The notes: a model not told the origin generated them from the sequence alone. DNA of 64,000 nucleotides from Candidatus Kaiserbacteria bacterium (GCA_027083345.1 JALWOZ010000012.1:4025-68024); one strand, 5' to 3'. Counted from the first letter of the stretch, positions 1 through 64,000 are shown. Numbers and translations are program-made.

Positions 1-2430
1 ATCTTGTGTATCTATATACTCTTTACTTATAACTTTATTAACTGATTGCATATTCTCTATAGATTTTAAAACTTGCAAATTGTATGCATCTTCCATTTCT
101 TTAAACAACCTCAAACCTTCTTTCTTATACTCAACTAAAGGATCCCTCTGACCATAAGCCCGTAAATTTACACTCTGCCTTGTGTAATCCATTAGCTCTA
201 TATGCTCTACCCACAACAGGTCTATGGTTTGTAATAATATAGACCTTAACATGTTATAAAATGCCTCCTCTCCTAATAAGTCCTTCTTTTCTTTTATTAA
301 ATCTTTAATATCTATATTTTTTGGTGCGAGTCTACTCGATATGGCTCTACTATTATCACTACCACTAATCATCTCGGGTAACTCGGCACTGTGGTTGTGT
401 ATCTCGTTATACCGAGCTATGTCCTCTAACTCCTTATCTAAATCTGTATTATCTCCAAACAATATCTTATTCCTTTTACCGTATACTTTATGTCTTTGTT
501 TGTTTAATATATCATCATAAGCTAATACCTGCTTTCTATTATCAAAATTAAATCCCTCTATCTTTGTTTGAGCACTCTCCAATGCTTTACTTATCATCTT
601 TTGCTCAATTGGCTCATCTTCAGGGATACCAAAACGCCCCATCATATTTTTTATCATATCACTGGCAAATATCCTCATTAGAGAGTCCTCTAACGATACA
701 AAAAACTGGGTCTCTCCCTCATCTCCTTGTCTGCCTGCCCTACCTCTTAACTGATTGTCTATTCTACGAGCCTCGTGACGCTCTGTACCCAAAACAAATA
801 GCCCACCCAAACCTTTAACCTCTTGCCTCTCTTCTTCAGTAGCGTCTGGTCCTCCTAATTTAATATCAACTCCACGTCCAGCCATATTCGTAGCTATAGT
901 TACAGCCCCTTTACGCCCAGCCATAGCTATTATCTCTCCCTCTCTCTCGTGATTCTTGGCATTAAGCACCTCATGCTTGATACCCTCCTTATCCAGATAT
1001 GCGCTTAGTAACTCATTAGTTTCAACTGACGCTGTACCTATTAAGATTGGTTGTCCATTGTTATGCACCTCAGCGACTTTACGAGCTATAGCTTTAAATT
1101 TCCCCTGCTGAGTTTGATAAATTAAATCATTCTTATCTATACGTTTTGGAGGAATATTTGTTGGAATCTCTACTGTATTTAGACCATAAACTTTAAAAAA
1201 CTCTTCGGAGCTAGTTACCGCTGTACCTGTCATGCCTGATAATTTTTTATACATCCTAAAGTAATTCTGATATGTTACAGATGCATAAGTCCTAGACTCT
1301 TTTTGAACTTCTACGCCCTCTTTAGCCTCTATTGCCTGATGTAGCCCTTCACTCCACCTTCTACCTGGTTGCATCCTACCGGTAAACTCATCTACTATTA
1401 TTACCTCACCATTTTTAACAACATAATCTTTGTCTCTTTTAAAAAGAGCTTCAGCTCTAACTGCGGTTTCTAAATGATGTACATACTTAATACCACCTTC
1501 TGCATATATATTATCTATCTTTAATATCTTTTCCGCTTTCTCTATGCCACTATCTTTTATCTGCACTGCTTTAAGCTTCTCGTCTACTTCATAGTCTGTA
1601 TCTCTCACTAATGTCTTAGCTATATTAGCAAAGGCTCTATAAAAATCTCCAGACTCAGAAGCTGGTGCGGAGATTATCAAAGGTGTACGAGCCTCATCTA
1701 TTAAAATTGAGTCTATCTCATCTATTATTGCAAAGTTAAAACCTCTCTGAGTAACATCTTCTATACTTTGCGCTATATTATCACGCAGGTAATCAAAGCC
1801 AAATTCACTGTTAGTACCATATGTTATATCTGCATTATAAGCCTCTTTACGAGTAACTGGTACCAATAACTCATCTTCTATTTTATAAGTACCTGTATCA
1901 TCTCGCTCTTTATCTACATCTCCACCTTGCTCTACACTCTTATACAAAAAAGACGCCTCGCTAACTATAACTCCAACCGATAAACCCAAAAATGCATATA
2001 TTTGCCCCATAAGTGCCGCATGTAGCTTTGCCAAATAGTCATTAACAGTAACTAGGTGTACACCTTTACCCTCTAAAGCATTTAAATATATAGGCATCGT
2101 GGCTACCAGAGTCTTACCCTCTCCTGTACGCATCTCAGCTATATCTCCATTATGAATCACAGCTCCACCTATCACCTGCACATCAAAAGGACGCATCCCT
2201 GTAGTACGCACAGATGTCTCTCTAACTACAGCAAACGCCTCAGGCAAGAGCATATCTAGAGTCTCTCCTTTGGACAATCTATCTTTAAACTCTTGAGTCT
2301 TAGCCTTTAATTCATCATCTGTTAACAACTTAATATTGGCCTCTAGTGCATTAACTACCGGCAAAACCTTCTTGGCAGTCTTAAATGCTTTAGAGTTCTC
2401 ATCTCCTAATATTGCTTTTAATATTGACAT
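1..2430 (-). CDS. secA: Preprotein translocase ATPase SecA. The N-terminus lies at 2430; the C-terminal part runs off the window start, so the gene is partial.
   Basis: Reverse-strand translation from the ATG at 2428-2430 reads MSILKAILGD... and contains MRTGEGKTLVA (the SecA Walker A) at about 2101-2160. The frame stays open to position 1. It is missing from the ORF track because it is truncated by the window edge. Confidence 0.85.
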   Translation of the reverse strand, partial: MSILKAILGDENSKAFKTAKKVLPVVNALEANIKLLTDDELKAKTQEFKDRLSKGETLDMLLPEAFAVVRETSVRTTGMRPFDVQVIGGAVIHNGDIAEMRTGEGKTLVATMPIYLNALEGKGVHLVTVNDYLAKLHAALMGQIYAFLGLSVGVIVSEASFLYKSVEQGGDVDKERDDTGTYKIEDELLVPVTRKEAYNADITYGTNSEFGFDYLRDNIAQSIEDVTQRGFNFAIIDEIDSILIDEARTPLIISAPASESGDFYRAFANIAKTLVRDTDYEVDEKLKAVQIKDSGIEKAEKILKIDNIYAEGGIKYVHHLETAVRAEALFKRDKDYVVKNGEVIIVDEFTGRMQPGRRWSEGLHQAIEAKEGVEVQKESRTYASVTYQNYFRMYKKLSGMTGTAVTSSEEFFKVYGLNTVEIPTNIPPKRIDKNDLIYQTQQGKFKAIARKVAEVHNNGQPILIGTASVETNELLSAYLDKEGIKHEVLNAKNHEREGEIIAMAGRKGAVTIATNMAGRGVDIKLGGPDATEEERQEVKGLGGLFVLGTERHEARRIDNQLRGRAGRQGDEGETQFFVSLEDSLMRIFASDMIKNMMGRFGIPEDEPIEQKMISKALESAQTKIEGFNFDNRKQVLAYDDILNKQRHKVYGKRNKILFGDNTDLDKELEDIARYNEIHNHSAELPEMISGSDNSRAISSRLAPKNIDIKDLIKEKKDLLGEEAFYNMLRSILLQTIDLLWVEHIELMDYTRQSVNLRAYGQRDPLVEYKKEGLRLFKEMEDAYNLQVLKSIENMQSVNKVISKEYIDTQD

Positions 2431-2450
2431 TTTACAAAGACTTCATACAC

Positions 2451-2511
2451 AGAGCGGATGACGGGTGCTAGCTCCAAAACGAAAATAATGAGTGCCGCCG
2501 CCACCCGCTCT
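2451..2511 (-). promoter_or_regulatory. Structured 5' leader of secA: an interrupted stem AGAGCGGGUG...CACCC...CCGCUCU that spans most of the predicted UTR.
   Basis: The inverted repeat agagcgg(2451-2457)/ccgctct(2505-2511) and the inner gggtg/caccc pairing are visible in the sequence. It sits between a candidate promoter and the secA ATG, in an unusually long (217 nt) intergenic region. Confidence 0.3.
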
Positions 2512-2527
2512 ATGTACGACACCGTAA

Positions 2528-2556
2528 AGTATAGCAATAATTACGCCTTGTGCCAA
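2528..2556 (-). promoter_or_regulatory. Candidate sigma70-type promoter for secA (TTGGCA, 17 nt spacer, TATACT on the minus strand).
   Basis: The hexamers are read off the reverse complement of 2528-2556. AT-rich DNA gives many false promoter-like matches. Confidence 0.3.
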
Positions 2557-2613
2557 ACTATATATTGTTGTATAATACTGTCGAGTGCCACTAAAGTGGA
2601 GCTTTAACGAAAA

Positions 2614-2647
2614 TACAAAAAAGACCGCCTTACGGCGGGCTTTTTTG
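2614..2647. terminator. Bidirectional rho-independent terminator: a GC hairpin flanked by an A-run and a T-run.
   Basis: The sequence aaaaaagaCCGCCttacGGCGGgcttttttg follows directly after the stop of the 2648..4555 gene. It has a T-run on both strands. Confidence 0.7.
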
Positions 2648-4555
2648 TTATAAGGATTGTCTCCTTTTACGAAGCTCTTCATCTACTCTTTTTAACAAAT
2701 TCTGTACTAACGTATTGTCTGGTACAAGTTTTAAAATACTTTCATAATATTCTTTAGACTTACTAAAGTCCCCTCTTAGCGCATAGTTATTACCTATAGA
2801 GGTTAGTATGCTAATCTTATTAGGAGATAACTCCAAAGCCTTTTGCAAAAACATGGCAGATAAATCATACTTGCCATAAGCGCGGAGCATGCCGGCTGTA
2901 AAGAATGGAAACCTAGCATCATTAGGATACTCATTCATCTGTAGTTGCATTTGTACCAAAGCAGAATTTGCAAATTGAGATTTAACCTTATCACTAATAC
3001 CTTTTACAGGAGCTAGCCTAGATGCAGTTTGTATAAATTGCTCTCTAGCTTCTTGAGTCCCTACAGAATTATAGCTTATTGCATCTAAAAATAACTCTCT
3101 CGATTTCTCTATCATAGAAGGACTTCTAGATGTTACCACAGCCTGCAGTAATGTCTTATTCTGTGCATATATAGGATAATTTAATAAGTATATTGATATT
3201 ATAGTTGTACTTAATACCACTATGAGTACAGTAGTGCGATATAATTTATTATTTGATAAACGGCTCTCTGCTATATCTGATATTGTATTATCACCTCCAG
3301 AAAATACTGAATGTAACCAAGCCAATAAAGAGAAAAATAATACATAACTAATCAAATTATCAAATACAAATAAATTATGTACACTGTAAGCCACTAGCAG
3401 ACTTATCAATAAACTCTTCTCTATAGAATCAAAATTTTTAAGTCGAAGCACCACTAAAAAAGTTGCCACGTATATTCCTAAATAAGCCAACAAACCCAGC
3501 GCCCCTGTTGCTATTAACCAATCTAATAGTATGTTGTGAGTCCTGTCGTACCATTGCTCAGCTTCATACATTCTAGGGTTATAATATTTATTAAAAACAT
3601 AATTAAAATTCTCCTGGCCCCACCCTAATATCGGCCTCTCTCCTACGCCCTTTAAAGCCGTACCCCAAACCATTAAACGCAAAGTTCCTGTAGAATGTCT
3701 ATCTTTTGTAGACAAAGACACATTAGCCAATCTGGAGAGCATGTTGTGATTTTGCACAAATGATGAATCTCTATTAAATAAAAAAATACCTGTTAATAAC
3801 ACAACTAAAGCTACAACTCCTATAGATATTTTGCGTAATAGCATATGACGCTCAGACCTAGCAAATACAATTGTCAACAATGCTAAGATTATTACACCTG
3901 CTACTAACCCAAGTAGTGCACCCCTTGTACCTGTATTCCATAAAACTACCGAATTTATCAAAATAAACAAACTGTATAACACTCTAGGCATTACCTCTTT
4001 ACTCTTGTAAAGAAAGAGACTTGCTAAAAATATATTAAATAGAGCATAAACCGCTAAGTATATTGGATTACCTGTAACTCCTGCTATACGCACTATACCA
4101 CCCGGTATCTCCAATAGAGCACCTAACCCCACTATTACACTAACAGCTAATGATACTTGCCAAAACCTCTCCCACAATTTACCTGAATTAAGAATGCTAC
4201 CCGCAACTATAAAATAAATATAAGAGTGCATCAAAGTAATAAACCCTTCCATACGCTCAAAATTACTCCAAAAACTCTTAAGAGGGGCCACTCCGACTAA
4301 ATCTGCAATGGCGACTATAACAACAAAAATACTCAGGGCCAGAGTAATAGGAGTCATCTTAGGCTTAGGCATCCCACCGAGTAACAATAAAGTCAACCAA
4401 CTACCGAATGCAACCTCTACCAAAATCCTAAATAATAAATTCTTACCTACTATATAAGGGAAGAAAGCCCAACTTGAAACATACAAAACAACAAAAGGTA
4501 TTGCAAATACACAAGCCAGTACCACTAAGCGTAACAATTTGCCTACATTACTCAT
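2648..4555 (-). CDS. Polytopic membrane protein with an O-antigen ligase (Wzy_C/WaaL-like) domain and C-terminal TPR repeats.
   Basis: It has many TM helices. The segment WGTALKGVGERPILGWGQENF...HNILLDWLIATGALG resembles the O-antigen ligase signature. The C-terminal NYALRGDFSKSKEYYESILKLVPDN is TPR-like. Confidence 0.55.
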   Translation of the reverse strand: MSNVGKLLRLVVLACVFAIPFVVLYVSSWAFFPYIVGKNLLFRILVEVAFGSWLTLLLLGGMPKPKMTPITLALSIFVVIVAIADLVGVAPLKSFWSNFERMEGFITLMHSYIYFIVAGSILNSGKLWERFWQVSLAVSVIVGLGALLEIPGGIVRIAGVTGNPIYLAVYALFNIFLASLFLYKSKEVMPRVLYSLFILINSVVLWNTGTRGALLGLVAGVIILALLTIVFARSERHMLLRKISIGVVALVVLLTGIFLFNRDSSFVQNHNMLSRLANVSLSTKDRHSTGTLRLMVWGTALKGVGERPILGWGQENFNYVFNKYYNPRMYEAEQWYDRTHNILLDWLIATGALGLLAYLGIYVATFLVVLRLKNFDSIEKSLLISLLVAYSVHNLFVFDNLISYVLFFSLLAWLHSVFSGGDNTISDIAESRLSNNKLYRTTVLIVVLSTTIISIYLLNYPIYAQNKTLLQAVVTSRSPSMIEKSRELFLDAISYNSVGTQEAREQFIQTASRLAPVKGISDKVKSQFANSALVQMQLQMNEYPNDARFPFFTAGMLRAYGKYDLSAMFLQKALELSPNKISILTSIGNNYALRGDFSKSKEYYESILKLVPDNTLVQNLLKRVDEELRKRRQSL

Positions 4556-4602
4556 TTAGCTAACATTGTAACAAGAACAACTAATATAACAAATATACTT
4601 AA

Positions 4603-6048
4603 CTATACTGCATTACGCACAAACATAGGTACTGAAGCCAAACCTATTATAGACAATAGACCTAAAAACCATCTAAGAGAGCCTTTAGGTAATACACCAA
4701 CGGATTTGACGCTCTCGCCAGACTTGTCTGTACTTGCATTAGGTATAGCTACTAAATCTTTTTTAACGACACTCACTACTCTTTTAGTTTTTAAATCTGG
4801 TTTTACTGTACGACTCTTTATGTGTCTACCTATTGCATAAATATTACCTTCTCGAGCTATAGTACTGTGAGTAGTTTTAATCTCAGTGTTAGTATCAACA
4901 TTACTATTTGTAAGCCCTGTATTTGTATTGTCAAACATGGTTTCTACTTTATCCTCTTTAAATGTAGAGGTGGAGGTTGAGATCGACTCCTTAACATTCT
5001 CTGCCTCTGGTTTTATACTACTGTCAATCACTCTCTTACCTAAAGCATTTATAAGCTGAGCCTTACTACCATATCTCTCTATGTCTATACCCATAACTCC
5101 TTCCGTTATCTTCATTATGCCATGAGCTGAAATTATAGAGTGTCTGGGTATATTAAAATCCTTATATCCAAACCTTATACGCCAACCATTTAACTCCACA
5201 GGTATATTTAAATTATTAACAATTTCTATATAGTGTTTATCTCTTGAGACAAATAGTCCGAAGTTAGGCTCAACCACATCAATATTAAATTTAGTATTAG
5301 CTTGCAATGTATCTTTTTTAGTATTTATATTAACTACATATGTACCTGTCAAACCATATAGATATTTATTAGCACAGGACCCTCTATCCGACCCATCTCC
5401 AAAAGTGATATAGCACTCAACATTTGTAATCTTACCTGTGGCATCATAGACCTCCGGCTCTATATAAACATTACTGCCCAATATTATCTGCATATCATCT
5501 ATACTCCTTACCTCAATATCTTGAGGAGGCTGTATCTCTACCGTATTCCATTTTGTAACCTCTTTATAAGTAGTTACAACACTGTGATCTTGTGTTGTTG
5601 AGCTGTCTACAACACTATTGTTACCTAAAGTAAAAGGTCCACTACCCGGCGTAGGGTCTCCCACCTGCCATGTACCATCTAATTGCTTTTGTAGAGACTT
5701 GCCCTCGTCATCTTTATTGTGGGTATATTTAATTTTATCTAGCAACTCTACAAAGTGATCGCCACTGCTGTTATACAATACTAAATTAGGGTCTAAATTA
5801 TCATTGTTTAATATTAAATATTCCCCAGGGTCAATGGTTGATACCTGCAAAGAGTTAATCTTCTTACCATCATCTATTTTTAATTTTAAACCTGTTAAGT
5901 CGTATACCTCATTACTATTATTAAAAATCTCTACAAATTCATTACCGCTTTCCGAGCCTGTAGGATCATGAAAAATCTCAGTAATAACAATATCTCCCAG
6001 TACTATATTTGGCAAAAATAATAAAAATATACCTAATAACCACCGCAT
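4603..6048 (-). CDS. Secreted or membrane-anchored protein with two lamin-tail-domain (LTD)-like modules.
   Basis: It has an N-terminal signal peptide (MRWLLGIFLLFLPNIVLG) and a C-terminal hydrophobic anchor. VITEIFHDPTGSESGNEFVEIFN and HYIEIVNNLNIPVELNGWRI match the LTD signature. Confidence 0.5.
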   Translation of the reverse strand: MRWLLGIFLLFLPNIVLGDIVITEIFHDPTGSESGNEFVEIFNNSNEVYDLTGLKLKIDDGKKINSLQVSTIDPGEYLILNNDNLDPNLVLYNSSGDHFVELLDKIKYTHNKDDEGKSLQKQLDGTWQVGDPTPGSGPFTLGNNSVVDSSTTQDHSVVTTYKEVTKWNTVEIQPPQDIEVRSIDDMQIILGSNVYIEPEVYDATGKITNVECYITFGDGSDRGSCANKYLYGLTGTYVVNINTKKDTLQANTKFNIDVVEPNFGLFVSRDKHYIEIVNNLNIPVELNGWRIRFGYKDFNIPRHSIISAHGIMKITEGVMGIDIERYGSKAQLINALGKRVIDSSIKPEAENVKESISTSTSTFKEDKVETMFDNTNTGLTNSNVDTNTEIKTTHSTIAREGNIYAIGRHIKSRTVKPDLKTKRVVSVVKKDLVAIPNASTDKSGESVKSVGVLPKGSLRWFLGLLSIIGLASVPMFVRNAV

Positions 6049-6054
6049 AACTTG

Positions 6055-7641
6055 CTAATCTTTTAAGATAGATCTTAAATCCTCCTCAGAGACCTCATTA
6101 ACTGATTGTACTTTTTGCTCTTCTTTTACTTGAGTAATCTTTTGTATAGCCAACCTTAACTCATTATTAATATCTTGCTTGGTCTCTTTCTTATCAGTAT
6201 TTTGTTTCTTAGATTTCGTGGTGATACTCTTATTGCTTTTTCTGTTGATAGAAGGACTTCGTTTTTTATTATCCTTATTCCCCTTATTAATATTTGTTTG
6301 TCTATTGGATTGCTTAGTTGGTATTAATCCCATCTTATCTATAAAAGCCTCCACATCAGCTTTAGGCTTTGCATATTTAGCTCTTGAGCTATCTATTATT
6401 TCTTTAACAAAAGTTACCTTAGATGCCACTATGGGCTCTATAGTCCTAGCAGAAAAAGGGGCAGATCCTATGCCATCTATCATCAGAGTTAAATATACTT
6501 GTGCAAAACCTAAATTAACTATGTCATCGGCAAAGAATGTCGGCTTATACATAGTCTCTAATACCTGTGCATCAAAAGGACCTACTCTAAATGTTATTGT
6601 TGTACCAACATTACCGAAAACGGCATTACGTATATTCTCCTCCATTTGCTCTACATATTGATGGGCTATTATAAGTGCCAACTTATACTTACGAGCCTCA
6701 GATAAAATATTTGCAAAAGAATCATTAACAACTGATTGGAATTCATCCACATACAAATAAAACGGTGGTAGAGAAGCTAACTCTAACTCACTTTGTTCAG
6801 CTCTGCTCATAGCAGATAGGTACATTTTAGTTACTAACATTGAACCTATCAAATCGGCATTTTGCTCTCCCATACGACCTTTAGACAAGTTGATTATAAA
6901 TATCTTTTTGTTGTCCATTAACTTTCTTATATTAAAAGTTGAGTCTGGCTGGGCTATAATATTGCGCACCAAAGGGTTAGAAACAAATTGCCCAATCTTA
7001 TTCTGTATAGCTGGAGTGGCCTCTTGAGCATACCTGTCGGTATAACCGGCAAACTCCACCTTCCAAAACTCCAATACTACAGGGTCTGTAACCTTATCTA
7101 AGACTTTATTGCGAAACTCTTTATTTATGAGCATCCTATTTATGTCTATTAATGTTGAATCCGGATACTCAAGTAAAGCTAATAAGACATTCTGTAATAT
7201 ATATTCCATCCTTGCACTCCAAGCATCTACCCAAACCCTCTTAAAGGCACTCATCAAACCAGCTACGACTAGGTGCCTCTTATCAAAACCAACATCTTCT
7301 AACACATTAAACCCTATGGGATTGTCTGTATCAAAAGGGGCAAAATATAATACATCTTTCACCCTATCTTGAGGCACAAATTCTAAAAGCTTCTCGGCCG
7401 CAGAGCCGTGTGGATCTATAAAACACATGCCCTCACCATTTTGGATATCTTGTATAGCCATATTCTCCAATAAAGTAGACTTGCCCATACCTGTCTTACC
7501 TATCACATACATATGTCGCAATCTGTCGTCAGGCTTTATACCGAAAGGTACATGTCTACCTCTAACATCTGTCATGCCAAAATAATTTATCTTACCATCT
7601 AATCTAGTATTAGAATTCAACTTAGCGTCTGTCTCATTCAT
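6055..7641 (-). CDS. P-loop ATPase of the FtsK/HerA/VirD4 superfamily (AAA_10 / T4SS-coupling-protein-like) with a lysine-rich C-terminal tail.
   Basis: It has a Walker A (IGKTGMGKSTLLENM), then CFIDPHGS (like AAA_10 DPxGEY), a Walker B (LYVDEFQSV) and an IIAHQ sensor. There are no N-terminal TM segments. Confidence 0.5.
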   Translation of the reverse strand: MNETDAKLNSNTRLDGKINYFGMTDVRGRHVPFGIKPDDRLRHMYVIGKTGMGKSTLLENMAIQDIQNGEGMCFIDPHGSAAEKLLEFVPQDRVKDVLYFAPFDTDNPIGFNVLEDVGFDKRHLVVAGLMSAFKRVWVDAWSARMEYILQNVLLALLEYPDSTLIDINRMLINKEFRNKVLDKVTDPVVLEFWKVEFAGYTDRYAQEATPAIQNKIGQFVSNPLVRNIIAQPDSTFNIRKLMDNKKIFIINLSKGRMGEQNADLIGSMLVTKMYLSAMSRAEQSELELASLPPFYLYVDEFQSVVNDSFANILSEARKYKLALIIAHQYVEQMEENIRNAVFGNVGTTITFRVGPFDAQVLETMYKPTFFADDIVNLGFAQVYLTLMIDGIGSAPFSARTIEPIVASKVTFVKEIIDSSRAKYAKPKADVEAFIDKMGLIPTKQSNRQTNINKGNKDNKKRSPSINRKSNKSITTKSKKQNTDKKETKQDINNELRLAIQKITQVKEEQKVQSVNEVSEEDLRSILKD

Positions 7642-7687
7642 ACATTTTATTATACCAGAGATTTATAATCTGCTATACTATATTTAT

Positions 7688-9589
7688 ATGCGCATATTAA
7701 CCGTATTACCTATTACTAATAACCAATATATAGAGGATCTATCCTACTTCTCTATTAAAGATATACCCTTGGGTGCTATTGTGGAAGCCCCTATTAAAGA
7801 TAAGTACATATCGGCAATAGTTATAGATAGTGTCGATGCCTCAAATATAAAAGCATCTATAAAGAGTAGCGACTTTGCATTAAAAAGGATAGGAGTAGCA
7901 CAACACAAAGAGATTTTACCGATAGAATTTGTACGTACGGCATCTATAATAGCTAACTACTATGCTACAAATATAGGCTCTGTCATCTACTCTATGTTAC
8001 CAAAATTTATATCAGATATAGACAATAGTACACATAAAAATATAACACATAAAAACTCTCTCTCTGAAGTATACGCTCTACAGGCCCCACTCAATGATAG
8101 GATATCTATATATAAAAATACAATAAGAGAGGCTTTTGCAAAGAAAGAATCAGTACTGATGGTATTACCCACTGTGGTATCTGCAATCTCAATATACGAA
8201 CACCTGTCTACCAACTTAAGAGATAGAGTCTACATATTAAATAACAAAACACCAAAAAGTAGGCAGGCAAAAATTTTTAATAAAATCCATGCTTCAACAA
8301 AATCTGTATTACTAATATCTACACCAAAGTACGCCACTTTATTTAGATCAGACATAAGCACAATAATAATAGAGGATGAATCCTCTGATGCCTACAATAC
8401 TTTAAAACGCCCATATATAAATATGGCCAAATTCATAGAGACTTACGCTAATCTATCAAAATTAAAATTGATTTTTGGAGGGACTGTGCTCTCCAGCAAA
8501 ATCAATTTAGAGTTAGATAAAGGTACTATCTCAGAACTAACTCCAAAATCAACAAGAGACAGAAATAAGACGAAAATAAAAATCTTAGATACAAGAAAAG
8601 AACTTGGCAGAAAAGAAAATACAAAAAAAAGCCTAAAACAAGCTGAAGTTAATTGTTTTAATCCAATTGATAACCGCCTAAGAAAAGTTATATACACAAC
8701 CATCTCTAAAGAAAAAAATGTGTTTATACTTGCTCCCAGACGGGGATTAGCACCACTTACAGTGTGTAGAGACTGTAAAACTCCGGTATTATGCTCTACA
8801 TGTAATACTCCCATAACTCTCCGCACAACCAAAACACAAAGAGAATTTTTATGTTATAAATGTGGAGAGACTAAAGACTCAGACACTACTTGCTCATATT
8901 GTAATAGCTGGAGACTAGATACTCTTGGTATAGGTATAGAGTTAATAGAAAAAGAACTGAAGAAAGAATTCAAAGTCAATATAACACGCATAGACAAGCA
9001 AACCACAAAAACCGACTCGCAAATACAAAGTGCCATAAATAGGTTTAATTCTAAGGGTGGCATCTTATTGGGCACGCAACTTGCTATACCACACCTACAT
9101 AAAATACCAATAGAGATATCAGCAATAGCTTCTCTAGACTCAATGTTATCTATACCTAATTTTGAGATAGATGAGAGAATATTCTCTCTCCTATTGCAAA
9201 TAAAAAACCTAACAAACAATACCCTATATATACAAACCCGACTCCCAGATAAAGAGGTTCTGACTCGCGCTCAAGAAGGAGACATTTCTAGATTTATGCG
9301 TGAAGAGCTAAAATTACGTAAAGAACTTAAGTATCCTCCCTTTACCGTTATGATAAGAATTACAGCTACTGGTAGTAAGAAAAGTATAATAGAGCAATTC
9401 CAAAATATTATGCCTAAAATAAAACCTTATAAACCTAGAATATTTAAACAATTTTATCAACTCTCCCCCAATAAATTCGCTCTACATGCATTACTACGTA
9501 TACCTACAAACAAATATCCTAATACTGAACTCGTAGAGATATTAAAAAACATCCAACCAACATTTGAGGTTAAGGTTAATATAGAGTAA
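7688..9589 (+). CDS. priA: Primosomal protein N' (PriA)-like protein with degenerate helicase motifs.
   Basis: It has a PriA-type Cys4x2 zinc-binding insert (CRDCKTPVLCSTCNT...CYKCGE...CSYCNS) and collinear similarity in the C-terminal helicase lobe (ILLGTQLA, YPPFTVMIRI). However the Walker A position reads QAPLNDRISIY (no GKT), the DEEH box is EDES, and the arginine finger is absent. Confidence 0.55.
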   Translation: MRILTVLPITNNQYIEDLSYFSIKDIPLGAIVEAPIKDKYISAIVIDSVDASNIKASIKSSDFALKRIGVAQHKEILPIEFVRTASIIANYYATNIGSVIYSMLPKFISDIDNSTHKNITHKNSLSEVYALQAPLNDRISIYKNTIREAFAKKESVLMVLPTVVSAISIYEHLSTNLRDRVYILNNKTPKSRQAKIFNKIHASTKSVLLISTPKYATLFRSDISTIIIEDESSDAYNTLKRPYINMAKFIETYANLSKLKLIFGGTVLSSKINLELDKGTISELTPKSTRDRNKTKIKILDTRKELGRKENTKKSLKQAEVNCFNPIDNRLRKVIYTTISKEKNVFILAPRRGLAPLTVCRDCKTPVLCSTCNTPITLRTTKTQREFLCYKCGETKDSDTTCSYCNSWRLDTLGIGIELIEKELKKEFKVNITRIDKQTTKTDSQIQSAINRFNSKGGILLGTQLAIPHLHKIPIEISAIASLDSMLSIPNFEIDERIFSLLLQIKNLTNNTLYIQTRLPDKEVLTRAQEGDISRFMREELKLRKELKYPPFTVMIRITATGSKKSIIEQFQNIMPKIKPYKPRIFKQFYQLSPNKFALHALLRIPTNKYPNTELVEILKNIQPTFEVKVNIE

Positions 9590-9638
9590 ATGTAGTGTTG
9601 TGCATTTCGGAGCTCTTATCACAATAAGAGCGAAGTAG

Positions 9639-9721
9639 TGCGCCGAGTAGGATTCGAACCTACGTAGGCAATTGCCAACCGGGTTACAGCCGGTCCCATT
9701 TAACCACTCTGGCATCGACGC
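9639..9721 (-). tRNA. tRNA-Tyr (anticodon GTA), type II with a long variable arm; no encoded CCA.
   Basis: Manual fold: acceptor GCGTCGA/TCGGCGC, anticodon stem ACCGG/CCGGT with loop CTGTAAC, variable arm GGCAATTGCC, T-arm GTAGG-TTCGAAT-CCTAC. Confidence 0.8.
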
Positions 9722-9755
9722 ATTGTCAAAATAGACTTAAGTAGTGTACCAGACT

Positions 9756-10958
9756 CTAGTAATTCTTCAACTGATTGGCGTAAGTATGTGTACGCATCTT
9801 CTCTAATGCTTTGGCCTCTATTTGCCTTATACGCTCGCGAGTAACACCAAAAACTTTACCCACCTCCTCTAATGTATGACATACTCCATCTTCTATACCA
9901 TTACGCAATTCTAATATTTTACGCTCTTTAGGAGAGAGTTCGTTAAGTACCTCTTGTAAATGATTATTTAATATTCTCTTGGCTGCACCTCTATCTGGAG
10001 ACTCTATTGAGTCATCAGTTTGAAATGACCCTAAAGTACTCTTAGTACCATCATCATCGTTACCAACAGGAGCCTCTAAAGACAAAGTCATTTGATTTAT
10101 CTTTTGTATATGGTAAACCTTCTCTACCTCTAAGCCCATCTCAACTGCTACCTCTTCAGCCAAAGGTTCTCTACCCAAATGCTGACTAAGTTCACGCAGT
10201 TTTTGTTTATATTTAGCTATAGTCTCTACCATGTGTACAGGAATACGTATAGTACGACTCTGGTCTGCTAAAGCGCGTGTAATAGCTTGACGAATCCACC
10301 AAGTCGCATATGTAGAGAATTTATAACCTTTTTTATAATCAAACTTATCAACAGCTTTAAAAAGCCCCAAATTTCCCTCTTGTATGAGGTCTAGTAAAGT
10401 AAGATCAGGAGACCTGTTTGCGTACTTCTTAGCTATAGATACTACTAATCTGAGATTGGATCGTGCTAAAAGATTGCGAGCCTCATCATCTCCCGTCTCA
10501 ATCCTCTTAGCCAGCCTCACTTCATCTGCTGCCGTAAGTAGAGGATATTGCCCTATCTCTCTTAAATACATTTGTACAGAGTCTCCACTACCATCACGCC
10601 CTTTTAATCTTTTACTCTCAAGTACAGCATCTGTCTCGGTGTCCTCACCTAACATACTACCACTCTCCAAAACATCTATACCAGCTATCTGAAAGTCGTC
10701 ATATAATTGTTCTAAAAACGAAACATCATCTTCTATAGTAGGGAAATCGTGGAGTATCTCATCGTAAGTAATATATCCTCTATTCTTACCCTTTGTCAAT
10801 ATCGCATTCTTGCGAACCTTTTTGTCTTTCTCAGTCAACCTTTTTGGACGAGTTATTACCTTTTTCTTATCAGACTTCTTTGCTGTAGCCTTTACACCCT
10901 TCTTAGCAATGCGAGTTTTCTTTTTTGTGTTTTTTGTATTTGTTTTTTTTACTGCCAT
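9756..10958 (-). CDS. rpoD: RNA polymerase sigma-70 factor RpoD with a lysine-rich N-terminal extension.
   Basis: It contains [41 protein letters not shown] (region 2) and region 4. The start was placed at the ATG for MAVKK at 10958; the ORF track extends to a TTG at 10982. Confidence 0.9.
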
Positions 10959-11068
10959 ATCATAAAATAGCTTATACTGCAAATAAAGTGCTATTACGCG
11001 CCACTATAACGTGCTTGTCAAGCTTTTGCAAGTAAATAAGCGCTAAAACTGTGTTTAACCCACTAACA

Positions 11069-12775
11069 TTATTTTAATGACTCTAGTGCGGAATTAACTT
11101 GCACTATTTGCTTATTTAATTCCTCAACTCTAGCATTATCTCCCTCTACTTCAGCTTTGTGTAACTCTTGCATAAGACTGAGCCTCTTTGACCTAAGGGT
11201 AGACTGCTGTAAATAATCGAGCCTCTCTGCCACAACAGCCTGCACAGACGCATTATTAGTATACATATCCTCCACATAAGATATATCACCATCATTGAGG
11301 TTCTCGACTACTGACTCATAATCCTTCTTATCTACTAATGCTAAAATTCTACTCCTTATTGCCTCAACATCTATAGCCTTATCGTCTAATGTCTCCTGCC
11401 ACGAGATTATAGATGCCAACATATACAGTGGACTAAAATGCTTTTTGTAATCTACACTCCTGGTCGGAGATAAAATCTGACGCTCCTCATTAGGTAAATG
11501 GATATTTGACAAAGTTAGCGTTACAGCAGATTCTGATGCTCCTATTTTGCCTGCCACCAATTTTATAAAATGTTCTTGGTCTATCTTACTCTGCACTCGC
11601 GCCACAAAAGGCAAGACAACCTCCTCTACTTTCTTTTTAAACTTCCTATCGTCTTCTGCATATTTATCTTTATATAAATCCAATAAAAATTCTATTATAT
11701 GCTTAGACTGTTTAACTAACTTTTTCCACTCTTCTTTACCGTCTTTATCTTTTAATAGATCCGCAGGATCTTGTCCTAACCCTAAACGCAAAACTTTAAC
11801 ATCAAAACCATTTTGCATTGCAATTATTGCGCTACGACCTGTAGCCTTTATACCTGCCTCATCTGCATCTAATGCTAAAATAAGATTCTTAGACATCCTT
11901 TTGAGTAAATTACAGTGCTCTACCGTTAAAGCTGTACCAGATATTGCTACAGTATTACAATATCCTGTTTGATGACATGCAATAAGATCCATCTGACCCT
12001 CTACCAAGATAGTAAAGTCATTCTTACGTATGCTTTGTTTAGCCATATCAAAACCATACAACACCTTAGACTTATTATATAACTCTGTCTCTGGGGAGTT
12101 AATATACTTAGCCACCTTATCGTCTTTATTACCAAATATACGCCCAGAGAAAGCAACAACCCTACCTGCAGAATCTCGTATAGGAAACATAATACGAGAA
12201 CGGAATCTATCATAATAACCTTTATCACCTTTAATAATGAGCCCAACCTTCTCTACAATAGTCTTATTATGCCCAGCTACCTCAAGAATATTCTCTACTG
12301 CGTGCCAATTATCTGGAGCAAACCCTATCTGAAAATGGCTAACAGTCTCTGCACTAAACCCTCTATCTTTGAGATAAGTCATAACCTCTTTGTTATCCTG
12401 TAATCTCTGATAATAAAACTCCGATGCGCTGGCCATACACTCAAACATCTGTTCCCTCTCCTCTACCTCCTCTTTACTCTTTTTAGGTCCATCATATTTA
12501 ATTTCTACTCCAGCCTTTTCGGCTAAGATTTTCAACGCACCTTTAAAATCTACTCCCTCCATATTCTCTATAAAAGTGAATATATCTCCATGCTCTCCAC
12601 AACCAAAGCAGTGGTAACTCTGGCGTGCAGGTGAGACAGTAAAAGATGGTGAACGTTCTGAGTGAAAGGGGCACCGCGCCTTCATATTAGCACCTGCGCG
12701 CTGTAAGGTAATATATTCGGATATTAAATCCACTATATCAATCCTATCTTTAATCTGTTCTACAGTTGAACTCAT
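11069..12775 (-). CDS. dnaG: DNA primase DnaG.
   Basis: It has the CHC2 zinc finger CPFHSERSPSFTVSPARQSYHCFGCGEHGD and a TOPRIM region (LVEGQMDL, DADEAG). Classic dnaG-rpoD synteny is present. Confidence 0.9.
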   Translation of the reverse strand: MSSTVEQIKDRIDIVDLISEYITLQRAGANMKARCPFHSERSPSFTVSPARQSYHCFGCGEHGDIFTFIENMEGVDFKGALKILAEKAGVEIKYDGPKKSKEEVEEREQMFECMASASEFYYQRLQDNKEVMTYLKDRGFSAETVSHFQIGFAPDNWHAVENILEVAGHNKTIVEKVGLIIKGDKGYYDRFRSRIMFPIRDSAGRVVAFSGRIFGNKDDKVAKYINSPETELYNKSKVLYGFDMAKQSIRKNDFTILVEGQMDLIACHQTGYCNTVAISGTALTVEHCNLLKRMSKNLILALDADEAGIKATGRSAIIAMQNGFDVKVLRLGLGQDPADLLKDKDGKEEWKKLVKQSKHIIEFLLDLYKDKYAEDDRKFKKKVEEVVLPFVARVQSKIDQEHFIKLVAGKIGASESAVTLTLSNIHLPNEERQILSPTRSVDYKKHFSPLYMLASIISWQETLDDKAIDVEAIRSRILALVDKKDYESVVENLNDGDISYVEDMYTNNASVQAVVAERLDYLQQSTLRSKRLSLMQELHKAEVEGDNARVEELNKQIVQVNSALESLK

Positions 12776-12812
12776 TTATACTTAGTATACCACGATGTTT
12801 TTTGCTTGCTAT

Positions 12813-13574
12813 TTATTGCCGTAGGTGCTCTTTTATATTATTTATAAGATTTATTCTATCATCTTTATTTGAAAAATTATGGTCTCCAGATAATTCCACA
12901 TAATTAATATTAGGTATGTGCTTATATTCATCAAATTCTTCACCATTACCAACTATTTGATCATTAAGTGGCTTAAATATAGTGACTTTAGATTTATTGG
13001 CCAAAGTAGTTAGGTCCTCTTTTATATTATATTCACTTAACTCAGACCAAAACTGTGGGCCAAGCTTTTGTACCTTACCAGAAGTACGTGGGTATGTTGT
13101 TATACCACTCTTGTCTACTATGCCTCCTTTACTTAAAATCCTCTGCTCTAACCTATCGGCTATATTTTGTAACTCTAAATTTGTTATACCTGTAAATATA
13201 ATCTTGTTTATACTATTAGGGTTAAATATTGTAGTAATGACAGTACCCATTGAGTGTGCTAATATATTAATAGATTTAACTGGGTACAACCTCCTAGCAT
13301 ACTCTACGACACTTTCAAGATCTTTAGCTGACTTATGTATACTATAGTCTTGCTCAGGACCTCCCGACTTGCCACAGCCAGATTGGTCAAAACGTAACAA
13401 TAAATAAGAGTCTTCAAGAGAATCTGCTATCTCGGCAAATAAATGGGTACCCTCTCCCTTATCTGTACCAAAACCGTGTACAAATATGATTAGATTCTCC
13501 GCATTCTCATTACCTTGTATAACAGTATCTAACTCCTCTTTATGTGTATTCTCAATTTTTACTCTCTTAAACAT
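12813..13574 (-). CDS. Alpha/beta-fold hydrolase.
   Basis: It has FVHGFG and the GxSxG nucleophile elbow AHSMG. Confidence 0.5.
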   Translation of the reverse strand: MFKRVKIENTHKEELDTVIQGNENAENLIIFVHGFGTDKGEGTHLFAEIADSLEDSYLLLRFDQSGCGKSGGPEQDYSIHKSAKDLESVVEYARRLYPVKSINILAHSMGTVITTIFNPNSINKIIFTGITNLELQNIADRLEQRILSKGGIVDKSGITTYPRTSGKVQKLGPQFWSELSEYNIKEDLTTLANKSKVTIFKPLNDQIVGNGEEFDEYKHIPNINYVELSGDHNFSNKDDRINLINNIKEHLRQ

Positions 13575-13594
13575 TATTTAATAGTATATCATAA

Positions 13595-13625
13595 GAGAAG
13601 ACTCTCCGTGACAGAGAGTCTTCTC
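13595..13625. terminator. Perfect 12-bp hairpin (gagaagactctc / gagagtcttctc) downstream of rpsI; a likely terminator.
   Basis: The inverted repeat is visible. The flanks are T-rich but interrupted. Confidence 0.45.
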
Positions 13626-13649
13626 TTAATTATTTCACACTTATTATTA

Positions 13650-14075
13650 CTATCGCTTGCTCCACTGTGGTGCCCTACGAGACTTTCTGAGGCCTGGTTT
13701 TTTACGTTCAACTTTACGAGGATCCCTTTTTAAGAATCCTTGTTTCTTCAAGTGATCTCTAAGTTCTTTATTATACTCCACCAAACCCCGCGCTATACCG
13801 TGTCTAAGTGCCTCTGCTTGAGCCGACACACCTCCTCCTTTTATAACTGCTGTTACCTCAAAGGTCAAATTAACATCATCTTGGGTTTTAAACACATCTA
13901 AGACAGTTTGTTGTAAAGCTTTTGTAGGGAAATAGTCTTCAAACTTTACAGGTTTCATTTTGTGCTCCACCTCTTTGAGTATTTCTATCTTTGTTTTACC
14001 TGCCTCTGAGATACGCACACGAGCACTAGCCGTTTTACGGCGTCCCACTGTCTCTATGTATTTGTCTTTTGCCAT
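13650..14075 (-). CDS. rpsI: 30S ribosomal protein S9.
   Basis: It ends with the S9 tail RKKPGLRKSRRAPQWSKR and contains GGGVSAQAEALRHGIARGL. Confidence 0.9.
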   Translation of the reverse strand: MAKDKYIETVGRRKTASARVRISEAGKTKIEILKEVEHKMKPVKFEDYFPTKALQQTVLDVFKTQDDVNLTFEVTAVIKGGGVSAQAEALRHGIARGLVEYNKELRDHLKKQGFLKRDPRKVERKKPGLRKSRRAPQWSKR

Positions 14076-14088
14076 AATCCTATGCTTA

Positions 14089-14442
14089 TTATTTAATTAT
14101 TAAATTCTTCATACGCTCTTTGCGCAACTTATTGGCTGGTAACATCCCATATACTGCTTTACGCAAAACTTCTGAAGCCCCATGCTGAGCTATCACATCT
14201 GCCATAGTAAATACTTTACGACCCCCCGGATAACCTGAGTACCTTTGATACTCCTTCTCTGACAATTTCTTATCTCCAAAAAATATCTTATCAACACCCT
14301 CCACTGAGACAGATACATTTACTACTACGTTAGGAGCATAATCAGGAGAGTCTTTACCTAATAATATGGTAGAGATCTCTGACGCTACTCTGCCCAACTT
14401 CTTGCCCTCTGCATTTATATTATACTCTTTTGTTTTAGTCAT
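14089..14442 (-). CDS. rplM: 50S ribosomal protein L13.
   Basis: Global similarity to L13 (KLGRVASEI..., GYPGG..., MLPANKL). Confidence 0.85.
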   Translation of the reverse strand: MTKTKEYNINAEGKKLGRVASEISTILLGKDSPDYAPNVVVNVSVSVEGVDKIFFGDKKLSEKEYQRYSGYPGGRKVFTMADVIAQHGASEVLRKAVYGMLPANKLRKERMKNLIIK

Positions 14443-14450
14443 AATAACAA

Positions 14451-14807
14451 TTATTTAATGAATTCAATCCTAGCATGGTCTCGAGTACTACCTGAGAACT
14501 TACCTAACTTGGTTATACGAATATATCCTCCCGGTCTATCTTTATACTCCTTAGCCAATTCATCGTGTAGCTTTTTAGAAGTCTCAACATCATTACCTAA
14601 TCGTGAAGCTATTACCCTACGACTTGCTACCGTATCCTTTTTTGCCAGAGTAACCAACTTCTCTACCATTGGACGTAACTCTTTAGCCTTTGCTAATGTA
14701 GTCTCTATAGAGCCCTCAAGTACCAAAGCCCTTACCAAAGATCTCAATAAAGCGGTACGTACCTTGCGTACTCTACCGAATTTTCTTTGTTTACTTTTGT
14801 GCTTCAT
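14451..14807 (-). CDS. rplQ: 50S ribosomal protein L17.
   Basis: It has the L17 N-terminus (MKHKSKQRKFGRVRKVRTALLRSL) and lies downstream of rpoA as usual. Confidence 0.85.
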   Translation of the reverse strand: MKHKSKQRKFGRVRKVRTALLRSLVRALVLEGSIETTLAKAKELRPMVEKLVTLAKKDTVASRRVIASRLGNDVETSKKLHDELAKEYKDRPGGYIRITKLGKFSGSTRDHARIEFIK

Positions 14808-14832
14808 AATCTCTCTTTATATATTTATTTAA

Positions 14833-15813
14833 CTATGCTCTTAGAGTAACTCCATAATTAGATAAGGCTCTTTTTATCTCTTGTAAGCCTTTTTGGCCAA
14901 GTCCTTGTATACCTAACAGATCCTCTTCTCTCTTTCTAACCAATCCGCCAATTGTGCGGATACCCGCCTCACTCATAGCATCTGCAACTCTTGTAGATAA
15001 TTTAAGTTCTTCTACTCTTGTTTTAAATATCTCAGCTGTATCAGGAGACTTGTCTTTCTTCTCCTCTTGATTTGAGTCAACATTCTCTACCTTAAGTGTA
15101 GTCTCGTCTACCTCTGGCTCCTCTTCTTTGAAGCCTATTATAGCCTTTAGTTGATGTATCATTATCTCAATAGACTTCTCTAGTGCATCATGCGCTGAGA
15201 TAGTACCATCTGTTTCTATAAATATCCTTAATCTATTATAGTCTGTCCTATCTCCTACACGCATATTTTCCACCTCATAATTTACTCTTTTTATAGGAGC
15301 AAAAGCTGCGTCGAGTGCTATAGCACCTATGTCTACCTTTTCTTTATTTAACTCCTCTTTTGGCACATATCCCAGACCAGTCTCTATGGTAAACTCCGCG
15401 TTAAAACTAACCTTACCTGTTATGTCTGCTATATATTGACCCTTATTCAACACCTCTACCTGACCGGGAGTCTCAATGTCTGCTGCCGTAACCACTTTGG
15501 GTCCTTTAATGGACATCTTAAGAGTCTGAGGTTCTGTAGTAGTTGTACTAAACCTAACCTTCTTTAGGTTTAACAATATTCTTATTACATCTTCTTTCAC
15601 ACCCTCTATAGTAGAGAACTCGTGGCTAACACCCTCTATTTTAACACTAGTTATAGCCACACCAGGTAGAGATGACAATATAATACGACGCAGAGAGTTA
15701 CCAACGGTATGTCCATAGCCCGGATAAAATCCATCTATCTCATAAATACCGCGATTCTCACTCTCCTCTACTATACGAGGTTTTGTTGGTAATGCTACTT
15801 GGTAATCTGACAT
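14833..15813 (-). CDS. rpoA: DNA-directed RNA polymerase alpha subunit.
   Basis: The N-terminal domain motif GYGHTVGNSLRRILLSSLPG is present, and the gene sits in the alpha-operon position. Confidence 0.9.
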   Translation of the reverse strand: MSDYQVALPTKPRIVEESENRGIYEIDGFYPGYGHTVGNSLRRIILSSLPGVAITSVKIEGVSHEFSTIEGVKEDVIRILLNLKKVRFSTTTTEPQTLKMSIKGPKVVTAADIETPGQVEVLNKGQYIADITGKVSFNAEFTIETGLGYVPKEELNKEKVDIGAIALDAAFAPIKRVNYEVENMRVGDRTDYNRLRIFIETDGTISAHDALEKSIEIMIHQLKAIIGFKEEEPEVDETTLKVENVDSNQEEKKDKSPDTAEIFKTRVEELKLSTRVADAMSEAGIRTIGGLVRKREEDLLGIQGLGQKGLQEIKRALSNYGVTLRA

Positions 15814-15846
15814 ATAAAAATTCTTTAGGATTTAATAATAAATACA

Positions 15847-16440
15847 TTAACGACTATAAAACTCAAATACTGACTGATAATCAAGTATTGTTGCTCCTTG
15901 TTCATACACAGGTACTGATTTAACTAGTACAGTCATCTTTTTATTGTCTACTGATAACCATTTTGGAGCCTTTTCTGTCATATCTCTATCTTTAAATACT
16001 AATTTGTTCTTACTACCGTCTTTAACACTAACCTCATCTCCAACAGCCAGCAAATGAGAGGGTACCTTAAGCTTTCGGCCGTTAACCTGTATATGTCCAT
16101 GAGAGACTAATTGTCTAGCCATACGGCGAGTAGAAGCAAACCCTGCTCTATATACTACATTATCAAGACGCATCTCGAGTAGAGAGTTCATAGTGTTTAC
16201 TGTATCTGCGCTAGACATAGCCAAGTCCACATACTTTCTAAGTTGTCTCTCTGTTATACCATAAGAAAACCTAACTTTCTGCTTCTCTATAAGTTGTTTA
16301 CCGTAATCAGACATCCCTCTACGTCTAGAACCTCCCTTTTTAGACTTAGCCTCAGAGAGTTGGAACTTTTGTGTTTGGCACTTCTCAAAGATACCACCAC
16401 CTAATCTTTTACATATTTTGTACTTTGGTCCAATTTTCAT
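15847..16440 (-). CDS. rpsD: 30S ribosomal protein S4.
   Basis: It has the S4 N-terminus (MKIGPKYKICKRLG) and an S4 RNA-binding domain. Confidence 0.85.
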   Translation of the reverse strand: MKIGPKYKICKRLGGGIFEKCQTQKFQLSEAKSKKGGSRRRGMSDYGKQLIEKQKVRFSYGITERQLRKYVDLAMSSADTVNTMNSLLEMRLDNVVYRAGFASTRRMARQLVSHGHIQVNGRKLKVPSHLLAVGDEVSVKDGSKNKLVFKDRDMTEKAPKWLSVDNKKMTVLVKSVPVYEQGATILDYQSVFEFYSR

Positions 16441-16464
16441 AAATTATATTCAATTTTAATGATC

Positions 16465-16899
16465 TTATACTCTTCTTGCTTTAGGGGGTCTAGGTCCATT
16501 ATGTGGCACGGGAGTCTCATCTCTAACACTAGTAAGGTTTATCCCTGTAGCAACAAAAGCCCTCAATGCACTCTCGCGGCCAGAGCCTACCCCCTTAATA
16601 ACAGCACTGACTTCTTTTACTCCCATCATCTTAGCCTTCTCTCCTACAACTTCTCCAACCTTAGCAGCGGCAAATGGAGTGCTCTTTTTCGCTCCAGAGA
16701 ATCCTAATGCTCCAGAACTAGACCATGCAACAACATTACCAGACATATCTGATAAATTAACTTTAGTATTATTATAAGTTGCTTGCACATTTAAAATACC
16801 TTCTGCAAGTTTCTTTTTGCTAGTCTTTGCTAAAGCACGAGCCTTCAAACCCTTACTCATTGTACTGCCTTTCTTTTTTACTATTCTCTTCTTACCCAT
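16465..16899 (-). CDS. rpsK: 30S ribosomal protein S11.
   Basis: It shows S11 core similarity and the C-terminal PHNGCRPPKARRV-like tail. Confidence 0.85.
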   Translation of the reverse strand: MGKKRIVKKKGSTMSKGLKARALAKTSKKKLAEGILNVQATYNNTKVNLSDMSGNVVAWSSSGALGFSGAKKSTPFAAAKVGEVVGEKAKMMGVKEVSAVIKGVGSGRESALRAFVATGINLTSVRDETPVPHNGPRPPKARRV

Positions 16900-16909
16900 A
16901 ATTAAATTG

Positions 16910-17308
16910 TTATTTCTTCTCTACTTTTACCTTACCACTCGTCATAGTCTTACGAGCCTTATGCATAGCATGTATACCACTAGGCACAGTACGATTGTTT
17001 GTTTTAGTTGTTTGCCCTCGCAATTTCATATTGCGACTGTGTCTATCACCTCTCCTACTGCCAATGTCCTTGAGTCTTTTAATACTAGCGCTCTTCTCTC
17101 TCTTTAAATCACCTTCTATTACGAAACTCTCAACAGCAGAACGAATCTCTGTCTCTTTTTTAGTATCTATATCAGCCGGCCTACTGCCAGCATCTATACC
17201 CAACTTAGACAATATGTCTTGAGCTCTAGACAAGCCAATACCATATATAGCTGTGAGGCCATACTCTAATCTCTTATTATCTGGTATTGTGATTCCTGCA
17301 ATTCTCAT
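16910..17308 (-). CDS. rpsM: 30S ribosomal protein S13.
   Basis: It has the S13 N-terminus MRIAGITIPDNKRLEYGLTAIYGIG. Confidence 0.85.
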   Translation of the reverse strand: MRIAGITIPDNKRLEYGLTAIYGIGLSRAQDILSKLGIDAGSRPADIDTKKETEIRSAVESFVIEGDLKREKSASIKRLKDIGSRRGDRHSRNMKLRGQTTKTNNRTVPSGIHAMHKARKTMTSGKVKVEKK

Positions 17309-17341
17309 AACTCAATCTTTTTTGCTTTTATTTATAAATAA

Positions 17342-17458
17342 TTAACCTTGCCTTTGTTTATGTCTAGGGTTTACTTTACATATAACTCGTACACTACCAT
17401 TACGACGCAAAACTTGGCAATCCTTACAAATCTTTTTTACTGATGATTTTACCTTCAT
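17342..17458 (-). CDS. rpmJ: 50S ribosomal protein L36 (38 aa, zinc ribbon).
   Basis: My own translation gives [38 protein letters not shown]. It is absent from the ORF track because it is shorter than 60 aa. Confidence 0.85.
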
Positions 17459-17459
17459 A

Positions 17460-17708
17460 TTATGTTTGTCTTCTTGTTATGCGAGCCTTACCGCCATATG
17501 GATCTACAACCATAAGTACGGTATCTCCAACCAAAACCTTGATACGAAACTTACGCATCTTACCTGAGAGGAAACCTATAACCTCTTGCTCTGTATCCTT
17601 CACTAAAATCCGGAACATAGCATTAGGTAATAGCTCTGTTACTACTCCCTCAGTTAATTCTTGTTCTTGTTTTGCCACAACATTTTTTACCCAGCCACCA
17701 TCAAACAT
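17460..17708 (-). CDS. infA: Translation initiation factor IF-1.
   Basis: An S1-like OB fold is visible ([48 protein letters not shown]). The start was placed at MFDGG; the track ORF is extended upstream. Confidence 0.8.
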
Positions 17709-17762
17709 GACAGAGACATGGATTGCGCCAAATACTAACAAGTTAACTTGATATTGTCAACT

Positions 17763-19037
17763 TTAGTAACTTACTCCCCTGGTATACCGATTAGCCGGGT
17801 CCCATATCATATACCCACCCGTAACTCCAGCATCTCGACTAGCTTTTATCTGGGCATTGACCTCTGCTATGCCATAATTACCCCCGTAATCAAAATCTTG
17901 CAACCACGGGCGCATTTTCTCAGTGCTGTATATAGGCTTTTTATATATAGCTGGTGTACTGGTAGACACGCGAGTATAAGCAAATGAGGCTATCTTTGTA
18001 CTTGTTGCCATAGTACGCTCTACGGCCTTTTTCATAGAGTAGTTAACGACACTATATACATCACTATTAGGATTCTTCAACCCTATAAATCCGGGAGGGT
18101 AATGGCTCGGATACACCATTGGTGCAACTGCATCAAAATACGGTAAGGTCCTTTCAAGTACTTGCCCTATTGTCAAATCATCATAATTAGTTGCAGTCAT
18201 ACCAAAAAGATCAGCAGAGAGCATGGGCCTATCTCCTAACTTATATGATGAGCTGAGTTGCTCATGCAAATAAACAAAAAACTTCTCTAAATTTTTAGCT
18301 CTATTAGCATCTGTAACAACTCCATTAACTCCTGATAAAGAATAGTAAACATCTTTCATTGGGCCGTCTGAGGGGTATCTAATATAGTCAAAATTTAACT
18401 CATCAAAACCTAATTTGTCGTGAGATTCTCTAGCTAAGGTTATTATATAATCCCAATACTTTTTAGCTCCTACATCTATAAAATGCAAACCCTTATAATC
18501 AGACCAAGGTACAGTGGGGACACTTGCTTTATGCACTGCGAGCTCGGGATGATTTTTAGCATATAAAGGATCTTGGAAGACGGTAATACGCCCAATCACA
18601 TAAATATCATTATCATGTAATTCCTCTATAAAACTTTTTATGTCATTAATTTTACATCCTCTGCCCTCTGCACCCTCTGCTAAAATTTTAGCCTCCGTAG
18701 GCACAGAGATCGTACCTGTGTAATCTTTAATGTCTATAACTATGGCATTTAATTCTGTTTGCTTGATCAGATTTAGTAGTTTACTACGCAACTCCTTACT
18801 AGCACCATAACATGCAGTCATATATATACCTCTCACCTCTTTAGGCATCTCAACATGTTTAACTATTGGTCCCTGCACTAAAGTACGATCTGAAACAGTT
18901 GAAGTAGCCGAATTATAAGATACTTGATCAATATTAAAATCACTTACAAAAAAGCTCCACAAAGCTACTAAAACAAGTACTAGAATCCCCACAATTCCTA
19001 TTATTGTTACTCTAGACGGTTTATTATTTCTGCTCAT
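17763..19037 (-). CDS. Membrane-anchored putative glycoside hydrolase (TIM-barrel, DUF4015/GHL-like).
   Basis: It has an N-terminal TM helix. The NAIVIDIKD motif and overall pattern resemble the putative glycosyl hydrolase family; the assignment is tentative. Confidence 0.4.
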   Translation of the reverse strand: MSRNNKPSRVTIIGIVGILVLVLVALWSFFVSDFNIDQVSYNSATSTVSDRTLVQGPIVKHVEMPKEVRGIYMTACYGASKELRSKLLNLIKQTELNAIVIDIKDYTGTISVPTEAKILAEGAEGRGCKINDIKSFIEELHDNDIYVIGRITVFQDPLYAKNHPELAVHKASVPTVPWSDYKGLHFIDVGAKKYWDYIITLARESHDKLGFDELNFDYIRYPSDGPMKDVYYSLSGVNGVVTDANRAKNLEKFFVYLHEQLSSSYKLGDRPMLSADLFGMTATNYDDLTIGQVLERTLPYFDAVAPMVYPSHYPPGFIGLKNPNSDVYSVVNYSMKKAVERTMATSTKIASFAYTRVSTSTPAIYKKPIYSTEKMRPWLQDFDYGGNYGIAEVNAQIKASRDAGVTGGYMIWDPANRYTRGVSY

Positions 19038-19052
19038 AATTATGCCAGTATA

Positions 19053-19730
19053 CTAGCTACTGACAATAACCACAAACTCTCCTTTTTGTTTTTGTGGATT
19101 AGATTCTAATTGTTTTAGTAATTCTTTAGCTGTGCCTTGCAACACTTCCTCATACACTTTAGTTAACTCTCGTGCCAATGTCACTTTCTTATCCTCACCC
19201 ACAAATCCTTCAAGCTCCTTCAACAGCTTTAAGATTCTGTGGGTTGATTCATAAAAAACTACAGTCTGCTTTAATGACGCGACTTCCTTAAGAGCCGTTT
19301 GTCTACCTTTCTTCTGTGGTAAAAATCCTAAAAATGTAAACTTATTTGTTGGTACACCTGCAATACTTAGCGCTGCAGTTAAGGCACTTGCACCAGGTAC
19401 TGCAACAACTCCTAAATCATTCTCTTTGGCAGAGCTAACTAGTCTTACTCCAGGGTCTGAGATACCGGGTGTACCGGCATCACTAACATAAACAATATCC
19501 TTACCCCCTTGTAATAGCTCCAGAGCTAACTCTATCTTTTGTTCTTCTGTACGAGCATTCATACTAACCATATTAGCCTTAATACCGTGATGATGTAGCA
19601 ACTTGCCCGTAACTCTAGTATCTTCACAAAACACGGTGTCCACCTCAGAGAGCACTCTCAAGGCGCGCAAAGTAATATCCTCAAGGTTACCTATAGGAGT
19701 TGCTACTATGTATAGTTTCCCTTTGTTCAT
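19053..19730 (-). CDS. rsmI: 16S rRNA (cytidine1402-2'-O)-methyltransferase RsmI.
   Basis: It has the characteristic RsmI N-terminus LYIVATPIGNLEDITLRALRVLSEVDTVFCEDTR. Confidence 0.8.
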   Translation of the reverse strand: MNKGKLYIVATPIGNLEDITLRALRVLSEVDTVFCEDTRVTGKLLHHHGIKANMVSMNARTEEQKIELALELLQGGKDIVYVSDAGTPGISDPGVRLVSSAKENDLGVVAVPGASALTAALSIAGVPTNKFTFLGFLPQKKGRQTALKEVASLKQTVVFYESTHRILKLLKELEGFVGEDKKVTLARELTKVYEEVLQGTAKELLKQLESNPQKQKGEFVVIVSS

Positions 19731-19800
19731 TACGTTGAGTATATATCAAAACCTACTCTATACAATGCCAAAAAATAAAACTCTGTTATACTTAAAGTTA

Positions 19801-21222
19801 ATGAAGAAGGCACATGTAATAGGAGTAAGTGGAGTAGCCATGAGCGCAACAGCCAAACTACTCCTAGACAAAGGTTGGGAGGTTACTGGCTCTGATGAAG
19901 CATGTTATCCACCTGCGAGTACTTATGTAGAGAAGCTTGGTTTTACATTCTACAAAGGCTATACTCCAAACAACATACCAAAAGATGTGGATCTAATAAT
20001 AGTAGGTCGCAACGCACAACTAGACCCAAAAGTTAATACTGAGGTTCAAGAAGCATTAAAGCTAAAGAATGCTGGCAAGGTTAATATACTATCTTACCCA
20101 CAAGCATTACGTGAGCTTAGTGATGGTATGAATAGAGTGGTTGTAGCCGGTAGTTATGGCAAAAGTACCGTAACATCTCTAATCTCTTATATACTTGTGC
20201 ACGCCGGTAAAGAACCCGGATACTTTATAGGAGCATACCCGAATGATATGGAATACACCTCAAACCTTGGCAAGGGTGAGGTTTTTGTAATGGAAGGAGA
20301 TGAGTACCCCACAGCGCATGGTGATAATCGCGCCAAATTCTTACACTATGAGCCTAACACCGTACTACTCACCTCTATAGACCATGACCATGTTAATGTT
20401 TACCCTACTTATGATGATTATAAAAAGCCTTTTATAAAGCTTCTACAAGGCTTGCCTAAGGACGGCCTGCTGGTAGCCTGCACAGACAATGTAGGAGTTA
20501 ATGAAGTTGGATATAATACAAATGCAGAGGTAGTAACATATGGAGTGTATAATGATGCAACCTGGACAGCACAAAATATAACCTACAGCGAGACAACTAC
20601 ATTTGAACTACGCAAAGACGGCATCACCATAACAAACCTGGAAACGCAATTACTGGGTAAACATAATGTACAGAATATCGTAGGGGCTTCGGCTCTGCTA
20701 CTCGAGAGGGGTCTCGTAACTCCTAATGAGCTTACTGATGCTATTAAGAACTTCAGTGGAGTAAAGCGCCGACTTAATAGAATCACAAACAATAACACTA
20801 TACCTGCCTACGAAGGCTTTGGCACCTCATATGAGAAGGCGCGTAGCGCCATAGGAGCAATAAAGTTGCATTATCCTAACAAAGACATGTTGATATTATT
20901 TGAGCCTCACACCTTTAGCTGGCGTAATAGAGATGCACTCTATTGGTATGATGATGTGTTTAGGGAGGCCTCTGCTGTACTCGTCTTCCACCCCGCTGAA
21001 CAAGGTGCAGGCACTCATAAACAACTCTCGCAAGCGGAGATTGTGGAGCGTATAAACAATAGTGGTGTACAGGCAATAGCAGTTAATAATGAGGAGGAAG
21101 TGCATGAGCAACTAAAAAGCCTAATAAACCCAAATACAACCTTATTAATCCTCTCTTCTGGTAACTTAGATGGAGCTCTAGACAACTTACCTAAGTGGCT
21201 CAATAAACTTAACATAAAATAA
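19801..21222 (+). CDS. mpl: Mur ligase family enzyme, most like UDP-N-acetylmuramate:tripeptide ligase Mpl / MurC.
   Basis: HVIGVSGVAMSATAKLL (MurC/Mpl N-terminus) and EGDEYPTA (Mpl-like EGDEYD) are present. The start was set at MKKAH (19801); the track ORF starts upstream inside rsmI. Confidence 0.65.
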   Translation: MKKAHVIGVSGVAMSATAKLLLDKGWEVTGSDEACYPPASTYVEKLGFTFYKGYTPNNIPKDVDLIIVGRNAQLDPKVNTEVQEALKLKNAGKVNILSYPQALRELSDGMNRVVVAGSYGKSTVTSLISYILVHAGKEPGYFIGAYPNDMEYTSNLGKGEVFVMEGDEYPTAHGDNRAKFLHYEPNTVLLTSIDHDHVNVYPTYDDYKKPFIKLLQGLPKDGLLVACTDNVGVNEVGYNTNAEVVTYGVYNDATWTAQNITYSETTTFELRKDGITITNLETQLLGKHNVQNIVGASALLLERGLVTPNELTDAIKNFSGVKRRLNRITNNNTIPAYEGFGTSYEKARSAIGAIKLHYPNKDMLILFEPHTFSWRNRDALYWYDDVFREASAVLVFHPAEQGAGTHKQLSQAEIVERINNSGVQAIAVNNEEEVHEQLKSLINPNTTLLILSSGNLDGALDNLPKWLNKLNIK

Positions 21223-21223
21223 T

Positions 21224-21982
21224 ATGAAGTTATTTAGTAGTGAATTTGCACATAACTACGGTACGTACTCTTTTGGATATTGTAACTATTGTAAATATGA
21301 AGCCGGAGACTCTCTTAGTGAGATATACAATAAAGGCTACTTACCCTACTCGGGCTCTAGTGATGTTTTTGATACTTTCTATATGGCGCGTAGTACCCGT
21401 CTATATTTAAAAGACTGGAAACCCAATAGTGAGAACCGCAGAGTATTGCGCAAACACAAAGATACATTTAAGCGTACAAAATATATAAAAAGAGACTTTA
21501 CTATAAGTGAAGATTTTAAAGAGTTTTGCTTAAACTACTTTAAAGAACATCATGGCAAACACACAATGCCAAAAGGGCGTCTAGAGCATATCTTGCAAGA
21601 ACAAGCCCTTACACACATTGTACAATACGATGTTGCCGGAGAATTGGCAGGCTATGTATTTTTAGCTCAAGACGCAGATATTACCCATATATGGTTCTAC
21701 TTCTACGCTCCTGAATATTCTAAAAACTCTTTTGGTATGTGGGTTATGCTTAATGAGGCTCTAGAAGCTCAAAAAGATGGGCAAGTATATTTTTATCTTG
21801 GTACAGCATATGGAGACAAATCAAGATACAAAATGAACTTTTCTAACCTGGAGTTTTGGGATGGTGCTATTTGGCAACAAGACAAGAAAAATAATGAGGT
21901 TAAAGCCCGCATAAAAAATGACCACTTAGACCTAGTAGACTCTACAGACAACTTTAAAAAGAGTAAGTATAACTTCTTTTAA
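21224..21982 (+). CDS. bpt: ATE/Bpt-family aminoacyl-tRNA--protein transferase (an N-degron pathway enzyme).
   Basis: The N-terminal FGYCNYC and the C-terminal block FYAPEYSKNSFGMWVMLNEALEAQKDGQVYFYLGTAY...YKMNFSNLEFW are collinear with Bpt/ATE_C. Confidence 0.5.
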   Translation: MKLFSSEFAHNYGTYSFGYCNYCKYEAGDSLSEIYNKGYLPYSGSSDVFDTFYMARSTRLYLKDWKPNSENRRVLRKHKDTFKRTKYIKRDFTISEDFKEFCLNYFKEHHGKHTMPKGRLEHILQEQALTHIVQYDVAGELAGYVFLAQDADITHIWFYFYAPEYSKNSFGMWVMLNEALEAQKDGQVYFYLGTAYGDKSRYKMNFSNLEFWDGAIWQQDKKNNEVKARIKNDHLDLVDSTDNFKKSKYNFF

Positions 21983-22062
21983 AAAACAATTTACTTGTAT
22001 AAGCCAATCATCTGTAGTATAAACACATACGGACAATAAAAATTGAAAAAAGGAGTCTTAAA

Positions 22063-22839
22063 ATGGTTTATCAGTTTAGTATACCTCGCTCGGATATTTG
22101 GGTGAGCATTTTTGATCCCAGTTACGGGGTCAAGATTGATCGCAAAAATTTTGATACCTTCCGACCAATTGCGGCAAAACTACCTAAGTGGGTCAAGCAT
22201 CTGTATATGCCGAAACCTACGCAATTCAACGCAAAAGTCGTTGAGCCTCCCGACTTTTGGGAGAGCTTCAATGTAGGGAGGGTCAAGGTGCATCAAGGCG
22301 TACTCGCTGACGGGTGCATTATACCGCCCAAAAGCGCCTTCGCCGTGACCTCGGCCGATTGCCCAACAATCGTTGCCTATGGCAACGATATTAACGGCCA
22401 TTTGCAGGTTGTCGCGGCGCACGCCGGGCGCGACAGCTTGGTAAAAGGCACTGACATCATGTCTATGTCAGACAAGAGTGTAGTCGCAAATGCTGTGGGC
22501 AAACTGACATCGGCTGGTGTGCCTGCAAAAAAAGTGCATATGCACATTTACTGTGGCATCCGAACGGGGTTTACTCACCCGCTGGATCACCCCCAGTATG
22601 GAGCGAAGAACCGGAGGCTCTTTGTGTATGCAAATATGTACAAAGGAGCTATTCGCAACGAAGAGACTTGCGAGATTGACCTCTATGAGCTCATTAGGGG
22701 TCAGGCCATGGACTGTGATGTGCTGCCCAAAAATGTCGTATTTGACGACGTTGACACCGGCGCGGACAAGCGCTGGGCAAGTACCAGTCGTGAGCCCGGC
22801 ACAGACAAGAGGAATCTTGTCATCGTGTGCCGAGGATGA
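22063..22839 (+). CDS. YfiH/PgeF (Cu-oxidase_4/DUF152)-like protein; compositionally foreign (GC-rich).
   Basis: VTSADCPTIVAY (T-A-D-C-x-P) followed by AAHAGRDS (like HAGWRG) are present. There is a strong SD (aaaggag) 7 nt upstream. GC is markedly above the local background by eye. Confidence 0.4.
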   Translation: MVYQFSIPRSDIWVSIFDPSYGVKIDRKNFDTFRPIAAKLPKWVKHLYMPKPTQFNAKVVEPPDFWESFNVGRVKVHQGVLADGCIIPPKSAFAVTSADCPTIVAYGNDINGHLQVVAAHAGRDSLVKGTDIMSMSDKSVVANAVGKLTSAGVPAKKVHMHIYCGIRTGFTHPLDHPQYGAKNRRLFVYANMYKGAIRNEETCEIDLYELIRGQAMDCDVLPKNVVFDDVDTGADKRWASTSREPGTDKRNLVIVCRG

Positions 22840-22847
22840 GAATCAAC

Positions 22848-22876
22848 AAGCGCGGACTCTGCGGAGCCCGCGCTTT
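22848..22876 (+). terminator. GC-rich hairpin terminator after the YfiH-like gene.
   Basis: The sequence aagcgcgg-N12-ccgcgcttt is followed by T's. Confidence 0.5.
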
Positions 22877-22883
22877 AACAATG

Positions 22884-22957
22884 TACGCGTACCAGGATTC
22901 GAACCTGGGACCTCATCAGTATCAGTGATGCGCTCTAACCAACTGAGCTATACGCGT
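22884..22957 (-). tRNA. tRNA-Ile (anticodon GAT).
   Basis: Manual fold: acceptor ACGCGTA/TACGCGT, D-arm GCTC/GAGC, anticodon stem CATCA/TGATG with loop CTGATAC, T-arm CCAGG-TTCGAAT-CCTGG. Confidence 0.75.
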
Positions 22958-23006
22958 ATAACGATAAATACTGTGCGAAGAAGTATATCAGACTTTTTGT
23001 AGATTT

Positions 23007-23822
23007 CTACCTATCTAAGCCCTCGCCTAATCTACTATAATTCTTAATAACCTCACCACAATGACGACAATGTACTGCATCAAGTTCATGCATTGAGAGA
23101 CCACATTTACTGCACTTGACATGTGCCCTCTTACCTCGGAATACGGCTCTGGACATATGCATAAAGAGCAAGATGCCGACAACCATTGCAACAACAGAGA
23201 TAAGCTTCCCTCCCTGCCCAACCACTGTAACATCTCCATAGCCTGTGGTGGTCAGAGTAGAAACTGCAAAATACAATGCATCTATATATGTATTAATATT
23301 AGGATTATGAGTAACTTGAGAAGCATAAATAACAGCAGTGGTTACCAATAAAAATATAATAAAGTTAATAACACTAGCCACTATATCCCAATTACGCGCA
23401 ACTACCTGACTCTGGATTTTAGACAAATTCATTATCCTGTATATACGAAATACTCGTATCCACTTTATAAGCCTAAGTGCTGCAAAATTACCAACAAACA
23501 ATGGCATAAAAAGCGAACCTATAACAAGAACGTCTATAAGACTAAACAAATTGAAAACAAATTTAACCTTTTTAGGTGATACCCATAATTGAGCCAAATA
23601 TTCTAATGTAAACACTAAACCAAAAAACACTTCTATACTCTTGATAAGCCAATGTCTCTCAGGGAAAGCTACCTCTATTATAAACAAAGAGAAAACAAAA
23701 AGGTTAACAATTATCAATATAATATAAAACTGCTGACTTTGCTTGCTCTTACCCGCAAACAGACTACGCACCTTCTTCTTTAACTTGTCCCTAGTTTTTT
23801 GCTGATCTTTTTTAACTGTCAT
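23007..23822 (-). CDS. Voltage-gated-type potassium channel (6TM) with a C-terminal zinc-ribbon.
   Basis: It has the K+ selectivity filter TTTGYGDV and an S4-like segment with R at every third position (LRLIKWIRVFRIYRI). The C-terminal sequence CSKCGLSMHELDAVHCRHCGEV forms a Cys4 ribbon. Confidence 0.65.
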   Translation of the reverse strand: MTVKKDQQKTRDKLKKKVRSLFAGKSKQSQQFYIILIIVNLFVFSLFIIEVAFPERHWLIKSIEVFFGLVFTLEYLAQLWVSPKKVKFVFNLFSLIDVLVIGSLFMPLFVGNFAALRLIKWIRVFRIYRIMNLSKIQSQVVARNWDIVASVINFIIFLLVTTAVIYASQVTHNPNINTYIDALYFAVSTLTTTGYGDVTVVGQGGKLISVVAMVVGILLFMHMSRAVFRGKRAHVKCSKCGLSMHELDAVHCRHCGEVIKNYSRLGEGLDR

Positions 23823-23900
23823 ACGTATACCACTACTTAAAGACTACTTTTGTACCCTTAAGTGTAGCATGTATTATACCACTTTCTTTAAGAACTTGCT

Positions 23901-25700
23901 CTACTGAATATATGGCGCTCGCGGAGTACCATTCCATCGAACGTATTCAACTTCAACATCAGGTTTGGCGTTTGGTACAGGGAAACCTAAATTGCTACCG
24001 AAAAACAATCTACTATATAATTTTGAGCCGTCAAACCCACATACATACGGCGCAACATCTCCCCCTATATGATAATCATAAATAACAGGTATAGGATTAT
24101 CGTCAAGATACACATATGCATAAATACTCTCTTTAGGCAAAACTAAACGTATTTTATGGAACTTGTCAGTCAAGTCTGTTTTATATGTATCAAACCCTAC
24201 TCCAAGCGTACCTGAAGACATAGTAATACCATCCGGAGACAAACTAAGGGTTACTGTGCCAAACTGACTAAGATAAGAAACTACCCAAGCATTACTGTCG
24301 CTGTTAGGTTTAACACGTGCTTTTACCTCTAATGTAATACCGCTAGTGCCTGTAGTACCACTTGGACTACATACCATATGTGAAGAAGCATCATTCCAAA
24401 GAGTTGTATTTGGTAAAGATCCCGCAACCACACCCTGTCCTCCATACAAAGCACCGTTAAACCCTTGTACAGAATTAATCATGCCAGAGAAAGCCTCGCT
24501 AATCGAAGCACTAATCGGCAAAGATGGTATTGTTGGTTTTTGTTGTACTGGCGTTAATCTCTGAGAAGGTGCGAAGCTACCTAATCTATATTTAACATAA
24601 TCTATCACATATGCTGCATTTTTATCCGGAGCATTGCTTGCATCTCCTATAAGTAACTGGGGATATTTATAATAAGTCTGCAACTCTTGAGAAAGGCTAT
24701 TTTGAGTAGGAGCCATAGCATACCCAGCCTCTACACCATCAATATAAACATGCATCCTATATGCAGACCCTTGTTTATTGCTTTGTGTAATCCGTATAGT
24801 ATGGAACTTTGATCCTCCTCCAAAATCTCTCGTAAACACATTATCATCTACGTCTCCAGTCCCTACACGAACAGTACCTATACGAGAATTCCAAGTAGGA
24901 GTTAGTGAGACTCTCCATTGAGCACGACCTTTCTCTCCAACAAAACTAACTATAAAACCATCTTTATCTGTTTGCTCATATAATTTAACTCGCATCTCTA
25001 CGGTCATTCCTTTATCTACTGCACTATCAAGCAGAGGATCACGAATCCAAAAATTACCTGTCTCTAATTTATCTATAGCCCGATACCCCACATCATACGT
25101 GTCGACATCCATAAAACCACGTGATGGATAATTTAACCGTTGTGAGGCACTAAATAAAGGTTTGCCTGTATTGGCCATATAATTCCAATCATCCGGTCCT
25201 CCAATATCCCACCTAAAGGGATTTGGTACATTATCTGATGGAGTATCTGAACCATCAAATACATTATGCCACAAACCTCCATCAAACGTATAATTCCACA
25301 TAGCGGAACGTTCATTTATAAACGTTTGAGAATCTTGAGATTGGCATGTTGCATTTGTGTATGAACCATCCAATATCCCATCTATACAAGTCCTAACCTG
25401 ACTTTGACATTGACTGCCGTAAGGTACTGTCGAATCTTTATATGCTATTACATTACTCCCATGCGCTATGGTCTGCCCACCAAAAATACAAGACTTAGGA
25501 GCAACACACGACTGTTTAGATGAAGCTGAATAAGCATTCAATTCTCTCTTTAATTCAACAATTTGAGTTTGCAGCAACCCTATTATCTTAAGTAGAGACT
25601 GAATTTGATTAAATAATACGTCTGCCGTAACTGCACGAGCTGTTACAGGCAATACAAAAAATATTGCGACTATTAATAGTGTTAATATTGTCTTTCTCAT
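23901..25700 (-). CDS. Large secreted hypothetical protein with a signal peptide and an N-proximal coiled coil.
   Basis: MRKTILTLLIVAIFFVLPVTARA looks like a signal peptide. No recognisable catalytic motif was found. The start was chosen at the ATG at 25700; the track extends to a TTG at 25727. Confidence 0.4.
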   Translation of the reverse strand: MRKTILTLLIVAIFFVLPVTARAVTADVLFNQIQSLLKIIGLLQTQIVELKRELNAYSASSKQSCVAPKSCIFGGQTIAHGSNVIAYKDSTVPYGSQCQSQVRTCIDGILDGSYTNATCQSQDSQTFINERSAMWNYTFDGGLWHNVFDGSDTPSDNVPNPFRWDIGGPDDWNYMANTGKPLFSASQRLNYPSRGFMDVDTYDVGYRAIDKLETGNFWIRDPLLDSAVDKGMTVEMRVKLYEQTDKDGFIVSFVGEKGRAQWRVSLTPTWNSRIGTVRVGTGDVDDNVFTRDFGGGSKFHTIRITQSNKQGSAYRMHVYIDGVEAGYAMAPTQNSLSQELQTYYKYPQLLIGDASNAPDKNAAYVIDYVKYRLGSFAPSQRLTPVQQKPTIPSLPISASISEAFSGMINSVQGFNGALYGGQGVVAGSLPNTTLWNDASSHMVCSPSGTTGTSGITLEVKARVKPNSDSNAWVVSYLSQFGTVTLSLSPDGITMSSGTLGVGFDTYKTDLTDKFHKIRLVLPKESIYAYVYLDDNPIPVIYDYHIGGDVAPYVCGFDGSKLYSRLFFGSNLGFPVPNAKPDVEVEYVRWNGTPRAPYIQ

Positions 25701-25713
25701 AAACTGTAGTGTA

Positions 25714-25793
25714 ACATATGTAATCAATATAACTACTACTTTATACTAACACAACACTACTATACATATGTTATCAATTAATGTTGTCAATTA
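25714..25793. repeat. Three copies of an ATGTWATCAAT(TA) motif upstream of the secreted-protein gene. Two copies are tandem 13-mers (25768-25780 and 25781-25793) and one copy lies at about 25714-25728.
   Basis: Direct repeats are visible in the sequence, with 12/13 and 14/15 identities. They are a candidate operator or promoter element. Confidence 0.35.
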
Positions 25794-27931
25794 AAGATAA
25801 TTTTATCACCCTTAAGTGTAGCACGGATTGTATCACCGTCTTCAAACTTACCTCCAATAAGTGCCATTGCCAGCTCATCTAAGAGCTCTGTCTGTACGGC
25901 CCTCTTGAGCGGACGCGCACCGTACGCTGGGTCATAACCAACCTTTGCTATATGATCTTTAACAGCGTCATCTACCTCTAGGGTAATATTGCGCTCGTCT
26001 TTAATACTCTTTATTACTTGCTTGATTTGTATCTCTGCTATCTGTCGTAACATCTCTTTATCAAGAGCTGTAAATTGCACTATGTCGTCAATTCTATTCA
26101 AAAACTCTGGCCTAAAGTGCACTCTCACAGCATCCATCACCTTCTTCTCAGCACTCTTATCTACCTTGCCATCTTTGTCTCCAAGTAAGAATTCACTACC
26201 GATGTTACTTGTGAGTATGATTATTGTATTACTGAAGTTGACAGTCCTGCCATGATTGTCTGTGAGTCTACCATCGTCAAGAACCTGCAAGAGTAAGTTA
26301 AATACCTCCGGGTGAGCCTTCTCAACCTCATCAAAGAGCACTACTGAGTATGGCCTACGGCGCACAGGCTCTGTGAGTTGCCCTCCCTCCTCGTGACCGA
26401 TGTAGCCAGGAGGCGCACCTATAAGCCTGGCTACAGAGTGCTTCTCCATATACTCACTCATATCTATCCTCACCATCGCCTTCTTGGAGTCAAAGAGCTC
26501 TAGTGCAAGCGCTCTTGCAAGCTCCGTCTTGCCGACCCCTGTAGGCCCAAGGAAGAGAAATGAACCAATGGGCTTCTCATGACTCTTGAGGCCAGCGCGA
26601 CTCCTGCGCACCGCACGCGCCACAGCGCTCACAGCCTCCTCTTGCCCTACAACATGCTTTTGCAATTGCTCCTCAAGCTTTGTCAACTTGTCTGCCTCGG
26701 CCTCTACAAGGCGCTCGCTTGGTATACCCGTCCAGTGAGCCACTACCTTTGCCACATCCTCCTCTGTCACTTCCTCACGGATCATACGCTTGCTCTCTGG
26801 TATGACCTCAAGCTCCTTCTGCAACTCTGCTATCTCCTTCTCTAGCTTTGGTATTTTATTATATTGTATTTCCGCAACCTTCTCATATAGTGCCTCACGC
26901 TCATACTGCTCCATCTCCGTCCTTAAGTAGTCTATCTTCTCAGCAACCTCTTTTTGTTTGGCCAGAGCCTCCTTCTCCTTCTTCCACTGCTCCATCTCTT
27001 TATCATTCTCCTCTTTGAGATTTTTGATCCTCTCCTCTATTTTTTGCAATTTCTCTTTATTCTTTGTGCCTTTCTCTTTCTTTAGCATCTCCTTCTCTAT
27101 CTCTAGGCGGGCTATCTCTCTGTTGGCACTGTCTAGCACAGCAGGCATACTCTCTGCCTCTGTCTTAAGCACGCTTGTGGCTTCATCTACCAAATCTATT
27201 GCCTTATCTGGTAAAAAGCGGTCTGAGATGTACCTGTCTGAGAGCTTAGCGGCAGCCACAAGAGCCTCATCTGAGATGCGTACTCCGTGGTGTACCTCAT
27301 ACTTCTCTTTAAGCCCTCGCAAGATTGCTATTGTGTCCTCCACACTCGGCTCACCAACATATACTGGCTGGAAGCGTCGCTCTAACGCCTGATCCTTCTC
27401 TATATATTGTCTGTACTCCTCTAGGGTAGTGGCTCCTATCATATGTAACTGCCCGCGCGCAAGCATGGGCTTAAGCATATTGGCCGCGTCCATTGCTCCG
27501 CTTGTTTTGCCTGCTCCAACTATAGTGTGGAGCTCGTCTATAAAGAGTATTATCTGTCCCTGAGCCTTCTCCACCTCCTCAAGGAGCTTCTGCAAGCGCT
27601 CCTCAAACTCACCTTGATACTTGGCCCCTGCTATGAGGCTACTCATCTCTATCCCTACCACTCTCTTATCTTTAATACTCTCTGGTACATCTCCTGCAAT
27701 TATCCTCTGTGCTAACCCCTCCACTATAGCCGTCTTACCGACTCCGGGCTCGCCAATGAGCACGGGGTTGTTCTTACGCCTCCTGGCAAGCACCTGCATC
27801 ATACGACGCACCTCCTCGTCTCTACCTATCACCGGGTCGAGCTTACCCTCCTTGGCAAGTGCTGTGAAGTCTGTACCGTACTTCTCTAACACACTCTCAT
27901 TTTGACCTTGTTGTGATTGTTGGTTTGGCAT
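25787..27931 (-). CDS. clpB: Clp/Hsp100 AAA+ chaperone, ClpB-like, with a long coiled-coil M-domain and two AAA modules; no N-terminal domain.
   Basis: It has two Walker A motifs ([18 protein letters not shown] and [15 protein letters not shown]), a long KE-rich coiled-coil middle region, and a C-terminal D2 small domain. At 714 aa it is shorter than canonical ClpB. Confidence 0.8.
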
Positions 27932-27967
27932 AAGCTCTATAGATTAGTTAATAATTTTAATATTTAT

Positions 27968-27995
27968 ATTATACACCGCCTGTCAAGTATCACAA
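27968..27995 (-). promoter_or_regulatory. Candidate clpB promoter (TTGTGA, 16 nt spacer, TATAAT on the minus strand), about 35 nt upstream of the ATG.
   Basis: A perfect -10 hexamer was read from the reverse complement of 27968-27973. The -35 is moderate. Confidence 0.35.
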
Positions 27996-28085
27996 AAACT
28001 TGCAAATTGCTCTCTCTCTTGGTATTTTTGTCTTTAGAGTCACAATAGCAATTCCGCCAGTGGCAAAAACAAGGAGGAAAAAAAT

Positions 28086-28232
28086 ATGGGGAGAAAGATG
28101 AGAACAGCCCCTCAGAAAAAACACGCAATGAGGGGATTCGTACCTCGTTGCGGAAGGGGGTCTAACGGCCCCAAGAAAATGAAAGCTCGGTGCTGTCTGA
28201 GTAGACACAGGCGTAGGAGGAAACCTGTATGA
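28086..28232 (+). other. GC-rich small ORF (48 codons) preceded by a strong SD and encoding a very basic Cys-containing peptide (MGRKMRTAPQKKHAMRGFVPRCGRGSNGPKKMKARCCLSRHRRRRKPV). It could instead be a structured ncRNA.
   Basis: AAGGAGG lies 8 nt before the ATG at 28086, the frame is open to the TGA at 28230-28232, and a hairpin terminator follows about 30 nt later. It is below the ORF-track size cutoff. Arg-rich ORFs can arise by chance in GC/purine-rich DNA. Confidence 0.25.
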
Positions 28233-28262
28233 TCTCTCAATGAACATCAAAGGAACATCAAA

Positions 28263-28291
28263 GCCCCAAGATAGTAATATCTTGGGGCTTT
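28263..28291. terminator. Perfect hairpin gccccaagata-gtaa-tatcttggggc flanked by AAA and TTT. It is a candidate terminator for the 16S transcript (minus strand) and/or the small plus-strand cassette.
   Basis: The inverted repeat is visible. The U-tracts are short (3 nt) on both sides. Confidence 0.45.
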
Positions 28292-28684
28292 AACTTATCC
28301 GTTACAATTAAATAGCTAATCACCATACACTAAACCTGCAATTTCTCAATTACACAGTCTTAAAAATGTAGAAACAAATGAGTGTATACTCTTTTGTTTC
28401 GTCCACTTTACCACAGTGCACTCTCTGCTGTGGATTTCGGCTGTCTTTCCAGCTGTCATGTATAGATTAAGGTGCAATACAATTGCCCAATAGCAATAGT
28501 GCTATTATCGACAAGTAAGTCAAGTATGCGTACGCAATACTCGACGGATTCCATTTGGATTGATTCCACGACCAGCTTCCGCTAGCCGTGCCTTGTTACG
28601 ACTTATACCTTGTCACTGAATTTACCTTAGGCTGCCATAAAGACAGACTTTGGGTACTCCCAGCTCCCTTGTATTGACGGGCGG

Positions 28685-29576
28685 ATTGCAATAATGAAGG
28701 TTATCATCTTGCGTTCCCACGTAGCAAACGGTTTTCCCGTACTACGCGAGTCCAATAGTTCACTGATTCATACTTTGCTTAAAAGTACGAATCTTTTCAA
28801 TACCTTTTGGTGTCAGATGCTTACCTTGGCTAACCAAGTCTGCAATCTGACAAAAGATTTTGAAGCTTCTACCTTTAGAGGTAGTCTGCAGTTTATGCTT
28901 TTTGAAAAATGGAATCAGTGTTGACTCTATATCTCTCCAAGCACTTACAGTGTATCTATAACACTGAGTGTGATTTTTACGTTGTTCTTTTTGAAAATAT
29001 ACATTGCCACAATTAAGGGTTTTGCATATTCTATCTAGTATTCCTTTGTCTTTTGCTTGTAATTTTAAGTGAAAGTGCAACTGCACCTTATATCCACTTT
29101 TATAAGCTTTTGACTTAACAATACTGACATAAAAACAACCTTCACCATCAGTGATACCAACAATGTAATCTGCTGATACTATCGGTTTCGTCCTTCCCAT
29201 GCTACTTATTATAACATAACTTGCTATAATTAGATTGACGCATGGTACTACGACTCAGCTGACTTCTCATAACTTCTGACAAAACCTTTTCGGTGTCATG
29301 AGATCTCCCTGGGTCACTCTACATACCATTCTAAACATCCAACTACGACTTTTATCGTATACTTCTTCAATACCCACCAGAGTGAATCGTATACGTCGTT
29401 TTGATTATCATGTATTGCTACATGGAAGGCTGTTCTTCGCTACTTAGACCCTTCAGACGCTCTCTCGCGAGACGCGTCCTGTCTTTTCACTACGCTTATC
29501 TTACAACCGGTTGACTATAAGTAAGGGATTGATTTTAACAATCTGGCATTTTGTAGAGCTGCCAGGCACAGTTATT
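28685..29576 (-). mobile_element. Intervening sequence (intron-like) inside the 16S gene that carries a homing-endonuclease ORF.
   Basis: 16S collinearity with E. coli is broken after ...CCGCCCGTC on one side and resumes at GTACTCACA on the other. The insert is AT/GC-mixed and encodes a LAGLIDADG protein in the same orientation as the rRNA. The group I versus other class was not determined, and the boundaries are accurate to about 2 nt. Confidence 0.7.
28760..29200 (-). CDS. LAGLIDADG-family homing endonuclease (single-motif type).
   Basis: IVGITDGEGCFYVSI is a canonical LAGLIDADG motif. The 146-aa size fits homodimeric I-CreI-like enzymes. It is located inside the rRNA insertion. Confidence 0.75.
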   Translation of the reverse strand: MGRTKPIVSADYIVGITDGEGCFYVSIVKSKAYKSGYKVQLHFHLKLQAKDKGILDRICKTLNCGNVYFQKEQRKNHTQCYRYTVSAWRDIESTLIPFFKKHKLQTTSKGRSFKIFCQIADLVSQGKHLTPKGIEKIRTFKQSMNQ

Positions 29577-31008
29577 TGTGAGTACAAGGCTCGAGAACGT
29601 ATTCACCGTGACTTGCTGATTCACGATTACTAGCGATTCCGACTTCATGAGGTCGAGTTGCAGACCTCAATCCGAACTTGGGCTACTTTTAGGGATTTGC
29701 TCCAGCTTACGCCATCGCGCCCCTCTGTAGTAACCATTGTAGCGTGTGTGCAGCCCGGGATGTCAAAGGGACATGCTGACTTGGCGTCATCCTCACCTTC
29801 CTCCCCCGTGAGGGGGCAGTCTCGCCTGACAAATATAACAGGCAACGAGGGTTGCGTTCGTTACCCCACTTAAGGGAACAATTCAAACCACGAACTGACG
29901 ACAGCCATGCATCACCTGCCTAACACCCTCGAAGGAACCTATCTTTCAATAGGCGTGCAGTTAGGTTTCAAACCCCGGTAAGGTTTTCCGTTTAGCTACG
30001 AATTAAGCCACGCGCTCCACCGCTTGTGCGAGCCCCCGTCTATTCCTTTGAGTTTTAAACTTGCGTTCGTACTACCCAGGCGGTCCGTTTAACGCGTTAG
30101 CTACGTCTCAGAGAGGGTCGATGCTCCCTAAAACTAACGGACAGCGTTTAGGCCTAGGACTACTGGGGTATCTAATCCCATTCGCTACCCTAGGTTTCGT
30201 GTCTCAGCGTCAGGAGTGGTCCAGTGTGTTGCCTTCGCTTTTGGTGTTCCCCAAGATATCAACGGATTTCACCCCTACACCTTGAGTTCCACACACCTCT
30301 ACCATCCTCTAGTGTTGCCGTTTCGCTCGCCTTCCCGGGGTTAGGCCCCGGACTTTAACAAACGACTAACAACACCGCCTACACACCCTTTACGCCCAGT
30401 GAATCCGGGTAACGCTTGAGGCTCACGTATTACCGCTCCTGCTGGCACGTGATTAGGAGCCCCTTATTCATGAGGTAACGTCAATAAACTTCCTCCCTCA
30501 TAAAAGGTATTTACGCACCGAAGTGCTTCATCTACCACGCGGCATCGCACCGTCACACTTTCGTGCATTGCGGATGATTCTCGACTGCAGCCTCCCGTAG
30601 GAGTTTGGACCGTGTCTAAGTTCCAATGGTGGGGGTCAGGCTCTCACCTCCCCTAAGCGTCGTAGCCTTGGTAAGCCATTACCTTACCAACAAGCTGATA
30701 CTAAGCAGGCCGCTCCATAAGCGATAAATCTTTCCTCTTGCGAGATATCGTGTATTATCCTGGATTTCTCCAGGTTATTCACGACTTATGGGTACGTTCC
30801 TACCTGTTACTACCCCGTTTGCCATGGGTCTAACCCATTCGACTTGCATGCCTTATCCATGCCGCCAGCGTTCACCCTGAGCTAGGATCAAACTCTAATT
30901 AAAAAGTGAACGAAACAAAAGAAAATACAATCTTTTGATATCGTGGTTGTTACTGATTCTTTTAAAACGTAATGTTTTGTGTAGTTTAAACTTTTCTAAA
31001 CAAAAAGA

Positions 31009-31037
31009 AATATACAGGTTTTGTATATATGATGCAA
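31009..31037 (-). promoter_or_regulatory. Candidate 16S promoter P2 (TTGCAT, 17 nt spacer, TATATT), about 115 nt upstream of the mature 16S 5' end.
   Basis: The hexamers were read from the reverse complement. The context is AT-rich, so specificity is low. Confidence 0.3.
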
Positions 31038-31153
31038 ATATATACTTAATAAAAAATTAAATATAATTTGCTTCTATCTATTCAATTATCAACGAACTTG
31101 CCCTGAACAAAGTTGAAGGGCTAACTTGAGCGCAAAGCGCACAAGTGTCGCCT

Positions 31154-31181
31154 ATTATACACATAAGTTAATGCTATGCAA
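31154..31181 (-). promoter_or_regulatory. Candidate 16S promoter P1 (TTGCAT, 16 nt spacer, TATAAT), about 260 nt upstream of the 16S 5' end.
   Basis: A perfect -10 hexamer and a good -35 were read from the reverse complement of 31154-31181. Confidence 0.35.
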
Positions 31182-31191
31182 ACGATATTAA

Positions 31192-31659
31192 TTATTTTAT
31201 GTCTACAATCTTCTTGAATCTGACTTCTGAAGAAGGCACATCTTCATCAATATCTTTATAAGCTAAAATATAAGTACTCTTATCTTTTAATACCGCAAAC
31301 TCTTTTCCCGCTCCACCCCAATAGCAAGTGTATGCTGTAATTACCCTATCTTCACTTGTATGAGACATACCATCTGTGCACCCTACCAAAATACCATCAT
31401 CACCTTTTAGAAAATCTGTCATGTTATATGTTGTACCATGTATATTAAGAGACAACTCATAAATAGGAGCACCGTAATCTGTATCACGCACCTTTCGAGA
31501 AAGCCAATGAAAATCAGATCGGTTATACGACTTAGTTTGTACTACATCTTTACTTTCTCTTTTTGTAATTGATTCTGACATATCAAAAAAATACCAAACA
31601 CCTCCCATTACGACTCCACCTATAATTACACCCACCAAAATACATAAAAACTTCTTCAT
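31192..31659 (-). CDS. Small membrane-anchored hypothetical protein.
   Basis: It has an N-terminal TM helix (ILVGVIIGGVVMGGVWYFF). There are no recognisable motifs. Confidence 0.35.
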   Translation of the reverse strand: MKKFLCILVGVIIGGVVMGGVWYFFDMSESITKRESKDVVQTKSYNRSDFHWLSRKVRDTDYGAPIYELSLNIHGTTYNMTDFLKGDDGILVGCTDGMSHTSEDRVITAYTCYWGGAGKEFAVLKDKSTYILAYKDIDEDVPSSEVRFKKIVDIK

Positions 31660-31714
31660 AATATATAATAGTTAAAGAAAAATTAATAAATATTACAAAA
31701 CAAATTATAATATA

Positions 31715-32656
31715 TTATTTAAGCATTCTCCACTTTTTGATCACCACCAAAAGCGGTGAAGCTAAGAATATACTTGAGTATGTTCCAGCTATCACACCTG
31801 CTATGAGTGTTAATGCAAAGTTTTGTGTAACTACCGGGCCTACGAAGTAAAGTGCTAGCAGAACTATAAGAGTAGTGAAGGATGTGTTAACAGAACGAGT
31901 GATTGTCTCGCTAAGCGCCTTGCCCACAGTGTCTCCAAAATCCTCCTCTCTGTTGTGGTCGGCATTATCCTTAAGGTGCTCCCTAACCCGGTCAAACACG
32001 ACAATAGTGTCGTTAACTGAGTAACCAAGTATTGCTAATAGTGCCATTACAAACAATACACCTACCTCAGCCCCGACAAAGTGCCCAAGCAAAGCAAATA
32101 TGCCCACAGGCACAAGCACATCGTGAGCAAGTGCAACAATAGCCACTAAGCCATATATCCAAGAGGACACTCCGTGTGAGTCGCGTATTACAGTGATTAC
32201 ACCTGTTTTAGACGTCTCTGTCCTTACAACAGGAGGCCTGAAGGCAAATGCTATAAACAGCACAATAGCTAGCATCACTAAACCAATGGCCCACAAAGCC
32301 TTGCTCTTAAGCTCTTGCCCAATAGTTGGCCCCACCTCAGAGAAGTTGTTTACAGTTGCTCCTTGCTCACTAATGGTCTTGAGCACCTCTTGCCGTTGTG
32401 TGCTCTCAAGAGTCTTTGTCCTGAGTACAAATCCTCTCTCTCCAGACTGCCTCAGTGAGTACTCTCCAAGGTCATACCCTGAGAGTGCCTCGTCAATAGT
32501 AACCTTAGAACACCCTTGGCAATCAAACTCTACTAATGTACCACCTGTGAAGTCTATACCAAGCTTAAGTCCAAAGAATGCCGTAACACCAATAGACAAA
32601 ACTACTACAATTGTAGTTATTATAAAAAATATTTTTTTATATTTAACTATCTTCAT
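31715..32656 (-). CDS. secF: Protein-export membrane protein SecF.
   Basis: GIDFTGGTLVEF and six TM segments are present. It is adjacent to secD. Confidence 0.85.
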   Translation of the reverse strand: MKIVKYKKIFFIITTIVVVLSIGVTAFFGLKLGIDFTGGTLVEFDCQGCSKVTIDEALSGYDLGEYSLRQSGERGFVLRTKTLESTQRQEVLKTISEQGATVNNFSEVGPTIGQELKSKALWAIGLVMLAIVLFIAFAFRPPVVRTETSKTGVITVIRDSHGVSSWIYGLVAIVALAHDVLVPVGIFALLGHFVGAEVGVLFVMALLAILGYSVNDTIVVFDRVREHLKDNADHNREEDFGDTVGKALSETITRSVNTSFTTLIVLLALYFVGPVVTQNFALTLIAGVIAGTYSSIFLASPLLVVIKKWRMLK

Positions 32657-32658
32657 AC

Positions 32659-34005
32659 TTATGATTTAAATCCATTACTGAATAATTTCTTCACCCAGCC
32701 CTTATTCTCATAGTCTCCGATAGCCAACAAGAATATACGAGTGACTATAATAGCCGTAAACATTGACACAACAACACCAATACCAAATACGAGTGCAAAT
32801 CCTTTAACCAAGCTTGTACCAAACCAAAAGAGTATTATAGCAGTGATGATGCTACTTAAGTTACCATCTCGTATAGAGAGCCACGCACGCTTAAAGGCAG
32901 ATAGCATAGCATTATGCAACCACGTACCTTGCTCTTGTAATTCCTCTTTAAGACGCTCAAATATTAGCACATTTGCGTCCACTGCAAGGCCGATAGATAA
33001 TATAAATCCAGCGATACCAGCTGCTGTGAGTGTAACGGGTAAGAGTTTAAATATTGCAAGCATAATCGCTATATATGTACCAAGTGAAATTGTAGCAATA
33101 ATTCCTGGCACACGATACCAAACAATCAAGAAGAGCGCTACAAAGGCAAGCCCCCAAACTCCAGCAAAAGTCCCTCTCTCAACAGCGTCTGCTCCTAAGC
33201 TAGCTCCAATGGTTTGGGCACTAAGCAAATCTATACTAACTGGTAATGCTCCGTAATTAAGATTGCGCACAAGTTCTCGTGCCTCCACAGGAGTAAAACC
33301 TCCACTGACTGTTGCCTGCCCACCCGGTATCTCCTCTCGTATAACCGGAGTACTTATAGGAGACCCATCTAAAAATATACCCATTACCACCCCGATATTC
33401 TCTTTAGTAAGTTTAGCAAAAAGCTTGCTACCCTCTGAATTAAACTGCAAACTGACTATAGGCTCATTAGCTAGGGCACCTCTACCATTACCAAATTGCA
33501 AAGTTGCTCTCTTTAAATATTTACCTGTCAAGCCAGTACTTTGCCAAGCATTTAATTTTTGTACTTTGCCATCTTTACTCTTAGCCTCAACTGACCTAGC
33601 CAACTTAAACTCTAATACGGGAGTCTTACCTATCATTTTTATAGCCTGCTGAGTATCAGTAATACCAGGTAACTCAACAATAAGCCTATCTTGACCTCCA
33701 CTCTTTTGTGTCTGTACAAGTGGCTCTGCTACACCAAACACATTTACTCTGCGCTCTATAGTATCTCGCAAGGCCTGCATTGAGCTAATACGGTCTGCTT
33801 TTGGTAATGTCTCAGTATTAGCCTTATATAAAAGTAGTGTACCTCCAGATAGGTCTAAGCCAAGCTTAAAAGGATGCGTAGCCGAAGTAGTAGTTGCCTG
33901 TCCGTCAATAGTGGCCACTTGTGGCAATTCACTAGAATATACAAACCAACCAATGCCAAATCCAGCAACAAGTAACATTAGAGCAATAATCCGTGTCTTT
34001 AACAT
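32659..34005 (-). CDS. secD: Protein-export membrane protein SecD.
   Basis: LGLDLSGGTLLLY and the C-terminal TM bundle are present. The start was placed at MLKTRII; the track ORF extends upstream to 34053. Confidence 0.85.
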   Translation of the reverse strand: MLKTRIIALMLLVAGFGIGWFVYSSELPQVATIDGQATTTSATHPFKLGLDLSGGTLLLYKANTETLPKADRISSMQALRDTIERRVNVFGVAEPLVQTQKSGGQDRLIVELPGITDTQQAIKMIGKTPVLEFKLARSVEAKSKDGKVQKLNAWQSTGLTGKYLKRATLQFGNGRGALANEPIVSLQFNSEGSKLFAKLTKENIGVVMGIFLDGSPISTPVIREEIPGGQATVSGGFTPVEARELVRNLNYGALPVSIDLLSAQTIGASLGADAVERGTFAGVWGLAFVALFLIVWYRVPGIIATISLGTYIAIMLAIFKLLPVTLTAAGIAGFILSIGLAVDANVLIFERLKEELQEQGTWLHNAMLSAFKRAWLSIRDGNLSSIITAIILFWFGTSLVKGFALVFGIGVVVSMFTAIIVTRIFLLAIGDYENKGWVKKLFSNGFKS

Positions 34006-34137
34006 TGTGAGGTAGTATATAACCAGGCAAAGATAAAAGCAAATTACTTGCAAAACAAAAACCCCTCAGGCACCAAGACTAATCAAAAAGATTAATCAAA
34101 GTGCCCAAGGGGCAAAAGCCTAATGATTGGTTAGACT

Positions 34138-34851
34138 TTACTTAAGTTGTGGGTTTATGTTGCACGAGAACGCACAACTCCCGATACTCCAACATTCGCC
34201 ATCAGGAATATACGCACTCACTTCCCATCTTCGCAATACACCTCTCCAGCGTACATTAACAGAGAAGATCTCGTTATGGACTCCACGAACATAGAAGATA
34301 TTCCAGTTGCCATTAGTAACGAAAACCGCAGTTCTTCCGTTTTGTTGTTCATCAATCATATAGGCAAGATACGTACAGAAACTGTAAGTATCTTCAAAGA
34401 CATGGTTATTCGGCATTTCCTCTCGAATCTCTGTGTCATCAGCATCTTTTGTGAGACAATAAATTACAATAGTCGCCGATGGTACAGACCCCTGCAACTC
34501 TATAGCCCGTAGTATCTTATCATTGAAATCATCTGATACATATAACCCATTACGAGTCTTGAAGTACCTATATATATTTGGGTTAAAACTAGCCATCCTG
34601 GTTGGCAGTGTAAACTCACTACTACGTTCAAGAGCGCTTTTGGTTATTGAGACTTTTACCTTTCCGGACAGATAGTCCCTAACTGACTGCTCACCACCAA
34701 GTTTTTTAACCAGCGCGTTGAGCTGGCCTACGGTGGGATTTTTCGAAGCAAAATTTGTTATAACATTTCTCCTTGGGCTTCTTTGCCAATTTGACACATC
34801 TAAACCGAGGCAGGTACTGCTCCCACAATGGTCACAGCAATAAAACACCAA
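34138..34851 (-). CDS. Hypothetical protein in a compositionally atypical (GC-elevated) island. The N-terminus is Cys-rich (CCDHCGSSTC).
   Basis: It is a 237-codon ORF with elevated GC. No family was recognised and the start is uncertain. Confidence 0.35.
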   Translation of the reverse strand: MVFYCCDHCGSSTCLGLDVSNWQRSPRRNVITNFASKNPTVGQLNALVKKLGGEQSVRDYLSGKVKVSITKSALERSSEFTLPTRMASFNPNIYRYFKTRNGLYVSDDFNDKILRAIELQGSVPSATIVIYCLTKDADDTEIREEMPNNHVFEDTYSFCTYLAYMIDEQQNGRTAVFVTNGNWNIFYVRGVHNEIFSVNVRWRGVLRRWEVSAYIPDGECWSIGSCAFSCNINPQLK

Positions 34852-34970
34852 TTAATTATATTGGCATCTCTTTGCCATGACCATTTATTTACAACTTATT
34901 ATAAAGGAACTATGACAATCTATACTACAGATACTAAACTGTGTCCAGTTTTGACTGTTGTCGGCGCCAT

Positions 34971-35008
34971 AAAAAAGTCCCTCAATGCACTTAGTGTACG
35001 TAAGGGAC
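34971..35008 (-). terminator. Hairpin terminator after the 200-aa island gene: gtccct-N20-agggac followed by T6 on the minus strand.
   Basis: The inverted repeat plus the aaaaaa run (T-run on the minus strand) are visible. Confidence 0.5.
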
Positions 35009-35038
35009 AAAGGTTCTAAGGTTCAAAGAACTTAGTTC

Positions 35039-35641
35039 TTAGCGACCAAGTTCCTGTTGCGGTACAACCACACGATGACGATCGCCGGCATCCCAGACAC
35101 CGTCGTTCTCGAAGCGATACGTGCACACCTTGAGCTCATCAGAGTCCACGTAGGCATCCGCTACAAACGGAACATCTTCAACCACCAACAGGAAGAAGGT
35201 ACAGTAACCGCCCTGCCGAAGCTTGTCGCGGTGCTCGCGACAAAAATCGATAATCTGCCCCTGTGTAAGGCACAGATCTTTAATTTTGCCGAGAGAGCCA
35301 AACACTTCGCCAAATGTGGCGTTTTTGTTCAACTCTCGCACCTCAACTGGCGCGGCTTTCGTAGCCACACCAGATGACTTGTCTATGCCCCATTCTTTGA
35401 AATCTGGGTCCAGCCATCCGGTGAAGACATCACCGGCATCTGCAATAGTCTCGGTGCCATCCGTTGCACCGACCATGATCACTTCGTCGCCATAAAGGCG
35501 ACGAAGAATCTTTGGTTGAATCAAATCCTGAATTGCCTCTGAAACCGCATCGGGGTCAAGCAATCCTTCACGCACTCTCCAAAACGCATCTGCTTGTTGC
35601 CGTGCGAATCTGCCCAGCACTTCGTCTGATACTTTTTGCAT
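35039..35641 (-). CDS. Hypothetical protein, strongly GC-rich relative to the genome and preceded by an SD-like GAGGA.
   Basis: It is a 200-codon ORF. Its composition is about 20 percentage points above background by eye. No family was recognised. Confidence 0.4.
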   Translation of the reverse strand: MQKVSDEVLGRFARQQADAFWRVREGLLDPDAVSEAIQDLIQPKILRRLYGDEVIMVGATDGTETIADAGDVFTGWLDPDFKEWGIDKSSGVATKAAPVEVRELNKNATFGEVFGSLGKIKDLCLTQGQIIDFCREHRDKLRQGGYCTFFLLVVEDVPFVADAYVDSDELKVCTYRFENDGVWDAGDRHRVVVPQQELGR

Positions 35642-35853
35642 CTGACTATCCTCTTCAGTTTCGCTGTTGAAATTCTAACTCCGCCAACATGACTTCGCCA
35701 CAGCGTAAGATGTTCCTCACACATGAACACATTACGCTACGGCGAAGTTACTGCAAATTAAGCACTTATTAACCTTATTTGTAAAAGGACGAAACTGTTA
35801 AGTTAGTAACATAATATTAGCCTGAAGTCAAGTTCCTACTTAACTAAGTTGCT

Positions 35854-36690
35854 TTAATTCTGTTGTCTTTTCCACTCGTACATAGTTAAAGCTGCAGCTA
35901 CTGATACATTTAGTGACTCTACTCCATTTTGCATTGGTATATGCACTAAGAAGTCGCACTTCTCTTTGGCTATTCTGCTAAGACCACTGCCCTCTGCCCC
36001 TACAACCAACACAGTCTTAGCATCAAACTCTTGCTCCCACATACTCTTGCTAACTTTTTGCCCCGAGTAACGCTCGGGACGATTGTCTGAGAACAATCGG
36101 ATATTCTCTCCTGGTTCAGCATCACTCTCGACTAAGTCTACGCCATATGTCCAGAAGCCTAAGCTCTTAAGCTTCTCTAATGTGTTACTTATATTTGCCA
36201 CCTGCACTATGGGCACCTTCGTAACCACCCCAGCTGAGGTCTTAAACACTGTAGCATTCACCGGCGCTTGGCTAGCATTGGCAACAAATACCGCACTGAC
36301 TCCCGCGGCGCCAGCCGAGCGCACTATTGCTCCGAAGTTTTGCGGATCCTCTATCTTATCAAGTACCAGCACCAGCTCCTTACCTCTCTTCTTGGCTTTG
36401 ATCAGAGCAAGCCAATTCTTAAAATCTAGATATTTAAAAGCTGTCAACTTTGCCATCACCCTTTGTGTGCGCACCTCACCCACTAGTGCCTCAGCCTCTT
36501 TCTTGCTTATATACCGCGTTGGAATCTTAGCACGCTTAACGGAATTAATTATCCCTGCAAAATCATGCTTATCCCTCTGAGTAAAGTCTACAAATACTAC
36601 CTCAGAGACATCTTTAGGCTTGCTACTGAGCAACTCTGCAACGGCATTTTTACCATAAACATAAAATCCATTATTCTTATTGCTGTTCAT
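35854..36690 (-). CDS. rlmB: TrmH/SpoU-family rRNA 2'-O-methyltransferase (RlmB-like).
   Basis: SpoU motifs LVLDKIEDPQNFGAIVRSAGAAG and VGAEGSGLS...ESLNVSVAAA are present, together with an N-terminal substrate-binding domain. Confidence 0.75.
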   Translation of the reverse strand: MNSNKNNGFYVYGKNAVAELLSSKPKDVSEVVFVDFTQRDKHDFAGIINSVKRAKIPTRYISKKEAEALVGEVRTQRVMAKLTAFKYLDFKNWLALIKAKKRGKELVLVLDKIEDPQNFGAIVRSAGAAGVSAVFVANASQAPVNATVFKTSAGVVTKVPIVQVANISNTLEKLKSLGFWTYGVDLVESDAEPGENIRLFSDNRPERYSGQKVSKSMWEQEFDAKTVLVVGAEGSGLSRIAKEKCDFLVHIPMQNGVESLNVSVAAALTMYEWKRQQN

Positions 36691-36728
36691 GATTAGTACA
36701 ATAACATTAGTTATTAGAAAACTCTACA

Positions 36729-37862
36729 CTAAGCTCCTAAAAACTCTTTATCTAACAAATCTGGGTGGACTGCTCTACTATAGCGGTACATAGCCGTAAC
36801 CATTCCGAGTGCTAGTGCCTCTGCCACGAGATGCGAACCACCATAACTCATAAATGGTAGGGTTACTCCAGTAACTGGCAAAATACCAATATTCATTCCT
36901 ACATTAACAAAAAAATTGCTTACAAACACTGTTGCCACACCTATTGTAAACAAAGTCTCAAAATTTGTAACACCTCGCGAAGCAAAAAAGAGTATCCGCC
37001 ATATTATTATGGCAAAAAGTATAAAGAATATTAATGCACCTACAAAACCCCACTCTTCTACAAAAGCGGCAAATATGAAGTCAGTCTCGTATTCGGGTAA
37101 GAATTTTAGCTTACTTTGAGTACCATAACCCAACCCCTTACCAAGTACTCCACCAGAGCCCACAGCAATGGTAGACTGATATGCATTGTAACCTGCACCT
37201 CGCACATCTGCTAAAGGATGTACAAAAGATATAATTCTATCTCTTTGATAATCTTGAAAAACAAATTGCCAAGCACCACCTACCGCAACTGCTCCTAAAA
37301 TAAAGATTACTGCCAGATGCTTCTTAGATATACCAGAAGCAAGGACTACGCCAAACCAAATTAAAGCTATTATCATAGCAGACCCAAAGTCAGGCTGTAA
37401 TAATATTAAAGCAAATATGACAAAAGCATATACTCCCGAAACTATAACATGTCTAATACTAGCTATCTCAACATGTCTGCGAGAGAAATATTTTGCCAAT
37501 ACCAACACCACAGCAAGCTTAGCTAACTCACTAGGTTGCACGGCAAAAGCACCTAAATCTATCCAAGATTGGGCTCCTTGAAAGGCACTACCTATGACAA
37601 ACATAAAAATAAGTAAGATAACTACTCCCAAATATATAGCCGTAACAACTTCACTCCTCCGTAAAAATCTATAATCTATAAAACTAGATATTAAAAAAAC
37701 CAAGGTTGATACGCCTAGCCATATAAGTTGTTTTTGTACAAATATATTAGAATTCAAAGAGCTCATAGCAGATAAGCCAAAGAAGGAAACCAGTAAAACA
37801 CTTATCATTAACGCCGGATCTATTAAGGAGAAAGTATACTTAAAAAAGTTATTAACTCTCAT
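36729..37862 (-). CDS. ftsW: SEDS-family peptidoglycan glycosyltransferase FtsW/RodA.
   Basis: It has ten TM segments and a conserved C-terminal block (GGSHLVAEALALGMV). Confidence 0.75.
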   Translation of the reverse strand: MRVNNFFKYTFSLIDPALMISVLLVSFFGLSAMSSLNSNIFVQKQLIWLGVSTLVFLISSFIDYRFLRRSEVVTAIYLGVVILLIFMFVIGSAFQGAQSWIDLGAFAVQPSELAKLAVVLVLAKYFSRRHVEIASIRHVIVSGVYAFVIFALILLQPDFGSAMIIALIWFGVVLASGISKKHLAVIFILGAVAVGGAWQFVFQDYQRDRIISFVHPLADVRGAGYNAYQSTIAVGSGGVLGKGLGYGTQSKLKFLPEYETDFIFAAFVEEWGFVGALIFFILFAIIIWRILFFASRGVTNFETLFTIGVATVFVSNFFVNVGMNIGILPVTGVTLPFMSYGGSHLVAEALALGMVTAMYRYSRAVHPDLLDKEFLGA

Positions 37863-37864
37863 AA

Positions 37865-38671
37865 TTATAAAGAGTCTACTGGTGGTAAGAGTGGTACTAT
37901 ATCTACCCTTGATACAAATGTCCCAAGAGACTTAGGCCAAGTAAAGACTATCTTTCTATCTGAGTCTGGAGGTAAGAGATCTATAACAGTACGAGATGCT
38001 CCTACAGCATTACCTGCCCTATCAAACAGTGTTGCCACAACCACTAAATTATGCAATGAGTAGACTCCTCTATTTTGTATTTTTGCAGATAATCTTGGTA
38101 AACCGTTGGCTATCTTAAACTCTTTCTCTGCTACTGAGACTTCTGCTATTAGGTCTGACTTCATCTTCTCCCATACCGGTCTTTGCGTAAACTCAAAAAT
38201 AGTTCTCTTTGGGACCCTCTTACCTGTTTGTAAATTACCCTCAAATATAGGCACTACCTTGCTAGGAGGTATAAACGTCTCTCCACTACGCTCGGTTATA
38301 ATTATGTTGTCTTCATCATATAACTTAAAGGTATATTTGATATTACGTATACCTCCTCTAGTATTAGGATTTTCTACATAAGCTACAGAACTATACAATC
38401 CGGGCACTACCATAAAAGACCTTGCCCACTTATTTAATAATGGTTTTAAATCTGCTGGGTTTAAATAACGACATGGCCCACCAAGATCAACAGCGGTCTC
38501 ACCTTGATTTTGTATCCCATCAAAACAAGTCAAAGGAGGGTTCAGAAATTTATATATACTAGAAGCAGACAAAGCAAGAATGATCAATATAAATATAGAG
38601 ATATATATAAACCTCATCTTATTTGCCCATCTTTTACTCATGATATTAAAATTGTACCATAATTTTAGCAT
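37865..38671 (-). CDS. Membrane-anchored hypothetical protein, probably in an operon with ftsW (the two genes are 2 nt apart).
   Basis: It has an N-terminal TM helix. No family was recognised. Confidence 0.35.
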   Translation of the reverse strand: MLKLWYNFNIMSKRWANKMRFIYISIFILIILALSASSIYKFLNPPLTCFDGIQNQGETAVDLGGPCRYLNPADLKPLLNKWARSFMVVPGLYSSVAYVENPNTRGGIRNIKYTFKLYDEDNIIITERSGETFIPPSKVVPIFEGNLQTGKRVPKRTIFEFTQRPVWEKMKSDLIAEVSVAEKEFKIANGLPRLSAKIQNRGVYSLHNLVVVATLFDRAGNAVGASRTVIDLLPPDSDRKIVFTWPKSLGTFVSRVDIVPLLPPVDSL

Positions 38672-38708
38672 TAATTAGAATAGATAATATAACCTACTCA
38701 AGCTTTAG

Positions 38709-39788
38709 TTAAAGATGTGTGGGCTTATCTATTAATTTAACATCTATGTTAGTATCATCACCACTAATTTTAAATACATCTTTATCTATCTTCTCCAACT
38801 CTTTCGACGAATTATTATAGTGGTTAACCACAGTGCCTAATTGCGTGCCCAATTTATTATGATACTCATTATATTTATCTAAATGTTTACCAAGTTTACT
38901 CACATTTTTAATAATATCTTGCGCCTTCTCCTCTACCTCTAGGGCCTTGAGTCCTTGCAAAACTGTCTGCAGATATGCTAAGAAGGAGGTCGGGGACACT
39001 ATAATGACTTTATATTCTCGTGCTGACTTTTGTAAAAGGTTCTCATCTCCTCCTATCTTATTAGTCAATAGGTCATAATATATGCCCTCACTTGGTATAA
39101 ACATAAAAGCAAATTCCATTGTCCCATCCTGCGGTTTTATATACTTACTCGTCTCTTTGATACGGAGTTTTAAATCATTAACAAAAGACTTCTCTAAGAC
39201 TAGCCTCTCCTCCCCCTCACTCTCTATCATTCTATTATAATTTTCTAAAGAGAATTTAGAGTCTATAGGTACAACCTTATCTTTAACAAAAACCACTGCA
39301 TCTACTATCTCTCCACTTGGGAATGCGTATTGGATCTTATAACTCTCGGGAGGTAATACATTTTGTAATACAGTTTCAAGATAATACTCCCCAAGTACCC
39401 CACGTTGCTTGGGGTTTTGCAATACTTGACTGAGGTTTTTTAATTGTTCTGAGAAACCTATAACCTGCTTATTAGTCTCACCAAGCTTGGTGAGTCCCTC
39501 AGTAACCTCACGTACAATCCTAGTGCTCTCTCCTAACTGAGCCTTAACAGAGGCATTGATATCTCTAGAGCTCTCTCCCAATTTATAGTCAAAAGTCTTA
39601 CGCATCTCTTGTAATTCCTTCTGCAAAAAGTTAAAACCATCTTGCATACGTTGAGCTTGTATATCTGAATTATTATTATCTTTTAAGTTAAGCCTACTCC
39701 TTTTTAAGATAAAAAATACCAAAAATATATTAAATAGAGCAAAAGAGGATACTAATATCCCTATAACTATATAATCAATCATCTGCAT
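38709..39788 (-). CDS. rmuC: DNA recombination protein RmuC.
   Basis: It has an N-terminal TM helix and a coiled coil. The C-terminal block MEFAFMFIPSEGIYYDLL resembles the RmuC core. Confidence 0.65.
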   Translation of the reverse strand: MQMIDYIVIGILVSSFALFNIFLVFFILKRSRLNLKDNNNSDIQAQRMQDGFNFLQKELQEMRKTFDYKLGESSRDINASVKAQLGESTRIVREVTEGLTKLGETNKQVIGFSEQLKNLSQVLQNPKQRGVLGEYYLETVLQNVLPPESYKIQYAFPSGEIVDAVVFVKDKVVPIDSKFSLENYNRMIESEGEERLVLEKSFVNDLKLRIKETSKYIKPQDGTMEFAFMFIPSEGIYYDLLTNKIGGDENLLQKSAREYKVIIVSPTSFLAYLQTVLQGLKALEVEEKAQDIIKNVSKLGKHLDKYNEYHNKLGTQLGTVVNHYNNSSKELEKIDKDVFKISGDDTNIDVKLIDKPTHL

Positions 39789-39806
39789 ATTGACAGTATA
39801 TCATAT

Positions 39807-42470
39807 CTACAACCTCTTGCGCACAAAGACAACTTTAGCTACCTCTACTACTATCACATTAGCTACCCCTAATAAAAGTAGAAGTAATGCACTTGTAATA
39901 GAGATAGGTTCTATTGACAAAAGAAGCATAATAGGTGGCCATGTTATAGCCAAAAATAATAACAAAGTAGACACAGCCATAGCTATCAACAAAAAACTAT
40001 TAGATAATAACGTTGTTCTCCACACAGGCCTTTTTAAGCTTTTGAATGAGAAGGCAAGGAATATAGAGTCTAGTGATATGGCAACAAACATTACAGTACG
40101 TAACTCTTGTAGACCCAAATGCATATAATTAAGAATAGCATATAAAACTATCAACAACCCTCCCGTAAACAGAGAGATAAATATTATCATCTTACCGACT
40201 CCGCCCTCTAAGAGAGAGTTGCTGCTGTTTCTAGTTTTACTCTCCATAAGTCCTTCATCGGCAGGCTCAAAAGCAAAAGGAAAACTCATAAACCCTCCTC
40301 CTATTATATTAGCCCATAATATTTGAGCAGGTAATAAAGGTAATTGTAACCCCGCTACCATACTCCCACCTATTAAGATAATATCACTAGCACTAGTGGT
40401 TAACAAATAACTAACTATCTTACGCATGTTTGAGAATGCCCTTCTACCCTCTTTAATAGCCTCTATTATAGTAACAAAACTACCTGAAGTGAGAATTATA
40501 TCTGATGCATCCTTAGCTACCTCAGTACCATTGCCCTGTGCTATCCCTATATCAGCCGAGACTAAAGAAGGTGCATCATTAACTCCGTCTCCTGTCATAG
40601 CAACAACTTCTCCGGCTTCTTTTAGAATGGTTATCAATCTTAACTTTTGATCTGGTAACATCCTAGCGAATATACTGTCATTGTGTACCGCCAGCAAGAT
40701 AGCCTCATCTGCCAAAGTATCAAAATCTCTACCCAAAACTATGTTAGCCGAATTCAACCCAGCTTTCTCCGCCACCGATTTAGCTGTCTCACTATAATCT
40801 CCCGTAGCCATTATAACCTTTATACCGGCATTTTTAGCTGTTTTTATAGCCTCCGATACATCATCTCTTAAAGAATCAGAAAAAGAAAGTAGCCCACAAA
40901 AAGTAAAACCTAAAGACTCGCCCTCCTCTGGATCTTTAATATCCTCAGGTATAACACACTCAACACTGTCTCTATATCCAATCGCTGTAAACCCTTTACC
41001 TTTTAGACTCAATTCTTTTTGTAACTTAGTATAGTCTTCTCTTATATCACTCGTTAAAGGCTTCCTCTCTCCATTGTGCAGATAATGGGTAGAATGTTCT
41101 AATATATGCTCTGGGGATCCTGTTATATACACTCTAGATTTATTGCTAAAAACATTGAGAGAGATAGCGTACCTGCGCTTTGATTCAAATTGTACAAATT
41201 CTAATCTATTATTACCTTGTGCAAATAACTCATCTTGTTGTAAACCGGAAAGCATTGCTCCTTTTATTATAGCCTGCTCAATGGGTCTACCATGTACTAT
41301 GTTTTTACCATCTTCGTCTATACTAATAAAAGCGTCCGACGCTAAGACAGCAAACTTTACCACACTTAAAGCATCTCCTTCAACATCTTTTATAGGTATA
41401 GATTTAATAACTCCAGAATTAGCTATATGCACTTGCTCTAGCTCCATAGCCCCTTTTGTTAAAGTACCTGTTTTATCTGTTACTATAACTGTCGTAGAGC
41501 CTAGTGTCTCTGTTGCCATTAAGTTCTTAACCAACCCTCCTTTACGCATAACAGACTCCATTGCCACTGCCAAAACAACAGTAACAGCTGCCGGCAAGCC
41601 TTCAGGCATAGCAGCCACTGCAACAGCTACCGCTAATAATAACATATCGGCCACACTACCTCCTCTCAAAATACCAAGTGTAAATATAATAGCGATTATT
41701 ATACCTATGGCTATAACAATATTGTAAGCTAATGCTGTGATACTCTTACTTAAAGCCGTGTCCTTAGACTCGACACTCTTTGTTATTAAAGCTAAATCTC
41801 CCAATAATGTCTCAGACCCTGTCGCAACAACTACACCAACACAAAATCCTTCAACTATAGAAGTCCCCATAAAAACCATATTAGATTGTTCAGAGACTGG
41901 CAAATCTACGTCTTTTAAAATGCCTAGAGATTTCTTAACAGGCTTCAACTCTCCAGTAATGGGAGATTCATTAACTTGGAGTCCTGAGCTACTTACCAGC
42001 CTAATATCAGCAGGCACCTTATCTCCTCCGCTTAAATATACTACATCTCCCGGTACTAACCCTATAGAGCTTATCTCTATCTTAACCCCATCTCTTAAAA
42101 CAATAACTGTAGAATACGCTGTCTTAGATATATTCTCTAAGACTCTAGTAGATTTATCCTCTTGTAAAATACCTATACCTACGCTCGTAAGTATGGCTAA
42201 AAACATAACCATAGCATCAGCATAAGACGCCAAAAAAATAGTAACGATAAATGATACTAATAATATCAATACTAACGGTGAGGAAAATTGTCTAATAATA
42301 ACACGAAGTATATTATATCTATTGACTCTCTTTAAGGTGTTCTCTCCAAACTCTTTTTGCAAGAATTGTATTTGCCCCATAGACAAACCTTTACTAATAT
42401 TTGTGTTTAAAGCCTTCTCAATCCCTTTAATACTCCTAGTGTGCCAAGCTATTTTACTATTATTTAGCAT
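39807..42470 (-). CDS. P-type cation-transporting ATPase (type II, Ca2+/Mg2+-like).
   Basis: It has the phosphorylation motif DKTGTLT, the TGES-like actuator motif, the hinge GDGVNDAPSL, and ten TM segments. Confidence 0.85.
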   Translation of the reverse strand: MLNNSKIAWHTRSIKGIEKALNTNISKGLSMGQIQFLQKEFGENTLKRVNRYNILRVIIRQFSSPLVLILLVSFIVTIFLASYADAMVMFLAILTSVGIGILQEDKSTRVLENISKTAYSTVIVLRDGVKIEISSIGLVPGDVVYLSGGDKVPADIRLVSSSGLQVNESPITGELKPVKKSLGILKDVDLPVSEQSNMVFMGTSIVEGFCVGVVVATGSETLLGDLALITKSVESKDTALSKSITALAYNIVIAIGIIIAIIFTLGILRGGSVADMLLLAVAVAVAAMPEGLPAAVTVVLAVAMESVMRKGGLVKNLMATETLGSTTVIVTDKTGTLTKGAMELEQVHIANSGVIKSIPIKDVEGDALSVVKFAVLASDAFISIDEDGKNIVHGRPIEQAIIKGAMLSGLQQDELFAQGNNRLEFVQFESKRRYAISLNVFSNKSRVYITGSPEHILEHSTHYLHNGERKPLTSDIREDYTKLQKELSLKGKGFTAIGYRDSVECVIPEDIKDPEEGESLGFTFCGLLSFSDSLRDDVSEAIKTAKNAGIKVIMATGDYSETAKSVAEKAGLNSANIVLGRDFDTLADEAILLAVHNDSIFARMLPDQKLRLITILKEAGEVVAMTGDGVNDAPSLVSADIGIAQGNGTEVAKDASDIILTSGSFVTIIEAIKEGRRAFSNMRKIVSYLLTTSASDIILIGGSMVAGLQLPLLPAQILWANIIGGGFMSFPFAFEPADEGLMESKTRNSSNSLLEGGVGKMIIFISLFTGGLLIVLYAILNYMHLGLQELRTVMFVAISLDSIFLAFSFKSLKRPVWRTTLLSNSFLLIAMAVSTLLLFLAITWPPIMLLLSIEPISITSALLLLLLGVANVIVVEVAKVVFVRKRL

Positions 42471-42528
42471 AATATGTTATTATAGCAGGTACTGATACAA
42501 AGATATTAAATTATTAACAAAATAAAAT

Positions 42529-42987
42529 ATGAAAGAAAAAATACGAGAAGCGATGAAAGATGCCATGCGCAATAAAGATATGGAAAGGGTTACTGTACTG
42601 CGAGGACTGCTTGCCAATTTTACCAATGAGCTTGTAGCACAAAAGCGTCCACCAACAGAGGAGCTCTCTGAGGCAGACATACTCAAAGTACTCAAGCGCG
42701 CAGCAAAGCAACGTAAAGATAGCATTGAGCAATTCACCAAAGGCGGTAGACAAGAGCTTGCAGATAAAGAACAACGAGAATTAGAGATTATAGAAGTTTA
42801 TCTACCTGAGACTGTTAGCATAGAGGAGATTGAAAAAGTTGTACAAAACAAGATAGATGAACTTGGTATAGACCCTTCGACGGACTCAAGACAAGCTGGC
42901 AAGCTTATGGGCGCTGTGATGAAGGAGCTTGCCGGCAATGCCGATGGTAATGATGTTAAAGAGGTTGTTACTAAACTACTTGCATAA
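42529..42987 (+). CDS. yqeY: GatB/YqeY domain protein.
   Basis: It shows global similarity to YqeY (MKEKIREAMKDAMRNKD...). Confidence 0.7.
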   Translation: MKEKIREAMKDAMRNKDMERVTVLRGLLANFTNELVAQKRPPTEELSEADILKVLKRAAKQRKDSIEQFTKGGRQELADKEQRELEIIEVYLPETVSIEEIEKVVQNKIDELGIDPSTDSRQAGKLMGAVMKELAGNADGNDVKEVVTKLLA

Positions 42988-43011
42988 AGATTAAATAAAT
43001 GATATAAAAAG

Positions 43012-43105
43012 GGTCGGTGAGGTCTTCGTAACGAAGACCTCGGGTCAACAAGGAATCGTAAAATTCCGAGAAAGACCCGAGTAATCTAACAAGACCTCGC
43101 CGACC
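43012..43105 (+). ncRNA. GC-rich structured RNA element with mutually exclusive pairings. Either a 13-bp outer stem forms (GGTCGGTGAGGTC / GACCTCGCCGACC), or a local 10-bp hairpin forms (GAGGTCTTCG-TAA-CGAAGACCTC), alongside a second stem (CTCGGGTC...GACCCGAG).
   Basis: All of these complementarities are visible in the sequence. The element lies in the yqeY 3' region, just upstream of a terminator. The strand is assumed from that terminator. Confidence 0.3.
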
Positions 43106-43109
43106 ACAA

Positions 43110-43138
43110 CCGTAGACTCTGTTCTACGGTTTTTATTT
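43110..43138 (+). terminator. Rho-independent terminator ccgtaga-N6-tctacgg followed by T5.
   Basis: The hairpin plus T-run are visible. Confidence 0.6.
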
Positions 43139-43159
43139 TATATAATAATAATTTAACTA

Positions 43160-44491
43160 CTACTTAGAAAGGAGTGTGTCAATCCTATTCATATCTCGAG
43201 GGAAGAGGCTTGCCTCGCGCACATTACCTATACCTAAGAATTTCTCTGTCAGACGCTCAAGCCCCATACCAATACCTCCATGCGGAGGTAATCCGTACTT
43301 AAATGCCTGCAAATAAAACTCGAATGCCTCTGGCTTAAGACCCTTATCTTTAATCTTCTGTACCAATTCGTCATAATTATGTACTCTCTGCCCACCACTA
43401 ACTATCTCAACACCACGAAAGAGTAAGTCAAAGCTCTTTGTGAACCCTTTATCCTCCTCGTCTTCATAAGTGTAGAATGGTCTCTTGTTCACAGGATAAT
43501 GAGTTATAAAGATAAAGTCGCTACCAAGCGTCTCCTTTGCATATTTGCATAAAAACTTCTCATGACTTGGCTCAAGGTCTGGCTCCCCAGTACAATCCTC
43601 ACCGGTCTCGCTCTTTATAATCTCCTGCGCCTCACTAAGCTTCATAAACGGAATCTCATTCGGCACAAGTGGTAACTCTACTCCAAAGTCATTAAGGGTT
43701 TCTTTATGTTCTGCCTCCACTGCGCTCACTATGCCCTTAATAACCTTTGTAAGCATTTCCATAACATCTCTATGGTCATTTATAAATGCCATCTCAAAAT
43801 CTATTGACGTGTACTCACTTAGGTGTCTTGTTGTTGCACTCTTCTCTGCTCTAAATACTTTAGTTGTGGCAAACACTCTCTCAAATACTCCGGTCATCAT
43901 CTGCTTATAAAGTTGCGGGCTTGATGCTAGGTATGCTGTACAATCTTTAAAGTACTCAAGCTTAAACACATCTGCCCCACCCTCTGCATCACCCCCAACG
44001 ATCGCAGGCGCTTGAAACTCTGTAAAACCATTACCATTAAGAGTCTGCCTAAAGGCTTTAAGTATTGTGGCCTGCAAGGCGAATGTCCTGCGTGCCCTAT
44101 CTCTACGGAGTGTAAGTGGCAGATTATCAAGATAAGTATCTTGATTAAGCTCAGTCTCTATGTCAAACGGCAGCTCCGCAGCCTCACTAAGTACCTTAAC
44201 CTCTTTAATACCAAGCTCTAGCTCGCCATTGAGCTCGTCTTTACGCATCTTCTCTGGGCGCCCCTTAACCTCACCGACTATCTCTACCACCCATTGCTCA
44301 CGAAGCTTCTGACTCTCTGGTAAAGCTGTATCATTATAATCTGCACTTGCCACTGCCTGCACTGTGCCTGTCCTATCTCTCGGCACTATAAAGGCCACCT
44401 TGCCGTGATCGCGCACAGCGCTTACCCACCCGGCAACCTTCACATCCTCACCTATGTGATCTTTTAAGTCTTTTATCAATACTCTTTCCAT
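43160..44491 (-). CDS. asnS: Class IIb aminoacyl-tRNA synthetase, asparaginyl/aspartyl-tRNA synthetase type.
   Basis: It has an N-terminal OB-fold anticodon-binding domain. The motif 2-like FRAEKSATTRHLSEYTSIDFE and the motif 3 GGIGMGLERL are present. I cannot confidently separate AsnRS from archaeal-type AspRS. Confidence 0.65.
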   Translation of the reverse strand: MERVLIKDLKDHIGEDVKVAGWVSAVRDHGKVAFIVPRDRTGTVQAVASADYNDTALPESQKLREQWVVEIVGEVKGRPEKMRKDELNGELELGIKEVKVLSEAAELPFDIETELNQDTYLDNLPLTLRRDRARRTFALQATILKAFRQTLNGNGFTEFQAPAIVGGDAEGGADVFKLEYFKDCTAYLASSPQLYKQMMTGVFERVFATTKVFRAEKSATTRHLSEYTSIDFEMAFINDHRDVMEMLTKVIKGIVSAVEAEHKETLNDFGVELPLVPNEIPFMKLSEAQEIIKSETGEDCTGEPDLEPSHEKFLCKYAKETLGSDFIFITHYPVNKRPFYTYEDEEDKGFTKSFDLLFRGVEIVSGGQRVHNYDELVQKIKDKGLKPEAFEFYLQAFKYGLPPHGGIGMGLERLTEKFLGIGNVREASLFPRDMNRIDTLLSK

Positions 44492-44554
44492 ATTAATGTT
44501 ATTACAATTACTATTGAAGGAAATTTCAGAAACTATTTTGCAAACCCATTTTCC

Positions 44555-45502
44555 TTATAATACCACACCAAGTCGGTCGCGCACGAGCTGCATCTTGGCA
44601 TCTGCAAGCTCGTGCGCGATATTGGCGCCGTTATCTAATATCTCTTTCACACCCTCTACATCTTTTGCAATCTCAGCTCTACGCTCACGCATTGGCGCTA
44701 TAAATGCGTCAACATCCTCTGCCAATATACGCTTAAGCTCGCCATACTTGCCCTTATACTCCTCATATATTGGAGCAAGCTCCTCCTCACTCTTAAAGAG
44801 CTTGTGCAACGCATACACATTCTCCGGCCTATCTCCACTTGAGTCTGTTACTATCTTCTTCACTAATCTTTCTATCTCCTCTCTTGAAGCAAAGAGTGGT
44901 ATTGTATTGTCATAGCTCTTACTCATTTTACGCCCATCTAGCCCCGGCACCGTCTCTACACTTTCTACAATTATAGATTCAGGTAAAGTAAATATATCTC
45001 CATATATCTTATTAAACTTTTCTGCTATATCTCGTGTAAATTCTAAGTGCTGTTTTTGGTCCTTACCTACAGGCACTGCAGTAGCATCGTACAGCAAAAT
45101 GTCTGCCGCCATAAGTATAGGATAATTAAATGTACCTACATTAATGTCTACCCCCTTAGCCTCTGCATCTTTATATGCATGAGCTCGCTTTAAGTAGCCC
45201 ATCTGCACTATAGTATCAAACACCCAAGCAAGCTCAGTGTGTGCGGATATACGTGATTGTTGATACAATACAACATTCTTAGAATCTAAACCTATAGCTA
45301 GGTAGTCTATTATCAGATCTAATATATTCTGCCTCATCTCCTCTCTGTTTTGCAGAGTATTAAGTGCATGATAGTCAGCTATAAAGATAAAAACCTCATC
45401 ATACTCAGACTGCAACTCTACAAACTGCCTCATAGCACCGAAATAATTGCCTATATGTGGCCTACCAGACGGCTTTACTCCAGATAACATTCTCTCTTTC
45501 AT
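44555..45502 (-). CDS. trpS: Tryptophanyl-tRNA synthetase.
   Basis: It has HIGH-region PSGRPHIGNYFGA and KMSKS. The start is uncertain (ATG at 45502 or 45490; the track extends to 45520). Confidence 0.85.
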   Translation of the reverse strand: MKERMLSGVKPSGRPHIGNYFGAMRQFVELQSEYDEVFIFIADYHALNTLQNREEMRQNILDLIIDYLAIGLDSKNVVLYQQSRISAHTELAWVFDTIVQMGYLKRAHAYKDAEAKGVDINVGTFNYPILMAADILLYDATAVPVGKDQKQHLEFTRDIAEKFNKIYGDIFTLPESIIVESVETVPGLDGRKMSKSYDNTIPLFASREEIERLVKKIVTDSSGDRPENVYALHKLFKSEEELAPIYEEYKGKYGELKRILAEDVDAFIAPMRERRAEIAKDVEGVKEILDNGANIAHELADAKMQLVRDRLGVVL

Positions 45503-45541
45503 CACTAGCAATAGTAACAAGTATTATGGTATTATACAAAT

Positions 45542-47092
45542 ATGAGCAACTTTAAAATACCAACTTTACAAGAGGTTCTAGACCTATCAGAAATACACTC
45601 TAAAAATGACAAAGCTCTTGTGGGCAAGGCTTATAGTTTTGCGCAAGAAGCACATAAAGGGCAAAAACGATACTCTGGTGCTCCCTACTTTCAACACGTT
45701 GCTACTGTAGCCGAGTATCTTGCAGAACTTGGTATGGAGGCAACTGTTGTCAGCGCCGGCATATTACACGACACGGTAGAAGATACTGAGGTAGAATTAG
45801 ATGATATTAAAAAAGAGTTTGGACAAGAGGTAGCTCTGCTAGTAGACGGAGTTACAAAACTCGGAGAGGACAAAGTGAGATACAAGGGCACAGATAGACA
45901 TGTTGAGAGTTTGCGTAAGCTCTTCGCTGCTACGGCCACAGATGTGCGAGTGCTTATAATTAAGCTTATGGATAGGCTACACAATGCTCGTACACTACAA
46001 CATGTACCCCAACACAAAAGAGAAAGGATAGCTAAAGAGACTCTTGAGATATATGCCCCTATCGCCTTCCGTTTAGGAATGGGAGTTTTGCAAAAAGATC
46101 TAGAGGACGCGGCATTTCCCCACGCTGAACCAAAAGAATACAAGAAGGTTGCGCAGATATTAAAAGAGCGCAAAGCTGAGACAAAAAAGTGGTTAGACAA
46201 AGCACAAAAAGACATTCGTACAGAGCTTGCTAAAGCGGGCATACGCAACTTCCGCACTCAGAGACGAGTAAAAGGAGTCTATAGTCTATATAAGAAGTTA
46301 ATAAAAAAAGATTGGGATGACACAAAGATAAATGATATTTTAGCGTTAAGAATTATAGTAAACACGGTGGATGACTGCTACAAAGTCTTTGGAGTGGTGC
46401 ACAAAATATGGACTCCTGCACCGGGCAGGATTAAAGACTACATATCCAATCCTAAACCAAATGGCTATCAAAGCATCCACACCACAGTCAAGACAGACGT
46501 AGGAGGCTTTTTAGAAGTACAAATACGCACAGAGGAGATGCATCGCGAAGCACAATACGGTCTCGCCGCACATATGAATTACAAACTTGGTAAAACAAAT
46601 AAAGCTGGTAACTCGGTCTTTAGTTGGATAAGCCAATTACTACCTTCTAATAAACAACGCAAACATAAGGAGTACGCCGTAAAACGCTTAGGTAGTAATA
46701 CAGACAATACCGAGAAAGATACTCCCTATTGGCTCAAACTATTAGCAGAAGCTAAAGAATCTAAAGGGGAGGAATTTATACAAGATATGAAGGCGGACTT
46801 CTTCTCTCATCGTATATTTGTTTTTACTCCCGGGGGAGATGTTATAGACTTACCGGTAGGAGCAACACCCATAGACTTTGCATATTGCATACATTCTGAT
46901 GTTGGTGATCATTTAGCCAGCGCAAAAATAAATGGCAAAATGTCAGCAATAGACACAGAACTGCAAAACGGAGATTATGTAGATGTAACTACTAAAAAAA
47001 CATCTCACCCTACACGCAAATGGATAGACTCTACTAAAACAAATTTAGCAAAGCGTAAAATACGAGCCTACTTACAAGAGAACAAGAAGTAA
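45542..47092 (+). CDS. rel: RelA/SpoT-family (p)ppGpp synthetase/hydrolase with HD, synthetase and TGS domains and no ACT domain.
   Basis: It has the HD domain (HLLEVA-like, ILHDTVEDT), the synthetase motif RIKDYISNPKPNGYQSIHTTV, and the TGS segment IFVFTPGGDVIDLPVGATPIDFAY. Confidence 0.85.
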   Translation: MSNFKIPTLQEVLDLSEIHSKNDKALVGKAYSFAQEAHKGQKRYSGAPYFQHVATVAEYLAELGMEATVVSAGILHDTVEDTEVELDDIKKEFGQEVALLVDGVTKLGEDKVRYKGTDRHVESLRKLFAATATDVRVLIIKLMDRLHNARTLQHVPQHKRERIAKETLEIYAPIAFRLGMGVLQKDLEDAAFPHAEPKEYKKVAQILKERKAETKKWLDKAQKDIRTELAKAGIRNFRTQRRVKGVYSLYKKLIKKDWDDTKINDILALRIIVNTVDDCYKVFGVVHKIWTPAPGRIKDYISNPKPNGYQSIHTTVKTDVGGFLEVQIRTEEMHREAQYGLAAHMNYKLGKTNKAGNSVFSWISQLLPSNKQRKHKEYAVKRLGSNTDNTEKDTPYWLKLLAEAKESKGEEFIQDMKADFFSHRIFVFTPGGDVIDLPVGATPIDFAYCIHSDVGDHLASAKINGKMSAIDTELQNGDYVDVTTKKTSHPTRKWIDSTKTNLAKRKIRAYLQENKK

Positions 47093-48007
47093 TTAACCAT
47101 TAAACCTCTCCTCAAGTGCTGGCACAATTTGCTTCTTACGAGAGACTAGGTTGTCTACATATAGAGTACCATCTCTCTCCTCTGCATTAAATACCTCTTT
47201 AAATAGTTGTGTAGTGTCCTTGTCTGAAGTCGCGGTGTAACTCTCCTCATTAAGTATGTCTACTATAGTAAAGATTATCCCCTTGAGCCCCTCTCGCTCT
47301 TGTATAGCCTTAAGTCCGTCTTTAATCTCGTCCAGTCTGCCCAATCCGTATGATGGACTAGTAGTCTCCATAACTCCTATTGTGTATTTATCCCCTCCGA
47401 AGGTAAACTCCTTATAGTCAAGAGTTATCAAGCTCTCCACATCTATATCCCCCAAGTCGCTCTTGGCATTAAACATCTCTAGTGAATAAGCCTCTATATC
47501 GCTTATCTCCGCCACCTTATTAAGCTTCTCTAGTATTTCCTTGTCCTCAGCGGTGCTCGTAGGAGAGCGGAAATGGAGTGTGTCTGAGAGTATTCCGCTT
47601 ATAAGCATTGTCGCCTCCTCCTTAGAGAGCTCTATTCCATTAGTAAAGAACTTCTTAGCAACAATACTGCAAGATGAGCCTATGGGCTGTATGTCCATCT
47701 CTATGGGCTTAGAGGTTTTAACATCCACCTTATGATGGTCTATTATGCCTACAAGATCTAACTCGCCTAGGTTGTCTATACTCTGCCCTGCCTCGTTATG
47801 GTCTAAGAGTATCACTTCACTACCTGCAGGTAACTCAAGCTGTACTTGTGGCGCTTCAATGCCCAACTCATCAAAGACGAACTGTGTCTCACGATTAAAG
47901 GTCCCCAGTGCATACACCTTAGACTCTACACCTGTCTTTTTTAAAAATGATTGATAAACAACAGAGCTACATATAGCATCTGTATCCGGATTCTTGTGTC
48001 CTATTAC
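47093..48007 (-). CDS. ppaC: DHH-family manganese-dependent inorganic pyrophosphatase.
   Basis: It has the DHH N-terminus GHKNPDTDAICSSV and a DHHA2 C-terminal domain. The start was set at MKYVIGHK; the track extends to 48052. Confidence 0.75.
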   Translation of the reverse strand, partial: VIGHKNPDTDAICSSVVYQSFLKKTGVESKVYALGTFNRETQFVFDELGIEAPQVQLELPAGSEVILLDHNEAGQSIDNLGELDLVGIIDHHKVDVKTSKPIEMDIQPIGSSCSIVAKKFFTNGIELSKEEATMLISGILSDTLHFRSPTSTAEDKEILEKLNKVAEISDIEAYSLEMFNAKSDLGDIDVESLITLDYKEFTFGGDKYTIGVMETTSPSYGLGRLDEIKDGLKAIQEREGLKGIIFTIVDILNEESYTATSDKDTTQLFKEVFNAEERDGTLYVDNLVSRKKQIVPALEERFNG

Positions 48008-48052
48008 ATATTTCATAATTAATATATTATCATCACTAATAATCTTGTACAA

Positions 48053-49750
48053 CTACATTCTTTCTGGAGTGTTGATGCCCAAGATTTGCAAGCCGTTTTT
48101 AATTGTCTGAGCTGTTACCTCTGTTAGGGCTAGTTTGTAGTGCTCCGCATCTGTGCCGTCTAGTATCTTGCCCTGCGCATACCAGCTGTTGTATGCGCTA
48201 GCCAGGTCATTGAGATAATTTGCAATATGATGTGGCTGGTACTCCAGAGCCGCACGCTTCACTACCTCTGGAAATCTATAAAGCAACTTCTCTATGTTTG
48301 TATGCACCCAGTCTCTCGGCACTTGCACTTTTATGTCTCCTCTATGCGGATATGCCTTCGCCATCACCGACTTACACCTCGCATATGTATACTGCAAGTA
48401 TGGCCCAGAATCCCCCTCAAATGAGAGCGACTGCTCTATGTCGAAGGTGATATTCTTACCCATGCCTACCTTCACTATCGCATACTTAACAGCGGCAATT
48501 GCCACCATCTCTGCAGACTCCTCTGTCATCTCAGAACCTGATTCTTGCGCTCTCTCTAAGGCGGAGCTCTTTACAGAGTCTAGTATGTCTACCGCAAGAG
48601 GCACACCACCACTCCTAGAGGAGATCTTGCCCGTTGTGAGAGCAAGCCTGCCATGCTGGAGGAATAGCGACTTCTCTGCCCACTCTCTGTTAATAAGCTC
48701 TGCCGACTTCTTCACCAGCTCAAAGTGTTGCTTCTGCTCTACATCTGTAACTGTTATAGACTTATCAAAGTCATACTCTCTAAACTTAATACTAAGTAGT
48801 CCAGTGTCTTTAGCTAAATATGTACCAAAGCCGGCTGAGTTGATATACACATTGTCAAATAGTCCGTGCTCCGAGCCTCTGAATATCACAGCTCCGTCAG
48901 ACTCCTCAAACACACTCGGCACATTCTCAAGCACAATCCTCTTACCCTCCTGCTCAGCCTGAGTCTCAAATATCAGCTTGTCAAAGTGCGAGCCGAGCCG
49001 AGCTATGATGTTATTGAAGTACTCTAGCGAGAGCTCCCTACCCCTCTTATACACCTCGTACTCCGGTGAGTCCTCTTTGTTATATATATTGGTGTTTATT
49101 TCATTTATGCGAGCCTTTGCCCCCTCACTCTCTTTATACGCTTCTACACCCTTAACATACGCCTCGCCCACCTGCTCTATGGTAAAGTTCTCCGCAATAC
49201 CCATCTCTATGATACCCCACACCGCCTTGGCAATACCAGGCGACACATCTGAGGGGAAGGATATTGCAGTAACATAAGCACCAGCAAATTGCATTAAGCG
49301 TACAAGTGCCTCACCATATGTATTATTAACCAAATGCCCAATGTGGAAGGGTTTAAAAAGATTCGGCGAGCTATGCTCTAGTAGTATCTTCTCTCCGCTG
49401 AGAGCATCACTCTTGCCCCACTCTCCTCCGCGCTCTAAAGCCTCAGCAACACTATGCTCAAAGAACTCCTCAGAGAGGTGGAAGTTGATAAACCCTGGCC
49501 CGGCAATCTCTACCCTATCAACCCACTCAATCTCCGGCAACTTAGACACAATCTCCTCAGCCAACTCCCTGGGACTCTTACCCAACCCCTTAGAAAGTCG
49601 CATGGCAACATTACAAGAGTAATCACCGTGAGTTAAGTCAGCCGGATGCTCCAAAGTTATCTCAGTACCACTCACATCAATACCAACACCCGCACTCTCA
49701 AGAGCCTGCTTAAGCAGGCCTTTAATTACATCTTGTATCTCAACAGTCAT
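48053..49750 (-). CDS. argS: Arginyl-tRNA synthetase.
   Basis: It has the HIGH motif SPNLFKPFHIGHLVNN, the DALR anticodon-binding domain, and typical length. Confidence 0.85.
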   Translation of the reverse strand: MTVEIQDVIKGLLKQALESAGVGIDVSGTEITLEHPADLTHGDYSCNVAMRLSKGLGKSPRELAEEIVSKLPEIEWVDRVEIAGPGFINFHLSEEFFEHSVAEALERGGEWGKSDALSGEKILLEHSSPNLFKPFHIGHLVNNTYGEALVRLMQFAGAYVTAISFPSDVSPGIAKAVWGIIEMGIAENFTIEQVGEAYVKGVEAYKESEGAKARINEINTNIYNKEDSPEYEVYKRGRELSLEYFNNIIARLGSHFDKLIFETQAEQEGKRIVLENVPSVFEESDGAVIFRGSEHGLFDNVYINSAGFGTYLAKDTGLLSIKFREYDFDKSITVTDVEQKQHFELVKKSAELINREWAEKSLFLQHGRLALTTGKISSRSGGVPLAVDILDSVKSSALERAQESGSEMTEESAEMVAIAAVKYAIVKVGMGKNITFDIEQSLSFEGDSGPYLQYTYARCKSVMAKAYPHRGDIKVQVPRDWVHTNIEKLLYRFPEVVKRAALEYQPHHIANYLNDLASAYNSWYAQGKILDGTDAEHYKLALTEVTAQTIKNGLQILGINTPERM

Positions 49751-49869
49751 AAGCTCAATGGTACACCAAACTCATAATTTATAAAACCCCATAACCCTTG
49801 ACAAATGTGGGGGGTGATAAGGTGAATATGTTGCCAACTAGGCAACTCTTCAACAGAAAGGAGGCTACT

Positions 49870-50007
49870 ATGCCCTATCAAACTGAAGAACAGTTCCACA
49901 ACAAATACTTCCTGTGTTCCATCGGGGGGAGTGGCGACTGGGATGATGGCGCCGCCAGCGACCAGGGCAATGGTGACAGCTCTGGTGATGTGGGTAATGA
50001 CCTGTAA
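49870..50007 (+). CDS. Small acidic peptide gene (45 aa, MPYQTEEQFHNKYFLCSIGGSGDWDDGAASDQGNGDSSGDVGNDL) in a GC-rich mini-cassette.
   Basis: There is a perfect SD AAAGGAGG at 49857-49864 with 5 nt to the ATG, an upstream TTGACA at 49797-49802, and a strong terminator at 50027-50070. It is below the ORF-track cutoff as a standalone ORF. It conflicts with an antisense 91-codon ORF. Confidence 0.35.
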   Translation: MPYQTEEQFHNKYFLCSIGGSGDWDDGAASDQGNGDSSGDVGNDL

Positions 50008-50026
50008 ATTCCCACTCATCACCTAG

Positions 50027-50070
50027 GCCCAATTCCGTGTTACAATACATGCGGGATTGGGCTATTTTTA
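50027..50070 (+). terminator. Rho-independent terminator: GCCCAATTCCG-N14-CGGGATTGGGC followed by tattttta.
   Basis: An 11-bp stem with one G-U pair, followed by a T-rich tail, is visible. Confidence 0.6.
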
Positions 50071-50098
50071 ATAATTTTCTACATTATTCTATGATCTT

Positions 50099-51079
50099 AT
50101 GAACTTATTCAAAGTCACAGCAAATAAAGAACTAGCTAGATTCTTCTGGCTACAATCTATGACACAGTGGATATGGTCTGCTCAAATACCTCAGTTAGTA
50201 AATCCGGCATTTAACAAACTGATAGCTGATTTTGTTAAAGATAATCATGTATTAATACATAAATGCAAAGAAATATTATCCGAGAAAGAACATAGCTTCA
50301 AGCTCATCTGGGATGTATATTTGAACAAAAATCTACTCAATGACGCTAACCTGGCGCCAATAAATAATTTGCTGCATGTCTTCAGTCCCGTATTCGACAT
50401 TATATGGGAATCTGAATTACCTCAAATAGATCAATGGTCAAAGCAAATCAATGCTGATTTTACAGAAGAACATCAATTATTTATAAAAAAAGTAAAACAA
50501 TTCTTGCAAAGTAATTTTGCCCAAAAAACACCAATAACCATATACCCATTATTGTGTAGCAAAAATCTTACAACATCTCTAATAAATAAAGATCATCCTA
50601 ACATAATACTAGCACAACACTGGGGGTGCTTTAATAATAAACAGATTATCATCAAATCATTAATGCATGAATATGTACACATGTTACAGAATAATTCAAA
50701 ATCCGATGAATTTCTGCGCACGGCTTTTATTAAAGTTAAAATACCAGAAAATCTTAAAGATACTGAAAATGCACCGCCGCTTAGTTATGTAGCACGAGAG
50801 ATTTTGGTACAATCTTTAGTGTCTACAGAATTACCCTCTTACTACTCAGTATATTTTCACCACAATAATGAATTCAGTAACATACATAAACCCCAGTCTA
50901 TAAAAAATGAGTTGAATAAAAAAACCTATCATGATTGGTACTCTCATATAAGATATATAGCATACGAAAGTCAAAATATATTAAATGAATATATGCAAAA
51001 AGAGAAATCTATAGACCAAGAGTATTGTGATAAATTAGCTAAAATAACTATTAATCATATTAATAATCTTAATAGTTAA
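50099..51079 (+). CDS. Hypothetical protein with an HExxH motif (LMHEYVHML); a possible zinc-metallopeptidase-like protein.
   Basis: Only the HEYVH motif was recognised. It is AT-rich, with native-like composition. Confidence 0.3.
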   Translation: MNLFKVTANKELARFFWLQSMTQWIWSAQIPQLVNPAFNKLIADFVKDNHVLIHKCKEILSEKEHSFKLIWDVYLNKNLLNDANLAPINNLLHVFSPVFDIIWESELPQIDQWSKQINADFTEEHQLFIKKVKQFLQSNFAQKTPITIYPLLCSKNLTTSLINKDHPNIILAQHWGCFNNKQIIIKSLMHEYVHMLQNNSKSDEFLRTAFIKVKIPENLKDTENAPPLSYVAREILVQSLVSTELPSYYSVYFHHNNEFSNIHKPQSIKNELNKKTYHDWYSHIRYIAYESQNILNEYMQKEKSIDQEYCDKLAKITINHINNLNS

Positions 51080-51828
51080 GATTTGATTACATGACACGGA
51101 GCAAATACTGTATCGTAGAATACTTCACCGGCTTCCAATCTTTTCTGATTATAATTAACTTTAAAATATATGGCCTTGTTTTTATCTGACAAATTCCTAT
51201 TAACTATATTTGCCAATAAATCTAAGTTACTAATAACAATCTCCCTTGACGTATTTGCACGAGCGTTAGCAAAGATTGGCAATAATATACCTTTAGAGAT
51301 ATATTCCTTAGCGTATACTGTTAAAAAGTGCACCATTAGTCTACCTCCAACCGATTTTGAATCTTTTGTGGTCATCCAATCTGTTATATAAATTATCCTT
51401 TTTGAGTTCCTTACACCTTCATATGCAGTTATATATCCATCTAACTTCCCAGAATTATCTCTATGCAAAAAAGATAACTTTGGGTATCCTCTAGCAATAC
51501 TCAATACATCACAGGCAAATAATATCAACTCATGTTTCCATTCTGGCTTACACAAATCTGGGTTATCTGTATATATTTCTTTTTCTAAAGCCACTATGTC
51601 AGTTGTATTACAACCATATGATTCTTGAATACCTATCTTTTTTATAATGCACTTTTCGGAGTCTAACAATCCCATGTCTATAGCTTTTGTAACCTCTTCT
51701 TTTGTCAAACATAAGAACGGTACTCTAAATAATCCATTTAATAAACGATCTTGAAGACTATCTCTATTTTTTAAATTTTCCATAATCCCAATTTTCAACT
51801 CAGTTTCATAATCGTACACCAAACTCAT
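51076..51828 (-). CDS. Hypothetical protein, possibly with a GNAT-like acyl/acetyltransferase fold.
   Basis: KSVGGRLMVHFL resembles the GNAT motif A region. It is the last gene of a tight five-gene minus-strand operon. Confidence 0.3.
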   Translation of the reverse strand: MSLVYDYETELKIGIMENLKNRDSLQDRLLNGLFRVPFLCLTKEEVTKAIDMGLLDSEKCIIKKIGIQESYGCNTTDIVALEKEIYTDNPDLCKPEWKHELILFACDVLSIARGYPKLSFLHRDNSGKLDGYITAYEGVRNSKRIIYITDWMTTKDSKSVGGRLMVHFLTVYAKEYISKGILLPIFANARANTSREIVISNLDLLANIVNRNLSDKNKAIYFKVNYNQKRLEAGEVFYDTVFAPCHVIKS

Positions 51829-51831
51829 AAT

Positions 51832-53055
51832 TTATAAAGCTTTGTTTTTGTGTAAGAATATTAGCGCCATTAAACCTATGGTCGCGAATGTACCCGCCGA
51901 TAGTAGTAGTGCCACCGGCAAAGATAGTAAATCACTAGCATAGCCCAGTGCCGGCCCTACAATTATAAACATCAAACGTCCTACAAGATTCTTGATAGAC
52001 AATACAGTCGCTCGGACATCAGACTCAATCCTCCTATGTACATAATCTCTCAATATAGGTTGTTGCACCGCACGCACAAAGTAGAACACAAGTATCACCG
52101 GCAATATTATTAGTGATGGATACAACCCAAGCAATATATAAGTAGTGACCACAAGTATCACTAAAGCAATAAGAGCCTTGCGTAACCCAAGCAGATTCTC
52201 AAACTTGGTAGCAAACATAGCAAACACTCCTATAGAGACATTTAATATCGCCCAGAGCACACCAAACCAAGCTATGGGTATATTGAGTAACTGCCAATAC
52301 GGCTGCATAAACCAAACAAACACAAGAGTAGAGGTGTTGATGGCGCCAGCATATATAATGATCCACTTAAGCTCCTTGTGCCCGTGTAGAGAATATTTGA
52401 TAATCTTAATCATCTCTTGCCAGAGATTTGCAGAGGTGTCTTTAACCCGCTTAACAGCCGGCTCAACTAAAGATATTGTGATTGGTATTGTGGGAATCAA
52501 TACAACAGCCCAGATTATAAACGGATACCTCAAGTTGATAGCCCCTATTATGCCCCCGGCAACACCACCGATAGCTTGTGAATATGCCCCTATAGCGACT
52601 ACTTTAGACTCAATACGCTTATGCTCATCAGTCTTGCCTAGGCCTATCAAGGTGTTATATAGCAGAGCCGAGTCTGCCCCGGAGATGAATGCATGGCCAA
52701 CGCCCAGCACTACCTCGGCAAATAATATCGCCCAGAATCCATATGCCAGAGCATAAACCACAGCCCCAAGAGTAATGACGAGGGACCCTAGCACCAACGC
52801 TCTCTTGTGCCCGAGCTTGTCAGATATATAACCAGACGGGATCTCAAATAATAAGACCGAAATAGAGAAGACAGCCTGCACCACAAATACATCTTGCATA
52901 GAGAGCCCATTCTCTTGGAAGAAGAGCGTAACAATCGGCATAGTGATCATCATCCCAAGCAAGCCGTGGAAGATATACAACTTCTTAATATTACCCTCTA
53001 AATACTCTTGATTTAACTTTAACATTAAAGCTAGGATAGCATTACCTACATACAT
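51832..53055 (-). CDS. MFS transporter (12 TM).
   Basis: It has twelve predicted TM helices and MFS-like loop motifs (GYISDKLGHKRAL). Confidence 0.7.
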   Translation of the reverse strand: MYVGNAILALMLKLNQEYLEGNIKKLYIFHGLLGMMITMPIVTLFFQENGLSMQDVFVVQAVFSISVLLFEIPSGYISDKLGHKRALVLGSLVITLGAVVYALAYGFWAILFAEVVLGVGHAFISGADSALLYNTLIGLGKTDEHKRIESKVVAIGAYSQAIGGVAGGIIGAINLRYPFIIWAVVLIPTIPITISLVEPAVKRVKDTSANLWQEMIKIIKYSLHGHKELKWIIIYAGAINTSTLVFVWFMQPYWQLLNIPIAWFGVLWAILNVSIGVFAMFATKFENLLGLRKALIALVILVVTTYILLGLYPSLIILPVILVFYFVRAVQQPILRDYVHRRIESDVRATVLSIKNLVGRLMFIIVGPALGYASDLLSLPVALLLSAGTFATIGLMALIFLHKNKAL

Positions 53056-53095
53056 TTACCAACAACCAGGTCACTGGTGTTTTATATCGAGATAA

Positions 53096-54736
53096 TTATT
53101 TAAAAGCAACCACAGGCAACTCTATGGTGAAGGTTGAGCCTTTGTTTAGACCCTCTGACTCTACCCATATTTTACCTTTATTTGCCTCTATCAAGTTTTT
53201 AGCTATAAAGAGCCCCATACCCGTACCAAAGGCGTCTGTCTCCTTAGCATTGTCTGCCCTTGTAAACTTGTCAAACAAGCCAGCTACCTCTCCTTTTGCC
53301 ACCCCTATACCTGTGTCTTTAATACTCACGCGCACGCGCTTGCCACTCTCACTCAGCTCTGTGCGCACCTGTACCTCACCCTTATGAGTATACTTAATGG
53401 CATTCTCCAAGAGTGCATTGAGTACTTGTGTAATATTGTTCTTGTCAGCTTTAACCATACACTTATCACCCTCTACATCGTGCTCTATTGTCATCTTAAT
53501 ACCCTTATCTTGTGCATTAACTAAGCGTACTTCAACCCTCTCGTCTACAAGCTCGCACAGGTCAAACTCCGTCATATTCTGCACTACATTATCCTCCTCA
53601 ATGCGCGCAATGTTCATATAGTCATTAATCGTCTCCGACATCACCTTACTGGCAGACAAAATATTATTTATAGGCACTTTGGCACTCTTAGGCATATCTC
53701 CATAATCTCCTTCTAAGATTAAAGATGCATAACCATTAATAGCCGTAATAGGCCCGCGCAATTGATGAGTAGCAATATGCAAAAACTCATTCTTCTTCTC
53801 GTCTAGTTCTTTAAGTTTTTTGTTCGCCTTTTCTAAACTTGTAGCTACCTCTTCAATACGTTCTTTAGTGCTTATTTCTTTTTTCATTGTGTGAATTATC
53901 ATATAACCTAAAAAAGTAAATATAATAAGTGGTATAATTGTCAAAATACGAGTCGTAATAGTTTGACTAAATAACACATTAATAGATAATAAGACCCAAC
54001 TTGCTGACACGACCAGTTCCGTCAACGCTATTTTAGTATTAAAAATTTGTTCTTTATAAATTCCGTAAGTTATAAAAGCCGCCATAAAAGATATGCTTAT
54101 CTGTCCTACCCAATTAAAAGTAAAATCCCCTGTTATTGGTAAAATGAGATTAGTCACAAAACTAATAAACGTCGCAACACTAGCTCCAATTATTAGGTAA
54201 AATATCTGACTTCTAGTAACTAGTTTTTTGGTATTTCTATAAGTATCAATTAAGATACCAAATCCTATACTAAACAAACTAAACAAATAAAAACCATACA
54301 CAATATGTAAGATATTATTAAATAATATCACTTGTTCACCTATAGTTGGTCGTAGCACACCCAAAATAAGTAAATCGGGGCTAAATACTAAATACAAAAT
54401 CGACACTAGAGATAAAAAGAAAGATGCGGATATAATCTTATAATGCAAAATCTTAATTTTAGCCAACGCTGCAGCTAGATAAATAAAAGACAGAGGTATT
54501 AGCGCGGCATCTGCGTATAGTAAACGTGTAATAAATAAGTTCCAACCATCAGAAAATGGATGGCTACGATAAATAATCATTAACACTCCCCATAAACTCA
54601 CTATAATAGTCAATACAAATAATCTTTTGTTAATTGATTCTTTTGGATTATGGGCAAATATAATAACTCCATAAATAAGATTCAATAAAACCGAAAAACC
54701 TATTAAAGTATTAATTACTGTGAGACCTGTACTCAT
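53096..54736 (-). CDS. Sensor histidine kinase with an N-terminal 7-8 TM sensor domain. No cognate response regulator is nearby.
   Basis: It has the H-box EFLHIATHQLRGPITAI, the N/G1/G2 boxes (LENAIKYT, DTGIGV, GTGMGL), and multiple TM segments in the first 260 aa. Confidence 0.8.
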   Translation of the reverse strand: MSTGLTVINTLIGFSVLLNLIYGVIIFAHNPKESINKRLFVLTIIVSLWGVLMIIYRSHPFSDGWNLFITRLLYADAALIPLSFIYLAAALAKIKILHYKIISASFFLSLVSILYLVFSPDLLILGVLRPTIGEQVILFNNILHIVYGFYLFSLFSIGFGILIDTYRNTKKLVTRSQIFYLIIGASVATFISFVTNLILPITGDFTFNWVGQISISFMAAFITYGIYKEQIFNTKIALTELVVSASWVLLSINVLFSQTITTRILTIIPLIIFTFLGYMIIHTMKKEISTKERIEEVATSLEKANKKLKELDEKKNEFLHIATHQLRGPITAINGYASLILEGDYGDMPKSAKVPINNILSASKVMSETINDYMNIARIEEDNVVQNMTEFDLCELVDERVEVRLVNAQDKGIKMTIEHDVEGDKCMVKADKNNITQVLNALLENAIKYTHKGEVQVRTELSESGKRVRVSIKDTGIGVAKGEVAGLFDKFTRADNAKETDAFGTGMGLFIAKNLIEANKGKIWVESEGLNKGSTFTIELPVVAFK

Positions 54737-55848
54737 ATTTTATTAATTCTACTCCTTAACATATTAACAACATTCTCAATATATTTATCTGAAATAACCC
54801 CTATAAAATTCTGATATTCTGGTAATTGAAATCCTAATTTATGACCTAATCTCGCCACATAATCTACTTGATCTAATGTGGCTCTACCAATAACAAAATT
54901 GGCACAAATGTCATTATATGCTAAAACCATAACTTCGACTAAACAGCAATAATTTATATTATCACCATGTAACCCTATATCAAAATTTACATTGACCCCC
55001 GGAGTCAAAACTGCTCCTGCTTCTATTACCATAACATCATTACGATCAAAGACTTCTTCTGACACATCGGACGGTTGTGCGTCGTCCACAATAAAGGTAC
55101 CAGGAGATACATAATCAGACAGAATAGTTGCTCCTGGTGCATTAGTGGCGGTTATAATAATATGAGCTTTTTTAATAATATTCATATCATCTGTAATAAT
55201 GACATTTTTCATCATTTTTCTAAATGTGTCCTTTATTAATTTATGCTTCCTTTTCAGATCTACAAGTAATATTTTTTTAAAAGGCTCTCTAGCCAAAAGT
55301 TGTGCTGAAATACTACCCACTGAACCAGCAGCTCCTACAACCGCAATTATTATACTCGCATAATTTAAATTATTCTTGAAAATAAAATCTCTTACGTACT
55401 CCGTAACATTATACCCTGTATAAGCATGTCCAGTTGTGATGCAGATATTATCAATATCAATAAGTTTCTTACCGCCGTGCGACAACGAAGAAGTTAGTGC
55501 GCCTAATCCAACTATTCTCACACCCATGTTCCTAGCCTTTCTAATTGCTCGACGTATTTGAATAACCGCATATCTACGATACTTCAACATAGTATTAGTA
55601 GACATAGGCAAAGAGATAACAACACCTCGTATTAAATTACCATTTTTATCCTCTAGACCTGTGATGTCAGCTATTTTAACTGGTCCCATTATAAATTCAA
55701 AAATAGTTAAGACCCAACCGGGAACATATTTAAATATTTTAAACTTTTTTAATATTTCCTTTTTTGTGCGTGGGTGCACTATAAAAGCATAGTCATATTT
55801 AACTGATGTACCCTTATTAATCTTATTGGACTTTAATTTAGAATTCAT
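54733..55848 (-). CDS. Homolog of cyanobacterial long-chain acyl-ACP reductase (AAR family; NAD(P)-binding).
   Basis: It is collinear with AAR: FIVHPRT~LIGHLTS; AVIQIRRAIRKARNMGVRIVGLGALTSS~ATRKVLNAMSHAQKHGIDISALGGFTSI; TTGHAYTGY~TTGNTHTAY; IAVVGAAGSVGSISAQLL~VAVVGATGDIGSAVCRWL (Rossmann). The comparison uses a remembered reference sequence. Confidence 0.55.
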   Translation of the reverse strand: MNSKLKSNKINKGTSVKYDYAFIVHPRTKKEILKKFKIFKYVPGWVLTIFEFIMGPVKIADITGLEDKNGNLIRGVVISLPMSTNTMLKYRRYAVIQIRRAIRKARNMGVRIVGLGALTSSLSHGGKKLIDIDNICITTGHAYTGYNVTEYVRDFIFKNNLNYASIIIAVVGAAGSVGSISAQLLAREPFKKILLVDLKRKHKLIKDTFRKMMKNVIITDDMNIIKKAHIIITATNAPGATILSDYVSPGTFIVDDAQPSDVSEEVFDRNDVMVIEAGAVLTPGVNVNFDIGLHGDNINYCCLVEVMVLAYNDICANFVIGRATLDQVDYVARLGHKLGFQLPEYQNFIGVISDKYIENVVNMLRSRINKI

Positions 55849-55860
55849 AACATTATTAAT

Positions 55861-56559
55861 TTATTGCAACTTAATAAGTATATTCTCTCTCACATTGTTA
55901 ACTAAAACTTCGTATGTATCTTTATTAGACTCTTTAACTCTAGCCTTAATCTCAATAGACTTCCCGTAGTAAATAAATACCCTAGCCTTCCTCAAGAAGA
56001 TATTCTTAAGACTTAATTTATAAGTACCCTTTATGGCTACAGGTATTATAGAGGCCTTTGTCTCGGACGCTAAATATACGATTCCCCCATGAAATTCTTG
56101 TAATTTGCCATCTTCAGTTATTTTACCTTCAGGATACATACACAATGGATACCCGTCTTTTAAATTACTTACTTGTGTTCTTAATGATTTTGCATAGTCT
56201 CCATTACCTCTCTCTAAAGGATACGCACCCCATAATGCAAAAACATACTGCAAGATACCGCTTCTATACAAGACACCTAACCAACCTCTTTTATTAGACT
56301 CTTTAAATGCATATATAGGTGCCGTAACGTATATCATAGGACTCCACCTAGAGAACCAAGGCAAAGCCGCCCTCACAAGCCAAGAGTCCAACTCATGAGC
56401 ATGATTAGGCGCAAATATGACTTTACTAGACACACTTTTTAAATTCTCTAGTCCCTTAATCTCCAAATGCATGAAAAATTTAAAAAACAACCTAAAAAAA
56501 GGCCACGAGATAAACTGTATCATAAATGGGATAATAATTTTAAATCGTACCTTCCTCAT
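55861..56559 (-). CDS. plsC: 1-acyl-sn-glycerol-3-phosphate acyltransferase family (PlsC-like).
   Basis: It has the HX4D motif APNHAHELDS and the downstream YPEGK motif, with an N-terminal hydrophobic segment. Confidence 0.7.
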   Translation of the reverse strand: MRKVRFKIIIPFMIQFISWPFFRLFFKFFMHLEIKGLENLKSVSSKVIFAPNHAHELDSWLVRAALPWFSRWSPMIYVTAPIYAFKESNKRGWLGVLYRSGILQYVFALWGAYPLERGNGDYAKSLRTQVSNLKDGYPLCMYPEGKITEDGKLQEFHGGIVYLASETKASIIPVAIKGTYKLSLKNIFLRKARVFIYYGKSIEIKARVKESNKDTYEVLVNNVRENILIKLQ

Positions 56560-56626
56560 AAACCATAGCTTAACATAGACTTAAGTATATACATAAACAA
56601 GGCAAACTCCTTACATCCTTATACCA

Positions 56627-59494
56627 CTAAATTATCTCAACCTTAAACTCTCCCTCACTAAAATTAAACTTATTTATAAAAGTCTGCTTTGTTATGTCTA
56701 TCTCAAACTTTTGTATTATCCTCTGCTCTTCTTGTGAGGCAGTTACGTTTGCTCCTGTATACTCTCCAGCCTTAAGACCTGCACTCTTACGAGCCTTCTG
56801 CATCTCTCTAACTATCTCTCTCAACTTGCCCTCCTCTATTAAATCGTCAGTGAGGACAGTATCTAGCCCAACCTCATATTGTCCCTCAGGTTCAAAAAAT
56901 ACAGATTTAACATTAAGCTCATCTGCTATAATATCCTTAAGTTCTTGGGATAACTCACTATATCTTAATGTAACTGAGGCTAGAGGTTGTCTCACATTTA
57001 TATGAGCCTCTTTGCGTGCATCTAACGCCTTAGTTATGAGTTTACGTACCTCCTCCATCTCTTCTATTATCTTAGAGTCTACACTCTTTATTGAGCACCA
57101 CCTTGCCAAATGCACACTCTCTACATCGTCAGCCCTCTTAACTCTATGCCACAACCAATCAGCATGAAATGGTGCAAAAGGTGCCAACATCTTAGACAAT
57201 TTACGCAATACAAAACGAGTTGTCTCTAGAGCCTCACGCTTGTCTTGCTTATCCTCACCTTTAAACCTGTCCCTACTACGACGGATATACCAAGTAGAAA
57301 GGTCATCTACAAAATCAACAAAACCTCTTGAGGCCTTGTCTAGCTCATACTCCTCCATAGACCTAGTTACCTCATTATGTAATAGCTCTATACGGGCTAT
57401 AATCCATCTATCTAATATATTTCTACTATCAGACTTACTCTCGTGCTCTAATGAGTCTTTATATAATTCATAAAACTCATATACATTAACCAACCGCCCA
57501 AACATCTTACGGGTAATCTCTTCAACACCCTTCTCTGAAAAAAATAGATTCTCCGCCCTAACGACAGGTGAACTTAATATATAAAGACGCATAGAGTCAG
57601 CTCCATATTTATTAATCATATACATTGGGTCTGGATAATTCTTTAAACTTTTGCTCATCTTTTTACCATCCTCTGCTAAAACCATCCCTGTAGTAACAAC
57701 ATTTTTGAATGCGTTTTTATCAAATAAAGCACCTGAAAGCACATGCTGATAATAAAACCAAGTACGGCACTGGTCTTGAGCCTCAGCTATAAAGTCGGCC
57801 GGCACCCGCTTAATAAACTCATTCTTATTCTCAAATGGATAATGCAAAGAGGCATATGGCACAGACCCGGAGTTAAACCAGGTGTCTAATACATCTGGTA
57901 TGCGCATCATCTGCCCTTTGCCACACTTGCTACAATGCCAAGTTACAGTATCTACTACATCTTTATGTAAATCATTAACTCTTGTACCACTAAGCTCCTC
58001 AAGCTCGTCTATACTCCCCACTACCACCTCACTATCGCACTCACTACACCTCCATACAGGCATGGTATTAGCCCAAAAGCGATTACGAGAAATAGACCAA
58101 TCACGAGCACCCTCAAGCCACTTACCCCAACGTCCTTGCTTAATGTGTTTTGGAGTCCAATTTATATTCTCTGCATATTTAATTAACTTGCTCTTTATCT
58201 CCTCCACTTTTACAAACCAACTTGACGTAGCATAGTTAAGTAGCGGGGTATCACAACGCCAACAATGTGGGTAGCTGTGCTCTATTTTCTTTTTATTAAA
58301 GAGCTTATCGTTATGCGCCAGCCATTTTATTATCTCTATGTCTGTCGCCATATGATCATCTTTGGGCTTTACATTGAGGCCGGCAAAGTCAACAACCTCA
58401 GGTTTAAAATTACCTGCAATGTCTACATGCTGCACAAACGGTAATCCAACCTCTTTAGCCAACTCCATGTCCTCAGCTCCAAATGCAGGAGCCTCATGAG
58501 CTACACCTGTACCATCCTCATCTGAGATAAAGCCCGCAGGATATATCTGCCAACCGTTCTCTCTGTGCTCTAGGCTCTTGTCGTCATAGTAATAATCAAA
58601 GAGGGGCTTATACTTTTTGCCCACCAACTCACTACCTTTATACTCTGCGACTATCTTATACTCTTCATCACCAAAAGTGTCATCTAAACGCCTCTTTGCT
58701 AAGATAAACCTAACGGTGTCCCCACTCTCATTATCTACCTTCTTTATGGTTACGTAATCTATATCAGCACCAACTGCTAGCGCCACGTTACCCGGCAATG
58801 TCCACGGAGTTGTCGTCCAAGCCAAAACATATGTCTTTGGCTCGTCTATTAACTCAAACTTTACTGTTACTGAGAGGTCTTTAATATCTGCATACCCCTC
58901 GGCAACTTCACTCTGACTCAATGTTGTCTCACATCGTGGACAAATATGCATAGGCCTATGACTCTCATATACTAGCCCCTTCTCATATAATTGCTTAAAA
59001 GCCCACCACTCGCTCTCCATAAAGGTTGTGTCCATTGTTTTATAAGCATGCTCCATATCTACCCAGCGTCCTATACGTGGTATTATCTTCTCCCAAGTTT
59101 CTGCATACTCAAATATTTTGCCTCTACAAGTGTCATTAAACTTTTTAACTCCTACCCTCTTTATATCCTCTCTACCCGAGATCCCCAACTCCTTCTCTAC
59201 AATATTCTCTATAGGCAAACCATGACAATCCCAACCCCATTGCCTCTTAACTCTATAACCTCTCATAGTCTTATAGCGAGGGATGGCATCTTTAACAAAG
59301 CTCTGCAACAAGTGTCCATAATGAGGTAACCCTGTGGCAAATGGAGGACCATCATAAAAGGAGAACTCCTTAGGACTGCTCTCTCCTGCCGGGGTCTCAA
59401 TAGACTTAGTAAAGATCTTTTGTCTATCCCAAAAATCCAAGACCTCCTCCTCTCTTAATGCTATGTTGGATTTCTCTATTACTTCTTTAGACAT
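56627..59494 (-). CDS. ileS: Isoleucyl-tRNA synthetase, type 2 (eukaryote-like) form.
   Basis: It has PPFATGLPHYGHLL (the type-2 HIGH region), KMSKSL, and an editing domain. It is 955 aa. Confidence 0.9.
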   Translation of the reverse strand: MSKEVIEKSNIALREEEVLDFWDRQKIFTKSIETPAGESSPKEFSFYDGPPFATGLPHYGHLLQSFVKDAIPRYKTMRGYRVKRQWGWDCHGLPIENIVEKELGISGREDIKRVGVKKFNDTCRGKIFEYAETWEKIIPRIGRWVDMEHAYKTMDTTFMESEWWAFKQLYEKGLVYESHRPMHICPRCETTLSQSEVAEGYADIKDLSVTVKFELIDEPKTYVLAWTTTPWTLPGNVALAVGADIDYVTIKKVDNESGDTVRFILAKRRLDDTFGDEEYKIVAEYKGSELVGKKYKPLFDYYYDDKSLEHRENGWQIYPAGFISDEDGTGVAHEAPAFGAEDMELAKEVGLPFVQHVDIAGNFKPEVVDFAGLNVKPKDDHMATDIEIIKWLAHNDKLFNKKKIEHSYPHCWRCDTPLLNYATSSWFVKVEEIKSKLIKYAENINWTPKHIKQGRWGKWLEGARDWSISRNRFWANTMPVWRCSECDSEVVVGSIDELEELSGTRVNDLHKDVVDTVTWHCSKCGKGQMMRIPDVLDTWFNSGSVPYASLHYPFENKNEFIKRVPADFIAEAQDQCRTWFYYQHVLSGALFDKNAFKNVVTTGMVLAEDGKKMSKSLKNYPDPMYMINKYGADSMRLYILSSPVVRAENLFFSEKGVEEITRKMFGRLVNVYEFYELYKDSLEHESKSDSRNILDRWIIARIELLHNEVTRSMEEYELDKASRGFVDFVDDLSTWYIRRSRDRFKGEDKQDKREALETTRFVLRKLSKMLAPFAPFHADWLWHRVKRADDVESVHLARWCSIKSVDSKIIEEMEEVRKLITKALDARKEAHINVRQPLASVTLRYSELSQELKDIIADELNVKSVFFEPEGQYEVGLDTVLTDDLIEEGKLREIVREMQKARKSAGLKAGEYTGANVTASQEEQRIIQKFEIDITKQTFINKFNFSEGEFKVEII

Positions 59495-59569
59495 AAAACC
59501 GATAACTTAAACTCAGTTTTATTATTGCATAAAAGCTATACTTTATCAATTTAGAGTACCTATGTAACT

Positions 59570-60727
59570 CTACTTCCAATCAGTTAAATAAATACCTTTT
59601 ATATTCGTCTTATCAATCTTCATTACACTAGACAAATACTTTTGCTCTTTTAGAGAGTAGTAGCGTATCCCCGACTGCACATCACCTATATCACTATTTA
59701 ACCAAGATGTAACAAACGCTAATGTATTATTATTTTTGTCAAAAACAGGGTTAGTGGCCACGATAGGTAGAGTTGGTAATGCTGTAAATATCCCTTTCTT
59801 CCAATCTTGGACTCTTATAATCGTAACCAATCTCTCTTTTGGTGAACTCAATGCAAAGTAACTACCATCATCTGCAACATCAAAACCATTAACAATGCTT
59901 ATTGGGCTTAAGCTCTTCCACACTAATTGCTCTCTCTTAGTTAATAGATCATATACATACACTCCATCATTGCGCAAAAACGCAAAAGAGCTTTGGCTTA
60001 TCCACTTGGGATACAGACCATTTGTTATCAATGTCTTATCTGTATCATTAACTAAATATATATTCCAAGACTCTGCCGGCACATTATTGGGCTCATTACT
60101 TGCCTTAGCAAGATTCTCCTTACTTAAAGATGCATAGAGTATCGCTCCACTATTAGAGACTACAGGAGCAGACCTCATATAGTCCTCATCACTATGCACA
60201 GATACCAGCTTGGCTGTTTTTAATAATTTAATGAGACCATTAGCATCTTTGGCTGTCTCTACACTAGCTAAATATATATCATAAGTATTTGCATCTTCAA
60301 CAGTATCTTTTGTAGTAGCTAAATATGCAATATATGCCTCATTGCCCGACACATTATATTGGAGAGATACGGCATCACTACCATTTATCTTATTGACTGG
60401 TAAGCTCACAATCTCTCCACTAAGAGTATTTAATAGTGCCGGCACAGGCGTACCGCTGGCAGATATTACAGAGACGAGTATCTTGCCCTCCGGGAGACTG
60501 TCAGAGTAGCTGATGAGTTGCGCATTGCTTTCAGTCTCTAAATTAACAATTTTAGCTGTGCGCTTGTATATATTATTTAGCACATTATCTTTTAATACGC
60601 TATCATTGCCAAACACAGAGTATACAATAACACCAACACTTAAAATAATAACTAATATGACAATGTTTGTGTATACTCTGCGATTAAACATATAAACCCT
60701 TATTAAAATTACTAAATCTCTTGCCAC
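59570..60727 (-). CDS. Membrane-anchored extracytoplasmic hypothetical protein (possibly beta-propeller-like).
   Basis: It has an N-terminal TM helix. The body is repetitive and beta-rich, with no clear motif. Confidence 0.35.
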   Translation of the reverse strand: MARDLVILIRVYMFNRRVYTNIVILVIILSVGVIVYSVFGNDSVLKDNVLNNIYKRTAKIVNLETESNAQLISYSDSLPEGKILVSVISASGTPVPALLNTLSGEIVSLPVNKINGSDAVSLQYNVSGNEAYIAYLATTKDTVEDANTYDIYLASVETAKDANGLIKLLKTAKLVSVHSDEDYMRSAPVVSNSGAILYASLSKENLAKASNEPNNVPAESWNIYLVNDTDKTLITNGLYPKWISQSSFAFLRNDGVYVYDLLTKREQLVWKSLSPISIVNGFDVADDGSYFALSSPKERLVTIIRVQDWKKGIFTALPTLPIVATNPVFDKNNNTLAFVTSWLNSDIGDVQSGIRYYSLKEQKYLSSVMKIDKTNIKGIYLTDWK

Positions 60728-61893
60728 TCTGGTACTAAGCGGACTGTTACGGAGTCTGTTATTTGCTCACCATTTAGACCTTCACAAGTAAGGTTGTAAG
60801 TAGTTTGGGTTACAATCTCACTAGAGATATGGTCTCCGTTAATACCGCTCCAACCAGCACCTCCATCACCATTAGAGCCGGATACACTACAAGACTTTGT
60901 ATATGCTGAAAGCCATACTATATTGGCTCTCTTTGTCTTTTTAACTAATATCGGCCTTGCAAATATCTGTGCTGTAGGCTCTCCTACGGTAGGTGGAGAG
61001 AGCTCTACCCATGTTACATCACCAGACCCTCCTGTGAGGCTCTCTGTTGGGTAACGAGTAATATAGCACACTCCGGCTCCACACCCTCTAACTCCAGTAG
61101 CTACTCCGCTGTCTAATTGCACAGTACAAACCCCTGATGGATTTGGCACATTTGGCGCATTACATGAGTATGAGCCGGAACCTCCTATGCACTGTGTGCC
61201 ACTATTAACCTCTCCACAGATATTAGGGAAAGATTCACAACTAGAGGGTGTGCAGGATTGTGATTGTGTCGGTGGAGATACTGGAGGCGTAGGTGGAGTT
61301 GGTGGAGTTGGAGGCTCTGGTATATCACAAGAGGCGGAGCGTGAGGCACTCTTGCCAGAGCCGGTAACCGGCCCTAAAACTACATATTCTGAAGGACAAC
61401 ATGTGCCATTAGACACCGTCTGAGTACCAGGGGGACAACTTGATGTATTTGGACCGCCTGAGGATCCGTTATTACTGTCGGTATTGTGGTAGGTAATAGT
61501 ATTGTATGTACCGTCTCCGTTATTGTAAAACTGAGTACCTCCCGTAACTTGTGCGAACCAAGACGGTGTTGTGTTGGTTATTACACTCAAATTATCACTG
61601 TTATTAAATGTATCTACAGTTATATAAGAAGAGCCTCCCGGTTTTGAATTGTCTAAATAAACTTGATCTATAACATTCGTTGTTTCATCAGTAAAGCTGT
61701 CCCAGCTATCAAAAAGATTTATTTCGGAGTTAGAAAATGCATAAGTATATATATAAGGGAATAACAATAATACAAATACTGTACTAGCAATATATAACTT
61801 ATTGTAATTATTTAACATGCATTTTGTACTATATCTAATAACACAATCCATTCTATCACACATAAGATATTTATAACAATATAATACACACAT
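60712..61893 (-). CDS. Secreted Cys-rich hypothetical protein with a Pro-Thr-rich linker (PEPPTPPTPPTPPVSPP).
   Basis: It has an N-terminal hydrophobic signal/anchor. A tandem 9-nt repeat (ggtggagtt) at about 61270-61320 encodes PTPP repeats. No family was recognised. Confidence 0.4.
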   Translation of the reverse strand: MCVLYCYKYLMCDRMDCVIRYSTKCMLNNYNKLYIASTVFVLLLFPYIYTYAFSNSEINLFDSWDSFTDETTNVIDQVYLDNSKPGGSSYITVDTFNNSDNLSVITNTTPSWFAQVTGGTQFYNNGDGTYNTITYHNTDSNNGSSGGPNTSSCPPGTQTVSNGTCCPSEYVVLGPVTGSGKSASRSASCDIPEPPTPPTPPTPPVSPPTQSQSCTPSSCESFPNICGEVNSGTQCIGGSGSYSCNAPNVPNPSGVCTVQLDSGVATGVRGCGAGVCYITRYPTESLTGGSGDVTWVELSPPTVGEPTAQIFARPILVKKTKRANIVWLSAYTKSCSVSGSNGDGGAGWSGINGDHISSEIVTQTTYNLTCEGLNGEQITDSVTVRLVPEWQEI

Positions 61894-61983
61894 AATTCAG
61901 TTAATAACCGAAACAAAAACCTTGTAATAATATGCGTCTTATGTATTATTAAAGTATCGTTCATTACAGATAGGATATTTCTC

Positions 61984-62427
61984 ATGATGAAAGTTGTTTT
62001 TGGGGCTACTATGGCTCTCTTCGCACTCAGTACACAAACACAAGCTCGTGTGCTGAGCAACAATCATGGTGTCGTGTGTGTCATTGGCACATTTATACCA
62101 CCTCATGGCATGGAGCTCAGTGGTAAAGGGGGGTGGGACATTGGCGACCGCAAAAGCCACTTTTCCAACAGTCAGGAGCCGTTCGTACAAACTTGTATGA
62201 ACTACTCCATAGGAAAAGACACACCGACAAAAGGTATGGTTTCAGTGCCGTACAGCACTGAATTCTTCGGCAATGACCCCACCCGCTTTGGGGTATTGGC
62301 ATGCGTCAAAGGAGGGGGTGCGCTCCGCTTTGACAAAGTCATCAATCCCAAAGGGAACTTCCGATACCAATTTAAGGAATCGGAATTCGTACAAGACGGG
62401 CCGGCAATACGAAAGTATTGTCACTGA
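61984..62427 (+). CDS. Small secreted Cys-containing hypothetical protein; GC-elevated and followed by a GC hairpin terminator.
   Basis: It has a signal peptide (MMKVVFGATMALFALSTQTQA). Its composition is clearly above background by eye. Confidence 0.4.
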   Translation: MMKVVFGATMALFALSTQTQARVLSNNHGVVCVIGTFIPPHGMELSGKGGWDIGDRKSHFSNSQEPFVQTCMNYSIGKDTPTKGMVSVPYSTEFFGNDPTRFGVLACVKGGGALRFDKVINPKGNFRYQFKESEFVQDGPAIRKYCH

Positions 62428-62443
62428 CACCTCTCTACACTCT

Positions 62444-62479
62444 CCCGCGCGATATAGCATTGCGCGGGGGTATTTTGTT
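62444..62479 (+). terminator. Hairpin cccgcgc-N11-gcgcggg followed by a T-rich tail.
   Basis: The inverted repeat plus tattttgtt are visible. Confidence 0.5.
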
Positions 62480-62503
62480 ATAATTCAGTTACAACTCAAT
62501 TAA

Positions 62504-62995
62504 TCAAACCTTACGAGACAAGGCTATGGCAACAAGAGATACGGCTGTTATATAAAACTTGTATGTAGCTGACGCTAATATGCTTGTAACTTTAGGTCCA
62601 AATGTATACAAAGTAGAAAAGTCGATTATGCCGGCAGATATTACAACTACCAGAGCTGTGGCCCCAGAAGACGCTAAAAGAATCTTAAAAATCTCTCTAT
62701 TGTCACTAAGTCCACTTGTGTCTCTGTTTAACACCCATGCAGATACAACTGTGATAATGGCAAAAAGCGCCGGCTCTCCCCAACCAAGTTTATAAGGGAA
62801 AATTGTGTAGACAAAGGCGGCGATAGGTATTGCAAGAGCGAGCTCTGAGAGAGCTTTAACCCCTCGCATAAAGCCGTATATAACAAAAGCTATGAGCAAC
62901 AACCCTATAACTAACACATCGGGATAATTAGACACTTGTGCTATAATGCCTCCTGTAGTTGTTGCATCCATATTACAAGTGTAACACAAGCACAT
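62504..62995 (-). CDS. Small polytopic membrane protein (about 4 TM), hypothetical.
   Basis: Its hydrophobicity pattern supports this; there is no motif. Confidence 0.35.
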   Translation of the reverse strand: MCLCYTCNMDATTTGGIIAQVSNYPDVLVIGLLLIAFVIYGFMRGVKALSELALAIPIAAFVYTIFPYKLGWGEPALFAIITVVSAWVLNRDTSGLSDNREIFKILLASSGATALVVVISAGIIDFSTLYTFGPKVTSILASATYKFYITAVSLVAIALSRKV

Positions 62996-63023
62996 ACCAC
63001 TCGAGCTACTACTTGTGTATAAT

Positions 63024-63608
63024 TTATTCTTTAAAATCTCCGACTATTACTCTTGCTGGGCGGATTACACCACTTGCACTCTTGTAGCCCTTGCGGAGGA
63101 TCTTTTGTACCTTATTTGCTTGGGCTTTATCTACCACCTCTATGTGCTCTGCGGCCTCGTGTAAGGCATTGTCAAACTCATCACCCACCTTACCAAATGA
63201 AGTTATACTATGTTGTTCTAATGCACTTATTAACTGTGAATGCACAAACTCCATACCCTGGCGCCATGCAGAGTCTATCTGCTCCCAAGCACTCCCCTGC
63301 ATTGCCGAGTCAAAGCTGTCCAGAGCTGGTAGTAAGCTCTCCAGCACTTGCTCTGCACCACGCCCTTTAGCTTGTGCCAGCTTCTCAGATTCTGCCTTTT
63401 TACTATTAACTACATCTGCCTTGAGACGTTGCCAGCCATCAAGATTCTCTTTAGCTTGCGCTTTGGTCTCTTTAAGTTGCTTCTTGAGCTTGGCTATTTG
63501 CTTGCTCTCAGAAGAGCTAAGAGAATTCTTACCTTGCACCATATCACTATCTGTTTCCGGCTCAAATACTACATCATCTATGTTTTTCTCTTGCTTTATT
63601 TTACTCAT
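63024..63608 (-). CDS. grpE: Nucleotide exchange factor GrpE.
   Basis: It has a coiled-coil N-terminal half. The C-terminus ILRKGYKSASGVIRPARVIVG matches the GrpE beta-domain (VLQKGY.L.DRVLRPAMV). Confidence 0.75.
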   Translation of the reverse strand: MSKIKQEKNIDDVVFEPETDSDMVQGKNSLSSSESKQIAKLKKQLKETKAQAKENLDGWQRLKADVVNSKKAESEKLAQAKGRGAEQVLESLLPALDSFDSAMQGSAWEQIDSAWRQGMEFVHSQLISALEQHSITSFGKVGDEFDNALHEAAEHIEVVDKAQANKVQKILRKGYKSASGVIRPARVIVGDFKE

Positions 63609-63657
63609 CGCAATAGTCTAACATTTTGCAAATTATTATGCCACACCTATTGCACTA

Positions 63658-63978
63658 TTATTGTTTTAGAGTACCTAAATTAGGGATAGATTTTAAAAGT
63701 CTTTGTATATCCACACCTTGCAAATTAATATTGTTAGACAAATCTTGAGCTTGTCCAACAGCTCCTTGTACTTGTTGCAAGGCATCTAGGCTTTGCTGGA
63801 TTATTGGTTGTAATAAATTAAAATATAACCAAATAGGCACTCCGAGCATCAATATCCAAAAGAGTAGCTTAAACAAGAAGCCCCACCGAGCTCCGGCACG
63901 CATCTTTTTTAATAACTTATTATTCTCTACCACTAGGGCATATGTTTGCTCTAGTAGATCCTCTTTACTCTCATGCAT
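63658..63978 (-). CDS. Small membrane hypothetical protein upstream of grpE.
   Basis: It has one TM helix (FLFKLLFWILMLGVPIWLYF). No family was recognised. Confidence 0.3.
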   Translation of the reverse strand: MHESKEDLLEQTYALVVENNKLLKKMRAGARWGFLFKLLFWILMLGVPIWLYFNLLQPIIQQSLDALQQVQGAVGQAQDLSNNINLQGVDIQRLLKSIPNLGTLKQ

Positions 63979-64000
63979 GGTTTTATTATAGCACTATATA

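Follow-up and report, generated by a model that had tools for sequence, protein, structure and literature searches.

A conserved acyltransferase–reductase–sensor kinase cassette with attached accessory genes in a Candidatus Kaiserbacteria genome

The stretch of DNA analyzed here (the window) comprises 64,000 nucleotides from a Candidatus Kaiserbacteria genome. ORF calling recovered five minus-strand ORFs at exactly the coordinates given in a preliminary description, which had called them a tight operon; they are separated, in order, by 12, −4, 40 and 3 nt, the −4 spacing being an ATGA in which the kinase start overlaps the reductase stop. The family calls made at that time also held: a PF01553 acyltransferase, an AAR/PigE-N-like reductase, a multi-TM kinase with HisKA and HATPase_c domains, an MFS_1 transporter and a protein with a predicted GNAT fold. 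Did this spacing imply co-transcription, as had been proposed? The short gaps are real. However, genes in this compact genome are generally closely spaced, which makes spacing by itself a weak argument for co-transcription, and the 3-nt junction falls inside a repeat copy (see below). We conclude that the "five-gene operon" consists of two layers: a conserved core, in the order PlsC-type acyltransferase, AAR/PigE-N-type reductase and HisKA_7TM histidine kinase, and the accessory MFS and GNAT genes.

The first core gene (55861 to 56559, minus strand) encodes a 232-aa PlsC/AGPAT-type acyltransferase that scored 62.9 bits against PF01553, above the Pfam gathering cut-off of 23. The protein has an N-terminal membrane anchor (TM segment, residues 8 to 26), an HX4D motif (H53-AHEL-D58; 56386 to 56403) and a YPEG motif. 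FPEG and NHxxxxD are conserved across the ortholog alignment, with an H-x4-D string in 54 of the 56 aligned sequences (55 orthologs and the window protein). Thermotoga maritima PlsC (5KYM) matched at 3.4e-8, and the best NCBIfam matches were Aas-type lysophospholipid acyltransferase domains. With both of these the window protein shares HX4D, (F/Y)PEG, the N-terminal anchor and a similar size, but it scored below the equivalog cut-off of TIGR00530 (1-acylglycerol-3-phosphate O-acyltransferase; 44.2 versus 102.95 bits).

The second core gene (54733 to 55848, minus strand) encodes a soluble 371-aa homolog of AAR/PigE-N-type NAD(P)-dependent acyl-thioester reductases. Full-length matches were obtained to the NCBIfam PigE N terminus (3.2e-37) and to TIGR04058 AAR (1.8e-16), both under the equivalog cut-offs (128 versus 850 bits for PigE; 60.4 versus 449.7 bits for AAR), and PDB matches included 4ppm (2.9e-14) and 6jzq (1e-5). 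The Rossmann motif reads VGAAGSVG. Its VGAAGSxG form is invariant in 21 sequences, as are C301, C302 and E305; the predicted catalytic residue, Cys302 (54943 to 54945), aligned with C294 of AAR and with the PigE Cys. We rejected a shikimate/quinate dehydrogenase identity, since PF01488 covers only the NAD-binding residues 165 to 275 (31.5 bits). The NAD domain also weakly matches Semialdhyde_dh (5.8e-5). Sequence comparison therefore places the protein in the AAR family, as had been supposed, with full-length homology, GxGxxG and a nucleophilic Cys in common with cyanobacterial AAR (TIGR04058; 6JZQ/6JZU) and the PigE N-terminal domain (4PPM).

AAR forms an acyl-Cys294 intermediate, and the PigE N terminus reduces a thioester (PMC10829540). 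By analogy, the window reductase would be expected to convert an acyl-Cys thioester to an aldehyde with NAD(P)H (PMC10829540). Its setting differs from that of either relative. Unlike AAR, it has no aldehyde-deformylating oxygenase neighbor, being flanked by the acyltransferase and the kinase, and its host lineage is reported to lack ACP (PMC7242380); unlike PigE, it carries no fused aminotransferase. We found no ACP-like ORF in the 64-kb window and no ACP gene in any Patescibacteria locus examined.

The third core gene (53096 to 54736, minus strand) encodes a 546-aa sensor histidine kinase with an N-terminal HisKA_7TM domain (approximately 54035 to 54697), a HisKA domain whose phospho-acceptor H324 (53765 to 53767) lies within THQLRGP, and HATPase_c (approximately 53111 to 53446). 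A scan limited to the N-terminal 292 aa gave PF16927 (HisKA_7TM) 39.8 bits (cut-off, 28.6); the full-length scan did not list it. The domain also exceeded the Pfam cut-off in 5 kinase orthologs and is recorded for close relatives. The sensor is a multi-TM N terminus, and it has no sizeable extracytoplasmic domain. Within the window the kinase is an orphan, as had been described: no receiver domain was found in any frame. In about seven loci of the Patescibacteria set, a minority, a CheY-like receiver gene lies within approximately 1 to 2 kb of the cassette: after the kinase in L009 and L043, further downstream in L005, and divergent, one ORF upstream of the acyltransferase, in L040, L042, L050 and L055. 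Receivers associated with cassette loci are CheY-like or HD-GYP, never DNA-binding. HisKA_7TM, found in kinases of bacteria and haloarchaea, has been catalogued as a sensor domain without known ligand, and a partnership with an AAR-like reductase was not mentioned (PMC5847659). What sets the window kinase apart is just such a fixed partnership.

This partnership is evident from gene order. In 56 of the 57 Patescibacteria loci with room downstream, the gene immediately after the reductase, on the same strand, is the kinase, mostly at gaps of −32 to +36 nt and often with overlapping start and stop codons. The acyltransferase lies directly upstream of the reductase in 38 of 58 loci and at another position of the locus in roughly 12 others. 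The flanks vary, 24 of 52 downstream neighbors being rare or singleton genes, yet the reductase-kinase pair is kept. Outside Patescibacteria, the pair is found again, in unrelated surroundings, in Omnitrophota and in a MAG labelled as Clostridia, although some taxon labels of MAG loci are doubtful. There it adjoins genes for ACP, ketosynthase, a FabA/Z-like dehydratase, a FAR-type reductase and response regulators. L070 reads ACP, reductase, HisKA_7TM-GAF kinase, receiver-HD-GYP and, later, AcpS; L073 reads acyltransferase, SRPBCC-reductase fusion, reductase, one ORF, kinase, CheY, two ketosynthases, ACP and FabA-like dehydratase; and L077 reads FAR-type reductase, kinase, reductase, methyltransferase-like ORF, kinase and CheY. 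The L079 reductase adjoins a ketosynthase, and in L080 (Omnitrophota) genes for a FeeM-like N-acyl amino acid synthase and an ACP closely precede the reductase homolog. The acyltransferase-reductase pair is also found in Acidobacteriota and Planctomycetota loci. Hence, the gene order that had been noted in the window is conserved for the acyltransferase, reductase and kinase, but not for the remaining two, as MFS occurs patchily and GNAT is confined to this genome.

The conserved cassette ends at a 40-nt spacer (53056 to 53095, minus strand) between the kinase and MFS genes. It contains a small palindromic hairpin (53065 to 53078) that is weak and has no good run of U, so transcription could continue into the MFS gene. 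The MFS_1 transporter (51832 to 53055, minus strand; 407 aa; PF07690 at 7.8e-21) is an accessory gene. In 80 related loci (L001 to L080), neither MFS nor GNAT genes accompany the cassette, save for one MFS gene in L039 that lies on the opposite strand, approximately 2.4 kb downstream of the kinase. MFS is also absent in the closest relatives L084 and L085. The window MFS is 66 to 67% identical to that of L083, whereas argS and the reductase of L083 are only 52% identical to their window counterparts, and in L083 Fic and PemK genes separate the kinase from MFS. In the closest relatives, the kinase is followed directly by argS or ileS, or by Fic/PemK genes ahead of MFS. We conclude that MFS is a patchy accessory gene in a variable hotspot between kinase and argS.

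The fifth ORF (51076 to 51828, minus strand), of 250 aa, lies within a 2,053-bp insertion of low GC (30%) that is bounded by a 29-bp direct repeat. Copy 1 (49757 to 49785), GTGTACCATT, is the native argS leader; L083 and L084 have it conserved immediately before argS. Copy 2 (51810 to 51838; 29 nt) is identical to it at 28 of 29 positions and covers both the stop codon of MFS and the position annotated as the start of the 250-aa ORF. The 25-nt core of the repeat is exact and had no match in 100 shuffles. Because the repeat duplicates the argS leader, the 3-nt MFS/GNAT junction is an insertion scar, and the first six codons of the GNAT gene derive from the duplication. The native start may instead be M16 (51781 to 51783), which would give a gap to MFS of 48 nt instead of 3 nt. 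Among the relatives compared, only this genome has the GNAT gene at this locus. The insertion also holds a convergent 326-aa ORFan (50099 to 51079, plus strand) with an HExxH motif (HEYVH; 50666 to 50680), whose stop overlaps that of the GNAT gene; a word-indexed search of 5.8 billion protein clusters returned the ORFan itself only. The GNAT protein, the ORFan and a small peptide gene would have arrived together in this insertion.

What is the 250-aa protein? It matched nothing in Pfam, NCBIfam, PHROG or PADLOC, and its family profile matched the GNAT BH1408 with an E value of only 0.0035. However, an AF2 model built with an alignment reached a pLDDT of 89.5, and the best 50 Foldseek PDB hits to this model were all acetyltransferases, nearly all explicitly GNAT-family; the best was Naa10 (E 7.8e-7; target TM-score 0.70). 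The model thus assigns the protein a GNAT fold, in agreement with the preliminary description. By direct reading, its beta4-alpha3 junction is K-S-V-G-G-R, non-canonical relative to Q/R-x-x-G-x-G/A. An exhaustive phmmer search gave 241 hits, and most of the 150 listed were C-terminal domains of 1000- to 1700-aa proteins; five of these giant proteins, when scanned, received no Pfam domain assignment.

We favor, with somewhat better than even confidence, the reading that the locus is a conserved Patescibacterial three-gene cassette coupling lipid-acyl processing to a membrane-embedded sensor, to which younger accessory genes have become attached. The protein families, their catalytic motifs, the conserved order of the core genes and the scars of the insertion are shown by the sequence; in the scheme that follows, we infer the substrates, the direction of the reductase reaction, the signal sensed by the kinase and the partner of the kinase. 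A fatty acyl chain would pass from a thioester donor to Cys302 of the reductase, which would reduce it with NAD(P)H to a fatty aldehyde, and the acyltransferase would acylate a lyso-lipid or glycerol-phosphate acceptor. The kinase, with its sensor lying entirely in the membrane, would monitor the membrane or a lipid substrate or product and phosphorylate a receiver encoded at an unlinked site, most probably a single-domain protein of the CheY type. Against this reading stand the lack of an ACP in the window and in the Patescibacteria loci, the reported lack of ACP in CPR (PMC7242380), a reductase score far under the AAR equivalog cut-off, the absence of a receiver from the 64 kb and the share of the adjacency that is inherited synteny (see below). 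As the preliminary description had surmised, the system appears to be undescribed: no account of an acyltransferase-reductase-kinase cassette was found in the searchable literature.

That description had gone further and proposed a single pathway of all five genes, in which a lipid-derived compound is made (for example, an N-acylated amine, by reductase and GNAT), sensed through the kinase and exported through MFS. All of them run in one direction with short gaps, transcription may pass the weak hairpin behind the kinase, the 250-aa protein has a predicted GNAT fold, and the FeeM-like synthase and ACP of L080 offer a parallel for N-acylation near a reductase homolog. However, MFS and GNAT are unlinked to the cassette in the 80 related loci and the closest relatives, the GNAT gene sits in a repeat-flanked insertion that supplied its first six codons, and its family consists mostly of C-terminal domains of giant proteins, not of neighbors of reductases. 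Hence, conservation does not back a make-sense-export pathway for an acylated amine, and we regard a single five-gene module as highly improbable. Could the three core genes, conversely, be neighbors only through the inherited order of a housekeeping region across Patescibacteria? In many loci the cassette is flanked by dnaK-dnaJ and trpS/scpAB within a long run of co-directional housekeeping genes (rpoA ... rpsI-grpE-dnaK-dnaJ / trpS-scpAB), where unrelated genes are also syntenic, so part of the adjacency is inherited synteny. Yet the reductase-kinase link persists where both flanks differ, including the window lineage, in which the pair is kept although the flanks are ileS and argS. The recurrence of this pair in Omnitrophota and the Clostridia-labelled MAG, and of the acyltransferase-reductase pair in Acidobacteriota and Planctomycetota, likewise makes adjacency without shared function unlikely.

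Two further readings assign the reductase a different role. It might, with the acyltransferase, synthesize a hydrophobic fatty-aldehyde or fatty-alcohol signal that the 7TM kinase detects within the membrane, as a quorum- or host-sensing pair on the pattern of DSF or CAI-1 signaling. The near-obligate and often overlapping reductase-kinase arrangement, the absence of a sizeable extracytoplasmic domain and the restriction to receivers that do not bind DNA all fit this idea, as do the SRPBCC lipid-binding fusion of one reductase homolog and L070, where a dedicated ACP upstream and a receiver-HD-GYP protein downstream recall the architecture of RpfG. Nevertheless, a diffusible product is purely hypothetical, the L073 module lies beside possible housekeeping FAS II genes and fits membrane homeostasis equally well, and both ACP and fatty acid synthesis are reportedly missing from Patescibacteria (PMC7242380); we consider this possible but doubtful. 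Far less probable is a Cys-dependent dehydrogenase working oxidatively, or as an acyl-enzyme carrier, in ACP-less Patescibacteria. Starting from host aldehydes or thioesters, it would provide activated acyl groups, as acyl-phosphate, acyl-CoA or acyl-enzyme, to PlsY or to the PlsC-type enzyme encoded alongside and so fill the missing PlsX/ACP step. CPR genomes carry PlsY and PlsC without PlsX or ACP, the source of acyl-phosphate is unknown, and lipids are thought to be taken from hosts (PMC7242380). The adjoining acyltransferase, a thioester intermediate like those of GAPDH and aspartate-semialdehyde dehydrogenase, and the weak Semialdhyde_dh match are consistent with such a role. Against it, there is no known fatty aldehyde supply, characterized members of the reductase family are all reductive (PMC10829540), and it would leave unexplained why the reductase is linked more tightly to the kinase than to the acyltransferase.

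The three-gene cassette that we favor bears on lipid processing and host sensing in the ultra-small Patescibacteria, which make up a large share of bacterial diversity and in which both are open questions. Fatty-acid, ACP and PlsX functions are reportedly missing from this group (PMC7242380). By linking two acyl-lipid enzymes with a sensor kinase, of which these genomes have few, the cassette offers a concrete, testable candidate for lipid remodeling or lipid sensing and gives HisKA_7TM a first genomic partner. More speculatively, and with little confidence, we suggest that the reductase and 7TM kinase act as synthase and receptor of a lipid signal, or as a sensor of host lipids, in an arrangement already present in the ancestor of Patescibacteria and found in Omnitrophota as well. 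It would let these lipid-auxotrophic, host-dependent cells detect fatty-aldehyde-type molecules from host or self lipids and act through a CheY-like protein on a non-transcriptional output (for example, pili or attachment).

A fatty-acyl reductase is also coupled to a PlsC-type acyltransferase in ElbD of Myxococcus, an ether-lipid synthesis protein that combines FAR-type reductase, acyl-CoA synthetase, ACP and AGPAT-like acyltransferase domains in one polypeptide and whose activity is linked to fatty aldehyde (PMC9131029). Ether lipids are not reported in CPR, and the lipids of a CPR-enriched size fraction were all acylglycerols (PMC7242380). The two systems also differ in their parts: the ElbD reductase is of the SDR/FAR type (NAD_binding_4) and the window reductase of the AAR type, ACS and ACP domains are missing from the window cassette, and a kinase from the elb operon.

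Lipid-signal synthases act with polytopic sensor kinases in the DSF (RpfF/RpfC/RpfG) and CAI-1 (CqsA/CqsS) systems, and DesK is a sensor of membrane state. RpfF is a crotonase and CqsA a PLP enzyme. Like these systems, the cassette encodes a fatty-acyl thioester enzyme beside a kinase with a purely transmembrane sensor. The resemblance is architectural only, since the cassette enzymes are instead AAR-type and PlsC-type; its sensor domain, in contrast to those of RpfC, CqsS and DesK, is HisKA_7TM, and a signal molecule for it is hypothetical. The likeness to DSF extends to the homologous L070 locus, whose receiver-HD-GYP protein resembles RpfG.

An ORF listing reproduced the five minus-strand genes that the preliminary description had read as a tight operon, possibly for making, sensing and exporting a lipid-derived compound, with the same coordinates and spacings. 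They encode a PlsC-type acyltransferase (232 aa, 55861-56559), an AAR/PigE-N-type reductase (371 aa, 54733-55848), a HisKA_7TM kinase (546 aa, 53096-54736), a transporter that belongs to the MFS_1 family (407 aa, 51832-53055) and a GNAT-fold protein (250 aa, 51076-51828). The gaps between them are, in order, 12, -4, 40 and 3 nt, the second being an ATGA overlap. GC content of the window is low (0.32-0.47), its housekeeping genes are compact, and its closest relatives are Kaiserbacteria/Paceibacteria-type Patescibacteria. No Rfam family was found in 49000-57500, and a promoter scan stayed at the level of shuffled sequence (28 sites versus 31.6 expected). Looking up the window protein encoded at 17763-19037 returned no record.

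The 232-aa acyltransferase matched PF01553 in Pfam (62.9 bits). It carries H53-x4-D58 and YPEG motifs and a single N-terminal TM segment, and it is similar to Thermotoga PlsC; its score fell short of the TIGR00530 cut-off, and in NCBIfam it matched Aas-type acyltransferase domains best. Might the reductase, first described as a homolog of cyanobacterial acyl-ACP reductase (AAR), be an ordinary shikimate dehydrogenase? Its Pfam Shikimate_DH match is confined to the NAD-binding part (residues 165-275), Cys302 aligns with the AAR nucleophile C294, and C301, C302, E305 and the VGAAGSxG motif are invariant across 21 homologs. Hence, the AAR-family assignment holds. AAR catalysis proceeds via an acyl-Cys294 intermediate; the current interpretation makes the PigE N-terminus a thioester reductase (PMC10829540).

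The kinase contains HisKA (H324) and HATPase_c domains. Scanned alone, its N-terminal ~290 residues were identified as HisKA_7TM (PF16927, 39.8 bits against a cut-off of 28.6), a domain also present in five orthologs and, according to their precomputed annotation, in close relatives. The literature catalogs HisKA_7TM only as a sensor domain without a ligand. The gene shows a sharp gradient, from a membrane domain with a GC content of 0.30 and 38% identity to the closest ortholog to a catalytic end with a GC content of 0.42 and 70-81% identity. This is the sole kinase in the 64-kb window, in which no receiver domain was found in any frame, in keeping with its first description as an orphan. About seven loci of the Patescibacteria set have a CheY-like single-domain receiver no more than about 1-2 kb from the cassette: 3' of the kinase in L009 and L043, divergent and one ORF upstream of the acyltransferase in L040, L042, L050 and L055, and further downstream in L005. 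Omnitrophota loci have a CheY-like receiver after the kinase. Every cassette-associated receiver in the examined loci lacks a DNA-binding domain.

We compared gene order by tblastn and ORF clustering, with mechanical ORF calls, in 80 loci that have a reductase homolog (L001-L080; one genome per species). Taxa are named as in the MAG records, some of them doubtfully: L009, L038 and L043 (titled Gammaproteobacteria) and L032 (titled Methanosarcinales) were counted in the Patescibacteria set. Among loci that had room downstream and were not labelled as another phylum, the reductase has a co-directional HisKA_7TM kinase directly 3' of it in 56 of 57. The intervening gaps are mostly -32 to +36 nt, and the kinase homology extends over the full length, including the membrane domain. 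The acyltransferase is immediately upstream in 38/58 loci, and about a dozen further loci have it at another position. MFS and GNAT genes are unlinked to the cassette throughout the 80 loci, except in L039, where one opposite-strand MFS gene lies ~2.4 kb downstream of the kinase. Of the five-gene order, then, acyltransferase-reductase-kinase is conserved, and its extension to the MFS and GNAT genes is not.

Perhaps the trio is together merely because its order was inherited? In many loci a housekeeping block surrounds it (rpoA ... rpsI-grpE-dnaK-dnaJ-[trio]-trpS/tyrS-class II aaRS-scpA-scpB), so part of the adjacency could indeed be inherited order. However, in 24 of 52 loci the gene that follows the kinase is a rare or unique one, and the reductase-kinase pair is nonetheless unbroken; it is also found again in other phyla, where its settings differ. 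This persistence beside variable neighbors and in other phyla argues for a real link between reductase and kinase.

Outside Patescibacteria, a Clostridia-labelled MAG (L070, 502-5599) encodes ACP, the reductase, a HisKA_7TM-GAF kinase, a receiver-HD-GYP protein and, later, AcpS. An Omnitrophota locus (L073, 5827-16139) has CoaX, acyltransferase, an SRPBCC-reductase fusion, a second reductase, one ORF, kinase, CheY, two ketosynthases, ACP and a FabA-like dehydratase. L077 carries a FAR-type reductase, kinase, reductase, methyltransferase-like ORF, kinase and CheY, a ketosynthase adjoins the reductase in L079, and L080 has a FeeM-like GNAT, ACP and the reductase. These contexts tie the reductase family to fatty-acyl-carrier chemistry. 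A recurrent SRPBCC-reductase fusion was considered and rejected, as L073 alone has one.

Each component comes from a known family, and the cassette couples lipid-metabolic genes to a two-component sensor. Our literature search found no account of the three-gene cassette or of a reductase-HisKA_7TM kinase pairing, in agreement with the earlier remark that this is not a described system. The cassette is relevant to the handling or sensing of lipids by lipid-auxotrophic Patescibacteria. The protein families, their motifs, the conserved order and the lipid-gene contexts are established here, and on them we base a proposal. The reductase would take a fatty acyl chain onto Cys302 and reduce it to an aldehyde, and the membrane-anchored acyltransferase would acylate a lyso-lipid or glycerol-phosphate acceptor. 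The membrane-embedded kinase may sense the membrane, the lipid substrate or the product, and would signal to an unlinked CheY-like protein.

This model is weakest on the acyl donor, because CPR (Patescibacteria) are reported to have PlsY and PlsC without PlsX or ACP (PMC7242380) and no ACP-like ORF was found in the window or in the Patescibacteria loci. A competing reading gives the reductase an oxidative, acyl-activating role that would stand in for PlsX/ACP. By analogy, reductase and kinase might instead be a synthase-receptor pair on the DSF or CAI-1 plan. An ElbD-like ether-lipid route (PMC9131029) is less likely, as all lipids of a CPR-enriched size fraction were acylglycerols (PMC7242380).

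What of the two downstream genes? In the closest relatives, the kinase is followed directly by argS (L084, the same sequence as L001), by ileS (L085), or by Fic, one ORF, PemK, MFS and argS (L083). The window MFS is 66-67% identical to that of L083, against only 52% for reductase and argS and 43% for the kinase of the same genome. This excess suggests, at the sequence level, that the MFS gene is a patchy, possibly exchanged accessory gene. The L083 genes that precede the MFS ortholog (10775-13744) are a Fic-domain gene, a small ORF and a PemK toxin gene; the kinase-argS site is a hotspot that gathers accessory and toxin-type genes. Two other public assemblies of the window's genome (ENA scaffold L081 and Logan contig L082) stop inside the kinase gene; they are 100% identical up to their break points at window positions 53409 and ~53762, near the H-box/catalytic domain. 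These ends suggest that strains vary here, or that repeats caused the assembly to break immediately ahead of the variable region. They also led us to consider a chimeric contig, and we rejected a large-scale misjoin: the kinase-...-argS-pyrophosphatase-relA order agrees with L083 and L084, and the C-terminal part of the kinase shares 81% identity with its counterpart in the closest relative.

A 29-nt direct repeat brackets a segment between the MFS gene and argS (28/29 identical; over a 25-nt core the copies agree exactly, and 100 shuffles produced no such match). Copy 1 (49757-49785) is the native argS leader, its core GTGTACCATT being kept upstream of argS in L083 and L084; copy 2 (51810-51838) runs from the MFS stop codon across the start codon (ATG) of the 250-aa ORF. 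Hence, the repeat bounds an insertion, of 2,053 bp and ~30% GC, inside which no recombinase gene was found. The first six codons of the 250-aa ORF derive from the duplicated leader, and the alignment of its nearest homolog begins at M16. We conclude that the 3-nt gap, previously taken as a sign of co-transcription with the MFS gene, is an insertion scar and no evidence of coupling. The insertion also holds a convergent plus-strand ORFan (326 aa, 50099-51079), whose stop overlaps that of the GNAT gene and whose product has an HExxH motif (HEYVH, 50666-50680). It gave no profile match and only itself in a word-indexed homolog search. In the same insertion, a small plus-strand gene (49870-50007) has GGAGG 5 nt upstream of its ATG; its 45-aa product, MPYQTEEQFHNKYFLCSIGGSGDWDDGAASDQGNGDSSGDVGNDL, is an acidic peptide rich in Gly and Asp that contains an internal IGG. 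A strong terminator-like hairpin follows at 50026-50063 (15-bp stem plus U-run, dG -23.4 kcal/mol, z -5.2). Judged from its sequence, the product could be a leader-type peptide.

The 250-aa protein likewise had no profile match (Pfam, NCBIfam, PHROG, PADLOC) and retrieved only itself in a word-indexed search; the PHROG and PADLOC scans gave no sign of phage or defence origin. Exhaustive phmmer yielded 241 relatives. Among the matches listed (150 of 241), most were C-terminal domains of 1000-1700-aa proteins, and one protein had 5715 aa. Five of the large GNAT-domain proteins, when scanned, were assigned no Pfam domain and shared motifs such as AGNDTACCMPFGxGKNN. The AF2 model was unusable from the single sequence (pLDDT 39) but reached 89.5 with the phmmer-derived alignment, and its best 50 Foldseek PDB matches were all acetyltransferases, nearly all explicitly GNAT-family (Naa10, 7.8e-7). 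The initial label of GNAT-like is thus correct at the fold level. One of the large GNAT-domain proteins (L086, a MAG locus, 5396-8851) is encoded among sugar-nucleotide and glycosyl hydrolase genes. Elsewhere in the window, and unrelated to the cassette, a 393-aa Cys-rich protein (60712-61893, minus strand) with a PTPPTPPTPP linker and an N-terminal hydrophobic segment is probably secreted or surface-exposed.
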